Positions 1 through 50,237 of a stretch of DNA of 50,237 bases are shown here, one piece after another. A model generated the notes under the pieces. That model worked only from the letters and a program-made list of their open reading frames with translations. It was not told the origin of the DNA and did no database searches. The stretch comes from a virus, in IMG/VR virus record IMGVR_UViG_3300018080_000034; one strand, written 5' to 3'. Each line of letters opens with the position of its first letter. Within the stretch, counting starts at the first letter, position 1. The translations under genes and the position numbers were made by a program.

Positions 1-118
1 CAAGCCGCCGAAGAAGAAGTAGTCCGTTTACACGCACAGGAGAGAGCTAATGTCCTTTGATCGTGAGTCGTTTGAGAAAGAAGTGGACGCGGCCATTGAG
101 GAAGTAGCCGCCGAGACA
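1..118. repeat. Terminal overlap, copy 1 (identical to 50120-50237)
   Basis: Bases 1-118 match 50120-50237 base for base, read by eye. The repeat spans a stop codon, an RBS and the first 23 codons of the 50..1036 ORF. It is most simply an assembly circularisation overlap; unit genome about 50,119 bp. Confidence 0.95.
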
Positions 119-1036
119 CAAGAGACGCAAGGGGCAGAAGGGGCAGAAGGGGCCAAGGAGACGGAGGAGACGAAGGGGGCCGAAAACACTGCCGAGACAC
201 AAGAGACCAGTGGAGTTTCTGAGACTGATACCAGCGAGACCAGCGATACCAGCGAGACCAGCGATACCAGCGAGACCAGCGATACCAGCGAGACCAGCGA
301 GATCGAGACGGTCACGATCAGCGATGACGCGCTGACTGAGGCTGTCCGCGCTGGTATCCCGCTTGAGCAGGCTCGTCAGTTTTCCTCGGAGGCGGCCCTT
401 CGTGGCGTGACGCAAGCAATCAATGAGGCGCTGGACTTCGGGCGCCAAGAGGACGGCGGGGAAGAGGAATCCAAAGAGGACGACCCATTCGCCACCTTCC
501 CGGCGCTTGATCCTGATAGCGTTGATCCCGAAGTCGCCAAGATACTTGACGCAATAAAGGCGGTTGCGCAAAAGCAGCACGAGGAAATCAAGCAACTCCG
601 TGGCGCACAGGAGGCTGCCACGAAGGCCAGCGGGGATGCCGCGGCGAAAGAGGTAGAAGCGCAGTTCGACAAGCAAGTTGAATCGCTTGGGGATGATTTC
701 TCCGAAGTCCTTGGAGTTGGGTCGTATGCCAGCCTGGCTCCTGGAAGTTCGCAGTTGGCGAATCGTGATAAGATCGCGCAGCAAATGGCTGTAATGTTGG
801 CTGGCTATCAGGCAATGGGCCAAGAGCCGCCTGCTTTCGAGCAGGTCTTTGATACCGCGGCGAAGGTTGTGTTGCACGACCAGTTTGCTTCGTTGCGTGA
901 GCGGCAGTTGTCCAAGAAGCTCGCCGATCGTGCCGGTACGCACGTCAGTCGTGCCAGTGGAAAGAACCAGAAGAGTACCAAAGACCCGTTCGATGAAGCG
1001 GCTGCTGCCTTGGATTCCAAGTATTTCGGGAAGTAG
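50..1036 (+). CDS. Putative scaffolding protein (acidic, low-complexity N-half)
   Basis: 328 aa, very E/D/T/S-rich, with a (DTSETS)n block and an alanine/charged helical-looking C-half. It lies between the portal and the capsid candidate, as in T7/P22-type head modules. AGGAGAG RBS upstream of the ATG. Confidence 0.55.
   Translation: MSFDRESFEKEVDAAIEEVAAETQETQGAEGAEGAKETEETKGAENTAETQETSGVSETDTSETSDTSETSDTSETSDTSETSEIETVTISDDALTEAVRAGIPLEQARQFSSEAALRGVTQAINEALDFGRQEDGGEEESKEDDPFATFPALDPDSVDPEVAKILDAIKAVAQKQHEEIKQLRGAQEAATKASGDAAAKEVEAQFDKQVESLGDDFSEVLGVGSYASLAPGSSQLANRDKIAQQMAVMLAGYQAMGQEPPAFEQVFDTAAKVVLHDQFASLRERQLSKKLADRAGTHVSRASGKNQKSTKDPFDEAAAALDSKYFGK
227..298 (+). repeat. Perfect 4 x 18-bp tandem repeat (gataccagcgagaccagc) inside the scaffold gene
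   Basis: Counted directly: units at 227-244, 245-262, 263-280 and 281-298. Encodes DTSETS x4. Confidence 0.95.
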
Positions 1037-1081
1037 TAGCGGTCATTCGGTCAGGACGGGCGCAACAAGAGGATACGCAAC

Positions 1082-2119
1082 ATGGCAGGAATCCCGTTTT
1101 CTGACATTGACGATGCTGTTCTACTGACGCAGGAAAACCTCGTCAAGAAGGGCGCATTTCTCGATCTCCAAACCGACCTGACCGATCATGTCGCTGTGCG
1201 CGAGATGTGGAAGGACCGCAAGAAGGTTTTTTCCGGTGGTCATCCGTGGGAGTTTGAGGCGCAGATCGACCACAATCATTCCGCGCGTACCGTGGGGATG
1301 TTCGAGACGGACGGTTCGGCGCTCACGGATACGATGATCCAGATGACCGTTCAGCCGCGCCACGTCAACGCGCACTACATCTACGATCAGCGCGAGCCTT
1401 CGTTCCAGCGTGGTGGCGCTGCAATCGTTGACCTGGTGAAGACCCGGTACGTGGGCATGATGGTTTCGCTGTACGAGCTTCTTGAGGGCATCTTGTGGAA
1501 CAAGCCCGACGATGACTCGGATGAGAAGACGCCTTATGGCCTGAAATACTGGGTGACGCGCAATGCCGCCGAGGGTTTCAATGGTGGCGATCCCGATGGC
1601 TTTGCTAGTGGTCGCGCCGGCAAGAAGACCGCCGACTATCCGCGATGGGCTAACTGGACTGCCCAGTATGCCGAGATCACCAAGGAGGATTTGGTACGCA
1701 AGATGCGGCGCGCGCATCGCAAGACCAAGTTTCGCTCTCCGGTTTCCCACGCCCAGCCCGAGCTTGGCAAGATGCGTAATGGCATCTACACCAATGATTC
1801 GGTCCTTGGGATCATGGAGGAGATTCTTGAAGCGCAGAACATGAATCTCGGGAATGATCTTGCCAGCAAGGATGGCAAGACCCTGTTCAAGTCCACGCCG
1901 GTTCTGTATGCGCCTTACCTCGATGACGACGCGCAGAATCCGATCTACATGCTGGATTGGAAGTGGCTCGCCATCGGCGTCCTGGCTGGCTGGGAGAACA
2001 ACCTGACCAAGCCGTACATGGTGCCCAACAAGCACCTGGTTCGGCGGGTCGATCTTGACGCCACGCTACAGATGGTCTGCACGAATCTTCGGAGGCAGGC
2101 CGTTATCGCCACTGCGTAA
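1082..2119 (+). CDS. Putative major capsid protein
   Basis: 345 aa ORF immediately after the scaffold candidate, with a purine-rich RBS (aagagga). Size and position are typical of a podoviral HK97-fold coat protein. No motif can be verified by eye. Confidence 0.55.
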   Translation: MAGIPFSDIDDAVLLTQENLVKKGAFLDLQTDLTDHVAVREMWKDRKKVFSGGHPWEFEAQIDHNHSARTVGMFETDGSALTDTMIQMTVQPRHVNAHYIYDQREPSFQRGGAAIVDLVKTRYVGMMVSLYELLEGILWNKPDDDSDEKTPYGLKYWVTRNAAEGFNGGDPDGFASGRAGKKTADYPRWANWTAQYAEITKEDLVRKMRRAHRKTKFRSPVSHAQPELGKMRNGIYTNDSVLGIMEEILEAQNMNLGNDLASKDGKTLFKSTPVLYAPYLDDDAQNPIYMLDWKWLAIGVLAGWENNLTKPYMVPNKHLVRRVDLDATLQMVCTNLRRQAVIATA

Positions 2120-2167
2120 GCGCGGCGCTGACATACGAATCGGTCACTTTCACAAACGAGGATAGAC

Positions 2168-2959
2168 ATGAACTTTTCGATTGACGGTCACTTGAAGCAG
2201 GCCCCGGTGCGTGTCGCGTGGGTCTGGTTTGAGGGCGCAACGGCCCTAAGCGAGGGCCAGGGCGTGTGCTACAATTACGACTACGGCACGGACTCTGTTG
2301 CGGATGGTCGTCGTGGCACTCGTGTCGAGCTTCCGTCCACGACCAATGCGCGGTACTTTGCCGGCGTGGCTGCGCGCGATTACTCGGCGGTGTCCACTGG
2401 GCAGATGATTGAGATTTATCTACCCGGCTCGATCTGTAACGTGCTGGCGAAGGCGAACTGCGACTTCGACGCCGGCCTCATTACCTGCGAGGCGGGCGGC
2501 ACCTACGCCGGCTACTTCCGCTACGCGGGCTTCGAGGGCGAAGGCTCGGCCGTTCCGCTGCAAGACGTGGACCGCTCTGGGACGGCCGGCAAGGTGCTCG
2601 CCAAGCTCCAAGAGGGCTTGCCGAGCGGCCTGGTCGAGAACGTCACGGTTGTGGACGATGACGCCATTACGCCGATGGTCGGCGGCGTGACGTACCTCAC
2701 CGGCGCTGACATTACCACCGGCCATTGCACGGCAGCGCTTGCTGACGCGGTGTACGAGGGACTTCGCAAGAAGTTCTATGTTCTCACTGAGATCGGGACG
2801 AACGATTTGGTTGTCACGCCAGACACGGCCGGCATCCAGTTGGATGGCTCATCCGCATTGGCGTCGTTTTCTCTCGATTCCGCGGACGAGGAAATCACCC
2901 TAGAGTCGTGTAGCGGCATTTGGGTGACTCGCGGATTGACTGGCGCGACCGAGGCGTAA
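2168..2959 (+). CDS. Head-module protein of unknown function (possible decoration/cement protein)
   Basis: 263 aa, directly after the capsid candidate and before a strong hairpin. Gly/Ala/Val-rich and looks beta-rich. The function is only a positional guess. Confidence 0.4.
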   Translation: MNFSIDGHLKQAPVRVAWVWFEGATALSEGQGVCYNYDYGTDSVADGRRGTRVELPSTTNARYFAGVAARDYSAVSTGQMIEIYLPGSICNVLAKANCDFDAGLITCEAGGTYAGYFRYAGFEGEGSAVPLQDVDRSGTAGKVLAKLQEGLPSGLVENVTVVDDDAITPMVGGVTYLTGADITTGHCTAALADAVYEGLRKKFYVLTEIGTNDLVVTPDTAGIQLDGSSALASFSLDSADEEITLESCSGIWVTRGLTGATEA

Positions 2960-2980
2960 TTAACGCCCGGCCCGGGTCTA

Positions 2981-3022
2981 GCCGCCGGTAGGGTGCCTCG
3001 CGCTCTCTCCCCTACCGGCGGC
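2981..3022 (+). terminator. Hairpin (13-bp perfect stem) after the capsid block; possible terminator/attenuator
   Basis: gccgccggtaggg (2981-2993) pairs with ccctaccggcggc (3010-3022), followed by acactctttcc, a weak T tract. It sits in the 89-nt gap after the 2168..2959 ORF. Confidence 0.45.
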
Positions 3023-3048
3023 ACACTCTTTCCTGAAAGCTCAGCGCT

Positions 3049-3840
3049 ATGGCCGAGTCGAGCCTATCCATTGGGGTTGCTGATCTCCGGGAGGAGGTCG
3101 GTTTTTTCCTCGGATACGGCAGTGCGTCCGGAAGCTGGTCGGCCGCGCAGCTTGCGGAGATCAACAAAGTCGTCAAGAGTGGGGTGCGTCGCGTCTACTA
3201 TCCGCCGGCCGTGTCGCCGGAGACGACTGGCTATGAGTGGTCGTTCCTCCGTCCGTGGACGACCCTTGCGCTCGTGGCCGACGATTACGACTATGATCTC
3301 CCCGACGACTTCGGGCGGCTACTGGGGCAATTCCACTATGATAAGGAAATCTACCTTCACTCCATAGCGGAAATCTCCACTGCGCAACTCTTGGAATTGC
3401 GCGCTAACTCTTACGTAAGTGGCGATCCTGAGTTTTGTTCAGTGCGCTACAAAAGCTCCGATGGCTCCGAGGGGCAGCGCCACGAGGTACTGTTCTTCCC
3501 GGTCCCGAGCACTGACCGCACGCTGCACTATCAATACGAGGCATATCAGGGTGAATTGACGGATGATTACCCTTATCCCCTCGGCGGGATGCAGCTTGCG
3601 GAATTGTATATCGAAAGTTGCCTGGCCGTCGCCGAACAGCGGCCAGATGATGCGCCTGGATTGCATAGCCAGATGTTCGAGCGCCTGCTGATTGATGCCG
3701 TGATGCGCGATCGGAAACGTGGTGGTGCCTATTTCGGCCAGATGGGCGATGCCTACGTGACCGAGGATGCAACGTGGCGCCGGGGGCAGAAACTCCGTGA
3801 CGGCACGTATGAGATTACTTACGGCGGGGGCTATTTGTAA
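3049..3840 (+). CDS. Structural-module protein (possible head-tail adaptor)
   Basis: 263 aa ORF in the same-strand late operon. Its stop overlaps the next start (taATG). The role is inferred from position only. Confidence 0.35.
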   Translation: MAESSLSIGVADLREEVGFFLGYGSASGSWSAAQLAEINKVVKSGVRRVYYPPAVSPETTGYEWSFLRPWTTLALVADDYDYDLPDDFGRLLGQFHYDKEIYLHSIAEISTAQLLELRANSYVSGDPEFCSVRYKSSDGSEGQRHEVLFFPVPSTDRTLHYQYEAYQGELTDDYPYPLGGMQLAELYIESCLAVAEQRPDDAPGLHSQMFERLLIDAVMRDRKRGGAYFGQMGDAYVTEDATWRRGQKLRDGTYEITYGGGYL

Positions 3841-4070
3841 TGCCGAAGCAAGCAGAGGCCGAGCGCCTAGCTGAGCGGCGGCGCGTCGATGAGTACATGC
3901 GGCGGAAACAGGCTGGTCGTGCGACCTACGCCAAGAAGACGGCGCCGCCGCCCAAGAAGCCTACGCATAGTGACGTTGCGAGAAAACGCCGTGAAGCGAT
4001 TGTTAAGAAAACCGCGCCCTCGGGTTTCCGGGCTTTGCTCGCGGCCTTGGGGATGGACATAGAGGAGTAA
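3840..4070 (+). CDS. Small basic Lys/Arg-rich protein
   Basis: 76 aa with repeated KKTAP motifs. The ATG overlaps the upstream TAA. Confidence 0.5.
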   Translation: MPKQAEAERLAERRRVDEYMRRKQAGRATYAKKTAPPPKKPTHSDVARKRREAIVKKTAPSGFRALLAALGMDIEE

Positions 4071-4072
4071 CC

Positions 4073-4378
4073 ATGTCTGCTAGTGCTTTTACGCATACCG
4101 GGGATTCCTCGTCGGAGCAAGTGCTTGCTGCTGACGAGCACCGTGATTTCGTCACGTTGCAACTCCAGAACGCCAATGCTGCTTTTCTGGCGTTCGGCGA
4201 AGCGGCAGCAAATAACACGGGAATCAAGCTCTTCAATGCGCAGGATTCTGTTCGTGTCAAGGGTGCCAAGGCTCGCGGCGTGATTAACGCCTTCTCGGCT
4301 GGCGCAGCGGTAATCGGGATCGAGACAACCGAGGATGTTGAGTATCGCCCCGGCCCGGATACTTACGGCAAGCAGTAG
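4073..4378 (+). CDS. Hypothetical virion-module protein
   Basis: 101 aa. GGAG RBS (gaggagtaaccATG), 2 nt after the upstream stop. Confidence 0.5.
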   Translation: MSASAFTHTGDSSSEQVLAADEHRDFVTLQLQNANAAFLAFGEAAANNTGIKLFNAQDSVRVKGAKARGVINAFSAGAAVIGIETTEDVEYRPGPDTYGKQ

Positions 4379-4422
4379 CGCTACTACACACTTTCGATTT
4401 CTACTTCCACCGGAGACAAGAA

Positions 4423-5340
4423 ATGCTGTCAAGAATTGCCTCGTTGCTGCGTATGTCGCCTGCTGCCCCGGAGAATCCGGGCTTGCTGTTTGCCCACGGG
4501 GACACGGTGCCCACGAATGGCACGTCCGGCTATTTGCCCGGCTGCATCTTTCAGCATATCGACGGCGGCGCCGGTGCTGTGCTGTACGTCAACGAGGGTA
4601 CGTACTCTTCGTGCGACTTCAACCTACTGGAAAGCACGTCAGGTAACATGTCAGTGGATGGCAATCTAACTGTCAGTGGCGCTTCTGGGGTTGAGGTTGA
4701 TAACGCCACGCCCACCAAGGTCTTGAAAGGCGGTAGCTACTCTTCGATGCTTACGCATCAGGGGAGCACGCTGGTGGATATTGCTGCTGAAGGCGCCAGC
4801 GATGGTTGGTACATCGCATACGCGGCCTACATTCGAGCCACGGCCGAAGACGCCAAGCCGTTTGGCTACACCGTGACGATGGAGACCACTGACACGACTG
4901 GCATCGATCGGATGCAGGCGGGCCAGTTTATCTCCCTCCTCGGCACTTCTGGAGGTTCGGAGTCCGCGAATCTAAAGACTCGCGGCGGCGACCCGACCGC
5001 TGGTATGTTCGCAACGTGGCATAAGGTTGGTGGTAACGCCAATGCGAGCGCTGCTGCGGGCTCGCTGATTGCCGCTGCGTGGATTGACAACCAGTGCTCA
5101 TTCACTCCGGGTGGTGAGGAGTACGGCATTTTCGCCACGACTGGCGGTAGCGTGCCCGATGCCTTTATTGGCTTCGAGACTAGTTCATCTGGTTACGCTC
5201 AGCTTTTCTATTTCGACGAGACGTTCGATAGCGGCGCTGGTACGTGCGTCGAGACTTCCGCCGTGCCTGCTACCCAGGATGCGCGGATCAAGGTTTGGTA
5301 CGACGGCAAGCAGTATTACCTGCCGCTTTACTCCGAATAG
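4423..5340 (+). CDS. Structural protein, at the position of the T7 gp11-type tail tubular A protein (gatekeeper)
   Basis: 305 aa ORF immediately upstream of the 777-aa nozzle-like ORF. RBS ggagacaagaaATG. The function is positional only. Confidence 0.35.
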   Translation: MLSRIASLLRMSPAAPENPGLLFAHGDTVPTNGTSGYLPGCIFQHIDGGAGAVLYVNEGTYSSCDFNLLESTSGNMSVDGNLTVSGASGVEVDNATPTKVLKGGSYSSMLTHQGSTLVDIAAEGASDGWYIAYAAYIRATAEDAKPFGYTVTMETTDTTGIDRMQAGQFISLLGTSGGSESANLKTRGGDPTAGMFATWHKVGGNANASAAAGSLIAAAWIDNQCSFTPGGEEYGIFATTGGSVPDAFIGFETSSSGYAQLFYFDETFDSGAGTCVETSAVPATQDARIKVWYDGKQYYLPLYSE

Positions 5341-5349
5341 GAAGACGCC

Positions 5350-7683
5350 GTGGCGAAGAAGCGCCAAATAGCCATTCAATTCCCGCTCGCGGGATTGAAT
5401 CGGCAGGCGGCGTACAGGCAGCAACGGCCATTCTCAAGCCAGGATTTGCTCAATGTGCGCCCCGAGTCCACTGCGGAGGGCCGCGAGCGTGGAGGGTCTA
5501 GGCCCGGCTTGGTGGAGTCTCACCGCGATGATCTTGGCGATGAAGTACGTCTCCTTGCGCCAATGACTTTGGCGCTCGGGGATAACTTCACAGCTTGGTC
5601 CGACACTTTCTCCGGCTCCTCTATGGCCGAAGCGTGGACTCAGGCTTCTTGGTCTGACGATGTACCGTCCATTCTTCCGTCAGCACTAGCTAGCATCGAC
5701 GATAGTGTCAGCGATGCCGCGGTGGTACTCGACGCGCTAAACATTGACACGACCGAGAACTACGTCGTGGAAATGTTCTTGGTGCCGTGGGATGGTGCCT
5801 GGCATGGCACATACCGGCTCTATCTGCGCCTCGATGACACCACGCCAGATATTACCACAGATGGCGTGCTGATCGAGTTGACTATGACGGGCACGGATGG
5901 CGCGTATAGCGCATCGTTGCTGTCATACGATGGCGCAGTCGAGACAGAAGTTGACACAGCGGATGACACGCTCGGTTCGGCTAAGCCAGGCTGGCTTAGC
6001 GTAACTGTTAGCGGTGATGACGTTACGGTGTACTGGGGCGGCAGTGCAATCCTGTCAGGCACGGTGGATGCGCATACGGGCACCCGTGTAGGATTCGGGT
6101 TGGAGTGCTCCGTAGATGGTGGCTTGTGCCTTGCCAATGTCTTTCGGGTCCAATACTATTCGGCCAGCGAAATCTCCGGTTCCCGGTCAATGTTGGTTGC
6201 ATCCGCGGACGGCAACTTGTACCGGGAGACGTACTATGGCCGCATGGAGGCCGTCACTACGGACCTGTCGCTCAGTAGTGACCATGCGCTCTCGGCGGCT
6301 CAGAGCGGGCAGCAACTCTACATCGCAGACTACGGCGCCGCCAAGGCCACTGGCACGGATGGTGTTGTCTCTGGGGCGGAGTTAGACTCCGCAACGTATG
6401 ACGATTGGACTGCATTAGGGATCAGCGCTCACGATGATGTAGTAGTCATCTCGAATGTAACTGGCGACACCGTAGCTGGTACTTACGCAATTGACTCTAT
6501 TGCTGCCGGGGCCATTACCTTGACGGCCGCGCCCGGCGACGGAACATGCTCATTCCGCATCGAGCGCGGGCCAAAGGTGTACGACCCTTCGGCAGGTACG
6601 CTCTCGCCCTGGACGGCCACTGCTGGGCAAGTCCCCACTGGATGTCCGCTGATTGCGAGGCACCTTGATAGGCTCTTCGTAGGTGGTGCGGACATTGCTC
6701 CGCATGTTTGGTATGCCTCGCGGCAAGGCACGGAGACGGATTTTGATTACGCGCAGACGGATTCGCAGCGCGCCGTTGCCGGGACCGCCAGTGAGGCTGG
6801 GGTGCCCGGCGAGCCGTTGACGGCTCTGGTGCCGCATAGCGATGATTATCTTATCATGGCTTGCCACAACTCCCTGTGGATATTGCGCGGCGATCCGGCT
6901 TACGGCGGGTCGCTAGATGCCGTCAGCCGCACGGTCGGAATGATTGGAAAAGACGCCTGGTGCTTGGGGCCATCGGGCGAGTTGATCTTCTTGTCGCTAG
7001 ATGGACTCTATATCCTGCCGGCTGGCGGTAGCTCGTTCCCGATCTCGATTTCTCGCGAGATTTTGCCGCGAGAGTTCTTGAATCTCGATCCGAACGCCGT
7101 TACGGCATCCCTGGAATATGACACGCAAGGGCGCGGCGTGCATATTTTCCTGACGCCGGATTCGAGCAACGCGAGAATCCATTGGTGGTTAGACTGGGAT
7201 ACAAAGACATTCTGGCCGGTGTCGCTATCCGCCACGCACGAACCAACTGTCACTTGCGCTTATCAGGCCGTGGCAATAGAAGATAGCGCTGTGATTCTTG
7301 GGTGCCGCGACGGGATGCTGCGGCGATTCTCTGATCTGGCCGCTAATGATTGCGGTACGGCCTATTCGTCCTATGCTGTCTTGGGGCCAATCGCGCTGGC
7401 GCCAGATGCGTATGTTGGTCGTGTGGTGTCGATGGATGCTGTCATGGCTGAGGATTGCGGCCCTGTTACCTGGACGCTGCATCCGGCCTTGACATTCGAG
7501 GGGGCGCACGCTGCGGGTGCCTCGGATACCGGCTCCTGGGCCGAAGGACTGAACGCCACGGTTCGGCCGGCATGTCGTGGGCAAGCGTTCACGTTGAAAT
7601 TAACCGGAGCGGATCATCGCTGGTGGGCGGTCGAACAGATCGTGGCAACGATTGAGGCCGTGGGCGTGAGGAGGATAGCGTAG
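5350..7683 (+). CDS. Putative tail tubular B / nozzle-like protein
   Basis: 777 aa with a GTG start. The size and position match T7 gp12 (794 aa). The segment LIMACHNSLWILRGDPAYGGSLDAVSRTVGMIGKDAWCLGPSGELIFLS loosely resembles a gp12-type segment recalled from memory (not aligned). Confidence 0.45.
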   Translation: MAKKRQIAIQFPLAGLNRQAAYRQQRPFSSQDLLNVRPESTAEGRERGGSRPGLVESHRDDLGDEVRLLAPMTLALGDNFTAWSDTFSGSSMAEAWTQASWSDDVPSILPSALASIDDSVSDAAVVLDALNIDTTENYVVEMFLVPWDGAWHGTYRLYLRLDDTTPDITTDGVLIELTMTGTDGAYSASLLSYDGAVETEVDTADDTLGSAKPGWLSVTVSGDDVTVYWGGSAILSGTVDAHTGTRVGFGLECSVDGGLCLANVFRVQYYSASEISGSRSMLVASADGNLYRETYYGRMEAVTTDLSLSSDHALSAAQSGQQLYIADYGAAKATGTDGVVSGAELDSATYDDWTALGISAHDDVVVISNVTGDTVAGTYAIDSIAAGAITLTAAPGDGTCSFRIERGPKVYDPSAGTLSPWTATAGQVPTGCPLIARHLDRLFVGGADIAPHVWYASRQGTETDFDYAQTDSQRAVAGTASEAGVPGEPLTALVPHSDDYLIMACHNSLWILRGDPAYGGSLDAVSRTVGMIGKDAWCLGPSGELIFLSLDGLYILPAGGSSFPISISREILPREFLNLDPNAVTASLEYDTQGRGVHIFLTPDSSNARIHWWLDWDTKTFWPVSLSATHEPTVTCAYQAVAIEDSAVILGCRDGMLRRFSDLAANDCGTAYSSYAVLGPIALAPDAYVGRVVSMDAVMAEDCGPVTWTLHPALTFEGAHAAGASDTGSWAEGLNATVRPACRGQAFTLKLTGADHRWWAVEQIVATIEAVGVRRIA

Positions 7684-10253
7684 TGCCTGCACGAATACCC
7701 AATACGCATAGTGAGACGGAAATCCGGCAAGCGTTTCAGCGCTTGGCGTTTCGCTCTAGTGCATTGGAGGATGAAGCGGTGGGCGCAGGTCAGGTGCTCG
7801 TTACGCAGGTGGACGGATTACCGCCGACATGGACGACGGCATTGACTGCGCTGACGTTGTTGACGGTGGACAACATTACAATCAACGGCGCGACAATCAC
7901 AAGCGACACAGGCGCAATTTCATTTAGTAACGAGAACCTTTCAACAACCGGCATTATCTCTGGCGTTAATGTCACGAGCGGCGCCGATCCTGGGCATACG
8001 CACACGGCCTATATTCCGTATGCTGGCGCCACTGGCAATGTCGATCTAGGCGCGCACGATCTGACGACCACTGGCACTATCTCTGGCGTTAATGTCACGA
8101 GCGGTGCCGACCCTGGTCACACGCACGCAGCGGGTAGTATCGCTGAGGCTGACCCGATTGTGGGCGCCATTACTGGCCTCGTGAAAGCAGACGGCGCGGG
8201 GAACATTTCGGCTGCGGTGGCAGGGATCGACTATCTGACGCCGGATGGTGACGGGAGCGCGCTTACGGACTTGACGTGGGGCCAGATTGGCGGCACTCCT
8301 ACTACGCTTGCCGGCTATGGCATTAGTGACACGAAGGCCAATTTCGACGTAGCCTGTTCTGACGGTGCTTTTCAGTTTGTCGGCGATGCGCCCACTGCCC
8401 ACACGATAGCTTCACACTCTGACACCACTGCCACTGGCGCTGAACTTGACACGCTAACGGATGGTAGTAACGCGGACTTGCTGCATGAGCACGCCTGGTC
8501 TGTTCTTACGGGCACTCCTACAACTCTCGCTGGGTATGGAATCACTGACGTGCAACCGCTCGACGCAGACCTAACGGCGATTGCGGCGCTGGCGGCAACT
8601 GGCGGCTGGGCCAAGCGCACGGCGGCTGATACCTGGGAGATCAGTACGCCTAGCGCAGCCGACGTGGGTGCTGATCCGGCGGGGACGGCTGCTACTGCTG
8701 TCTCCGATCACGAGACAACCTACGACCACGATCATTACGACACAGCCTACGGCTGGGGGGATCATAGCACCGAGGGTTACTTGACGGCCGAGACTGACCC
8801 CATTGTTGGCGCGATCAATGGCCTGGTGAAGGCAGATGGTGGTGGCAACATTTCCGCTGCGGCCGCGGATACTGACTATCTCACGCCAGGTACAGCAAGT
8901 TCGACTTATGTACCATACACAGGCGCAACGAGTAATGTTGACCTGGGTACAAAAACTTTCACGACGACTGGGCAGTGCGATCTAGGGGAGACGAGACTTG
9001 CCGCCGATTCGCGGAAGTTGTATTTCGGTGCTGGAAATGATGCCGCGATCTATTACGACGGATCGCACATGGTCTTCGACTCGCGGGTTGTCGGGGGTGG
9101 TGACTTCATGTTCCAAGGCGGTCACATTACGCTGCCGGCGAACTATAAGCAATTGCGCTGCGGGCCAGGCAACGAGTATAGCGTGTATTGGAGCGGCAAT
9201 GATGCTGTTCATACGGTGACTTCTGGGGATATTGTGTTTCTTGGGGGTAATATCGGGGTTAGGACGGATGTGCCGGCCTGGGATATACACGTCAAGCGCA
9301 GCCAGGCATATACCACGGCGATTTATGTCGAGAATCCCAGTGGTGCGAACCTTGCATACGCAGGGTATTACGCAAAGGCGGACCTGGCGCGACTGGAGTT
9401 CCAAGTGCGAAGCTCTGGGACGCCCGGTCTTTTTGATGGCGTCCCGAACGCTAATATGGCGCTTTTTCGGTCGGGGCCTCAGACCGATGCGTTCATTATG
9501 ACTACAGGGAAAGATGCGCCTTTGTACCTGGCGACAAATGATCTCATGCGCCTAAGGATTACGGGTAGCGGGAGCGTTGAAATCTTGACGGATAACCTGA
9601 ACATTGTCAATGATAATAAGTCTTTGGTGCTGGGTGCCGGTGGGGATGCGAGTCTATCCTATGACGGCACTAACTTAGTCATTGACCCAAAGGTTGTCGG
9701 GTCAGGGCACGTCGATGTGCAGGGCGAAGTTCACGCCACGTCGTTCACCGGCGCCAATGTCACCAGCGGCTCCGATCCCGGGCACACGCACACTGGGTAC
9801 GTCTCTGCTATATCCAGGGGCGAGGTTTACTACTTCAATACTACTGGCCAATTCCTGTCTATCAGCGCTCAGTCAGATGGCTCGACTAACATGGTACATG
9901 CCGGGCCGGCATCAACGCTAGCCAATGCCCAGGACTTTGACAATGGCGGCTCGAATGACGGCACTCTGAGATACACCGGGTCAACGACGCGGTACTTCGC
10001 GGTGTCGGCCACTGTCTCATACCGCCAGGCCACAGGCGGCTCTCAGTTTGTGTGGGGCCTTGCTAAGAACGGATCGGTAATCACTAATTCCAAGGTTCTG
10101 AATTACACTGATGGCACGAACAAAGATGCCATTGCGCTTCAGTGTATTGTCGAATTGGCGCAGTACGATCATGTCAGGGTCTACGCAGGGAATATGTCGG
10201 ACACCGATAATTTCTACATGACGAGCCTGAACTTACGAGCGGTGGGGATGTAG
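7683..10253 (+). CDS. Tail fibre with internal HxH repeats
   Basis: 856 aa. Three copies of NVTSG(A/S)DPGHTH, two of TPTTLAGYGI(S/T)D and two of DPIVGAI(T/N)GLVKADG.GNISAA, all typical phage-fibre repeat motifs. The GTG start overlaps the upstream TAG. Confidence 0.8.
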   Translation: MPARIPNTHSETEIRQAFQRLAFRSSALEDEAVGAGQVLVTQVDGLPPTWTTALTALTLLTVDNITINGATITSDTGAISFSNENLSTTGIISGVNVTSGADPGHTHTAYIPYAGATGNVDLGAHDLTTTGTISGVNVTSGADPGHTHAAGSIAEADPIVGAITGLVKADGAGNISAAVAGIDYLTPDGDGSALTDLTWGQIGGTPTTLAGYGISDTKANFDVACSDGAFQFVGDAPTAHTIASHSDTTATGAELDTLTDGSNADLLHEHAWSVLTGTPTTLAGYGITDVQPLDADLTAIAALAATGGWAKRTAADTWEISTPSAADVGADPAGTAATAVSDHETTYDHDHYDTAYGWGDHSTEGYLTAETDPIVGAINGLVKADGGGNISAAAADTDYLTPGTASSTYVPYTGATSNVDLGTKTFTTTGQCDLGETRLAADSRKLYFGAGNDAAIYYDGSHMVFDSRVVGGGDFMFQGGHITLPANYKQLRCGPGNEYSVYWSGNDAVHTVTSGDIVFLGGNIGVRTDVPAWDIHVKRSQAYTTAIYVENPSGANLAYAGYYAKADLARLEFQVRSSGTPGLFDGVPNANMALFRSGPQTDAFIMTTGKDAPLYLATNDLMRLRITGSGSVEILTDNLNIVNDNKSLVLGAGGDASLSYDGTNLVIDPKVVGSGHVDVQGEVHATSFTGANVTSGSDPGHTHTGYVSAISRGEVYYFNTTGQFLSISAQSDGSTNMVHAGPASTLANAQDFDNGGSNDGTLRYTGSTTRYFAVSATVSYRQATGGSQFVWGLAKNGSVITNSKVLNYTDGTNKDAIALQCIVELAQYDHVRVYAGNMSDTDNFYMTSLNLRAVGM

Positions 10254-11179
10254 TGATGGGCGGCGCTTACGTTGCAAAACCCGCTCCTCCACCACCGGAC
10301 CCGCCGGGCGCGGATGGCCCGCCGGGCTGGGATGAGGATTGGGTGTTTCCTGGGCCGTTGCCGCCTGGGTACACGCCGGCTTATTCACTCGCCATTTCAG
10401 CGCCGTCTGGCGTGGCGGTCAACGGCGCCGTGGCTGTGTCTGCTTGGCTTCGGGATCATGGAACGTACACGACAGTTGAGCCAACTGGCAGTACGATAGT
10501 CTGGACGGCGACCATCGACGGCACGGCCGTTCAACTTCGATTCGAGGGCGGTGGGTCGTACGTGCCCAGTATTGCATCGAATTACAGCGACATTGGCGAT
10601 TACTGGGGGGCGGAGCCGTCTATTGAGCTTGAGCTTACGGAGGAACAGCAAGGCGAAACTCTGGTGTTGCGAGCGAGTAGCACGGTGGACGGGCAGAGTG
10701 TCGTCAAGACTGCTAATATCACCGTCGGAATTATTGCGACGCTCACGATTACCCATAACCATCCAGAGATATTGGGCGTGCCGTGGCAGTACACGATTGG
10801 TGGTTACTTGAACGCAATCAATCCAGCAGAGAGTATCGTAGATTTCGGTCTCGTTGTGTCTAATCTCACTGGGCCGGACTATGACGCCATTACTTGCCAC
10901 CCCGAAGATGATGGTGAAGTTGGCGATCCGATCTTGTATTCCGTGGAGAGTATATGCAGAACTGGGGTTGCTAGTGAGATTCATTGCCACAATCTCAGTG
11001 AAGGGCAATATGTCAGGATTCGCTTGAAGGCGCTCGGCGATCTCCATACGAATCCCTATTACGAAATGACGGCTGCACTTTCGGTGCTGGGCGAAGAGTA
11101 CACTATTGTTGTCCCAAGGACAACGAGTCTTTTTTCGTGGTTGAAGCTTCATGCTGACGGTAGTATTGAGTATTACTAA
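10253..11179 (+). CDS. Tail-associated protein of unknown function (possible second receptor-binding or fibre accessory protein)
   Basis: 308 aa with a Pro-rich N-terminus (PAPPPPDPPGADGPPG). GTG at 10253 or ATG at 10256 overlaps the fibre gene stop. The 3' two-thirds are visibly lower in GC than the neighbouring sequence. Confidence 0.4.
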   Translation: MMGGAYVAKPAPPPPDPPGADGPPGWDEDWVFPGPLPPGYTPAYSLAISAPSGVAVNGAVAVSAWLRDHGTYTTVEPTGSTIVWTATIDGTAVQLRFEGGGSYVPSIASNYSDIGDYWGAEPSIELELTEEQQGETLVLRASSTVDGQSVVKTANITVGIIATLTITHNHPEILGVPWQYTIGGYLNAINPAESIVDFGLVVSNLTGPDYDAITCHPEDDGEVGDPILYSVESICRTGVASEIHCHNLSEGQYVRIRLKALGDLHTNPYYEMTAALSVLGEEYTIVVPRTTSLFSWLKLHADGSIEYY

Positions 11180-11193
11180 TAGGAGCTAACGAA

Positions 11194-11730
11194 ATGGCAC
11201 TTCGAGGATGGCAAAGCGCTACGGCGCAGAACGCGGCCGAGCAAATGCGCTTGGCTAATCAACGTCGATACGAGCTTCTGAATCCGCAGCTACCGCAGCT
11301 ACCGCAACAAGCAGCGAGTGGTTTATCGTCGCTCGTGAGTTCTTACAATCAAGCCTACGAGCAGGCTAAGGCGGCCAATGAGCAGCGATACCAGCAGCTT
11401 CTCGGTATCGCTGACCAGACGACGCAGCAACGTGCCGCGGATGTGCGCAGCGCATACGGTCAGCAATCCGCGGATGTCATGCAGCAACTTGCGCGCACTG
11501 GAATGGCGAACACAACTGTTGCGCCTACAATGCAGATGGGTATTCAGCGCGAGCAACAGTCTGCGCTAGATCGGCTTGCGGATCAGATGCAACAGACAAA
11601 GATGGGTGTTATTGAGCGCAGAACTGACGCCTATCCCGACCAAGGTGCGCTGATGCAAACCTTGCAATCTCTCGGCCAGGGCTACGACCCCGGCTCGGTC
11701 TTTCAGGCCCTTGGGCGGCTCCGATTCTAG
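11194..11730 (+). CDS. Gln-rich putative internal virion protein
   Basis: 178 aa, Q/A-rich (QLPQLPQQ...). First of three ORFs occupying the position of the T7 gp14-16 internal core genes. Confidence 0.4.
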   Translation: MALRGWQSATAQNAAEQMRLANQRRYELLNPQLPQLPQQAASGLSSLVSSYNQAYEQAKAANEQRYQQLLGIADQTTQQRAADVRSAYGQQSADVMQQLARTGMANTTVAPTMQMGIQREQQSALDRLADQMQQTKMGVIERRTDAYPDQGALMQTLQSLGQGYDPGSVFQALGRLRF

Positions 11731-11741
11731 GAAGGCGAATC

Positions 11742-12881
11742 ATGGCAATAGAAGTCAGACATGACGTGCCGGCTGGCGCCGCGGCTGCCGGAGCTGCGCT
11801 TGCGGGGGCAGGGCTTGGCGCGCTTCGGCAATGGGAGGCACGTCGCCGCGCGGGTGAGATCATCGTCCAGAATGACGCTGCCCAAATGCGCCAACTACAA
11901 GCGCTGAATGCGCAGTCGCAGATACAGCAGCAGTCAATCCAAGCTCGTGCGCAACTCCAGCAGCAAGCCGCGCAGCAGGCAATGGAGCAAACTGCGCTGC
12001 GTGCTGGGCTTGGCGAGAAGTTGCAGGAGCAGCGCTTCGGCCAAGAATTGCAGCAGATGCACGAAGCGGCTCGCATCCAGGCCAGTCAGGTTGAGTACCA
12101 ATATACAGCCCAGCAAAAGCGTGAGTTTGCGAAGCTTAACCAGGCTCGCCAAGCTATCATGCAGAGCCGCGAGTTCTCGCCTGTGGAAAAGCGCGAGGCC
12201 CTGCGTCAGTTGGATTTACAGCAAGCAGGTATCGAGCCGTCCATGATGCCGCGTGACCCTCAGGCTGCGGCTGAGGAGCAATTCGCGCAGGCTTTCGTGG
12301 ACGAGAACACCGGTGCGCTAATGGGCTTTGATCGTAGCAACCGCCCACGTATGCTCGTTGCGCCTGACAAGATGCCGGAAGCCGTCGAGGCGCAACGCAA
12401 GCATGAGCTTGCGTTAGAGGATGCGAGGGCGCGAGTTAAGATCGAGGAACAGAAGCAATCCCTTCGCACGAAGCTGGCGAGCGAGCCTGTTATCACCACG
12501 GACAAGGATGGTAATAAGTCGATTTCGTACCGGAGTGCAGATGAGATAGAGCAGATCATGGAGCGCGCCTTCCCGTCACCGCCACTGCCGGAGCTAGGGG
12601 AACCTCAACCGCAACTCTGGTACAAGGAAGCGGAGCGGCAGGGGCTAAACGTGACGCCTAAAGACAAGACGTTGCCGCCGCATGTCGGCTACGCGCAGGC
12701 TATGGTGCGAACGGTCAAGCAGAAGTACGGGAGTTACCAGAATATCCCGGAGGCACTACGCCCAGCCTTCGATCAGGCACTGGAGATTCTGGAGCAAGCC
12801 CAGGCAGCGAGCCAGGAAGGCCAGAGAGAGTGGCTTGAACAATCGCTGGGGCCGACCACACTGCCGGTACGCGAGGGTTAG
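11742..12881 (+). CDS. Gln/Ala-rich coiled-coil putative internal virion protein
   Basis: 379 aa with long Q/A/E-rich heptad-like stretches. Immediately followed by the 1571-aa ORF (TAG then ATG). Confidence 0.4.
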   Translation: MAIEVRHDVPAGAAAAGAALAGAGLGALRQWEARRRAGEIIVQNDAAQMRQLQALNAQSQIQQQSIQARAQLQQQAAQQAMEQTALRAGLGEKLQEQRFGQELQQMHEAARIQASQVEYQYTAQQKREFAKLNQARQAIMQSREFSPVEKREALRQLDLQQAGIEPSMMPRDPQAAAEEQFAQAFVDENTGALMGFDRSNRPRMLVAPDKMPEAVEAQRKHELALEDARARVKIEEQKQSLRTKLASEPVITTDKDGNKSISYRSADEIEQIMERAFPSPPLPELGEPQPQLWYKEAERQGLNVTPKDKTLPPHVGYAQAMVRTVKQKYGSYQNIPEALRPAFDQALEILEQAQAASQEGQREWLEQSLGPTTLPVREG

Positions 12882-15800
12882 ATGCAACTAGACCCCGAAG
12901 TTCTGGATTTTCTAAAAACCGTCCCGCAAAACGTGCGCGCCGGCATGGTAATGCGGCGCGAGACACTTGATCGCTTTCGTGCGAGGCCGATTAACAGGCC
13001 ACCGATGCTTGACCCGGCGGTTCTGCGCACGGCCCGCGAGTTTAGGCAGTCCCGTGACGAGCAGGCGGCCAAGCTCCAGAAGGAGCGCATGGCAGCGCAG
13101 CGCGAGCGGAATATCACAAAGCAGTACATTCGCGAGCGATCTGTCACTCCGCCGTGGTTGATTGGGATAGGGTCTACTGTTCTCCCGCCCGTTGCCCGGA
13201 TGGTCGGTGCGGAGGAGTACGCCGATAAGCTCTATCGTTTCGCCGACGCCTACGAGGAGGTTGCGCGCGAGCGCGATGTCAAGGCTACCGGCCCCGCATT
13301 TCTACGTCGTAGCGTGCGCGGGGCAGTGCGGACTATACCCTCAATGGTGCTCGCCGGGGCTGCTGCCGGCCCCTATGGTGCAATTGGCGTGGCGGCTATG
13401 CAGGAAGCTGACCGTGCAATCACTGAGGGAAAAGACGCCGGCTTGCGCGGAAGGAAACTATCGGAGTATGCAATTAAGCAAGGTGTGATTGAAGGTGGCG
13501 TGGCCTCGCTCTTCCAGCGAGTCGGCCTCGGTGGCGTTGAGACGATGGCGGGTGGCAAGCAGGCGGTATCCGCGGGCGTGACCCAAGCACTCAAGCGTCT
13601 GGGTATCAGCACCCTACAAGAAGTGCCCGAGGAGATCATCACGGAACTTGGGCATAATGTTGTAGCGGCAACTTCCGGTGTTGAGCCGGAGGCCATGACT
13701 ACCGAGAATCTCATGCAGACGGCGGCTGATACCACTGCGCAAACCCTGATTACGATGGGCGTCGTGGGTGGGCCGTCTGTTCTCCGGGCCCGCACGCAGG
13801 CCCAGGCAAGCAAGCATCGCAAAGAGATCATGGACTATGCTAGCCAGGGCAAGGTGCCATCGCGCCGGCAATGGCGCGCCTGGGGCCTGCCGCTTGAGGA
13901 AGGAGAGTCGCGGAAGCAGCGCCGAGAGGCCGTGCAGCAGCTTGCGGACCATTACCAAGCAGTGGAGATTGCGAATGCTGTAGCGTCAAGCAGGGCGCCG
14001 ACGGAGGCCGCCTGGAAGCAGCTAGGGTTGCCCTTGCGCGAAGGTCAAGCGGCGGCAGTCGAGCCCGCCGCACAGGTCGAGCTTGCAACGTCTCCTGTGC
14101 AGCCAGCGGCGACAATGCCGGACGTGCAGGGGCTCGGTGAAAGTGCCGCCCTGCCAACAGTGGCCGAGCCGCAAGGCGATCCAATGCAAGCCCTGGGCAT
14201 CGAGCAGCCCTCCGAGGCTCGCGGCATGGCGCCAATGCGCCAGGACTTCCCCGTGAAGATGGAGGGCACTGGCGAGCGTGTGAGTGCCCGGGCGGCTGTG
14301 AAGAACATCGAGCAGATTTGGGGAGCGCCGATCTTCCGCGGTCGTTTGCGCGCCAAAGGTGTGCGTGGCATCTACAAGCCCAAGCGACATACAAGTCGCC
14401 TAGCTGCCGGCGAAGAGGCGTCGGTTGCGGTGGGCGCCCACGAGGTTGTTGGGCACCACTTTGACAACACGACCGACGTTCTGAAATCTGCGCCTGCTGA
14501 CGTTAAGCGGGAAGTCGGCAAGCTGGACTACGACATAAAGAAGCAGCGGCCGAGTGAAGGTTTTGCCGAGTTCATGCGCGCATATCTCACTGGCGGGACG
14601 GAGACTGCGAAGGGCGGCATCGACCTGGTCCGAGAGACTCCGAAGTTCCTGGCGCACTTCGAAAAGTGGCTCGACGCGCACCCAGAGTATCGCCAGAAGG
14701 TTGAGGCCACGAAGGCTCCGATTACCGCGCTGAAGGAAGCGGGATCGGTTGGCCGAGTGCTGGGGCAGATTAGCGAGACGGGCATAGACCCGGCGCAAAG
14801 TGATCCATTGCATAAGCGAGCCGTAGAATGGGTTAAGTTTTTGTATTGGCGTCTCAAGGAGGAAGGGCGGCCAATTTCGCGCTTCACGAAAGAAGCGATA
14901 GGCAAGGAGTATGAGCCGGGCGGTGACACAACACCATTTGAGGATTTCAATGCGCTGCGCCAGATCGGCCCGCACTTTGCGCGGACTGCGATTGAGAATG
15001 GTGTATTCCTCATCAATCCCGAAGGGGCTATGAGGAAGATTGGGCCGTCTATGGTGGAGGCGCTTGCGGACATTGAGCCCGGCGAAGACTACACGAACTT
15101 CCTGGCCTGGGCCTATGCTCGTCATGCAATCGAGTCATGGCATCGGGGTAAGAACCCTGGCATTACGATGGAGGACGCGCAGGACGCGATGCGTCGATTG
15201 CAAGACGCGCGATACGAGCGCGCTGCGAACATGCTGACTGAGTTCAACAACGCGCTGATCGCAGTGCTAATTGACGTGGGTGCGATTGATGCAAAGACGG
15301 GGGATAAGATTCTCGGTGAATATGAATACTACATTCCCTTAGAACGCGCCGTAGGTAAGCGCCGGCCCGGCGGCGGGGGGCGTCGGCTAGTTGATCTCGG
15401 CAAGGCAATCAAGGGCCGGCGCGGCTCGGGCTTCCAGATCATCGACCCTGTTGAAGCAACGCTCTCGCGGGCAATACGGTTATACGAGCGCGCGGCCAAG
15501 CAAGTTGTTATGAATAAGCTGATCGCCGTAGCTAAATCCACGCGCGGAATGGGGGGGTGGATTGACGAGGTATCGCCCAAGATTACGCCTACGCACTTTA
15601 AGTTCGATGAGATCAAGCCACAACTCTTAGGGTATATCGTAGAGTCGTCCAATATGAGCCCGGAGGCTGCCGGGGAATTACTGGACGCCATAGATCCGAT
15701 TGACGCGCTGACGGTCTGGCGGCCGGACCTAATGAAAGTTCACGGCGAGCCAATTGTTCGCGTAATCGTGGATGGCAAACCCCAGCTTTTCCAGGTCCAT

Positions 15801-17597
15801 CCAGAGCTTATTGATGCGCTTGGTGGCCTAGATACCCTAACGGCCCTTGATCCCGTGACGAAAGTTGCGCGCGCTTGTACGGGGTTCCTAAAGATCGGTG
15901 CGACTCGTGCAAATGTTGATTTCGTTGTGTCCAATGCGGCCCGCGATCTCCAGACTTTCTTGATGCAGGGCGAAAAGGGACTGGCTGGTGTGTTCGATCC
16001 TGCTCGATACGCCATTGCCTACGTGGCTGCTGAATTGAACCACGCTGCCGGCAAGAAGGGCAGTCCGTTGATTGAACTTTTCTTGCGAATGGGAGGCGAA
16101 CTTTCGACGTATGCCGGATTGGATCGGGCTCGCTTGCGTAAAGGCGTCAGTCGCGCTCTTGCTGGCAGACAGGGGAAACTTGAGACGGCCGCGAGTATTG
16201 TGGGCGTCTCTGAAATGGGGCCGCGAATTGCTGAGTTCGCGGCGATCTTGGATAACGAGGGATGGCTTCAGCGCGCGCAGGAGGGCGAGATGCCTCCGAT
16301 GCCAGTTCTCATTCGCGCGATCAATGCAGCGCATGACGTGACTGTGGACTTTCGGCGCATGGGTAAATGGGGCCGTTACCTGAATTACTACATCCCGTTT
16401 TTCAATGCACGTCTTGAAGGTCTTGATAAGTTCGTGCGTACCTTCAAGGACCACCCCGGCCGGTCTACCATGCGCGCCGCTATGAACATCGTGCCGCTGG
16501 CGATGATGTACTGGTGGTATCGCCACGACGATGATGATTACAAAGAACGGCCTGAATGGCAGGATGGTTTTTTCGTGCTTAAGGATGAGCAGGGCCGCCC
16601 ACGGTGGCGAGTGCCTAAGTCGCAAGAGTGGGGGCTGATTGAAACTGGTGTCGAGCGCATAATGGACCTAATGTACGACAAAGACCCCGAGGCTGTATCT
16701 CGCTGGTTCGGCCAGGCTTGGGATGTCTCGGACCCAATGAGTTTGCCGGCTGGTGCTACCCCCTTCTTCGAGACGTGGTTCAATTACGACGCTTTTCGTG
16801 AGCGACCGATTGTATCCGATCAGCTTCGGAAATTAGAGGGCCCCGATCAGTATTATGACTACACAAGTAGTGTCGCCAAACGGGTCTCTCGTGTTTTGCA
16901 TAATGTAAGTGGGGGTAAGGTGAGCCTAAGTCCTGCGAAGCTCGATCATTTAGCGAACGGGCTCTCGGGTGGTCTGTATGGCAAGATCAATGCGCCAATG
17001 GAGAAAATTGCATCAGGAGAACTGCCGTTCGGTTCTGATTGGCGCGTGAGTGACACGCCGGGCCTAAAGAGCATCACGCTTCGCAAGGAATACTTCAAGA
17101 GCGTGGATGATTTCTACCATGTCAAGGAATTACTCGATAAGGCGCACGAATCGGCTAAATTACGAGGCAAGGAAAGCGCGGAGCCGGAGAAGCGTCGCCG
17201 TATGAGCTACGCTGAATCGCTCATGGCCGACATCCGCAAGGCTGCGCGCAACTTACCGGCCGAAGAGCAGGAGGCCGCCGGACGGGCTCTGGCCGGGCTG
17301 GCACGCGCAGCCCTTGGCCGCGAGCCGCTTGACTCGTATCCGAACCCTATGGCGAATCCAGATGATCTTCCGGCCGCCATAGCGGAGGTGGTTCGCAAGC
17401 ACGTTGCACAGAAGGCCGTCACTGCATCGGGGCGGCCGGACTCGCCGACAACGCAGCACGCACAGCAGTACCTCAGTGACATGGGTATACATCCCCAGGT
17501 AGCGGGGGAACTGGCGTTCATGCGCCTGTTGTCGCAGGGGGTGAGCAGCGCAACTGCCTCTCGGCGCGCTGGTAACTTGCGGTCGCGTTCCTGGTAG
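12882..17597 (+). CDS. Giant internal virion / ejection protein candidate with an HEVVGHH metal-site-like motif
   Basis: 1571 aa, the largest ORF, at the position of T7 gp16. It carries GAHEVVGHHF (His codon at 14439-14441, residue 520), followed 33 residues after the motif by EGFAEFMRAY. No other signature is recognisable by eye. Confidence 0.55.
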   Translation: MQLDPEVLDFLKTVPQNVRAGMVMRRETLDRFRARPINRPPMLDPAVLRTAREFRQSRDEQAAKLQKERMAAQRERNITKQYIRERSVTPPWLIGIGSTVLPPVARMVGAEEYADKLYRFADAYEEVARERDVKATGPAFLRRSVRGAVRTIPSMVLAGAAAGPYGAIGVAAMQEADRAITEGKDAGLRGRKLSEYAIKQGVIEGGVASLFQRVGLGGVETMAGGKQAVSAGVTQALKRLGISTLQEVPEEIITELGHNVVAATSGVEPEAMTTENLMQTAADTTAQTLITMGVVGGPSVLRARTQAQASKHRKEIMDYASQGKVPSRRQWRAWGLPLEEGESRKQRREAVQQLADHYQAVEIANAVASSRAPTEAAWKQLGLPLREGQAAAVEPAAQVELATSPVQPAATMPDVQGLGESAALPTVAEPQGDPMQALGIEQPSEARGMAPMRQDFPVKMEGTGERVSARAAVKNIEQIWGAPIFRGRLRAKGVRGIYKPKRHTSRLAAGEEASVAVGAHEVVGHHFDNTTDVLKSAPADVKREVGKLDYDIKKQRPSEGFAEFMRAYLTGGTETAKGGIDLVRETPKFLAHFEKWLDAHPEYRQKVEATKAPITALKEAGSVGRVLGQISETGIDPAQSDPLHKRAVEWVKFLYWRLKEEGRPISRFTKEAIGKEYEPGGDTTPFEDFNALRQIGPHFARTAIENGVFLINPEGAMRKIGPSMVEALADIEPGEDYTNFLAWAYARHAIESWHRGKNPGITMEDAQDAMRRLQDARYERAANMLTEFNNALIAVLIDVGAIDAKTGDKILGEYEYYIPLERAVGKRRPGGGGRRLVDLGKAIKGRRGSGFQIIDPVEATLSRAIRLYERAAKQVVMNKLIAVAKSTRGMGGWIDEVSPKITPTHFKFDEIKPQLLGYIVESSNMSPEAAGELLDAIDPIDALTVWRPDLMKVHGEPIVRVIVDGKPQLFQVHPELIDALGGLDTLTALDPVTKVARACTGFLKIGATRANVDFVVSNAARDLQTFLMQGEKGLAGVFDPARYAIAYVAAELNHAAGKKGSPLIELFLRMGGELSTYAGLDRARLRKGVSRALAGRQGKLETAASIVGVSEMGPRIAEFAAILDNEGWLQRAQEGEMPPMPVLIRAINAAHDVTVDFRRMGKWGRYLNYYIPFFNARLEGLDKFVRTFKDHPGRSTMRAAMNIVPLAMMYWWYRHDDDDYKERPEWQDGFFVLKDEQGRPRWRVPKSQEWGLIETGVERIMDLMYDKDPEAVSRWFGQAWDVSDPMSLPAGATPFFETWFNYDAFRERPIVSDQLRKLEGPDQYYDYTSSVAKRVSRVLHNVSGGKVSLSPAKLDHLANGLSGGLYGKINAPMEKIASGELPFGSDWRVSDTPGLKSITLRKEYFKSVDDFYHVKELLDKAHESAKLRGKESAEPEKRRRMSYAESLMADIRKAARNLPAEEQEAAGRALAGLARAALGREPLDSYPNPMANPDDLPAAIAEVVRKHVAQKAVTASGRPDSPTTQHAQQYLSDMGIHPQVAGELAFMRLLSQGVSSATASRRAGNLRSRSW
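17573..17594 (+). promoter_or_regulatory. Conserved 22-nt box, copy A (taacTtgcggtcgcgttcctgg)
   Basis: Matches 49616-49637 at 21 of 22 positions. It sits 57 nt upstream of the first lysis-cassette ATG and overlaps the last codons of the 1571-aa ORF. Confidence 0.4.
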
Positions 17598-17650
17598 GGG
17601 GCTTCTGGTAGACTGGAAGGGTAGTGGGATTCTAGCGACAGAGACGAGGC

Positions 17651-18223
17651 ATGGGTAACATTCAGCCGGGGAGTATTATCGGGTTTAGTGGTAGCGCTGC
17701 CCACAATGCCCTGATTAACTTGGGGACTTACGGGATTCCTGGGTGGAGTCTGAGTCACGTCGGTATCATCGCTTGCGGTCCATGCCGGAAGCCGCTTCTG
17801 TTTGAGTCCTTGTTCTCGTGCGAAGAGCCCTGCGAAATCCTCGGTCGGCAGGTCAGCGGCACTCAAGCTCACACACTGCAAAGCGCGATAGAGCGAAGCT
17901 CTGGGCCCGTCTGGCATTACCCGCTGTATCGAGAGCTTTATGACCACGAGGACAAACGACTAAGCGACTTCCTGGTGGACACCATTGGGACGCCCTACGA
18001 TTACATGGGCGCGTTCCGGTCGGCCGGGATTGGCTTATCGTGGATTGAGTCGCTCTTTCGCCGACAAGACATGACTAAGATTTTCTGTTCTGAGTGGGTC
18101 ATGGCCGCTTATGCCTTCATTGGCCTTCATGCAAATGGGAACGTTAGCCGATGGAATCCAAACCGACTCACGCGCCGCTTGCGGCGATATGGTGTACTTC
18201 TCAAACCGGAGAGGCTGCAATGA
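17651..18223 (+). CDS. Permuted papain-fold NlpC/P60-superfamily hydrolase (YiiX / peptidase C92-like); endolysin candidate
   Basis: 190 aa. It shows PGSIIGF, LSHVGII and IFCSEWV in the His-before-Cys order typical of permuted NlpC/P60 (YiiX/YaeF) proteins. No signal peptide. Confidence 0.55.
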   Translation: MGNIQPGSIIGFSGSAAHNALINLGTYGIPGWSLSHVGIIACGPCRKPLLFESLFSCEEPCEILGRQVSGTQAHTLQSAIERSSGPVWHYPLYRELYDHEDKRLSDFLVDTIGTPYDYMGAFRSAGIGLSWIESLFRRQDMTKIFCSEWVMAAYAFIGLHANGNVSRWNPNRLTRRLRRYGVLLKPERLQ

Positions 18224-18786
18224 AGAGACTCTGCCTGGTCCTTGCGGTGCTTGTGGCGTTCATCGGATGCGAAAGGCAATCGGTAAAGCGTGTCACTCTG
18301 CAATCGCAGGTCGTGAACCCAGAGCGGCCAGTAGTGAACTTGCCGGTAAGCTTGCGTCAAGAGAATTGGTTGCGTAGCGGATCGTGCGTACACGCGACAT
18401 TTGTTTCGCTATTGCGCTGGCAGAATCGACCTAATACAGCGAATTGGTGGCGCAGGACTCATGGCGGGGGCGAGTACCCAGACCACTTTGCTCGCCAGTT
18501 GGATGTTGCGAATATCCGCTACGCGCAGATTACGAATGGCGATGTGTCGTTTCTCGAATGGGCCTGTCGCACTAGACGTGGCTGCGGTATCACCGTTAAG
18601 GGCGGGCGGCACATGGTAGCGCTCGTTCACCTGGATTCCAAGTGGGCCTGCCTTCTCGATAACAACAGCGTCGAGAAATACATTTGGCTTCCCAGAGCAA
18701 CCCTGATCGCTGAATGGAAAGCCAGCTACGGATGGGCAGTCACCCCGATCTACACGCCTGCGGCGCCGTTGCCGTTGGTTTCGTAA
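18220..18786 (+). CDS. Lipoprotein with a papain-like (C39-like) cysteine peptidase signature
   Basis: The ATG at 18220 overlaps the upstream TGA (ATGA). MKRLCLVLAVLVAFIG|C is a lipobox-type signal. Candidate catalytic elements are Q (RQENW), C (GSCVHATFVSLL), H (GGRHMVALVHLD) and LLDNN. Confidence 0.55.
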   Translation: MKRLCLVLAVLVAFIGCERQSVKRVTLQSQVVNPERPVVNLPVSLRQENWLRSGSCVHATFVSLLRWQNRPNTANWWRRTHGGGEYPDHFARQLDVANIRYAQITNGDVSFLEWACRTRRGCGITVKGGRHMVALVHLDSKWACLLDNNSVEKYIWLPRATLIAEWKASYGWAVTPIYTPAAPLPLVS

Positions 18787-18808
18787 CCCTCTTCACAGGA
18801 GAGAGAGT

Positions 18809-19522
18809 ATGGTTCGGTTCCTTCTTTGCGCAGTGGCGATTCTCGCCATTGCGGCCCCGTGCTTGACGCTCGCCGCCGATGGTGTGCTAGTCAAAGAGCG
18901 GGTTGTGAACTTGCCTCAGGACGGCAGTAAGTGGTACGTGAGCCTCTACGGTGACAAGGACGACCCCACGCTCGGTGAATTGGAGCGATGGTTTGATTCG
19001 CACGTTGGCTTGATTGACCTAGCGAGGCAGACGCATTACCGCACGTATCACAGCGACACAACTCTGTTCAAGGAACGGTACGCCAAGGATACGCCAGTCT
19101 TGCCAGCGGTGAAAATCCAGCAGGCGAACGGCGTGGTCGTGTACAAAGCCGCCGGCGATCACATCCCGTATTCGCCTGACGCGCTCTATACCGCTATGGC
19201 GAACGCTACACAGAACGTCATTGAAACTGGTGGTGTCTTCCGTCGCCCGAAGCGGCCGGTACTGCCGTGGCGCAGGAAGATCGAAGACGAGCTTCGTAAC
19301 TGCAATCCACAGCCGATTGACGATGAACCGCCCCAATTGGACCCGCCGCCTGCGCCCATTGACGACGGTGGGCCGCCTAAACTGGAAATCGAGCCTGAGC
19401 CTGAGCCTGAATCGGCTGGGCTGCCGGCGTGGGCTATTGTGCTCATGGGCGTTGGCTCTGGCCTTGGGGGCATTGCAGTGGGAGGCGTTCGTATCCTCCG
19501 CGAAGTTCTCTCGGGCGACTAG
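18809..19522 (+). CDS. Exported protein with an N-terminal signal peptide, a Pro/Glu-rich linker and a C-terminal TM anchor
   Basis: 237 aa. Signal MVRFLLCAVAILAIAAPCLTLA|ADG, linker PQPIDDEPPQLDPPPAPIDDGGPPKLEIEPEPEPE, C-terminal LPAWAIVLMGVGSGLGGIAVGGV. Confidence 0.55.
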   Translation: MVRFLLCAVAILAIAAPCLTLAADGVLVKERVVNLPQDGSKWYVSLYGDKDDPTLGELERWFDSHVGLIDLARQTHYRTYHSDTTLFKERYAKDTPVLPAVKIQQANGVVVYKAAGDHIPYSPDALYTAMANATQNVIETGGVFRRPKRPVLPWRRKIEDELRNCNPQPIDDEPPQLDPPPAPIDDGGPPKLEIEPEPEPESAGLPAWAIVLMGVGSGLGGIAVGGVRILREVLSGD

Positions 19523-19594
19523 TCGCTAACACTTTCCTGAATCACGTCATTTTCTCACGTAAGAAACACGAATCTTTCACCCAGGAGTTGCAAC

Positions 19595-20005
19595 ATGAGT
19601 CCTTTGGAAGTCACCCTTGTTTGTGTCCTTTCTGCCCTTGCTGGCTTCGGTTTGATCCGCGCGTACTATAAGCTCGACGAGAAGCGAGAGGACCGCCGGC
19701 GCGCCGCTGCGCAACTGGCGAACGCCCTGTCGAAGATGGGCCTGAAGCGCATCCCCGAAATCCTGATCGCCTATTCGGTCGGTGACTACTCGGGCATGGT
19801 ACAGCAGATCGCCGAGTGTGTCAGGCTGTTCCTGGCCGGCGAGGAAGCCGTACTAGCTGAGTTCAACGAGGTTTTCGAGCGCGTGCTAACTGCGAAGCTC
19901 AAGACGGAATCCGGCCGTGTCTTCCTCGCTGCGAAGCTGGCCGACGCCGTGAAGCCCGATGATCCCGAGGTCGTCAAGAACGCGCCGAAGGCCAAGGCCG
20001 CCTAG
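19595..20005 (+). CDS. Membrane protein with a single N-terminal TM segment
   Basis: 136 aa. VTLVCVLSALAGFGLI is followed by a charged helical domain. RBS caggagttgcaacATG. Confidence 0.5.
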   Translation: MSPLEVTLVCVLSALAGFGLIRAYYKLDEKREDRRRAAAQLANALSKMGLKRIPEILIAYSVGDYSGMVQQIAECVRLFLAGEEAVLAEFNEVFERVLTAKLKTESGRVFLAAKLADAVKPDDPEVVKNAPKAKAA

Positions 20006-20113
20006 CGAATCACTGGCCGGTCAGTGAGCCAGGTCCGACCACAGATGCGGCGTGCTCGTGGCATTATTGCGGCGGGCTCGTCGCCAGGTCGGGCCCCTTC
20101 TTGGAGCCAAGCT

Positions 20114-20512
20114 ATGTTCAAGGACTGGATTGCCATGTTCCTAATGACGATCGCAGCCACAGTGCTCGTGTGGTCGCTGATCGTCATGTTAGTGGCAAGC
20201 CTAGGTTGCGAAAAGCAAGCTCCAGCACGGCCCCCGCAGCCCGAGCCACCTACGCCAGCCGTCGAAGTCGTGGCCTTCACGGCGGCGTGGTGTGAGCCGT
20301 GTAAACGCGCCAAGCCCATCCTCGATCAGATCGAGAGGGCTGGCGCTCTGGTCTGGCAATTCGACGTGGACGAGTACCCCGAGCGCGCTAAGAACTGGGG
20401 TGTCAAGGCCGTGCCGACATTCTTCCTGTTCCGGCCAGACTGTGCGGTGCTCCAGCTGCACAATGCAGCCGAATTACTAAGGCTGGTTCAACAGGCACTC
20501 GGCAAGGGGTGA
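20114..20512 (+). CDS. Exported thioredoxin-fold lipoprotein (WCEPC active site)
   Basis: The ATG at 20114 has a GGAG 7 nt upstream. The hydrophobic leader ends in VASLG|C. It carries the WCEPC CxxC motif and the cis-Pro motif AVPTFFLF. The longer 20024 start shown in the ORF track looks unlikely. Confidence 0.7.
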   Translation: MFKDWIAMFLMTIAATVLVWSLIVMLVASLGCEKQAPARPPQPEPPTPAVEVVAFTAAWCEPCKRAKPILDQIERAGALVWQFDVDEYPERAKNWGVKAVPTFFLFRPDCAVLQLHNAAELLRLVQQALGKG

Positions 20513-20516
20513 GTTC

Positions 20517-20780
20517 ATGGATTGGGCAGCACTGGGTATCGTCCTTGGCGCGGCTGGTTTGGTGTGCCCGTGGGTATTTAAGGTTCATGGCAAGCTGGCC
20601 GTTCTCACCGAGCAGATGGGGGAGGATGGGAAGTTTGCCGTGTTGGCCGCGCAGATCGAGCGCATTGAAACTCTCCTCACGCAGGGTAATGGATACCCTA
20701 CTAGATGCGCCGTCCATGAAGAGCAGATTATGACACTGCGGCGCGATGTGGACGGTCTGTGGAGTGCCAGGGCAGGGTAG
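20517..20780 (+). CDS. Small membrane protein (N-terminal TM plus coiled coil); holin/lysis-regulator candidate
   Basis: 87 aa. WAALGIVLGAAGLVCPWVF is followed by a heptad-like region. Last gene of the cassette, before a strong terminator. Confidence 0.45.
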   Translation: MDWAALGIVLGAAGLVCPWVFKVHGKLAVLTEQMGEDGKFAVLAAQIERIETLLTQGNGYPTRCAVHEEQIMTLRRDVDGLWSARAG

Positions 20781-20820
20781 GCCAGGAACCGGCCGAAATC
20801 GTGCGAGGCTTGCTGGTATA

Positions 20821-20851
20821 AGGCCACCGGACTTCCGGTGGCCTTTCTTTA
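20821..20851 (+). terminator. Rho-independent terminator ending the late/lysis operon
   Basis: aggccaccgg (20821-20830), loop actt, ccggtggcct (20835-20844), then ttcttta. Confidence 0.7.
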
Positions 20852-21235
20852 TGGCCCGTGGTAAGATGGCCTGCATGGGCCTCCTGGGGCTTCTGGCGAT
20901 AGGTGTTGTGCGCACAACCGCATGGCGCGAAATTGCAACTAAAACGACACCATTCCCCGCTTGCGGGTGGGGCGGCGGAAGCTCTGTAAGTCATTGCACG
21001 GCCAGAGGTTACGCCGTTCAGTATCCGGGGAGCGCCTGGTGAGTAACGTAGACTGGATAAGCACCGCAAGACAAGCCGTGGTAGGTGTAACGTGCATAAC
21101 CGCAACGACTTATGCGTCTCTGAGAAAAGTTGTGTGGACACGGACACAACCACTTGCACAACTGCCGGGCTTGAAGTATACTGGAAAGGAGCGTAGTGAA
21201 ATCCATCTGTGCCGTACCCTGCCGAGAGAGACACC

Positions 21236-22384
21236 ATGCAGCCAGCCAAAGTACAGAAATGGCGCGAGTGGAAAGCCAGTCGCCCAGACTTCCCATTGAC
21301 TGTCCACCCGCGGGGGCAGTGGGCCAAGCGGGTACGCGGGAAGCTCCGGTACTTCGGCCCCCTGGGCGACCCCGAGGGGGCTGTGGCGCTATGGGCTCAC
21401 GAAAAGGATCACCTACTGGCCGGCATGACTCCTCCGGGGTGCGCCCACGGCCTCTCGGTCAAAGAGCTACTGGCGGCTCACTTGGCAGACGTTGAGGATC
21501 GTATCGCCGCCGGCAAGCTCTCCCCGCGTACCCGTGGTGAGTATGCGGTGCTACCGCGATTCTTCCGTAAGGCGTCCCTGATGTCGCTGCCGGCTAATCG
21601 GCTCGGCCCCCAGCAGTTTGCGGTCCTACAGCGCGCCATTGAGCAATCGGGACGCCGACTGAGTTCGCAGAAGGCGGTCATTGTGTCCATTCGTACCGTC
21701 TTCAATTGGGGTCAGCGCATGGGTCTAGTTAAGGGCGTGGACTTCGGGCCGCGGTTCACCGCGCCGTCGATCAATGCGATTGAAGCCGAGAGAGACGCCA
21801 GGGCGCCATCGCGTTTTATAGACCGCGACCTGATTCAAGCCGCCCTTGACGCTGCCTCGCCGCGGCTTACGGTGGTGATTTTGTTAGGCATTAACTGCGG
21901 ATTCTATCCAAGCGATTCTGCCACGATCCCCCGAACGCGGATTCATCTGGATTGCCCGATTCCATTCCATGACTTTCGGCGCGTGAAGAATGGTAGCCGC
22001 CGCATGGCTGCCCTGTGGCCTGAGACCGTGACGGCCATTCGGGATTACAGCGATTGGCACAGGCACGGCAGAAATACACAAGAACACTGCCTCTTATTGA
22101 CGAAAGACGGTAGAGCCATGACTGCGCAGAACGGCTCCGCGCAGTTATCCGAGGATTTTAAGCAGGTCGTGGCTCTACCAGCGGGCGTAGGCTTAGGCTC
22201 GCTGAGGCATACCTACGCCACGGTCATTGACACCGTCCCCGATCAGGCCATGATTGACTTGACGATGGGGCACGCTAGTAAATCGCTCCAAAAGCGCGTC
22301 TACCGCCAGTTAAACATGCGCGAACTCCCGCGACTGAAAGTGCTCGCGGACACGGTGAGATCATGGCTTTACGATCTTCCTTGA
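21236..22384 (+). CDS. int: Tyrosine recombinase / phage integrase
   Basis: Shows GSLRHTYAT and MGHASKSLQKRVYRQ (R..H-x-x-R...H...Y catalytic pattern) and an N-terminal SAM-like domain. The ATG at 21236 follows gagagag; the ORF track starts at GTG 21209. Confidence 0.85.
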   Translation: MQPAKVQKWREWKASRPDFPLTVHPRGQWAKRVRGKLRYFGPLGDPEGAVALWAHEKDHLLAGMTPPGCAHGLSVKELLAAHLADVEDRIAAGKLSPRTRGEYAVLPRFFRKASLMSLPANRLGPQQFAVLQRAIEQSGRRLSSQKAVIVSIRTVFNWGQRMGLVKGVDFGPRFTAPSINAIEAERDARAPSRFIDRDLIQAALDAASPRLTVVILLGINCGFYPSDSATIPRTRIHLDCPIPFHDFRRVKNGSRRMAALWPETVTAIRDYSDWHRHGRNTQEHCLLLTKDGRAMTAQNGSAQLSEDFKQVVALPAGVGLGSLRHTYATVIDTVPDQAMIDLTMGHASKSLQKRVYRQLNMRELPRLKVLADTVRSWLYDLP

Positions 22385-22409
22385 CAGGGACCGGGGCTGT
22401 GGGTATCCT
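22381..22409 (+). promoter_or_regulatory. Sigma70-like promoter for the XRE / small-TM gene pair
   Basis: TTGACA (22381-22386), a 17-nt spacer, then TATCCT (22404-22409). It overlaps the integrase stop codon. Confidence 0.5.
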
Positions 22410-22464
22410 GGAGTGTACTGTGGATGCCAGAATACCGATTATTGCCCAGGATGGGGGGGGCACC

Positions 22465-22794
22465 ATGCACAAACAGAAATCCGAGGCGTTTATCCAGTTG
22501 AGTGAAGCGATCAGGCGCGAAATCCTTGTTCGCATGAACCACTGCAATCTCGATCAGAAAACCGTTGCTCGACGCGCGGATATTACTGAGACAACGGCAA
22601 CGCGAATCCTTAGCCTTCACAAGCCGCCTGCTGACCTAAAGCTCTCGACGCTCTTTGCGATCGCGGACGCTGTTGACCTGGAGGTTAAGGTCAATTTCTT
22701 CGGCAAGATAGCCGACACCAGCGGTGGCAAGAATCGCAGGAAGCGCACGGCGCGCCCGCACCGCTGCACTCGTGACACTAAGAGGCGACTCTGA
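22465..22794 (+). CDS. XRE/Cro-CI-family HTH regulator (candidate lysogeny repressor)
   Basis: 109 aa from the ATG at 22465. LDQKTVARRADITETTATRILS is a classic HTH_3-type motif, followed by a basic tail. The ORF-track start at 22363 would overlap int. Confidence 0.7.
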   Translation: MHKQKSEAFIQLSEAIRREILVRMNHCNLDQKTVARRADITETTATRILSLHKPPADLKLSTLFAIADAVDLEVKVNFFGKIADTSGGKNRRKRTARPHRCTRDTKRRL

Positions 22795-22922
22795 TGCGAA
22801 GTGATTGGAGGGTCATCCTAGACAGGGTATTACTCCTGGCTATGGGGATTCTGATTCTCGTGGCCGCTGGCGCCCTAGCGCTAATTGTCGAAATGCTGCG
22901 CTGCGCCAGTGTGCTGCCGTAA
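22794..22922 (+). CDS. 42-aa single-TM peptide (not in the ORF track)
   Basis: The ATG overlaps the XRE gene stop (ATGA). Sequence MRSDWRVILDRVLLLAMGILILVAAGALALIVEMLRCASVLP. The TAA lies 1 nt from the convergent methylase stop. Confidence 0.45.
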   Translation: MRSDWRVILDRVLLLAMGILILVAAGALALIVEMLRCASVLP

Positions 22923-22923
22923 C

Positions 22924-23769
22924 TTATCGCGGCTGTAGTCGCCCGTGCCCCCTGGGGCAAGCGTAATAGTCCTTACTGGTGGGTATCATCGGCAGTCCGC
23001 ACTCTAGGCATTTCATGGCGGCCGTCCAGGTTGGCGCGGAAAAGGACTTCCTACGCTCCATGCCGTGCTCCCCTGCGATTTTCTCGCAATACTCCCTCTC
23101 GCGCTCAATCAGGGTACACTGGAAGCCGAGCCGGTGACATACGCGCAGCGTGGTCCCGGTGCCAGCGAACGGGTCTAGTACCGCGCCGCCCTCGGGTGTC
23201 GTGAGGCGCAGGCAACGCTCGACTAGGCCCTCATTGAGTTGGGTGGGGTGCCACGAGCGGCGCTGCTTAGAGTTGCCCGTCACCTTCGGGAAGTCGAATA
23301 CATCGCTCGGAACTCGGCCGCGAGGATCAGCACGCTTGTCGCCATTTTTCTGCCGCCAAGACGGTACGCGAATGGCATCGGGAAAGAGCGGTGCATCCGC
23401 GTGTTGCAATCGCAGTAATGGTCTGTGGTTATTCCCCAGGTCGTGGTGATTGTGCTGGCCGAAGGTGAAGGTCTGAACGCAATTACGAGCGCGCAGCCAG
23501 CCAAGATCGCGCAGCATGTCATGTACGATCATTCCGACTGCGAAGCTCCACTTGGCGTTATACGAGAGCCAGACTGTCTTTGCGTGGTGTGCAAAGCATC
23601 GTAGCCAGATATTAAGCATATTGGTGTACTGACCGTCTGGAATACTGTCATTGCTTGTGGCATACTTCTTGCCAATGTTATCCGGAGGGTCAGCAAAAAT
23701 GGTATCCCAGGACTGGTTGCTCGTGCGAATCCAGTCCTTGCAATCGGCGTTAATCAGTGTGTGGTGCAT
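22924..23769 (-). CDS. DNA N4/N6 methyltransferase (beta-class order) with a C-terminal Zn ribbon
   Basis: Motif IV-like IFADPPDNIG lies upstream of motif I VLDPFAGTGTT. C-terminal CLECG...CPRGHG. Start taken at MHHTL (ATG 23769), overlapping the upstream gene by 20 nt. Confidence 0.8.
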   Translation of the reverse strand: MHHTLINADCKDWIRTSNQSWDTIFADPPDNIGKKYATSNDSIPDGQYTNMLNIWLRCFAHHAKTVWLSYNAKWSFAVGMIVHDMLRDLGWLRARNCVQTFTFGQHNHHDLGNNHRPLLRLQHADAPLFPDAIRVPSWRQKNGDKRADPRGRVPSDVFDFPKVTGNSKQRRSWHPTQLNEGLVERCLRLTTPEGGAVLDPFAGTGTTLRVCHRLGFQCTLIEREREYCEKIAGEHGMERRKSFSAPTWTAAMKCLECGLPMIPTSKDYYACPRGHGRLQPR

Positions 23770-24058
23770 TGAAGTTACTGGCCCAGAGAGTGTAGATTGC
23801 CGCAAAGTTGACAGACCATTGCGGGCCGTGTGCGTAGGCTTGTGAGATTGCCAGCGCGTGAGCCCATTCATGCAAGAGTGTGTCTACCTGGCCCGTTTTG
23901 TCTTGATCGGAGTTGACGTAGATACGAAAGGTCCGCCCGTCAAAAGTGGTGATACCGTGGTTCCGCTTTGCTGGTCGGCGATGCACGCGCACGGGCGCAT
24001 CGAGCGGAAAGTGCTTACGAAGATTGCGCACGAGTGCGCGCCATTTCTGAGTAGTCAT
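23750..24058 (-). CDS. Small HExxH zinc-metallopeptidase-like protein (SprT/WLM-like)
   Basis: 102 aa from the ATG at 24058 (ATGA overlap with the upstream stop). Contains TLLHEWAHAL. Confidence 0.5.
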   Translation of the reverse strand: MTTQKWRALVRNLRKHFPLDAPVRVHRRPAKRNHGITTFDGRTFRIYVNSDQDKTGQVDTLLHEWAHALAISQAYAHGPQWSVNFAAIYTLWASNFNAPHTD

Positions 24059-24603
24059 GTTGTACTCGCACGCGGGAAGTTGAAGAAATACCACCGATTG
24101 AGGCGGTCGATCACGGGGTCGTGGGCGATATGCCGCAAGTAGCGGTAAACCTCCTCCCAAGTCGAGAAGATCAACTGATGGGGCAGCATGGCGAGAAGCC
24201 ACAGCGGCGTGCGCTCCTTGCCGCCGATAAGATGCACGATGATAGGCTTCTTTTGCCGGTTGGCATTGGCTATCTCTTCGTGCGTTCCGAAGGTGGGTAC
24301 ATCAGGGTCAAGATTCACGATTAGGAAATCACTAATGTCGGTCATGCGTAGATCAATACAGCGAATCGTTCTCATAATGTTGCGTACCGCGTCGTAGTCA
24401 CATGCGGATCGCGCCTGGATCAACTCCCGCTTGGTCTCTGGTGTCTCGTGACCTATAATAGTAGGCTTGTTGGTTGGATCGAGCCAGCAGATATGCAGGT
24501 CAGCTAGATCGGCTTGGAGCGCTTGACGCCACTCCACGCCGTTGTCGGCGTCTTTTTCCATCGCACCAGCTAGGTAGCAGCGATTGCCTCGTAGTCGGTT
24601 CAT
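24055..24603 (-). CDS. Nucleoside 2-deoxyribosyltransferase-like protein
   Basis: 182 aa. CYLAGAM near the N-terminus and DPDVPTFGTHEEIANANRQKKPIIV fit the family pattern (..D.GT..E.G.A...KP...). Confidence 0.5.
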   Translation of the reverse strand: MNRLRGNRCYLAGAMEKDADNGVEWRQALQADLADLHICWLDPTNKPTIIGHETPETKRELIQARSACDYDAVRNIMRTIRCIDLRMTDISDFLIVNLDPDVPTFGTHEEIANANRQKKPIIVHLIGGKERTPLWLLAMLPHQLIFSTWEEVYRYLRHIAHDPVIDRLNRWYFFNFPRASTT

Positions 24604-25091
24604 GCTAGCCCTTTCATTGAGTCACCGCAAATATCCGGGGATAAGCCGAGATCGCACCCAGAATCACGGTACTGACAATGGCTGCACGGGTCTTTGCTTT
24701 TCAAGTGCTCGTGCAGTAGACCAGAGGCATTGAACAGTACGCCGCACAGCGCCTCGGTCAGCGTGATTTCATGGCCGTCCTTTGGATCAAACGCCCGCCA
24801 TCCCCGATGGATAGTCCATACATCGACCCAATGACGCCACCCTGATTTGCGATACTGGTCTTGCGGGATTCCTTTCTGCCAGTTGTCGCTTGCTCGCATC
24901 GCGCCGTCAGCCTGCACGCGATGCGCGTGCATGTACTCCGCGTAGCGCTTGAGCACGAGCGGGCTCAGAAAGCCGTCGTAGTCGAGCTTCCCGTCGTCGG
25001 AATCGCGTGTGGCTCCGCTATCGAATGTCCGCACGATGCTTTCCTTTGGTGTGTGAATCGGGACTTGTGATACTTTTCGCCGCGACCGCAC
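24600..25091 (-). CDS. DUF5664-like (dATP/dGTP diphosphohydrolase N-terminal domain-like) protein
   Basis: FDSGATRDSDDGKLDYDGFLSPLVLKRYAEYMHAH...SDNWQKGIP matches the F.TGA.R...(K/R).dy.L.sP..L.r.A......NW.kG pattern recalled for this phage family. The start is uncertain because of a long overlap with the upstream gene. Confidence 0.5.
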   Translation of the reverse strand: MRSRRKVSQVPIHTPKESIVRTFDSGATRDSDDGKLDYDGFLSPLVLKRYAEYMHAHRVQADGAMRASDNWQKGIPQDQYRKSGWRHWVDVWTIHRGWRAFDPKDGHEITLTEALCGVLFNASGLLHEHLKSKDPCSHCQYRDSGCDLGLSPDICGDSMKGLA

Positions 25092-25744
25092 GGCATGATC
25101 TCGTGATAGGGTACGCCGTCCAGTATGACGGCAGCAGAGAGGATGGGCCGCTCCTTGATGTGCTTACCGTAGGCAAACTGGTAGGCATCAACGTCAATCC
25201 CACATCCGACATCGACTGAAAAGACGCGCTGCATGGGGTTGGCGCGCCACTTCACGCCGGCGCGCGAATGGCAATGTCCCATGACGACGGGCATAAGCAT
25301 CTTGCCGGCTGTGTTCCAGGCAGGGTGAACTCCCCCTTGCCCCGTGCCGTGAAAGTAGTACACGCCGTCGATGATATGCTCGTGCCGCCAGTCCCAGCCG
25401 GGTGTGCTCCACGTCTCGCGATAGTCTCGAATGAATCGCGAGGGGATGTTGACGGATTCAGCGAGCCTAATCACGCGCTCATCGTGGTTGCCGATGCACA
25501 CCTTGGCTTTTGGGAACGCACGATACCAGAGCTTGATCTGCTGCCGAGCTAGTATGTACTCATCATCTGCGCCGGGGCAATTCGGATTGTTGGCGTGGAA
25601 TGAGATTGCTTGAAAGTCAATCACGTCACCCATGAAGATTATCTGATTGCACTTCCACTCCGCGCGCAAGTCCTTGCAGAACTGCAAGTAGCCTGGATGC
25701 GTTGCGGGGGCGTGAATGTCTCCAATGGCTAGGACTCGTGACAT
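24965..25744 (-). CDS. Calcineurin-like metallophosphoesterase (lambda NinI-type Ser/Thr phosphatase-like)
   Basis: GDIHA, GDVIDF, GNHDE and GHCH motifs in the canonical order. Confidence 0.8.
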   Translation of the reverse strand: MSRVLAIGDIHAPATHPGYLQFCKDLRAEWKCNQIIFMGDVIDFQAISFHANNPNCPGADDEYILARQQIKLWYRAFPKAKVCIGNHDERVIRLAESVNIPSRFIRDYRETWSTPGWDWRHEHIIDGVYYFHGTGQGGVHPAWNTAGKMLMPVVMGHCHSRAGVKWRANPMQRVFSVDVGCGIDVDAYQFAYGKHIKERPILSAAVILDGVPYHEIMPCGRGEKYHKSRFTHQRKASCGHSIAEPHAIPTTGSSTTTAF

Positions 25745-26259
25745 GATGGCCTCTTGGGGTTCATTTCTCTCAGTAACTTCCGGGCACGATGCGCTAAACT
25801 ATGAAACAGCGGACCCTCAACGACGCGCAGGTTAGTCATTTCGACGATTTCACGGATCATGCGGTACATAGCCAATGCTTCATCGCGTCCAACGCGCGAT
25901 GGCACCGCAGGAATGTCGCGGCAGCGGGCCTGATCTTGGTCGATAGACGCGCCAGGGTCAGGCTGCCCCCTCGGCGTTCCGCGGTCATTCCTGTAGAGAT
26001 ACGCAAACCGGCTTATGGCCTTAATATCGCGTTGACTCACGGCCATTCGTACTTCGATGGCCGGGATCGGCAGTTTGCATGTGAGGAGGTACTTGATTTC
26101 CGCCACGACCTTTGGATCAAGTGCTTCAACTCGCCGTAACATGCGCTTGATGCGCTGTACCGTGTCTGGCGATACGCCGCACTCCTGAGCGATGGCGCGG
26201 TCGGTCTGCCCAGCACGAATAGCCTCTCGCACCTTTTCTTCGATGGCATACGAAATCAT
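25729..26259 (-). CDS. HTH DNA-binding protein (candidate late-gene regulator)
   Basis: 176 aa. The N-terminal GQTDRAIAQECGVSPDTVQRIKR is a sigma70-region-4 / resolvase-type HTH. It follows rusA, where lambdoid phages carry Q. Confidence 0.45.
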   Translation of the reverse strand: MISYAIEEKVREAIRAGQTDRAIAQECGVSPDTVQRIKRMLRRVEALDPKVVAEIKYLLTCKLPIPAIEVRMAVSQRDIKAISRFAYLYRNDRGTPRGQPDPGASIDQDQARCRDIPAVPSRVGRDEALAMYRMIREIVEMTNLRVVEGPLFHSLAHRARKLLREMNPKRPSCHES

Positions 26260-26645
26260 TGGACCACTCTCGTAATCGTCAGTACGACCCGCGGATACTC
26301 TCGATCAATTCCCGTTGATGGGGGGAGACGTTGAAGGTGATCGTAGTCATCGTCGGGAATTAAACCCGCATCAACAATGCCGTCGTAAGCAGACTTGAGC
26401 GATGCGTTATCGTTGTCGGGATCGCGGCGTCGCTTGGTCTTGCGATAGAAGGCAGCTTGGACGGTCGCCCTCTCCCACGGCGCACTCTCAATCTGCTCTG
26501 CTAGGATTGCTTCCTTGGCTAACCGTCGGTACTTCTTGGCGGCTGCTGCTTTCTTGAAGCGACCGCCCAGCGATGCGATCATACTGTTGGGCGAAAGCAC
26601 CCTTGGGGGTGGCGGAAGGACAATCACCAGTATTTCCGATTGCAT
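26256..26645 (-). CDS. rusA: RusA-family Holliday junction resolvase
   Basis: LPPPPRVLSPN near the start and RRRDPDNDNASLKSAYDGIVDAGLIPDDD match the RusA D.DN..K...D signature. Start taken at ATG 26645. Confidence 0.8.
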   Translation of the reverse strand: MQSEILVIVLPPPPRVLSPNSMIASLGGRFKKAAAAKKYRRLAKEAILAEQIESAPWERATVQAAFYRKTKRRRDPDNDNASLKSAYDGIVDAGLIPDDDYDHLQRLPPSTGIDREYPRVVLTITRVVQ

Positions 26646-28914
26646 GGTTCTGTGGAGCATATTGCGGTACCCAGAACTTCGCCGTGTGGCCGGATGGTAT
26701 GCAAATTAGTTCACCGGCTTCTAGGAGATCGGCTACCATCTGGTCACGGAGGCGCTGATTCAGGAATTGACTTTTCCTGGTAATGTCTCGCTTGACGCAA
26801 CCAGCCTTACCAAATTGCCGAACGATGGCAACGAGTTTACGCTTAGCCGCTTCCGTGATTGAAGCTGTGATTTCCGGCTCGACTGTCATTACAAAATCAG
26901 CTAGGAGGAACTTCATTAACCGGCAGGCATATTGTGCATCCTGCTGCGAAATCACGGGTTGCTCAAAGGCTTGTCCAGCGGCGACAATGAGAGCAACCCG
27001 ACGCGCATTTTCCTCGGCCTTGAGCCAAATACTCCCACTGTCGCTATTGTGCCTGGCTTGGTGCTCTGCATAGGCATCGAACGCCACAAACTCACGCTCA
27101 GCCTCAACCTGCGTGGGAATTACGATCTGCTGCCCAATGGCCGGTGTGTGACTCGGCGTAGCAAGCGTCTTAACATCGCCGCCACTAAAATCCAGCGGCA
27201 CTTGGCGCGTAGCCCATGCCTGTACGTCCTGGATGAGATCATCTGGTATCCCTCCTAGCTTCAAGCCGCGTGCCTTACTGGGCATGTCGTGGGAATAGAA
27301 TGTCAGGACGCGACTAATCCACCCATCTTGTAAGTTCTGCGGTGTCAGGCCCTCGGTGAAACGCTCGGGAGTTGAGGCACCGTACAGGCAAAGGCAAGGC
27401 TGTATGATGGTTCGCTGCTTATCACTCAGGGCATACTCACGGCCGAGATAGACACTCCCGGCAGCCGAGTAGAGCTTCATTAGCATCGACACCACTTGCG
27501 CATGATGTGAACTGCCGCCAGAGCGCATGAATGACAGTAAGTGCCCAATTTCATCCCACAGGAACAGTGTTGCCGGTTGCGCAGCAAGCCTCTCTTCTAT
27601 GGCGGCGTCAGACGTAACGGTATCGCCACCTAATAGCTCAGCCGCTCCAGCCTCAGTGAACAACCGGCGTATTTGATTCATGGCGTGCGCTTTGCCGGCA
27701 CTTGATGGTGCAATGCCAACACAGTAGAGATTGGTGTAGTTTCCAAGCTCGTCACGAATCTTCCGGCCGAATAGAGCGCCAAGTGCCGCTAGTGAGCATC
27801 CAAGCGCCAGGAGTGGCTGCGGCTTAATGGCAGTGGCATTGATCCAGGAGCAAATACGGCCAAGTAATCCAGTGGGCGAACACAGGAAGGCAAGTTCCTC
27901 ACGGTAAAGCGCGGATTTCTTGTCCGCGTGCTCTCGTTGCGCCTCGGCAATGAGTGCCGCAATATCTCCTGGGCTCGGCAAGATTACTGGGGTGCTGTAT
28001 CCCGCGTCTTCCAGTAGCCATCCGTGCGGCTTCCCCCTTGGCGGGTTCTTGCGCGCTTCGGTAATCTTGCGCATGAAGTCTTTGTAGTCGCGCTGATTCG
28101 TTAAGTCCCACGGCGGAACGCATCGCGGATTATATTCGCTGGCTAATAGCTCAAAGGCCACCGTGTCAGAAAGCGCAAAGCCACCAACTAGACATTGCGC
28201 AGCCCAGAGGAGCTTGTCGTGGCCTGCTTGTCCCTGCACCGCCGCATCACATGCTGCGAGGTAGCCCCTGGCCCGCTCGACAACAGCGGTATCTGGCAAT
28301 ACACTGGTACGCATCGGTACTCGAACTTGCGTCTCCTGCGACCAGGGAGCGCGTGTGGCGGGCCGGAGGAAATCAGGATAGTCCGCAGGCGTTCGTTGCC
28401 AGGGAGCGCAGCCAGGAGACCACTTGTATTGACCGCCATTCGGATGAATAGACGGCGCAACCACTACATAGTAACCGTTGCCGCGAATGTCGATGCCAGG
28501 CCGAAAGCTGTTGCGGTTAGCGGGCGGATTGCTCGCCTGAAAGAACGCATGGAATCCCCCACGTGGCGTGTCTTGGCGTACTGTCTCTGGTAACGACGGA
28601 AACTCTTTGAGCGACTCGTGACCGTCGATACCCCTACCGCTATCTGTATCTACATCGACGACATACACACTGCTAATCTCACCACACGCGACGGCGATGT
28701 TGGCACTCGGCCACTTCGACCACCATTCACGAATCTGCGCCTCGTCGGTGGTAGCGTCCTTTACGCCATGCGCAGTAATGGGGCGCTTCTCGCCTGGCGC
28801 AAGCGGAAAGACCGCCCAGCCAAGTGAGGCGTAATGTAGCGCGGGTCCGAGGAAGGGGGTAGTTACCAAGGCTTCCCTTCGGCAAGTAAGTGATGGCCCT
28901 TGGCAGTTAGCCAA
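26488..28914 (-). CDS. Bifunctional primase-polymerase (Prim-Pol) fused to a DUF3987-type P-loop helicase
   Basis: N-terminal GWAVFPL...KRP, VYVVDVDTD and PRGGFHAFF. Central Walker A GIAPSSAGKA and Walker B LFLWDEIGH. An alternative TTG start at 28869 would overlap the upstream stop by 7 nt. Confidence 0.8.
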   Translation of the reverse strand: MANCQGPSLTCRREALVTTPFLGPALHYASLGWAVFPLAPGEKRPITAHGVKDATTDEAQIREWWSKWPSANIAVACGEISSVYVVDVDTDSGRGIDGHESLKEFPSLPETVRQDTPRGGFHAFFQASNPPANRNSFRPGIDIRGNGYYVVVAPSIHPNGGQYKWSPGCAPWQRTPADYPDFLRPATRAPWSQETQVRVPMRTSVLPDTAVVERARGYLAACDAAVQGQAGHDKLLWAAQCLVGGFALSDTVAFELLASEYNPRCVPPWDLTNQRDYKDFMRKITEARKNPPRGKPHGWLLEDAGYSTPVILPSPGDIAALIAEAQREHADKKSALYREELAFLCSPTGLLGRICSWINATAIKPQPLLALGCSLAALGALFGRKIRDELGNYTNLYCVGIAPSSAGKAHAMNQIRRLFTEAGAAELLGGDTVTSDAAIEERLAAQPATLFLWDEIGHLLSFMRSGGSSHHAQVVSMLMKLYSAAGSVYLGREYALSDKQRTIIQPCLCLYGASTPERFTEGLTPQNLQDGWISRVLTFYSHDMPSKARGLKLGGIPDDLIQDVQAWATRQVPLDFSGGDVKTLATPSHTPAIGQQIVIPTQVEAEREFVAFDAYAEHQARHNSDSGSIWLKAEENARRVALIVAAGQAFEQPVISQQDAQYACRLMKFLLADFVMTVEPEITASITEAAKRKLVAIVRQFGKAGCVKRDITRKSQFLNQRLRDQMVADLLEAGELICIPSGHTAKFWVPQYAPQNHAIGNTGDCPSATPKGAFAQQYDRIAGRSLQESSSRQEVPTVSQGSNPSRAD

Positions 28915-29105
28915 CCACTGCGCAAAGACACGCCGTATTCGATCAGCCCTCGCTTAGCTGCGCGTTCCATCGCGCGGTAGCAAACCTTTTCGCACGCGCC
29001 TGTATGGTCTGCCAGGATTTCGTAGGGCCAGCGGCAATCGGCGTATGTACGGGCTTGTCTCACCGCCCAGCACACATGGTAATCACTAATAGCCTTCGCT
29101 TGCAT
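28863..29105 (-). CDS. Small winged-helix-like protein
   Basis: 80 aa. YRAMERAAKRGLIEYGVSLRSGWLTAKG resembles a wHTH recognition helix plus wing. Translationally coupled on both sides. Confidence 0.4.
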   Translation of the reverse strand: MQAKAISDYHVCWAVRQARTYADCRWPYEILADHTGACEKVCYRAMERAAKRGLIEYGVSLRSGWLTAKGHHLLAEGKPW

Positions 29106-30733
29106 TACGTATCACCAGTTGCGAGTTCTTGATTCCAGTCCACTACCTCGTAGTACTTTCCGTTGCGGCGCACAGTAATTGTCTTAGTCCACTCCAGGAG
29201 CGCTTGTGATAAGAACAGGTCTTCAAGCGCGTGATTCACACTTACCTTCCCCTTGCCGCCAAATCGCCGCTTCCACCATTGCTGTGCCTTGAGTCCGGCT
29301 GGGCCGTCGTGGTCAAGGCATACCCACTCTCGAAACATCGACAGTCCACAGCGGTATTGCACTTTGAGCGAGTCTGGCTTCTCGGGCTTGACGTGCCGAG
29401 ACACGTAGATAGTATCGACCTTATAGGTCTCGGGCTCGCTGGATAGAATCGAGCGATCAGATGCCTTGTCGCGGTGCATCCTGCGCTCGTGCTCGACTTG
29501 ATCGAGCCGCTTCATTTCTTGCTTAGGAATCTCCCAGCCGCATTGCGGGCACACGCGCACAGCGCGGCTGAACGACTCTCGGCAGCGCTGGCAGGTCGCC
29601 ATTGCAACGTGATAGCCGCCGAGTAGGTCAATTGGGCCATGCTCCTCGATACAGCCTGCGAAATCGAGCACAAGACAGAAGTGCTTTCCGTCACAAAGCC
29701 GCAAGCCGCGACCGACCATCTGAGAGAATAGGCCAGCCGAGAGCGTCGGGCGCAATAGAACGATGCAGTCGATATGCGGCGAATCGAATCCCTCGGTTAG
29801 CACATTGACATTGCAAACTGCCCGTACTCTACCGGCCTTGAAGTCACGAATCAGCCGGTCACGTTCGCATTGTCTGGTCTTGCCCGTGAGATACGGGGCG
29901 TGAATGCCGTGCCGGGAAAGTTCTTGCGACACGCGCTTGCAGTGCTCAATATCGACTGTGAAAAACACGACAGCGCGGCGATTTTCGGCACAAATGATCC
30001 GCACGGCTTCGGCAACAGCCGCCGATACAACCTCATCCCGGTTCGTGGCCTTCGCTAAAGACTTAATAATGTAATCACCGCCCGAGTTGCGCCGAACGCC
30101 CTGCAATGTCGGTTGTGTCACGCCCACTTTCGAGCGCAGGTTACACAAGTAGCCTTGCTCAATCAGGTCCGTGACCTTAGCTTCGTAAACTATTTCGTTG
30201 AGGATATGGTCACGGTGGCAGATGTCACCGCAGCCCATGCGAAACGGGGTGGCCGTCCAGCCGACTACGCGAAGGTCTTGATTGAACCGCTGACAACCAT
30301 GAATGAAAGTGCGGTATTTGCCTTCACCAGCGGGCGGAATCCTATGCGCCTCGTCCACGAAAATGAAATCGAAGGGCTGAAACTCCCCAGAACGCTTGAA
30401 GATAGAGTCAATCGACGCAAATAGAATCTGCGCATCATAGTCCTTCTGCTTCAAGCCGGCGGAGAAAATGCCAATATGCCCCTCTGGATATGCACGTTGT
30501 AGCTTCTCGGCATTTTGTTGCACGAGTTCCTTTCTATGCGCTAGGATACACCCGCGCACCCACGGCGATTGCTCGGCCCATTGACGAATCTGCGCAGCCA
30601 TAACCACCGACTTCCCGGCGCCCGTCGGCAAGACGACACAGGGATTGGTGCGCTTTTCGCATACATGCGCGTGGAGCGCGTCGATAGTCTCCTGCTGGTA
30701 TTGGCGAAGTGTGAAAGTCATTCGTTCCACCAA
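29105..30733 (-). CDS. SF2 DEAD/DEAH-box helicase (ResIII + Helicase_C) with a C-terminal Zn ribbon
   Basis: LPTGAGKS (Walker A), FVDEAHRI (DEAH), TATPFR, a helicase-C region, and CQRC...CPQCG. Confidence 0.85.
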   Translation of the reverse strand: MVERMTFTLRQYQQETIDALHAHVCEKRTNPCVVLPTGAGKSVVMAAQIRQWAEQSPWVRGCILAHRKELVQQNAEKLQRAYPEGHIGIFSAGLKQKDYDAQILFASIDSIFKRSGEFQPFDFIFVDEAHRIPPAGEGKYRTFIHGCQRFNQDLRVVGWTATPFRMGCGDICHRDHILNEIVYEAKVTDLIEQGYLCNLRSKVGVTQPTLQGVRRNSGGDYIIKSLAKATNRDEVVSAAVAEAVRIICAENRRAVVFFTVDIEHCKRVSQELSRHGIHAPYLTGKTRQCERDRLIRDFKAGRVRAVCNVNVLTEGFDSPHIDCIVLLRPTLSAGLFSQMVGRGLRLCDGKHFCLVLDFAGCIEEHGPIDLLGGYHVAMATCQRCRESFSRAVRVCPQCGWEIPKQEMKRLDQVEHERRMHRDKASDRSILSSEPETYKVDTIYVSRHVKPEKPDSLKVQYRCGLSMFREWVCLDHDGPAGLKAQQWWKRRFGGKGKVSVNHALEDLFLSQALLEWTKTITVRRNGKYYEVVDWNQELATGDT

Positions 30734-30954
30734 TCGGCACGACTACGATTCCCTACGGGCATAGTTCCGCCATTCCTCTTAATACGAATACCGCGACTCG
30801 CCATGAGTTCACGGCGAAATCTTGCCTCTGGACCATTGAGAGTCTTTGTTTTTCTACCCATCCCCCGACTAACCTTGGCGGCAGAGGGGTATTCGCTCAG
30901 GGCGACCAGGACATTGAACGCAATTAGCATCCTACGCTTCTTATTGACAGTCAT
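30718..30954 (-). CDS. Small basic hypothetical protein
   Basis: 78 aa. Overlaps both neighbours (4 nt and 16 nt) in the same-strand operon. Confidence 0.4.
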   Translation of the reverse strand: MTVNKKRRMLIAFNVLVALSEYPSAAKVSRGMGRKTKTLNGPEARFRRELMASRGIRIKRNGGTMPVGNRSRADWWNE

Positions 30955-32267
30955 TCCTTCCCCTCCCGTATCTCTGCTTTGCCAGTCGGCGGAAACACCA
31001 GCGCGACGCGCCCGCCGTCGTACTCGGCGCCGCGGCAGTCGGGTGCTTGCGTTGTGGCAATTGGCGTCAACTCGTCAAGCCTCTCGTGGTATGCGTCTTG
31101 CCACGCATCGCAAAGCGCAGTGACGCGACCCTCCCACACGATCCGCGAGTCTTCGCGCGGATAGCGGGCCTGCAAGTCCGTCGATACACTCACGGCTGTT
31201 GCGCCAAACAAGTCTTTAGCGCCAGTAATCATCTGGTTACGAAGGTCGGAGCGCGCGAGTTTCATAAGCTCCTCGGTGGAATATGCGCCCTCCTGTTGGC
31301 CGTGCTTCCACCGATAGCCATCCTCTTCCTGAAACTCAATGAACTCCCCTCCGCCGCCTGGCCGGCTATAATCCACGGGCTCGGCGAACGTTACGAGCCC
31401 CGGTAAGAGAAGGTGGTCGCCACACGCTCGCTCCTGGTCGGTAGGCGCGAGGCTTCTCCTGTGCTTCTCGCACACCCACCGGGCCTGGCCGTCCATCTTC
31501 GGCGTTGCGTGACAGCACTGGCGGCAAGAGATCATCGGGAGCGGTACGGCCTGGCCTTCGACGCCCCAACAAGTATCGTGCGCATCGCACCATCGGCACT
31601 CATAGTAGTTGGGGCGATTGGCGATTCTTTCAGGTGGCTCCGTCGCGTTAATTATTCGTTCGGCGCGTTGCATTAGCGCCTCGGCGGCTTCTTTGTCATA
31701 TCGCACGCGCTCTGAATACAGGTCGTCGTTGTCTTTGTTGCGGGCCAAGTACACGCATCTAGTCAAGCCTGTCAGTAACATGTAGACTTGTGCCTGGGCC
31801 CAATGCTGCGGCTTCGATCTCTGCATACCTTCCTTGGTTAGCTCCCCAAACGACTTGGAGTTGTGGGTCTTGAACTCAAGGACATGCCAGGTCTTCGGGG
31901 CCTCGGGAACACCAATCGCGCAGCCGTCCATGTGGCCCGAGAAATGGCCGCCAAGCGCCGTAACCTCGAATTGCTCGTCGGTGCCGGGGTCTACTTCGTG
32001 GACGGTACAGCCTATCGCGCGAAGCTCTTTGACAAAGCGAGCTTCCTCCAAGTCACCCGTCTCAAAGAGACGGTACATGCGACCGGAGAAGTTGCGCTTC
32101 ACGCATTGCCGAAAGGTGTACCAGAGGTAACGCTCGCACGAGTGGCCTATGATTGAGGCACCTAAGTAGCCCCGGGCAGGCTCGGCGTCGCCGCGCTTCT
32201 TGTGGTAATCGAAAATCGCGGCAACGGTCTTGGATTGCGTCGGCAAATGCTGTGCTATGTCGCTCAT
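30951..32267 (-). CDS. Cas4/RecB-like PD-(D/E)XK exonuclease with 4-Cys (Fe-S type) pattern
   Basis: Start at ATG 32267 (ATGA overlap). N-terminal GHSCERYLWY, HVLEFKTH (ExK), and ECRWCDAHDTC (C-x2-C-x5-C). A C-terminal extension of about 165 aa has no recognisable motif. Confidence 0.65.
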   Translation of the reverse strand: MSDIAQHLPTQSKTVAAIFDYHKKRGDAEPARGYLGASIIGHSCERYLWYTFRQCVKRNFSGRMYRLFETGDLEEARFVKELRAIGCTVHEVDPGTDEQFEVTALGGHFSGHMDGCAIGVPEAPKTWHVLEFKTHNSKSFGELTKEGMQRSKPQHWAQAQVYMLLTGLTRCVYLARNKDNDDLYSERVRYDKEAAEALMQRAERIINATEPPERIANRPNYYECRWCDAHDTCWGVEGQAVPLPMISCRQCCHATPKMDGQARWVCEKHRRSLAPTDQERACGDHLLLPGLVTFAEPVDYSRPGGGGEFIEFQEEDGYRWKHGQQEGAYSTEELMKLARSDLRNQMITGAKDLFGATAVSVSTDLQARYPREDSRIVWEGRVTALCDAWQDAYHERLDELTPIATTQAPDCRGAEYDGGRVALVFPPTGKAEIREGKE

Positions 32268-32890
32268 TGGGCCGACTCTTTGCGGATTTTCATGCCTGGC
32301 CTGAGTCTGATACACGACCGACACACAAGGCCAGTGGAGGGATTGGTGTAGAGCGCCGACGCGCAGAGTTTAGATCGCTGTCGGCCGCAGATGTAGCAGC
32401 GGCCTTGCTGGCGCTGAAGCATCAGGTTATAGGCGTCTAAGGTAATACCAGCTTGCGCGCGCAACTTCCGGTCACGCTGCTTGCGAAGTGTCTGTGGCGT
32501 GGCATTGCTGCGTCGGGATTGCAGGCTCGCCTTACAGATGCACGAGTGACAAGCCAAGCCACCGAGTTGACCCATGAATCGTGAAGCTCGTAGCTTAGCG
32601 GGTTCGCCGTAACGCTCGTCGCGCGGCTTGGCCTCCCGCCCGCAACAAGCGCAGCGTCCATGCTGCGCTTGTTGCAAAGCATCGCGTTCCGTCGCGCTTA
32701 ATCCGTAAGTCGTGCGCAAACGCCAGTCCTCGATGAGTGCCCGCTTCTTGATGCGCCGACGAATGGCCCCCTCGGCTTTCTTGAGAGCCTCAGCGCGGCG
32801 CCGTTCAATTTCGCGCTGGTTTGCGAGATGCGCAGCCTTATTGGGGCACGAATAATTCTTGGGCTTGAGTATAATGCGATTCGCTCTCAC
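32264..32890 (-). CDS. Protein with two tandem endonuclease VII-like Zn-finger modules
   Basis: GTG start at 32890 (GTGA overlap). YGLSATERDALQQAQHGRCACCG and AGITLDAYNLMLQRQQGRCYICG resemble the YG.t...Y..l...Q.G.CaiC module of the EndoVII family. The usual DH.H histidines are not seen. Confidence 0.45.
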   Translation of the reverse strand: MRANRIILKPKNYSCPNKAAHLANQREIERRRAEALKKAEGAIRRRIKKRALIEDWRLRTTYGLSATERDALQQAQHGRCACCGREAKPRDERYGEPAKLRASRFMGQLGGLACHSCICKASLQSRRSNATPQTLRKQRDRKLRAQAGITLDAYNLMLQRQQGRCYICGRQRSKLCASALYTNPSTGLVCRSCIRLRPGMKIRKESAQ

Positions 32891-33306
32891 TTGGGCACTT
32901 TCACAGTGATCGCAACTTTTTTCGGTTTGACTTCGACGTGCTGAGCGAGCAACGAGAATACGTCGGGATACCGCTCTCGATACCATTCGTACCCTGCAAC
33001 GTCTAGCTCATGCGTAGTCTTCGACTTGATTGGCGGTGGGTATTCGCAGCACTTGGCCGCACATGCGCAAATAGCCTCCACGTCGGCCTTGTAAGACAGG
33101 TCGCGCTTAACGGTGAGTTTATAGCCACCCGAGAGAGAAACTGTTTGTTGCCCCCGCTCTTCGGTTGGAACGAGATCAGCAATCTGTTCCTCTATTGCAA
33201 TACGGCGCTTGCGCGCAATATCCTCCTCGGCTTTGGCGTCTAGCAAGTCGCCCGCGAGGCTATCTAGCCGGCGCAGCGCGAGATCGGTCAAAACGAATTG
33301 GGACAT
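32887..33306 (-). CDS. Hypothetical recombination-module protein
   Basis: 139 aa from the ATG at 33306 (RBS gagaggatgttATG). Coiled-coil N-half. Unknown family. Confidence 0.5.
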   Translation of the reverse strand: MSQFVLTDLALRRLDSLAGDLLDAKAEEDIARKRRIAIEEQIADLVPTEERGQQTVSLSGGYKLTVKRDLSYKADVEAICACAAKCCEYPPPIKSKTTHELDVAGYEWYRERYPDVFSLLAQHVEVKPKKVAITVKVPK

Positions 33307-33331
33307 AACATCCTCTCGTGTAAAGAACCCC

Positions 33332-33375
33332 AGCGGCGGCGCGGGCACCCCCATTAGAAAGCCCGCGCCGCCGCT
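33332..33375 (-). terminator. 15-bp perfect GC hairpin with a downstream T-rich run on the minus strand
   Basis: agcggcggcgcgggc (33332-33346) pairs with gcccgcgccgccgct (33361-33375). The minus-strand read continues GGGGTTCTTTAC. It lies in the 90-nt gap after the DUF669 gene. Confidence 0.45.
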
Positions 33376-33396
33376 TCGGACAACCCCACCCCTACC

Positions 33397-33969
33397 CTAG
33401 CGCGCCCAGGGAGGCTTCGATGCGCCGGCCGGCGGCGCCTGCTGCGCGGGCATGGCTTGTTGCATGGGATACTGTGGCGCGGCTTGCTGCGGCGGTTGCG
33501 CGACTGGAGGCTGAACTGACGGCGCTTGCGCAGTGGCATACGGCGGTTGAAATGACTGCTGAACCGACGGCGCATCCTCAAAAGGCGTGTACGTGCGTAT
33601 CTCGTTCTGGTCGTCCTTGACCTTAACCGAGGCCACGCAAGCCTTGTTGAGAAGCTGACTACTATCGGCAATTGCCGCCAGGCCGACAGCCTGCCCGAGC
33701 GCCGCAAGTTGTCGTAGCCCGATTTCCACGCATTGCGTACTCGGATTCTGGATGTTGATTCGATCCCAGAGCTTGCGATTCTTGGCAGGGCCGTCCAGGA
33801 CCACCATTTGTGTTTCCAGGTAGTGGCCGGTCCCGGCCTTGGTCTGCTTGACTTCGGCTTTCTCGATCAACACAGGGTATTTGCCCGGAGGCAGTACGTC
33901 GAAGTCCGATTGCGGCTCAACACTGTGGGTATCAAAGCCTTGACCGAAGAGACTAGCGAGATCATTCAT
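33397..33969 (-). CDS. DUF669-family protein (phage SSB-like partner of Sak4)
   Basis: Start at ATG 33969 (caggagaacgaaacATG). LPPGKYPVLIEKAEVKQTKAGTGHYLE fits the DUF669 N-terminal pattern. Q/P-rich tail. Adjacent to a Sak4-like ATPase. Confidence 0.65.
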   Translation of the reverse strand: MNDLASLFGQGFDTHSVEPQSDFDVLPPGKYPVLIEKAEVKQTKAGTGHYLETQMVVLDGPAKNRKLWDRINIQNPSTQCVEIGLRQLAALGQAVGLAAIADSSQLLNKACVASVKVKDDQNEIRTYTPFEDAPSVQQSFQPPYATAQAPSVQPPVAQPPQQAAPQYPMQQAMPAQQAPPAGASKPPWAR

Positions 33970-34025
33970 GTTTCGTTCTCCTGGGTGAAGTTGCGAAGTT
34001 ACGGTCGGCGGTATCCGTTCATAAG

Positions 34026-34107
34026 GGCCCTGGCGGGGAATCGAACCCCGTTTTTCTATCCAGGCAGCGTGATCTTGCATTGCAGCAAGAAAATTGCCTT
34101 CCAGGGC
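34026..34107 (-). other. tRNA-like element (perfect T-arm plus 7-bp acceptor pairing, non-canonical middle)
   Basis: Minus strand: GCCCTGG...CGGGG-TTCGATT-CCCCG-CCAGGGC-C. The T-arm is at 34034-34050 and the acceptor halves at 34101-34107 and 34027-34033. I could not draw a canonical D or anticodon arm. Confidence 0.35.
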
Positions 34108-34112
34108 CATGA

Positions 34113-34901
34113 CTAAACAGAGGCCGCCGCGACGGCATCCATTGCGGCTTCCCACGACAACGGAAGCTCGTAGGGCAAGCGGCCATAGACTCCGCGACCC
34201 CCGCCGGGATGCGACGCTCGCTTCTGTGTGTAAAGGAATCGCTCGCCAGCCGCCACGTCAACAGCGCGCTTGGATTCCTTGCCAAAGCCGGCGTCCTCTT
34301 TGCGTACAACGGCCTTTGATTTTGCAAACCAGATCACGTCAGCCCAGCGGAATAGCAGTGCTGATACCTTGTCGTGAACGTCAAACTGGTAAGTGTCGTA
34401 GCTCCCGTCAATCGGGTCGTCGTGGCGCTTGACTTTTACATGTCCGATTAGGATAGAAGCCATTCCGCGATCGTTGCGCAGCGCATCGAGCGCTTGCGTG
34501 ATTGTGCGCCAGACATTTGCGGATTCCGTATACCCCTTAGCGTACCCGCCGCCGACCTTCTCGATGCTATCGACCTTGGCTGCCTGGCATACATGCTGCC
34601 AAATGACCGGCTCCAGGGCCGAGGCGGAATCGAGAACCACCGTGCGGTGCTCGTGCTGCTGCGAATACAAGGCGTAGAGCCAGCCAGTCACGTCCTCTAG
34701 TGTGTTGCACACCGGGGCGACGGTGGCTCGGGCCTGGATACCGGGGTCGTCGCAACCCTCTTCGCCCTTGATGGGCAGTATAATCGGCGCATCGGAGCAG
34801 GCGGCGAAGGTGGTTTTGCCGATTTTCTCGACACCGAGAAGCACGATACGTGGTGGGCGAAGCTGGTTGCTTGGCTGAATGGCAGATAGATCAAAGGCCA
34901 T
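34113..34901 (-). CDS. Sak4-like RecA-fold ATPase (AAA_24) single-strand annealing/recombination protein
   Basis: Walker A LLGVEKIGKTTFAA and Walker B VVLDSASALE. Size 262 aa. Paired with a DUF669 gene. Confidence 0.75.
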   Translation of the reverse strand: MAFDLSAIQPSNQLRPPRIVLLGVEKIGKTTFAACSDAPIILPIKGEEGCDDPGIQARATVAPVCNTLEDVTGWLYALYSQQHEHRTVVLDSASALEPVIWQHVCQAAKVDSIEKVGGGYAKGYTESANVWRTITQALDALRNDRGMASILIGHVKVKRHDDPIDGSYDTYQFDVHDKVSALLFRWADVIWFAKSKAVVRKEDAGFGKESKRAVDVAAGERFLYTQKRASHPGGGRGVYGRLPYELPLSWEAAMDAVAAASV

Positions 34902-34936
34902 AGCTGATCTCCTGTTGAGGTGTGTAAACGCGCCGG

Positions 34937-35155
34937 CTACGGCACAAGTCTGATGGTCAGCTTGACTTCGTTGTCGTCATCCTCGTAGTAATTGCCGAAC
35001 GCGAGTTCCTCAATAATGTCTGCGAGAAAGTTCGCGGCGTCATACCGAGCTTCGTTCATCATGCCGTCTACCCACATCGGCGAAAGTAGCTCGCCGACAG
35101 TCCCGATTGCGGCCTCTTCGCCTGCTGCGGTTTCCATAAATACCTTACGATTCAT
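34937..35155 (-). CDS. Small acidic hypothetical protein
   Basis: 72 aa from the ATG at 35155 (MNRKVFMET...). Overlaps the upstream stop by 11 nt. Confidence 0.45.
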   Translation of the reverse strand: MNRKVFMETAAGEEAAIGTVGELLSPMWVDGMMNEARYDAANFLADIIEELAFGNYYEDDDNEVKLTIRLVP

Positions 35156-35411
35156 TGCGCTTGCTCCATTTAAGATGTGCCTTTCGGCGCGCCATTCTCT
35201 CGCGGCCGGGAAGATGGTGAACAACTGTCTTCGTTCGAGATTCAATGAGTGCAACCAAGTCACTCTCGCGGATGCGCCGCCGAGGTCTAGTGGCCGGTTG
35301 GGTCAGCGTCATGTCCACGTATGGCAGTACGCCATACTGAATGAGCCGCTGTATGGCCCGAGGCTTGACTGCCAATCGCTCGGCTGCTTCGGGGATGGTG
35401 AGTAACTGCAT
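35145..35411 (-). CDS. Excisionase/MerR-type HTH_17 DNA-binding protein
   Basis: From the ATG at 35411: MQLLTIPEAAERLAVKPRAIQRLIQYGVLPYV...IRESDLVALIE. Confidence 0.6.
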   Translation of the reverse strand: MQLLTIPEAAERLAVKPRAIQRLIQYGVLPYVDMTLTQPATRPRRRIRESDLVALIESRTKTVVHHLPGRERMARRKAHLKWSKRNES

Positions 35412-35480
35412 TGCTTGCCTCGACTGTATACCCCTAGTGTAATTGAGTATGCGGCCCGGAGCGGGCCGAAATTGGCCCAT

Positions 35481-35924
35481 TTAGTCATCCCACTCAAAAG
35501 AAACTCGGCTTCTGTGTGACACTAGCTCGCATGGCAGGCCACACTCTAAGAGGCGCATGTTCGCTTTGGAACATGCGCGCCGAATGGCGTCATCGCTAGT
35601 ACGCTCGCCCCAGACCTGATCCTGCAATGCCTCGTAGCTCACGCGCCCATGCGTGTAAACGTACTGGAGTAGTCGGTACTGAGTGGGCGAGAGGCGTGCG
35701 CTGCGATCTTGGCAATGCACCGTGGCGGTATCATCGCAAAACCGCACGCTTGCCTTTCGGCGTTGCCGAGCCTCACACAGACACCCCGCAGGCAAGTCAA
35801 GTTCTAGGAGCCCATCTTCGCGGCGTACCGCCTTTTGGATGGCGACGACTAGCTCCTGGTCTGTCAGCGCAAATAGCATCAGCACGCAATGGGAGAAGAG
35901 ACGGGAAAGAGGGGAGAATGACAC
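35481..35924 (-). CDS. Winged-helix (OmpR/PhoB C-terminal-like) transcriptional regulator
   Basis: LSPTQYRLLQYVYTHGRVSYEALQDQVWGERTSDDAIRRACSKANMRL resembles a Trans_reg_C effector domain. The start could be the internal MLFALT. Confidence 0.5.
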   Translation of the reverse strand: MSFSPLSRLFSHCVLMLFALTDQELVVAIQKAVRREDGLLELDLPAGCLCEARQRRKASVRFCDDTATVHCQDRSARLSPTQYRLLQYVYTHGRVSYEALQDQVWGERTSDDAIRRACSKANMRLLECGLPCELVSHRSRVSFEWDD

Positions 35925-35927
35925 TGA

Positions 35928-36506
35928 TTACTTAGCGTCAGCGCAGGCCATTTCGCCACCGCAAGCACAGGTGGGCGGCCCCACGTCCTCTAGCCACTTC
36001 CTTGTCATGCGCACGATACACCCGCAGTCCTGGCACTCGACCTTTAACATACGAGTGCCCTGTTTCTTCGGTGCGTTGCTGCCAGTGAGTTCAGCATGAG
36101 GGTAGGGGCCGAGGGCGCTGGCTATTTGTTGCAGCCGTTCCGTCAACTCTTCGCCGGCATTAGTTGCCGTCATCTTGCCTTCTGGGCCAATATCCAAAGC
36201 CAGTGCCCGAAAGGCTCCGCGGTGCTTGCACTCCAAGCCCACGACACAATGCACAAGCTCATGCACGAGTGTTGCAGCAACTTCGATAGGGTCGCGTAGC
36301 GCGGGCGAAATGAAAATCTCGAAAGTATCGTCTGCGCTGCACTTACTTGACCACGCTTCGCCAATGCGCCTCTTCTTGGTTGCTAAGGCTCCTTTAGACG
36401 GCCATGAGCACGATACGCGCACCCTTTCTGGTACTGACCTTCCTAGCATTGCGAAATTGTGGCACAGGTGCCGCATACATTCTGTCAACCATGCTTCTCT
36501 GTTCAC
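35928..36506 (-). CDS. SprT-like HExxH metalloprotease-fold protein with a C-terminal Zn ribbon
   Basis: TLVHELVHCV (HExxH) and C-terminal ECQDCGC...CACGG. Confidence 0.6.
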   Translation of the reverse strand: MNREAWLTECMRHLCHNFAMLGRSVPERVRVSCSWPSKGALATKKRRIGEAWSSKCSADDTFEIFISPALRDPIEVAATLVHELVHCVVGLECKHRGAFRALALDIGPEGKMTATNAGEELTERLQQIASALGPYPHAELTGSNAPKKQGTRMLKVECQDCGCIVRMTRKWLEDVGPPTCACGGEMACADAK

Positions 36507-36523
36507 TGGTGCTACTCCTGGGG

Positions 36524-36739
36524 TTATTCCACAAACATAAGGTCGCCAAACTCTACCGGGCCAAGTTGGCGCACTTGCTTAGCGGACAAGCCGAGCTTGA
36601 CAGCGCCACGATAGGCAAGTTCTGGATTGACGGCATGGACTGCGCAGAGGGTGTAGATTGTCATGGCAAGCCACGGCTTACCTTTCGCGTTTGCTGCGCC
36701 AACCTGGCGCGCACGATCAAGAGCCTGTTGGTACGTCAC
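36524..36739 (-). CDS. Early ORF, unknown function (71 aa)
   Basis: GTG start preceded by GGAGTAA; the upstream stop lies within the RBS. Confidence 0.5.
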   Translation of the reverse strand: MTYQQALDRARQVGAANAKGKPWLAMTIYTLCAVHAVNPELAYRGAVKLGLSAKQVRQLGPVEFGDLMFVE

Positions 36740-36744
36740 TGGTG

Positions 36745-36939
36745 TTACTCCGGGGTGAAAGGCTGACCTTCATTCTCGCACGTCATCCATAGTTTGCCTT
36801 TAGCAAGCCGGCGAAAGAAATTAGCCAAGCCGCGCATGTCACCGGCGGCCTCGGCCTTCGTGTCATAGGGTCCGTACTCCATTACGGTGTCTGGCACGCC
36901 GGTAATCCACCATGCGCCGTTGCGTTGCTCTAGGTCCAC
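36745..36939 (-). CDS. Early ORF, unknown function (64 aa)
   Basis: GTG start preceded by CTGGAGTAA. 5-nt spacing to both neighbours. Confidence 0.5.
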   Translation of the reverse strand: MDLEQRNGAWWITGVPDTVMEYGPYDTKAEAAGDMRGLANFFRRLAKGKLWMTCENEGQPFTPE

Positions 36940-36944
36940 GGCGA

Positions 36945-37139
36945 TTACTCCAGTTCGCGAATCACAAGATAGACAATCCCGAGGTCGCCTGGGTCGCTTG
37001 GGTCGCAGGAGTCGCGTTCAACGCGCAGCACTGGCGCTCCGGCGTTGTCACCATCTGTACCGGGGTCATCGAGAATTACCACTACCGGCGCGTTGGCAGG
37101 GAGGCAACCCAGTAGTCTCCATAATTCCTTAACGGTCAC
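36945..37139 (-). CDS. Early ORF, unknown function (64 aa, acidic)
   Basis: GTG start with GAGGTAAGC upstream. First ORF downstream of hairpin/box cassette 1. Confidence 0.5.
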   Translation of the reverse strand: MTVKELWRLLGCLPANAPVVVILDDPGTDGDNAGAPVLRVERDSCDPSDPGDLGIVYLVIRELE

Positions 37140-37181
37140 GCTTACCTCACGTTGCTAGAGTGCTTGCCTTTCGGCGTTACT

Positions 37182-37240
37182 GGACGATCCGGCGCGACCC
37201 CGTGCGCGACGGGGCCGGGCCGGGCCGTCCTTGGCCGGCG
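37182..37240 (-). repeat. Intergenic hairpin family, copy 1 (GGAC subfamily)
   Basis: ggacgatccggc...gccgggccgtcc with the tail ttggccggcg. Directly after the stop of 37245..37943 in the transcription direction. Confidence 0.6.
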
Positions 37241-37244
37241 GGTG

Positions 37245-37943
37245 TTACCCTTTCGTCGTCAGATAGCCACGGATTGCGGCACTGGCGTCCCGAATGACCT
37301 TGGCGTAGGTCTTGGACTCGCGGCCGGTCAGTTCCGCAAGCCGCTTTTCCGGGTCGCCGGTGGTCATTTCGGCGAGTGCTTGCCCGGCAAGCTCATACAC
37401 CGGCCGGCGGGTCGCTTGCTTTGCGGCGCGGCGGGCGGCCTTGAGCTTGTCCTTAGCAGCTTGGACGGCCGCCTCCGCGTCCGCGACGGCCCGCTCTTCT
37501 ACCGTCAACTCGCGTTCCGTCTCTGCGGTCTGGGGTTTCTTCGGTGGCATAGTTGCCTCCTCTGGGGTTGGTGATTGGCCTTTAGGTAGGCCGGCCTCAT
37601 ACGCTTCCCTGATACTGACTAAGCGCTCCCTCCATGCTGCGCGATGACACTCATAGGGTGTGCCGATAAATAACGCATCGGTAGCTTCGGCTTCCCAATT
37701 CAGTTCGCGCGCCATTAGCTGTGCAAGCCGTTCGGCCTGATTCAGCGACGGGCAGGACGCAATACCCGGCGGGAGCACGCTTAGGCCGCTGCCAATATGA
37801 GTCAGTCCCCATTCGCGTTTGTTCGGTTTGCCGGTGCGCGGGTCCAGCATGTTGTGTATAGCGAGCCCGGGCGTGACCAGATACGCGGGCATGGTGTACT
37901 TGCGCCCGCACGTAGTTTTAAGCGAAATAGTTACGCGCTTCAC
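37245..37943 (-). CDS. Early ORF, unknown function (232 aa; coiled-coil C-half)
   Basis: Long ORF in the operon frame. The Ala/Lys/Glu-rich segment AVADAEAAVQAAKDKLKAARRAAKQ suggests a coiled coil. Confidence 0.6.
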   Translation of the reverse strand: MKRVTISLKTTCGRKYTMPAYLVTPGLAIHNMLDPRTGKPNKREWGLTHIGSGLSVLPPGIASCPSLNQAERLAQLMARELNWEAEATDALFIGTPYECHRAAWRERLVSIREAYEAGLPKGQSPTPEEATMPPKKPQTAETERELTVEERAVADAEAAVQAAKDKLKAARRAAKQATRRPVYELAGQALAEMTTGDPEKRLAELTGRESKTYAKVIRDASAAIRGYLTTKG

Positions 37944-37946
37944 GAT

Positions 37947-38315
37947 TTACTCCCTGTTTAAGTCCCACAACTCGCGGTAATTATCCAAGACAAGTCGCTG
38001 GCAACCCGGCGGCAGGTCGCCGAACGGAATCCGCATACCTAAGTGACACTTGCGGCCGTAGGCCGGGGGCCACTTGCCCTTCGGCGAATCAACTTGCTCT
38101 CGGCTTGAGCCGTGCTGCCCAAAGCCCTGCGGATGGAACGGCGCAGCGTTCATTGCCAGATACGCAAACTCTCCGCCGGTTTTGTGGCGGTAGTTACCGG
38201 TGTAGACCACGGTGTAGCGGTCAATAGTTTCCCCGCCATTGTCGTAACAGCGAATCCAGTGGGGCACGCCGTTCGGCATAAGCCGTTCGCGGCGCTCTTG
38301 CTCACGTTTCGTCAT
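37947..38315 (-). CDS. Early ORF, unknown function (122 aa; IRCYDNGGETIDRYTVVYT motif)
   Basis: ATG with GGAG (ccttggagttagcaacATG). The motif block CYDNGG..DRYTVV...PFHPQGFGQHG looks like a conserved uncharacterised family. Confidence 0.6.
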   Translation of the reverse strand: MTKREQERRERLMPNGVPHWIRCYDNGGETIDRYTVVYTGNYRHKTGGEFAYLAMNAAPFHPQGFGQHGSSREQVDSPKGKWPPAYGRKCHLGMRIPFGDLPPGCQRLVLDNYRELWDLNRE

Positions 38316-38340
38316 GTTGCTAACTCCAAGGTGCTAGGGT

Positions 38341-38401
38341 GGACAAGCCGCCGGGCGACCGTCTTGCGACAGAAGCCGGGCGGGCCGTCCATTGCCCGGC
38401 G
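38341..38401 (-). repeat. Intergenic hairpin family, copy 2 (GGAC subfamily)
   Basis: ggacaagccgcc...ggcgggccgtcc with the tail attgcccggcg. Shares both ends with copy 1. Confidence 0.6.
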
Positions 38402-38404
38402 CGT

Positions 38405-39118
38405 TTACACGCGCCAGTTCTGGCTTGCCATGTTCCGGCGCCACTCGTCGCGCCACTGGTCGCGGGTCAAGATTCGCCGATACCACGTTTCGCGCACCCC
38501 TTCGCTAGATACCACGGTTCCGAAGTGCTGCGCGGATACACCGGGTTCGGTATCCTCCGGCTTGCCGGTCACTGTGTAGCCGGCGGCTTCAAGTTGTGCC
38601 GTCACGTCGCGTGCCATTTCTTCGCGAACGTACTTCTCGGCGTATTCGGAGTCGTCGATTCCCCATACTGAGGCGCTGTATTCTTCGCCACCGATAGCGA
38701 AGTTGCACCGCACGCCGTACCATTCCCAGCCGTTCTCATACCAGTTGCATAGGGTTCGCAAAGTGCGGCGGCGTTCTGCCGCGACGGCTTCCATTGCCAC
38801 TTGCTTTGTGGCACCGCTGTTGCGTAGGTACTGGTAAATGCCGTAATCCTCGTCGGTGGGGAGCGTGATAATGATGCGCTCGCGGTCCCAATCGCACCAT
38901 ACGCAACCTTGCATCTTGCGGGTGTCGGGGCAAGTATCAGGCCGATAGCGGTGCTCTTCGATTGTCTCGTGCTCGAATCCGTCGCACGATTCCCACGGTG
39001 GCTCGCCGTGGTCATCGGGCACAACCGTTGTGGCGGCAAGTATGTCGTCGAAATTGACGACGGCGGGGTGTGTTTCGACGACAATCATCGTGTCGTCATG
39101 TCTGACTGTACTTTGCAT
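38405..39118 (-). CDS. Early ORF, unknown function (237 aa)
   Basis: ATG with cggagcaatcaccATG. Trp/Glu-rich; no recognisable motif. Confidence 0.6.
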   Translation of the reverse strand: MQSTVRHDDTMIVVETHPAVVNFDDILAATTVVPDDHGEPPWESCDGFEHETIEEHRYRPDTCPDTRKMQGCVWCDWDRERIIITLPTDEDYGIYQYLRNSGATKQVAMEAVAAERRRTLRTLCNWYENGWEWYGVRCNFAIGGEEYSASVWGIDDSEYAEKYVREEMARDVTAQLEAAGYTVTGKPEDTEPGVSAQHFGTVVSSEGVRETWYRRILTRDQWRDEWRRNMASQNWRV

Positions 39119-39156
39119 GGTGATTGCTCCGAGGTGGTGGTTCTTAGACAGTACGG

Positions 39157-39194
39157 GTTACTTACCTTTTGGCGTTACTAGGGGTTGCGGGATA
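39157..39194 (-). promoter_or_regulatory. 38-nt exact repeat (box cassette), copy 1: gttacttaccttttggcgttactaggggttgcgggata
   Basis: Identical to 39702-39739. It contains both the CTTACCTTTTGGCGTTAC box and GTTGCGGG. Confidence 0.7.
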
Positions 39195-39251
39195 GGCCGT
39201 CGGGCGCCACTCGCGACAAGAGGCGCCGGGCGGGCTATCCCTGCCCGGGGC
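39189..39251 (-). repeat. Intergenic hairpin family, copy 3 (GGATA subfamily)
   Basis: gggataggccgtcgggcgcc - actcgcgacaaga - ggcgccgggcgggctatccc (17 of 20 pairs), tail tgcccggggcg. Confidence 0.65.
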
Positions 39252-39255
39252 GTTG

Positions 39256-39681
39256 CTATTCCAAGTACAATTGGCCGTCGTCGCCCACGTACACGTAGCA
39301 CTCTCCGAAGTGCTTAGCAGCTTCGGTCAATCGGTCGCCCACGTCGCCTAGCTCGCGGTCCCAAAAGCCGGCGCCGTGCCCGTTGCGCGTAAGCCAAAAG
39401 CCATGTCCGGCCATTGCCATATCGGTATAATGCGGGTGCGAATAATCCGCTTCGCCAAGCGCTTCCCCATTGTCCTCTTGGAAGCGCCGGCAATCGTCGA
39501 TTGCCTTTTCCAGCGCTTCCGGGGCGAAGTCTGTCAAGTCGAAATTGCGGTCAAGGGGTTCGCCCCCTTGCGGGGTGGAGTTGTCTGTTTCCGCCCACAA
39601 CGCACACTCCAAGTACGCGCGGGTAAAGTCGTCTAGCTTACGCGCCACGGCGTTAAGCGCTTTCACTTGCTGGTACGTCAT
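39256..39681 (-). CDS. Early ORF, unknown function (141 aa, acidic; AGHGFWLTRNGHGAGFWD motif)
   Basis: ATG preceded by ccccttggagtaacaccctATG. The motifs ECALWAE and GHGFWLTRNGHGAGFWD look family-like but are not assignable. Confidence 0.6.
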   Translation of the reverse strand: MTYQQVKALNAVARKLDDFTRAYLECALWAETDNSTPQGGEPLDRNFDLTDFAPEALEKAIDDCRRFQEDNGEALGEADYSHPHYTDMAMAGHGFWLTRNGHGAGFWDRELGDVGDRLTEAAKHFGECYVYVGDDGQLYLE

Positions 39682-39701
39682 AGGGTGTTACTCCAAGGGG
39701 C

Positions 39702-39739
39702 GTTACTTACCTTTTGGCGTTACTAGGGGTTGCGGGATA
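39702..39739 (-). promoter_or_regulatory. 38-nt exact repeat (box cassette), copy 2
   Basis: Identical to 39157-39194. Confidence 0.7.
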
Positions 39740-39793
39740 AGCCACCCGGCGCCCGTTGCGGAACGGGCGCCGGGTGGGCAATCCATGCCCGGC
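39734..39793 (-). repeat. Intergenic hairpin family, copy 4 (GGATA subfamily)
   Basis: 16-bp perfect stem ccacccggcgcccgtt / aacgggcgccgggtgg with loop gcgg. Flanks gggataagcc ... ggcaatccatgcccggcg. Confidence 0.7.
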
Positions 39794-39800
39794 GCGGGTG

Positions 39801-40088
39801 CTAGATCGGTTGCGGTTCGCCCCGTAACGCGGGGTGATCGGGGAATCGGCTTGCGATATGATCGGTAAGGCAAGCGCTAAACTCATTAGAGCAGCACTCT
39901 TGATCCCAGCGCCCTCCGTCGATGCACAGGTCAATCAAGTCGCCATTGCCGTCGAATTGCGCGAACATGCGCCGGCCCCGTAATTCCGAACACGGCCAAG
40001 CGGCGCCGGGCCGGGTGGCCCAAGCGTGGGTGTCTTCGGCAGATAGCCGCACGTTTAGCACGTCGCCGGGGAGTTGCTTGATTTGCAT
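39801..40088 (-). CDS. Early ORF, unknown function (95 aa)
   Basis: ATG preceded by accacggagcacaccctATG. Confidence 0.55.
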   Translation of the reverse strand: MQIKQLPGDVLNVRLSAEDTHAWATRPGAAWPCSELRGRRMFAQFDGNGDLIDLCIDGGRWDQECCSNEFSACLTDHIASRFPDHPALRGEPQPI

Positions 40089-40145
40089 AGGGTGTGCTCC
40101 GTGGTATTGCGTTCCAGGTTGTGGGGCACTTGCCTTTCGGCGCTG

Positions 40146-40325
40146 TTATGCTCGATAGGCTTGCTGGCAATCGTCCGAGCAACACTTTTGCCAGGGTGAT
40201 TCTGGGGTGAATAACGCGCCACACCATCGGCACTGACGGCCCTCAGTGCGCCACTTGGTAGGGCAACCTAATTCGTGGCACACCACGCCATTGATAACCA
40301 GCGCGTCACAAGATTCGCAGAGCAT
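40146..40325 (-). CDS. Cys-rich Zn-ribbon-like early protein (59 aa)
   Basis: The internal ATG at 40325 is preceded by GAAAGGTAAGTCC; the ORF track begins at TTG 40340. CESC...CHELGC...CRWCG...CCSDDC. Confidence 0.55.
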   Translation of the reverse strand: MLCESCDALVINGVVCHELGCPTKWRTEGRQCRWCGALFTPESPWQKCCSDDCQQAYRA

Positions 40326-40373
40326 GGACTTACCTTTCAATGTTGCTAGGGGATTGCCTGCCTTTTGGCATTG

Positions 40374-40535
40374 CTAGTCGCGCACTCCGCAAGCACGAAG
40401 AAAGCGCTCGCGGTCAAATCGGGAGTTGAATTGCCGGCACACGTTAGCAACGAGGCTCGCAACTCGCTCACGTTCTGTGCGATCGTCGATGTTTGCGATT
40501 GCATCGGCAAAAGCGCGGAAATGTTTTTTCGTCAT
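40374..40535 (-). CDS. 53-aa early ORF (not in the ORF track)
   Basis: ATG 40535 preceded by ccccttggagcaacaccctATG. MTKKHFRAFADAIANIDDRTERERVASLVANVCRQFNSRFDRERFLRACGVRD. The opposite-strand track ORF 40365..40607 looks spurious. Confidence 0.5.
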   Translation of the reverse strand: MTKKHFRAFADAIANIDDRTERERVASLVANVCRQFNSRFDRERFLRACGVRD

Positions 40536-40567
40536 AGGGTGTTGCTCCAAGGGGTTACAGAGTTAGT

Positions 40568-40628
40568 GGATAGGCCGCTAGGCGCCACTCGCGAAAGTGA
40601 AGCCTAGCGGGCTATCCATGCCCGGGGG
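40568..40628 (-). repeat. Intergenic hairpin family, copy 5 (GGATA subfamily)
   Basis: ggataggccgctaggc / gcctagcgggctatcc (15 of 16 pairs), loop containing gccactcgcgaaag, tail atgcccgggggg. Confidence 0.65.
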
Positions 40629-40695
40629 GTGTTGCGATGGGCAATGCTCCGTTCTAGGGGGTGGGGGTGGGGATTGGTGGTTATTGCGTTGCGGG

Positions 40696-40992
40696 TTAGA
40701 ATCGGTTGCGACTCCAACCGCGAATAATGAGGGGCAAGCGCCGCGCGGTCGCGCTAATCAGCGCTTCGGTTTCGGGAGTAACCCGGTAGCTTTCCAATTG
40801 CGCGGCGCAGCGCGCTTGATCGGTTGCCCCTTCTTCGGATTCTGCAATAACGTGATAGGTTTCCGTACCCCACGGGGTTGTTAGCACAACCCCGTAAAGC
40901 GCTAGCGCTTGCTGCGCCCCTTCCCAGTCGCGCGACAGCGCGGTTTGGTAATCGTCGTTTTCGACGATATTCAGTGTTGCCAGTGTTCGCAT
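40696..40992 (-). CDS. Early ORF, unknown function (98 aa)
   Basis: ATG 40992 preceded by gccgaaaggtaagctaATG. The ORF-track start at 41073 would run through the hairpin element. Confidence 0.55.
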   Translation of the reverse strand: MRTLATLNIVENDDYQTALSRDWEGAQQALALYGVVLTTPWGTETYHVIAESEEGATDQARCAAQLESYRVTPETEALISATARRLPLIIRGWSRNRF

Positions 40993-41018
40993 TAGCTTAC
41001 CTTTCGGCGTTGCGGGCT

Positions 41019-41086
41019 GGGTAGGGTAAACCACTCTTGACCACTCGCTAGGGAAGTGGGCAAGGGTGGGCAATCGTGCCCGGGGT
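41019..41086 (-). repeat. Intergenic hairpin family, copy 6 (divergent)
   Basis: ccactcttg (41031-41039) pairs with caagggtgg (41061-41069) at 8 of 9 positions. Loop with ccactcgc; tail gcaatcgtgcccgggg, like copy 4. Confidence 0.5.
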
Positions 41087-41090
41087 GGGG

Positions 41091-41417
41091 TTAATCGACG
41101 GTGTTGTATCGAATTGAAACGTGGTAATACAATTCGCGGTCAGAGTCCGATTCCGGTTGCGGGCAGAGCGCGTAGACACTTGGAGTTGTCGGGAAAGCTT
41201 CCCAACCCTCATCAGCCAAAATGCGCTTCTCCAAAACTTCAGCATCAACACAATCCATTGCAATCTGATCTAGGCAATCGTCGATTGCTTCCGCGGGATT
41301 GTCGCCAATCCCGGTCACGACATGGCGGTATGACGTGTAAGCCGTACCACACCCTTGAAAGTACTGGGGATGCTCGATACCGTGGTCAATCAATTCGTAA
41401 TCGGTTACGCGCTGCAT
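41091..41417 (-). CDS. Early ORF, unknown function (108 aa, acidic)
   Basis: ATG with a weak purine-rich upstream region (ataaggcacacacaATG). Confidence 0.55.
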   Translation of the reverse strand: MQRVTDYELIDHGIEHPQYFQGCGTAYTSYRHVVTGIGDNPAEAIDDCLDQIAMDCVDAEVLEKRILADEGWEAFPTTPSVYALCPQPESDSDRELYYHVSIRYNTVD

Positions 41418-41456
41418 TGTGTGTGCCTTATGTTAGGGGTGTTGCGGGTTGCTAGG

Positions 41457-41657
41457 TCACTTGCCGATGTTCGCGAAGAAACGGATAGCGCTTTCCGTAT
41501 CCTCATAAGTTGCGGGCCGAAGTTGGCAAGCGCGTGGGGCGCAGATAGTCCCATCGACTCGGCGCACCCATGACCACTTCCCTGTTATACGCTCTAGCTG
41601 CCCTGCCATTGTGTGGCCGTCCTGCATTGTCCAAGCTACGTTGTCGCCGATCTGCAT
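41457..41657 (-). CDS. Early ORF, unknown function (66 aa)
   Basis: ATG preceded by acaagaggacacgcaATG. Confidence 0.55.
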   Translation of the reverse strand: MQIGDNVAWTMQDGHTMAGQLERITGKWSWVRRVDGTICAPRACQLRPATYEDTESAIRFFANIGK

Positions 41658-41687
41658 TGCGTGTCCTCTTGTGTTGCGAGTTGCGGG

Positions 41688-41858
41688 TCAAAGGTACACG
41701 ATACGGGCAGTCTGACCGCTTGCGGTAATCATGGCCGGTCGATGACCGGCTTTCGTAAGCGCGTTCCACAATTCGCCGATGGTTGCTGGGCGGGGAAGGC
41801 GGTAGGCGCCTTCTTGGTGCTCGCGGTTCTCGATCACTATCCGGGTTACGTGGTTCAT
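41688..41858 (-). CDS. Early ORF, unknown function (56 aa)
   Basis: ATG 41858 preceded by cctaggaggaacaATG (strong RBS). The ORF-track start at 41900 overlaps the upstream gene. Confidence 0.55.
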   Translation of the reverse strand: MNHVTRIVIENREHQEGAYRLPRPATIGELWNALTKAGHRPAMITASGQTARIVYL

Positions 41859-41893
41859 TGTTCCTCCTAGGTCAGGGTTGCGGGTTGCCTGTG

Positions 41894-42085
41894 TTAGCAT
41901 CTGACAGGTGCCCGGAAGTAAACTTGCGTACCGGACACCCCGATATACTCTGCGCCACGTTGCGCAATTTCGCGCCGCGCTTCGTCAAGTGTTGTGTATC
42001 GGCCGCAATGTGTGCCGATACTCGCGACATTGATGAGTACATAGGGATTGGCGCGCTGCCATTCTGTTGTATCTTGCGTGTTCAC
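41894..42085 (-). CDS. First early ORF (63 aa)
   Basis: GTG 42085 preceded by aaaggggacaataGTG. The ORF-track TTG at 42127 would read through the conserved box. Confidence 0.5.
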   Translation of the reverse strand: MNTQDTTEWQRANPYVLINVASIGTHCGRYTTLDEARREIAQRGAEYIGVSGTQVYFRAPVRC

Positions 42086-42141
42086 TATTGTCCCCTTTGT
42101 GTTGCGGGTTGCTAGGTCACTTATCAAGGTGTAGGAACGTG

Positions 42142-42170
42142 ATTCTATCTAAGTATGCACTATGATTCAA
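42142..42170 (-). promoter_or_regulatory. Sigma70-like early (leftward) promoter
   Basis: Minus strand: TTGAAT (42170-42165), a 17-nt spacer, then TAGAAT (42147-42142). It lies in an AT-rich patch about 55 nt upstream of the first early ORF. Confidence 0.6.
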
Positions 42171-42200
42171 TGATAGTCAAGTATGATCCGATAATTTTTT

Positions 42201-42228
42201 TTGTAGTCCGATGATACAGTAGTATAAT
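42201..42228 (+). promoter_or_regulatory. Sigma70-like rightward promoter, divergent from the early promoter
   Basis: TTGTAG (42201-42206), a 16-nt spacer, then TATAAT (42223-42228). Preceded by an A/T run (ataatttttttt). No convincing ORF follows it. Confidence 0.5.
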
Positions 42229-42340
42229 GTCAGGACAGTCACAGGGTATGGTTAGGTTGACGGCAGGGGCGCAGATGAGGTGTGGATGGGGCGTGGGAGC
42301 TAGTTCAGGTCGGCATCAGCATGGCTGCGCGACTGTCTCT

Positions 42341-42406
42341 TGCTGACCACAGCCCCCCCCCTTGTACAACCCCACGGTTGTACAAGGAGGGGGGCTGTGG
42401 TCAGCA
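42341..42406. repeat. Long inverted repeat (31-bp arms, 1 mismatch, 4-nt loop)
   Basis: tgctgaccacagcccccccccttgtacaacc | ccac | ggttgtacaaggaggggggctgtggtcagca. Counted base by base; no T tract follows. Confidence 0.9.
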
Positions 42407-42582
42407 AGCGTAAGCGCAATAAGGACTTACGTGGGCATCGGTATGCTTATGCTAAATAAGATGGGGTACATCAGGGACAAGCCCGGATAGTCCGTTCGGG
42501 GGGCCCCAGCCGTCAAAATCGTTACCATCCCCCCGGGTTGCTTGCTCGGCCCGGTAATACTTACCCCTACCCTCTCCACATA

Positions 42583-42633
42583 CCCACTGTGCAAAGAGCA
42601 GCGTGCCCACTGTGCAAAGAGCAGCGTGCCCAC
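42583..42633. repeat. 2.2 x 23-bp tandem repeat (cccactgtgcaaagagcagcgtg) with internal dyad symmetry
   Basis: Units at 42583-42605 and 42606-42628, plus a partial cccac. Each unit reads CAC-nn-TGC-n5-GCA-nn-GTG. Confidence 0.9.
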
Positions 42634-43028
42634 CGACCAAGAGCGAGTATCGGCTTTCCCAGTTACATACCCCTCAGGGACCTCAGAGGCCTCGCACACG
42701 GCCTTTAGCGCCCAGGGGCCCAATCACACCAGGGGCCCCACAGGAGGCCACAGGGCGCAAAGTTAGGGGCCTCTGAGAGGGCCGGCCACTGGCTAGCCGA
42801 CCAGTCAGCGGGCCACAGCAGCCAGGCCGAGCGCAATCAGGAGGATGGCCCAGATGGCGCACGACGAAATCAGATTGTCGAGCAAAGGGCGATCCACTAG
42901 ATCGGCCCCCCATCGCAGGGGCGTCAACTGTCACTAAGTGTCCGATGGACACCGGATTCTGCAAAACGAGATCAGGGGGCCTTATACCCCCCGTTGCTCT
43001 AAATATAAGGGAAATAAGAAGTTAATTA

Positions 43029-43078
43029 CTCTCTCTATATATCTCTCTCTATCTCTCTCTATCCCTCCCTTTACTCCG
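43029..43078. repeat. Polypyrimidine (CT-rich) tract with a 19-nt perfect mirror repeat
   Basis: ctctctctatatatctctctctatctctctctatccctccctttactcc. tctctctct-a-tctctctct (43042-43060) is mirror-symmetric about A43051. Confidence 0.9.
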
Positions 43079-43081
43079 TCC

Positions 43082-43312
43082 GTCAAGGTGTCAAGTCCCC
43101 CTATTTCTTAGATCGTAAATAGGGGAACTTCCACCCTTCCGTTTTCTTTCTTCTAAAGCGCTGACATGACACCGCGCGTCAAACCGTAAAGTGATACATT
43201 GAAAGTCCTTGCCGTTCATGGACTTAGGACGATAAAAATGCCATTTGACACCGCCTTGACACCAGCCTAACCGTCACGATCTGTCAAAGTCTCAGAGAGA
43301 GATTTTGACAGC
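43082..43312. promoter_or_regulatory. Cluster of seven TTGAC-type boxes (core TTGACACC, with variants), in both orientations
   Basis: Forward copies: 43167-43173 (tgacacc), 43245-43252, 43256-43263 (two exact ttgacacc, 11 bp apart) and 43305-43312 (ttgacagc). Inverted copies: 43082-43087, 43087-43094 (ggtgtcaa) and 43281-43287. Confidence 0.6.
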
Positions 43313-43578
43313 CCCACCTGCGACATCGTTATGCCCCCTGTGCGCAGGGTGGGGGGGGTATATTCACACTAATCTGCCTCCGTGACATCCACCACGAGTC
43401 TTTGGCCGGCAACCAAAGGCAACGCACGTAAGGAGCCCCATCGGCGCTGTGGGTCACTGTCCCTTTGTGTAATTGCACTGGTGTCGCGTTCCCTACAGAC
43501 TCGCCAATCATAATAGAGTCTGAAACGATGAATGTTCAGCTATCCTTAGCCACATAAGAACAGGAGATTGCAGCTTCC

Positions 43579-43962
43579 ATGATATGTATGATCGAAGGAT
43601 GCCAGGGCGAGGCAGTAGGTAGGGGGTTGTGTCCGACGTGCTATCAAGCAGCGCATCGGCGCGTCAAGAGAAAAGTAGTCACTTGGGATCAGCTAGTCAA
43701 GGCTGGACTAGCGAGGCAGGCAACGCATAGTGGCCGTGGGGCTCTCTCGCCGTTTGCCCTGGCGCTGGAGAAGAAGCTTGGCGCCAAGGCGCCAGGGTCG
43801 CCGCACGAGCAGCCGGTGGCCCGGCAAACGCCCGTGCCCGTCGAATCACTGTCTGCCGAGCCTCTGCCCCTAGTGCCCCCTGAGCCTCCGGCGCCCATCC
43901 CCTCCGAGGAGCCCTATCGACGATGGGCTCCGCCGAAGCCCGGTGACGAGGAGGCGTTTTGA
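43579..43962 (+). CDS. Small Zn-finger protein, first gene of the rightward late arm
   Basis: 127 aa. MICMIEGCQGEAVGRGLCPTCYQAAHRR (C-x18-C-x2-C; three Cys plus a nearby His) followed by a Pro-rich tail. RBS caggag 11 nt upstream. Confidence 0.55.
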   Translation: MICMIEGCQGEAVGRGLCPTCYQAAHRRVKRKVVTWDQLVKAGLARQATHSGRGALSPFALALEKKLGAKAPGSPHEQPVARQTPVPVESLSAEPLPLVPPEPPAPIPSEEPYRRWAPPKPGDEEAF

Positions 43963-44747
43963 GCGAAAGGAAACTAACAAATGAACAGCGGGATGAACTA
44001 CTCCAGCGGTATCACGCAGGCGATTCGCTGGAGGAGATCGCTGCCGATTATGGGATTACTGCGAAGTATGCCGGCAAGTATGCGCGGAGTTTCGGAGTAA
44101 AGCGTGCGAAGCCAATAAAACAAACCGGCAGCGGTATCAATGCGTTCGCAAAGCGGGCGCGCTCCATCCTGTGGCGCCAGGATCACTCCAGGGAAAAGCC
44201 GACCTACGATAAGTGGGAGGCGCGTGTCCGGGAACTCCAGGAGCAGTCGGAGTGCTCGAAATCCCAGGCTATCGTGCGCGCCTCCAAGGAGTTTCCGTGC
44301 CTGACCCGGCTTTTTAAGGAATACGACGTGCGTGACTTCGACCCTAATCCCGAGAGCCATCCAGAGATCAAGCATTACGGCGATAAGCCAACACTCCAAC
44401 AGGGCGTGTTCTGCGAAGGGATCGAGCAAAGCTACAAGGACTCGTTACGCTGGGCGATCCAGGCAGCCGGTGCCTATCTGCGTACCGGCAAGTCCCCTAA
44501 GACCTGCCCATGTGACGCGGCGTGGTATCTCTACCGCCAGGCCATCGAGGAGCCGCGGGATTTCATGGGGCGCATCAGCCAGATCGAAGCAAAGGGCGAT
44601 CCAGAAGAGGCAGACCGGCGGAGCATGCGCAAGAAAAGCGCGCGCTCCATTTCCGAAATCGACGCCTATTTAGATGAGATCGACAAGGAGACTGGCTATG
44701 GCAATCAGGCGGACGAACTTCTGGAACAAGAGACCAAAGAGCCGTAA
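43959..44747 (+). CDS. Putative small terminase subunit (N-terminal HTH)
   Basis: 262 aa. LTNEQRDELLQRYHAGDSLEEIAADYGITAKYAGKYAR is an HTH typical of TerS N-termini. It lies upstream of the large terminase. Non-ATG start (TTG). Confidence 0.5.
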   Translation: MSERKLTNEQRDELLQRYHAGDSLEEIAADYGITAKYAGKYARSFGVKRAKPIKQTGSGINAFAKRARSILWRQDHSREKPTYDKWEARVRELQEQSECSKSQAIVRASKEFPCLTRLFKEYDVRDFDPNPESHPEIKHYGDKPTLQQGVFCEGIEQSYKDSLRWAIQAAGAYLRTGKSPKTCPCDAAWYLYRQAIEEPRDFMGRISQIEAKGDPEEADRRSMRKKSARSISEIDAYLDEIDKETGYGNQADELLEQETKEP

Positions 44748-44970
44748 GGAGACAGGCAAGAAACCCAGGCTCGTTTCCGTATGCGACTATTGCGGCAAGA
44801 AGCTCGTAGTGTCGCACGAACGCACTTACATATCTGCGATTGCTTCAATGATCGATGACAACCCGGCGCGAAAGATCAACAGCGAGTGGCGGTTTTTCTG
44901 TAGCAAGAAATGCCTAGAGAGGTATGCGCATGGTGAAGTGGCTCCTGCGAAAGATCAGCGCGATACTTGA
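44698..44970 (+). CDS. Small basic Zn-ribbon protein
   Basis: 90 aa from the ATG at 44698 (MAIRRTNFW...). CDYCGKKL...FFCSKKC. It overlaps the 3' end of the terS candidate by 50 nt. Confidence 0.45.
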   Translation: MAIRRTNFWNKRPKSRKETGKKPRLVSVCDYCGKKLVVSHERTYISAIASMIDDNPARKINSEWRFFCSKKCLERYAHGEVAPAKDQRDT

Positions 44971-45049
44971 AGTATTCGAGGGCTTCGTGTTTGTTGTGTT
45001 CTTCCTGGCAATCCTGTGGGCCGTGCTCAACGGTCTGGTTCATTTCTGA
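44930..45049 (+). CDS. Possible 39-aa single-TM peptide (not in the ORF track)
   Basis: ATG 44930 with gagagg 8 nt upstream. MVKWLLRKISAILEVFEGFVFVVFFLAILWAVLNGLVHF. It overlaps the end of the previous ORF in another frame. Confidence 0.3.
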   Translation: MVKWLLRKISAILEVFEGFVFVVFFLAILWAVLNGLVHF

Positions 45050-45072
45050 TTCAACACCCGAGGAAAATTGGA

Positions 45073-46080
45073 ATGAAAGTCAAGCAACGAATCCTACGGC
45101 TGGAACGAAGGCTCAACGTGTACCGCAAGGATGCGCGCGAAGATTCCTGCGCGGTCTTTTGGTCGCTCCGGGTACTGATTGGTATTACGCTCGTCATTGC
45201 GATTCTGTTTGGTGGTATTGCTTCTGGTGCTGAGATTGATCCGTGGGAGTTACAACAAAACACCGTAGTTCTTACTGACGGCAGCGGCCACGGGTCCGGT
45301 GTTCTTTGGACACGAGAAGACGACGGTAAGCGAACCACGTTCATCTGGACGGCCGCTCATGTCGCTGACATGTGGATGCGCCCCGATGGCTCGTTCCGTG
45401 AAGTCGATGTCTTGCAAGGCGGGAAGCACGCACGGGCCAGGGTTCTTCGCTGTGGCGATTATGAAGTGGACACGGATTGCGCCGTCTTGGAAATCATCGC
45501 AGGGAACATGGAGGGAACGGCGCACTTTTATCGTGCGTTCAAGCATGTAAAGCCAGGTCAGCGCATTGTACATTGCGGAACCCCGCTGAACATTGGATGG
45601 AATGAGCGCCTCGTGTCCTACGGCCGCTTCTCGTACATCGACCGACTGTGCGAAGGTCGCCCTCTAACGAAACCGCGAAAGCTCGATCAGGTTGACTTGA
45701 CGGCATACCCTGGATGCTCCGGCGGCCCTGTGGTCGATCTTGAGGACGGCGGGATCGTGGGTCTGGTGATTCTCGGCTCGCGGCCCGGTATCCATTGCAT
45801 CGAGCCGACGCGGTATATCTACGAATGGTGCAAGACTCACGATTGCCTCTGGGCCTTCGATCCTGAGGTATCTATACCACGGGATCGTTTTGCGTGGCCC
45901 GGTGACGTGATGCGCCGCCCGGATGCGTGGCAGTACCGCGATGCCGACCAGCGATGGGGCGACCCGGCTCCTGAACCTGAACCGGAACCTGCGCCCGAAC
46001 CAAAACCAAGGTTGGTGCCGCCTACCGACGCTGCTACCGAGCCCGAGTTGCCATGCGTGGTGAGAGGTCAGGCCGCGTGA
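45073..46080 (+). CDS. Membrane-anchored trypsin/chymotrypsin-like (S1) serine protease
   Basis: ATG 45073 with a GAGGA RBS. TM segment VFWSLRVLIGITLVIAILFGGIA. Catalytic triad context WTAAHVA (His), DCAVLEI (Asp) and PGCSGGPVV (Ser). Pro/Glu-rich tail. Confidence 0.7.
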   Translation: MKVKQRILRLERRLNVYRKDAREDSCAVFWSLRVLIGITLVIAILFGGIASGAEIDPWELQQNTVVLTDGSGHGSGVLWTREDDGKRTTFIWTAAHVADMWMRPDGSFREVDVLQGGKHARARVLRCGDYEVDTDCAVLEIIAGNMEGTAHFYRAFKHVKPGQRIVHCGTPLNIGWNERLVSYGRFSYIDRLCEGRPLTKPRKLDQVDLTAYPGCSGGPVVDLEDGGIVGLVILGSRPGIHCIEPTRYIYEWCKTHDCLWAFDPEVSIPRDRFAWPGDVMRRPDAWQYRDADQRWGDPAPEPEPEPAPEPKPRLVPPTDAATEPELPCVVRGQAA

Positions 46081-47876
46081 AGGTCTCTGCGCGATTCAAT
46101 GAGCGTATCCCCAAAGACCTGCGAGCCAATCTGGCGTGGCGTCGCAAGGTCCATGAGCGCGTGGCCGAAGACCCGGATTACGCTCAAGTCATGGTGGACG
46201 CTTGCGCGCAAGACCCACTCTTCTTCTTGAACGGCTTTGGCTACACCTACGACCCGCGGCGAAAGCCATTCTCGAAATTACCGTTCATCCTCTACCCGTT
46301 TCAGGAAGAGGCGCTCCTTGAAATCATATCCGCTATCGGGGACCACGATTTATACATAGAGAAGAGCCGCGACACTGGCGCATCCTGGCTGAATATCTCG
46401 GCAATGACATGGGCCTGGCAATTCAAGCGAGGCATGTCATTCCTTTGGGGTTCTCGTGTAGAGGACTACGTTGACAAGCCAGGGAACTCTAAGGCGCTAT
46501 TCTGGAAGTTCGATTTCCTCTTCAATAATCTGCCGACGTGGTTAAGGCCCGTCGGGTGGCAGCCGTCCAAGCACCGCCTGCGGATGCACGTCGAGAATCC
46601 CGAGACGGGTTCTCTGATCGACGGCGAGAGCACGACGGAAAACTTCGCTCGCGGCGACCGTCGTACCGCGATCTTGCTCGACGAGTTTGCGGCTGTCGAG
46701 ATCGGCCACTGCATCCTCTCGGCCACTCGTGACGTAACTGATTGCCGGTTGTTCAACTCCACGCCGCGCGGGACGAACAACGCTTTCTACGATATACGGC
46801 AAACCCGGATCAAGAAGCTCCGCCTTCACTGGTCGGACCATCCGATTAAGGCCAGTGGTCTTTATACTACAGGTGAAGACGGCACTCTCAAGGTGCTCGA
46901 TAAGTACGGCTACCCAGATGGTTACGAGCCTATCTTAGACGGCAAGCTCCGGTCTCCTTGGTACGACCTGCAATGCGAGCGCGCAGCCGGATTACAGGAG
47001 ATAGCGCAAGAACTTGATATTGATTACCTGGGGTCAGGCTACCAATATTTCAAGCCTGATGCTGTTCAGGAGGCCATTCGCAAGTACGCCCGTCCACCTG
47101 TGCTCGTGGGCGATCTCGATTACGACTCAAAGACAGGCGAGCCGACGACCTTCCGCGAGAATCCGAATGGTAAGCTGCGGCTCTGGTTCTTCTTGGACAA
47201 GGACGGCAAGCCGCCGCTTGGGCATAAGTATTCCCTGGGCAACGATGTATCCGCCGGCACCGGCGCCTCGAACTCCTGTAGCGCTGGGTGGGACAACACG
47301 ACGCACGAGAAGGTTCTGGAATACGTCGATCCATACATTCGCCCCGAGGAGTACGCCCGGCAGGCTGTCGCGCTCGGGCGATGGCTTGGCGGTGCGTTCA
47401 TGCTGTGGGAATCCGGTGGACCGGGGCGGCAGTTCGGTTCCAGGGTTACGGAACTTGGCTACACGAATATCTACTATCGTCGTCTGACGGAAAAGATTTC
47501 CAAGAAAGTAACAGACATCCCAGGTTACGCTACAACCCGTGAATCGAAGCTCGCGCTGGTCGGGGCCTACCGCGCCCAGATCGAAAATGGCGTGGCCGTG
47601 AATCGTTCGCGGGAGGCATTGGAGGAGTGCTTGGAATACATTTTCCTGCCGGATGGCAGCGTAGCGCACAGTCGCTCGACAAGCAAGACCGATCCTTCGG
47701 GTGCGCGATCCAATCACGGCGATAGAGTGATAGCAGACGCATTGGCCTGCCTGGGGATTGCGGAGCGGGCGCGGCGCCCGGTGCGCGACAGGCCAGAGGT
47801 TCCATACGGCTCGCTGGCATGGCGTAACCAGGCGCGGGATGCGGCGAAGCGAGACAGTGAACGTGACGGTTGGTAA
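46053..47876 (+). CDS. terL: Large terminase subunit
   Basis: EKSRDTGASW (Walker A-like K[SA]R..G.[ST]), AILLDEFAAV (Walker B) and the C-terminal nuclease-type GDRVIADALA. An alternative GTG start at 46077 overlaps the protease stop (GTGA). Confidence 0.8.
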   Translation: MRGERSGRVKVSARFNERIPKDLRANLAWRRKVHERVAEDPDYAQVMVDACAQDPLFFLNGFGYTYDPRRKPFSKLPFILYPFQEEALLEIISAIGDHDLYIEKSRDTGASWLNISAMTWAWQFKRGMSFLWGSRVEDYVDKPGNSKALFWKFDFLFNNLPTWLRPVGWQPSKHRLRMHVENPETGSLIDGESTTENFARGDRRTAILLDEFAAVEIGHCILSATRDVTDCRLFNSTPRGTNNAFYDIRQTRIKKLRLHWSDHPIKASGLYTTGEDGTLKVLDKYGYPDGYEPILDGKLRSPWYDLQCERAAGLQEIAQELDIDYLGSGYQYFKPDAVQEAIRKYARPPVLVGDLDYDSKTGEPTTFRENPNGKLRLWFFLDKDGKPPLGHKYSLGNDVSAGTGASNSCSAGWDNTTHEKVLEYVDPYIRPEEYARQAVALGRWLGGAFMLWESGGPGRQFGSRVTELGYTNIYYRRLTEKISKKVTDIPGYATTRESKLALVGAYRAQIENGVAVNRSREALEECLEYIFLPDGSVAHSRSTSKTDPSGARSNHGDRVIADALACLGIAERARRPVRDRPEVPYGSLAWRNQARDAAKRDSERDGW

Positions 47877-47901
47877 ACACTAATACACCAGGAGTGGCAA
47901 C

Positions 47902-49605
47902 GTGGCGCATCCCTTGAATGACACGCAATTCGAGCAACTTATCACCGCAATTAACTGGTCGCAGCGGCAGCTTGAGTATCCGAGGCGCAAGCGCGTCGAG
48001 GCCGTGCGTCAGTTTGTCGGTTATCACTATTTTGAGAATGGCGCTGTAAAGCGTGTGCCGGTTCCCTTTCTCGCGCTAGCTGTACAGATTTACGTGCGGC
48101 AGCTTGCGGCGCGTGCGCCTCGGGCGCTCATTACTACTGCTCGGCAGGACTTGTGGCACGTTGCTGCGAATCTGGAACTTGCGATCAATCAGGTTCCCCC
48201 GGAAATTGGCCTCACGCAGACCCTCCGCAAGCTCGTTACCGAGGCGCTGTTTTCGTTTGGGATTGTGAAGTGCGGCCTTCATACCGTAGGGCAAATACTG
48301 GGGCACGAGTACGGTGAGTCCTTCGTTGATCTAGTGACGATTGACGATTATTTCTGCGATATGAGCGCTAAGTCGTTTAGGGAGATCGACTACGAAGGGA
48401 ATGACTACTGGCTCGATTACGAGGAGGTCATGGACTCGAAGTGGCCCGACAAGAGTGCGAGGCCATTCTTAAAGGCTGACGACTACACGATAGTCGGCCC
48501 GTCCGGCGCAGAGCGAGCCGAGGGGGTGTCCGTCAACGAGACTGCCGAGCAGTACAAGAAGAAGATACACCTGCGCGATGTTTGGCTGCCTGCCGACAAT
48601 ATCGTGGTCACGTATGGTGTCACGAGCCAGAAGCGAATCAAGGTAACCGAGCGCGATGCACCGCATGGCCCGTACTACAAGCTGGGCTTTACTGACGTTC
48701 CAGGCAATCTCTTGCCTTTGCCCCCGGTGTCGCTATGGCGCGATCTGCACGAACTCTCTAACTCCTTGTATCGCAAGCTTGGCAATGAGGCCGATTCCTT
48801 CAAGCGAGTTCTGGGATTCCCCGGGGGTAACAATGACGAGGCTGAGAACTTCAAGAAAGCGCATGACGGGGACGGCATTACGTACACAGGTCAAGAACCA
48901 AAGACACTAGAGGCAGGCGGCGTGGATGCCAGGACGCTCGCCTTCTATTTGCAGACCCGTGACCTGCAATCGTACTTCGCGGGCAACGTGGACACCCTCG
49001 GCGGGCTTTCGCCACAAACCGAGACAGTGGGCCAAGATCGCTTGTTGAGCGAAGCGGCTGGTGCGCAATTACGCGATATGGCCGATACCACAGTTGGCGT
49101 GGTGAAAGAAATCTTCCAGGCTCTTGCGTACTACGAGTGGAGCGATCCAATCAAGCGCCGGATGCTAGAGAAGCCCATTCCTGGCACTGACTTGTCGATC
49201 ACGTCTGAGTTCGGCCCCGAGCACAAGCAGGGACGCTTCGACGAGTACGACTTGAACATCGACGTTTACTCCATGCAAGATGACTCGCCGAACTTGAAGC
49301 TGCAAAAGCTCGGGCTGGTCATGCAGACTTACGTGCTACCGCTCGCGCCTCTGATTCAACAGGAAGGCGGCTCGATTGACGTTCAGAAAATCATGCAACT
49401 GGTCGCCAAGTATTCTGATCTTCCTGAACTTAGTCAGATCGTCACCTTCATGGAGCCCGCAGGGTCGCAAGGCCAGGGTGAGGGACCATCGGCGCCAGCG
49501 CAAACCGAGCGCCGCTATGTGCGCGAAGGGCGGCCTGGCATGACTCGTGAAGGCGCCTCTCGGGAGTTGCAGAGTCGCCTCCTGTCGGGGGAGTTTGAGA
49601 GCTAA
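47902..49605 (+). CDS. Portal protein
   Basis: 567 aa ORF immediately after terL and before the scaffold/capsid genes. GTG start with caggag upstream. The size fits podoviral portals. Confidence 0.65.
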   Translation: MAHPLNDTQFEQLITAINWSQRQLEYPRRKRVEAVRQFVGYHYFENGAVKRVPVPFLALAVQIYVRQLAARAPRALITTARQDLWHVAANLELAINQVPPEIGLTQTLRKLVTEALFSFGIVKCGLHTVGQILGHEYGESFVDLVTIDDYFCDMSAKSFREIDYEGNDYWLDYEEVMDSKWPDKSARPFLKADDYTIVGPSGAERAEGVSVNETAEQYKKKIHLRDVWLPADNIVVTYGVTSQKRIKVTERDAPHGPYYKLGFTDVPGNLLPLPPVSLWRDLHELSNSLYRKLGNEADSFKRVLGFPGGNNDEAENFKKAHDGDGITYTGQEPKTLEAGGVDARTLAFYLQTRDLQSYFAGNVDTLGGLSPQTETVGQDRLLSEAAGAQLRDMADTTVGVVKEIFQALAYYEWSDPIKRRMLEKPIPGTDLSITSEFGPEHKQGRFDEYDLNIDVYSMQDDSPNLKLQKLGLVMQTYVLPLAPLIQQEGGSIDVQKIMQLVAKYSDLPELSQIVTFMEPAGSQGQGEGPSAPAQTERRYVREGRPGMTREGASRELQSRLLSGEFES

Positions 49606-49615
49606 GGTCGGCTCT

Positions 49616-49637
49616 TAACCTGCGGTCGCGTTCCTGG
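49616..49637 (+). promoter_or_regulatory. Conserved 22-nt box, copy B (taacCtgcggtcgcgttcctgg)
   Basis: Matches 17573-17594 at 21 of 22 positions. It lies in the gap after the portal gene, 31 nt upstream of the next ATG. Confidence 0.4.
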
Positions 49638-49668
49638 GAAGGGTCCTGGACTAAACTAGAGGGATACT

Positions 49669-50007
49669 ATGCCCACGTACTGCTTTCGGACGGATGATGG
49701 GGAAATCGTCGAGCGGCCATTCCGAATGGGGGAGTCGCCGCGGCGTATCCGGCTCGATGATGGCCGCGTTGCCACTCGTGACATTCAGGCCGAGCATCTA
49801 CCTCGGCGCGCGGGTGGTGGTTGGCCGATTGTGTGTTACGCATCGGGAGTACACCCCGATCAGGCGCAGGATTTAAGGGATCATTTTCGTAAACATGGCC
49901 TCAATGTCACCGTGACCGACGGTGGCGATCCTGTCTATGAAAATGCTCAGCAGCGCAAGAGAGCGTTGCGCTGCCGGGGGTTGCACGATAGAGCGGGGTA
50001 CGACTGA
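49669..50007 (+). CDS. Hypothetical head-module protein (112 aa)
   Basis: ATG with agaggga upstream. It lies between portal and scaffold. No motif recognised. Confidence 0.5.
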   Translation: MPTYCFRTDDGEIVERPFRMGESPRRIRLDDGRVATRDIQAEHLPRRAGGGWPIVCYASGVHPDQAQDLRDHFRKHGLNVTVTDGGDPVYENAQQRKRALRCRGLHDRAGYD

Positions 50008-50141
50008 TGCCGGCTGGAACTCGTGTTAGCGATTGCGTGAAGAAGCTAACGCCGAAGTACGGCAAAGTTCGCGCAATTAAAATCTGCCAGAAGTCCACCG
50101 GCCAGTCGTACCAGACTGGCAAGCCGCCGAAGAAGAAGTAG
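50007..50141 (+). CDS. 44-aa basic peptide (not in the ORF track)
   Basis: The ATG overlaps the upstream TGA (ATGA). MPAGTRVSDCVKKLTPKYGKVRAIKICQKSTGQSYQTGKPPKKK. Its last 22 nt are duplicated at 1-22. Confidence 0.4.
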   Translation: MPAGTRVSDCVKKLTPKYGKVRAIKICQKSTGQSYQTGKPPKKK

Positions 50142-50237
50142 TCCGTTTACACGCACAGGAGAGAGCTAATGTCCTTTGATCGTGAGTCGTTTGAGAAAGA
50201 AGTGGACGCGGCCATTGAGGAAGTAGCCGCCGAGACA
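50120..50237. repeat. Terminal overlap, copy 2 (identical to 1-118)
   Basis: See the feature at 1-118. Confidence 0.95.

Follow-up and report, generated by a model that had tools for sequence, protein, structure and literature searches.

Conserved hairpins between early genes of a temperate Planctomycetota phage group as candidate mRNA punctuation signals

The early operon of this uncultivated phage contains six copies of a structured element, which are best explained as members of a lineage-specific family of cis-acting RNA structures carried on the early polycistronic mRNA of a temperate Planctomycetota phage group. Tentatively, we read them as punctuation of that mRNA, where an RNase III-type cut would be followed by capping with a small helix, and at the same time as cassette boundaries. 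A covariance model (R1) was built from the six copies and used to scan the whole window, that is, the complete 50,237-nucleotide stretch of DNA analysed here, on both strands with filters off. R1 recovers exactly the six sites reported in the initial annotation, all on the minus strand (37177-37241, 38336-38401, 39185-39251, 39730-39795, 40563-40628 and 41019-41086), with scores of 58.7-82.3 bits and E values of 1e-13 to 1e-19; the next independent match in the window reaches only 18.7 bits. The element is strand-asymmetric, since the same six sites give only 13-37 bits on the plus strand versus 58-82 bits in the sense direction.

Ten contigs from related phages or prophages, two of them in Planctomycetota genome bins, carry a further 22 copies, for a total of 28 copies in 11 genomes with the window phage included. 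The six window elements are 55-60 bases in size, and all 28 copies are sense-oriented between small early ORFs. Among 185,579 species genomes, the sole copies are in related prophage or phage contigs, and the family has no match in Rfam. Most relatives lack the element. The size of the family strengthens the argument, made originally from six copies, that conserved structure with varying sequence implies function.

All six window copies lie inside a leftward operon of small early ORFs (36945..42127, minus strand). Two overlapping sigma-70-like promoter matches (42142..42180, minus strand), found as sequence patterns by a consensus scan in A+T-rich sequence just upstream of the first early ORF, are the likely start of the element-bearing transcript. 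The downstream genes (22924-36939) are tightly packed and, by the ORF map and R1, carry no copies. Ten small ORFs of the operon have no Pfam matches and match only PHROG families of unknown function.

Each copy consists of a hairpin preceded by a short 5′ strand, on the minus strand throughout. Copy 1 (37182..37236) has a 49-nt hairpin (37182-37230) of the GGAC...GUCC subtype and the 5′ strand GGCC (37233-37236); it lies 8 nt past the TAA of ORF 37245-37943, scores 66.3 bits with R1 and folds with its flanks at -43.9 kcal/mol. Its closest paralogue, at 75% identity, is copy 2 (38341..38397; hairpin 38341-38390, 5′ strand GGGC 38394-38397; 68.3 bits), 7 nt past the TAA of ORF 38405-39118. Copy 3 (39190..39246; hairpin 39190-39240, 5′ strand GGGC 39243-39246; 78.4 bits) is 9 nt past the TAG of ORF 39256-39681, and matching copies occupy the same place in L213, L211, L218 and L200. 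Copy 4 (39735..39790; hairpin 39735-39784, 5′ strand GGGCA 39786-39790; 82.3 bits) is 10 nt past the TAG of ORF 39801-40088, and its 19-nt apex is identical in L216:6788. Copy 5 (40568..40623; hairpin 40568-40617, 5′ strand GGGC 40620-40623; 81.4 bits, fold z -6.2) is the spacing exception, 72 nt past the TAA of ORF 40696-40992. Copy 6 (41024..41081; 58.7 bits), 9 nt past the TAA of ORF 41091-41417, is degenerate: it retains the 5′ strand GGGCA and the apex, but its base has decayed, with most of the basal stem lost and basal pairs broken, and at -23.8 kcal/mol its fold is weaker than those of copies 1-5 (-37 to -46 kcal/mol, z -2.3 to -6.2). The initial annotation placed every copy directly after an early stop codon, which is correct for five copies (7-10 nt) and incorrect for copy 5. 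The ends it quoted for copies 3-5 and copies 1-2 match the sequence, as does the loop core CCACTCGC in copies 3, 5 and 6.

Conservation at the stem base (GGAUAGCCC...GGYYUAUCC) includes a G.U pair at position 6 and a mismatch of two pyrimidines (Y.Y) at position 7. The mid-stem varies in sequence, yet complementarity is kept and covariation is strong; at the same junction in different phages, stems differ in sequence and remain complementary, as had been seen for the upper stems within the window. In an alignment of 26 copies, 90.2% of the stem cells are paired, versus 70.1% when shuffled and 37-48% with slid partners. Both sides have changed at 15 of the 21 stem pairs, and stem covariation (0.605 versus 0.214) is equalled in none of 500 shuffles. 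Stems are 20-28 positions high (median 23; 21-24 in 24 of the 28 copies), a length of two helical turns. Beyond what was described earlier, conservation thus extends to stem length and also to part of the apex, of which two conserved types recur between genomes. Unpaired positions cluster at 7 (23 of 27 copies), 13 (nine copies) and 17 (11 copies).

Two points about the arms count against RNA processing: DNA-level processes acting on palindromes could maintain complementarity, and the sense strand has no advantage in folding stability over the antisense strand (difference of +0.4 kcal/mol on average, Wilcoxon p 0.73). It is rather improbable, however, that the elements act as DNA, with RNA effects being secondary, either as sites of recombination or mobility (REP- or MITE-like elements, folded single strands of the integron attC kind, or PeSL-style homology linkers) or as single-strand priming signals for a Prim-Pol. 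A Prim-Pol gene is located at 26488-28914, and if a fork left the non-coding region at 42-43.5 kb, the sense strand would serve it as lagging-strand template. The conserved base, mismatch and variable top resemble attC sites, which have these same features, but the attC core triplets AAC and GTT are missing from the conserved base. Distribution among relatives is patchy and copies flank blocks that differ between genomes, as mobile DNA might; in contrast, all 28 copies share one orientation relative to translation and keep a tightly constrained distance to the stop codon across an unconserved spacer. G.U oppositions are also tolerated far above A.C (lower stem 25 to 1, upper stem 26 to 12). 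Within-genome identity of 56-81% means that the copies are not recent copy-and-paste products, a scan of window proteins turned up no HUH/Y1 transposase, and confinement to related prophage and phage contigs likewise argues against a DNA element. REP/BIME sequences of enterobacteria are similar in being imperfect palindromes just past stop codons within operons, with a short conserved motif 5′ of the stem. REPs are shorter and are present in hundreds of chromosomal copies in both orientations, with a GTAG motif and a RAYT transposase, whereas the elements are phage-only, in one orientation and about 50 nt long, and no RAYT transposase was found. REPs are known to act as mRNA 3′ stabilisers (Newbury et al. 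1987, cited in PMC7509114).

The conserved 5′ strand, (C)GGGC(A), lies 7-12 nt past the upstream stop codon in 24 of the 28 copies. A unit thus runs from the stop codon through a short C-rich spacer, constrained in length rather than sequence, to the 5′ strand and the hairpin. Pairing of the 5′ strand with a GCCC within the 5′ arm can create a small helix, which competes with the base of the stem. Both the strand and its competing helix are new with respect to the initial annotation, which listed ...TGCCCGG(C/G)G as plus-strand flank; that sequence is correct, but in RNA sense it is a (C)GGGC(A) able to pair with GCCC, and not mere flank. In the small helix, 82% of cells are paired versus 18-48% with slid partners, and both sides have changed at four of the six pairs, a result matched by none of 500 shuffles, although this covariation is based on few events in six cells, which weighs against RNA processing. 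One copy, L251:2604, keeps the topology through GGGCGC pairing with GCGCCC, though its basal stem sequence is entirely different. RNA truncated at arm position 12 folds into the small hairpin (mean -9.7 kcal/mol, mean z -1.7).

The 5′ strand and the 3′ arm could be rivals for one GCCC segment in a two-state switch, with the ribosome at the upstream stop deciding the state, a reading that we regard as unlikely. A terminating ribosome covering the 5′ strand would give the full hairpin, whereas in untranslated RNA the small helix would form and free the U-rich 3′ arm GGYYUAUCC, so that translation of the upstream gene would govern whether decay, weak termination or processing takes place. The footprint of a terminating ribosome spans or borders the 7-12 nt past a stop codon, which puts the 5′ strand within it or at its edge. 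Energies of the two states differ little (by 2.2 kcal/mol on average, range -3.4 to 7.8), both helices have compensatory changes, and position 5 pairs in the stem when it is A and in the small helix when it is U. The upstream stop codon is enriched for TAG (19 of 28 versus a background of 27%), mostly TAG-C, which also suits a switch. Against it, most copies have the full hairpin as their minimum-free-energy state, and the analysis found no output domain. The 3′ arm, once freed, would be a poor U tract (two leading G, 2-4 U), and it lacks complementarity to the ribosome-binding region downstream (mean -5.05 versus -5.49 kcal/mol when shuffled).

A U tract is absent 3′ of the hairpin in all 28 copies, in keeping with what was first noted for the six in the window. 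The hairpin is only 21-38 nt from the next start codon in most copies, too short for a new promoter before the next ORF, and the consensus scan finds no promoter match in most of these gaps. The initial proposal of a terminator or antiterminator is possible but weakened, because there is neither a U tract nor space for a new promoter. Actinophage phiC31 is reported to have intrinsic terminators or attenuators that act without a U tract in its early region (Ingham et al. 1995, cited in PMC2602773), and strong GC-rich hairpins 7-12 nt past the stop codon would suit that role, but we consider it very improbable here. At the same junction, L250 has a hairpin followed by a U-rich run; this shows that U-tract terminators do occur in the phage group, and therefore makes their absence here meaningful. 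Intrinsic termination by mycobacterial RNA polymerase requires a U tract (PMC3993855). Terminators do not call for a stem fixed at 23 positions, and with no space for promoters, efficient ones would shut off the genes downstream.

Recognition of the conserved (C)GGGC-A-N-GGAU-W-GCCC hairpin, or of the conserved stem base, by a sequence-specific RNA-binding regulator (a phage antiterminator, terminator factor or translational regulator) is also improbable. It would explain why the 5′ strand and basal stem are kept across phages with proteins only 40-70% identical while the mid-stem drifts, and why several genomes have the two apex types in common. The topology is that of RAT hairpins overlapping terminators in BglG/SacY systems and of lambda boxB, bound by lambda N: a small hairpin (4-6 bp, 5-7 nt loop) overlaps the 5′ arm of the larger one, so that the two are mutually exclusive. 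However, without a U tract no terminator is evident for it to regulate, the scanned window proteins include no candidate for the RNA-binding protein, and protein enrichment in element-bearing genomes is confounded with relatedness. It would also be unusual to place six sites within 4 kb and have no promoter separating them; nut sites, to our knowledge, occur once per operon, and the elements follow coding regions in many copies rather than residing in a leader.

The units also coincide with boundaries of variable gene blocks. A 33-nt module, CGCAACCCCTAGTAACGCCAAAAGGTAAGTAAC (39157..39189, minus strand), lies directly 3′ of copy 3, and an identical module (39702..39734, minus strand) lies 3′ of copy 4. 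They belong to repeat D6 (39157-39215 versus 39702-39760; 59 nt, 88% identity; downstream identity 81%), and copies 3 and 4, each with its module, flank ORF 39256-39681 as direct repeats. Copies 1 and 2 flank a block missing from the same place in L211. The suggested likeness to the PeSL cassettes of T4-type phages is valid only on the evolutionary side, because copies flank blocks that differ between relatives. Both systems place a repeated intergenic stem-loop, Shine-Dalgarno sequence and start codon between small accessory ORFs, in units flanking blocks that differ between related phages (PMC2839356, PMC4122927). PeSL, however, has a strong sigma-70 promoter, an A+T-rich region and a stem-loop that is a measured terminator. 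Most elements here have a short gap with no promoter match, so this defining component is absent, and recombination at them is a prediction from sequence.

Among the functions first suggested, RNase III-type processing or stabilisation fits best, given the fixed-length two-turn stem, recurrent mismatches, intercistronic location and lack of a U tract. The T7 early transcript has five RNase III signals, which are intercistronic irregular hairpins. Like those signals (R0.3-R1.3), the elements are multiple, interrelated, irregular hairpins of about two turns between cistrons of one early polycistronic mRNA, with mismatches in the stem and no U tract, and the proposed outcome is the same, separate messages with protective 3′ hairpins (PMC3867540). 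The ideal substrate of Escherichia coli RNase III is 22 bp, or two helical turns, and mismatches at the target site favour cutting of just one strand, which can leave stabilising 3′ hairpins (PMC3867540). In the punctuation reading, the two-turn imperfect duplex would be the substrate of a double-strand-specific, RNase III-type endoribonuclease that severs the early mRNA at sites between cistrons. After this cut, or upon opening of the base of the long stem, the 5′ strand would pair with GCCC(G) of the 5′ arm, and the resulting small hairpin, rich in GC and located 7-12 nt past the stop codon, would shield the 3′ end of the upstream message from exonucleases. As a side effect, the units may serve as crossover points for gain and loss of accessory gene blocks, because they place 60-100 nt of repeated sequence at gene boundaries.

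There are differences from T7: the elements share no sequence similarity with its signals and belong to another host phylum, they have 1x1 mismatches in place of a large asymmetric internal loop, and their 5′ strand competes with the stem base at a fixed distance from the stop codon. The basal sequence and this distance are only loosely explained by RNase III, which requires neither, and many relatives manage without the element. No RNase III or double-stranded-RNA-binding domain is found among the window proteins scanned, so the enzyme would have to be supplied by the host.

The observations of the initial annotation are thus confirmed and its interpretation is partly supported. The elements match nothing in the RNA family library (Rfam), and their conserved structure points to an RNA signal, probably one that would serve in the cutting or protection of early mRNA.

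The six related hairpins described in the initial annotation are genuine. R1, a covariance model built from these six copies, was run unfiltered over both strands of the window and recovered precisely those sites on the minus strand (copies 1-6, at 37182-37236, 38341-38397, 39190-39246, 39735-39790, 40568-40623 and 41024-41081; 58.7-82.3 bits), with no other independent match exceeding 18.7 bits. Read antisense, the six sites score far lower (13-37 bits). The ends, stems and loop core first quoted for them are also correct. Five window copies have fold energies of -37 to -46 kcal/mol, and the degenerate copy 6 is missing most of the basal stem. Each hairpin had been described as starting right after a stop codon, which holds for five copies (7-10 nt beyond the stop) but not for copy 5, where the distance is 72 nt. 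Within this 72-nt spacer (40624-40695, minus sense), GGAGCATTGCCCATCG is similar to the 5' arm GATTGCCCACC of copies 4 and 6 and, judging by that likeness, could be what is left of a former copy or cassette.

The family is not confined to the window, as covariance-model scanning of its relatives found further copies. DNA pattern scans and model searches together added 22, giving a total of 28 copies in 11 genomes: five in L200, four in L211 and three in L216 (labels of this kind denote related loci), two each in L199, L224 and L251, and one each in L206, L208, L213 and L218. These loci encode, in the same order, proteins 40-70% identical to those of the window, and every copy is sense-oriented and lies between one ORF and the next on the same strand. 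A single-protein query with the SprT-like gene (ORF 35928-36506) returned one locus, and an alignment query was needed to find the relatives; with it this gene led to 30 loci, and model searches found copies in the contigs represented by L224, L226 and L227. L201, a different contig outside those two model searches, also has two copies. The distribution is patchy, with no such hairpins in relatives such as L119, L120, L221, L225 and L229; the genes of L120 mostly overlap or sit a few nucleotides apart. The short exact pattern GGCWATCCNTGCCCGG was discarded, as it gave mainly single chance matches in viral contigs, and chance matches to the strict pattern were either non-hairpin coding sequence or had low R1 scores (13.7-22.6 bits). 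Rfam 15 gave no matches over the whole window at gathering thresholds and, at E values up to 5 over 36900-43600, nothing overlapping the six copies.

The ends of the window (1-118 and 50120-50237) are identical over 118 nt, so it represents a complete genome, circularly closed or terminally redundant, with a unique length of 50,119 bp and a G+C content of ~55-60% along its length. The plus strand carries the structural genes; among them, the 1571-aa ORF 12882-17597 has an LPD38 'large polyvalent protein' domain and is distantly similar to Pelagibacter, Bacillus and Vibrio podophage proteins annotated as methylase or portal. A long leftward block spans 42127 to 22924 and opens with ~15 small ORFs, which have PHROG matches to unknown-function families only and no matches in a Pfam search. 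Farther along are replication and recombination genes (AAA_24, DUF669, helicase, Prim-Pol and methylase). Between the divergent early and rightward blocks lie 1.4 kb without convincing genes (42128-43578), which may be an operator, origin or non-coding RNA region. This stretch contains a palindrome with 33-nt arms, 97% complementary, and a 4-nt loop (42339-42408), a tandem ~20-mer (~42581-42633), a GA-rich tract (~43022-43072) and at least five GGTGTCAA / TTGACA-type repeats (~43080-43315). No close relative of the window was found among the deposited phages searched; its relatives are environmental viral contigs and two Planctomycetota genome bins, both carrying the element (L216, 7.5 kb; L218, a 1.79-Mb contig of a Thermoguttaceae bin). 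L218 looks like an integrated prophage and provides a lead to the host, its 1.79-Mb Thermoguttaceae contig pointing to Planctomycetota as the host phylum and to a temperate lifestyle.

The hairpin base has the consensus GGAUAGCCC...GGYYUAUCC (in RNA sense, with stem positions numbered from the base). Positions 1-5 are largely Watson-Crick, position 4 being U-A in 18 copies or C-G in six. At position 6, 16 copies have G.U and seven have G-C, position 7 is a pyrimidine-pyrimidine mismatch in 22/26, and C-G pairs follow at positions 8 (26/26) and 9 (22/26). Positions 13 and 17 are further sites of recurrent 1x1 mismatches. The median stem height is 23 positions, with 24/28 copies in the range 21-24. 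Sequence varies freely at mid-stem while complementarity is kept, and two apex types, CACUU...GAGUG and CCGUU...AACGG, are common to several genomes; window copy 4 and L216:6788 (locus:position) have 19 identical apical bases.

The claim that structure is conserved while sequence varies is borne out by the 26-copy alignment, in which 90.2% of cells are paired, compared with 70.1% when partners are shuffled and 37-48% when they are slid. Both-sided changes occur in 15/21 stem pairs (113 cells), and stem covariation is 0.605 versus 0.214, a level reached in none of 500 shuffles. At the junction upstream of the homologues of ORF 38405-39118 (window, L213, L211, L218 and L200), the stems differ from one another and are still complementary; thus, the pairing has outlasted divergence and is not a matter of paralogues alone.

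Complementary arms alone cannot separate a role in RNA from one in DNA. The coding-sense RNA, or at least that strand, is favored because all 28 copies share one orientation, because G.U oppositions far exceed A.C (25 versus 1 for the lower stem and 26 versus 12 for the upper) and because the element keeps a set place relative to translation signals. Greater stability of the sense fold was considered and discarded: predicted stabilities of the sense and antisense folds show no difference, and the G.U and A.C counts are the sole asymmetry.

The translation signals lie on both sides of the element. Upstream, the stop codon is 7-12 nt from the conserved (C)GGGC(A) before the hairpin, hereafter the 5' strand, in 24/28 copies (7-10 nt in 22/28), across a C-rich spacer of unconserved sequence. 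The stop itself is TAG in 19/28 copies, usually TAG-C, compared with ~27% in the window and related loci. Downstream, the next start codon mostly follows the hairpin by 21-38 nt and is preceded by a Shine-Dalgarno sequence; this gap is too short to hold a sigma-70 promoter, and a sigma-70 consensus scan gave no promoter at any of the copies. Programmed read-through, by which translation would continue past the upstream TAG into the hairpin, was rejected, as frames are unconserved and only a spacer length divisible by three brings the TAG inside GGATAG into frame. Masking of the downstream ribosome-binding site by the 3' arm, once the latter is freed by the small competing helix described below, was likewise rejected, since duplex energies with the Shine-Dalgarno region (-5.05 vs -5.49 kcal/mol for shuffled arms; p 0.095) differ in the wrong direction and the arm fits in copy 6 and L213 only.

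Several other sequences recur among the early genes. The repeat AACGCC-RAAA-GGY-AAG has 13 matches in the window, compared with 1.6 expected, including those at 35749-35762, 37163-37176, 39161-39174, 39706-39719, 40129-40142, 40357-40370 and 40996-41009 (minus sense), and its GCC-RAAA-GGY portion is able to form a three-pair mini-hairpin. A promoter at the repeats after copies 1, 3, 4 and 6 was ruled out by their place in relatives, where the repeat stands directly before ATG (AAGAGGTAAGCAATG) and is therefore read as a translation-initiation module. Its AAGG is 7-9 nt before ATG in some copies and relatives and elsewhere has no start codon, as if the module had sometimes been duplicated and had decayed. 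A motif, (C)CUAGCAAC / CCGCAAC, recurs in C/A-rich early-gene leaders (41439-41462 and 42099-42122, also 38320-38335, 39170-39180 and 40340-40350, minus sense), where the TAG that ends the upstream ORF is often part of it. Two early genes have a near-identical 25-nt translation-initiation region, CCCCTTGGAGYAACACCCTATGACG (96%; 39676-39700 and 40530-40554).

Some copies bracket genes. Copies 3 and 4, both with the same 33-nt module behind them, enclose ORF 39256-39681 as 59-nt direct repeats (88% identity), and copies 1 and 2, which are mutual closest paralogues (75%), enclose a two-gene block missing between the corresponding genes of L211. The module that follows the hairpin constitutes a translation-initiation region, and twice in the window a second, functional one comes after it. 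Exchanges within units have been proposed for the PeSLs of T4-type phages (PMC2839356, PMC4122927), and the bracketing in the window is the pattern expected if exchanges were to occur here in the same manner. The initial suggestion of PeSL-like cassette ends therefore stands in part: copies appear to flank blocks that differ between relatives (none close enough for mapping of junctions), but they lack the defining PeSL component, a sigma-70-like promoter located after the stem-loop and before the start codon. A role of the hairpins in DNA-level recombination or priming would suit this bracketing, but the shared orientation and the excess of G.U over A.C favor RNA, and we regard such a role as improbable.

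Integron attC sites carry R''/R' boxes of the form RYYYAAC ... GTTRRRY, with an IntI-type integrase beside the array. Here the conserved base is GGAUAG...CUUAUCC without AAC or GTT cores, and the elements are not attC sites because these core boxes are absent. An integrase-like ORF (21209-22384, 391 aa), whose product we take from its look to be a putative tyrosine recombinase, lies 15 kb from the array and has no Pfam match; its 49% identical homologue in L200 (656-1792) lies within the early block, immediately downstream of the hairpins.

The initial annotation saw no U tract after any window copy, and the same is true throughout the family: 28/28 copies have no U tract, and the following sequence is C/A-rich. 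Canonical intrinsic terminators have a U tract of 7-9 nt immediately after a GC-rich hairpin; without it the elements are not of that kind, and a terminator scan listed none of the copies. Unrelated hairpins occur at the same or neighboring junctions in L250 (~2360-2440), L251 (~5880-5990) and L199 (5398-5440). The one in L250, at the same junction, is followed by a U-rich run, and that in L199 has 13 pairs followed by GUUGUUUCU; canonical-looking U-tract terminators therefore exist in this phage group. Termination by the present elements without a U tract is very unlikely.

A host REP-like element was also rejected, as a genome-collection scan placed copies solely in related phage/prophage contigs. 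Two of its four matches were in such contigs and two were chance matches in unrelated genomes, scoring just 13.7-21.8 bits with R1, one of them the same sequence as a non-hairpin metagenome match. REP/BIME elements with a RAYT occur in many chromosomal copies in the host and have a GTAG motif 5' of the stem, whereas the 5' motif here is GGGCA, and no Y1 transposase domain was found among the window proteins scanned. The absence of the copies from host chromosomes and the lack of a Y1 transposase exclude them from the REPs. The elements are outside all described families compared, namely Rfam, REP, attC and intrinsic terminators. A lambda-type nut site (boxA + boxB) has a small hairpin that is bound by an N-type protein, follows a boxA and lies near the operon start. 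In the present family a small conserved hairpin occurs, the spacer is C-rich without sequence conservation, there are six sites per operon, and no N-like protein was identified. Recognition of the element by a specific RNA-binding regulator is improbable. Co-occurrence was tried as a route to a partner protein, and element-bearing loci do show an enrichment of ORFs 35481-35924, 35145-35480 and 38405-39118; this was rejected as partner evidence because it reflects the closer relationship of those loci to the window.

The 5' strand is as conserved as the stem base and is complementary to GCCC(G) at positions 6-10 of the 5' arm. The small helix that the two form and the basal stem are mutually exclusive. 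After removal of one loop base from each of seven rows misregistered by MAFFT, 82% of small-helix cells pair in the 27-copy alignment, compared with 18-48% for slid partners; 4/6 pairs are changed on both sides (0/500 shuffles), such changes occupying just six cells. L200:5622 pairs GGACA with UGUCC, L216:7276 pairs GGGG with CCCC, and the outer pair is U-A in L216:5872. In L251:2604 the basal stem is wholly different (GCGAAGCG), yet the flank GGGCGC pairs with GCGCCC and the topology is unchanged. Position 5 of the 5' arm is either A, which pairs in the stem, or U, which pairs in the small helix. The alternative fold with the basal stem opened costs a mean of just 2.2 kcal/mol, and an RNA ended mid-stem folds as a small hairpin (mean -9.7 kcal/mol). 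The distinctive features of the element are its conserved base with a fixed mismatch, its ruler-like length of 23 positions and a competing helix near the stop codon.

An RNase processing site was among the functions first proposed, and in length and position the elements do match RNase III-type signals. The T7 early transcript has five RNase III signals, an ideal RNase III substrate is 22 bp long, and target-site mismatches favor single-strand cuts that leave stabilizing 3' hairpins (PMC3867540). Like the T7-type signals, the present elements are two-turn intercistronic hairpins in an early polycistronic transcript. Their recurrent 1x1 mismatches, at positions 7, 13 and 17, are candidates for the internal loop or mismatch that T7-type signals have at the scissile site. 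On the basis of the weightiest features, namely the fixed two-turn length, the recurrent small mismatches, the intercistronic position in one early transcript and the lack of terminator or promoter features, we tentatively infer that the elements are RNase III-type, double-strand-specific processing signals of early mRNA. Once the long stem has been cleaved, or has opened at its base, the competing helix would form a compact 3' hairpin on the upstream message, a cap placed as near the stop codon as a terminating ribosome would allow. The T7 RNase III signals would then be the functionally nearest system, and PeSLs the nearest in evolutionary behavior.

The main rival gives the competing helix a different task: the terminating ribosome would toggle the two helices and make the full duplex conditional on upstream translation, and the element would belong to a new type of RNA switch that senses translation. 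Each terminating ribosome would melt the helix 7-12 nt past the stop and let the basal stem close, and the two-turn duplex, with its cutter or binder, would be present only on messages whose upstream gene is translated. The mutually exclusive helices and their distance from the stop codon are compatible with such a switch; we consider it unlikely, though less so than the regulator or a DNA-level role.

In T7 and in T4-type phages of enterobacteria, early transcripts are known to be punctuated by intercistronic hairpins, and to our knowledge almost nothing is known of gene expression in Planctomycetota phages. The present family is undescribed and has no Rfam match, and its 28 copies in 11 genomes, with a calibrated model, suffice for follow-up in metagenomes. 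Its 23-position stem, conserved pyrimidine mismatch and competing helix, whose distance from the stop codon is fixed, are unusual and testable. If the units are crossover points, they would help to explain the exchange of accessory early genes in this phage group. If the competing helix senses terminating ribosomes, it would be a compact means of tying RNA processing to translation and, were the switch true, each early cistron would have its processing or decay coupled to the translation of its neighbor.
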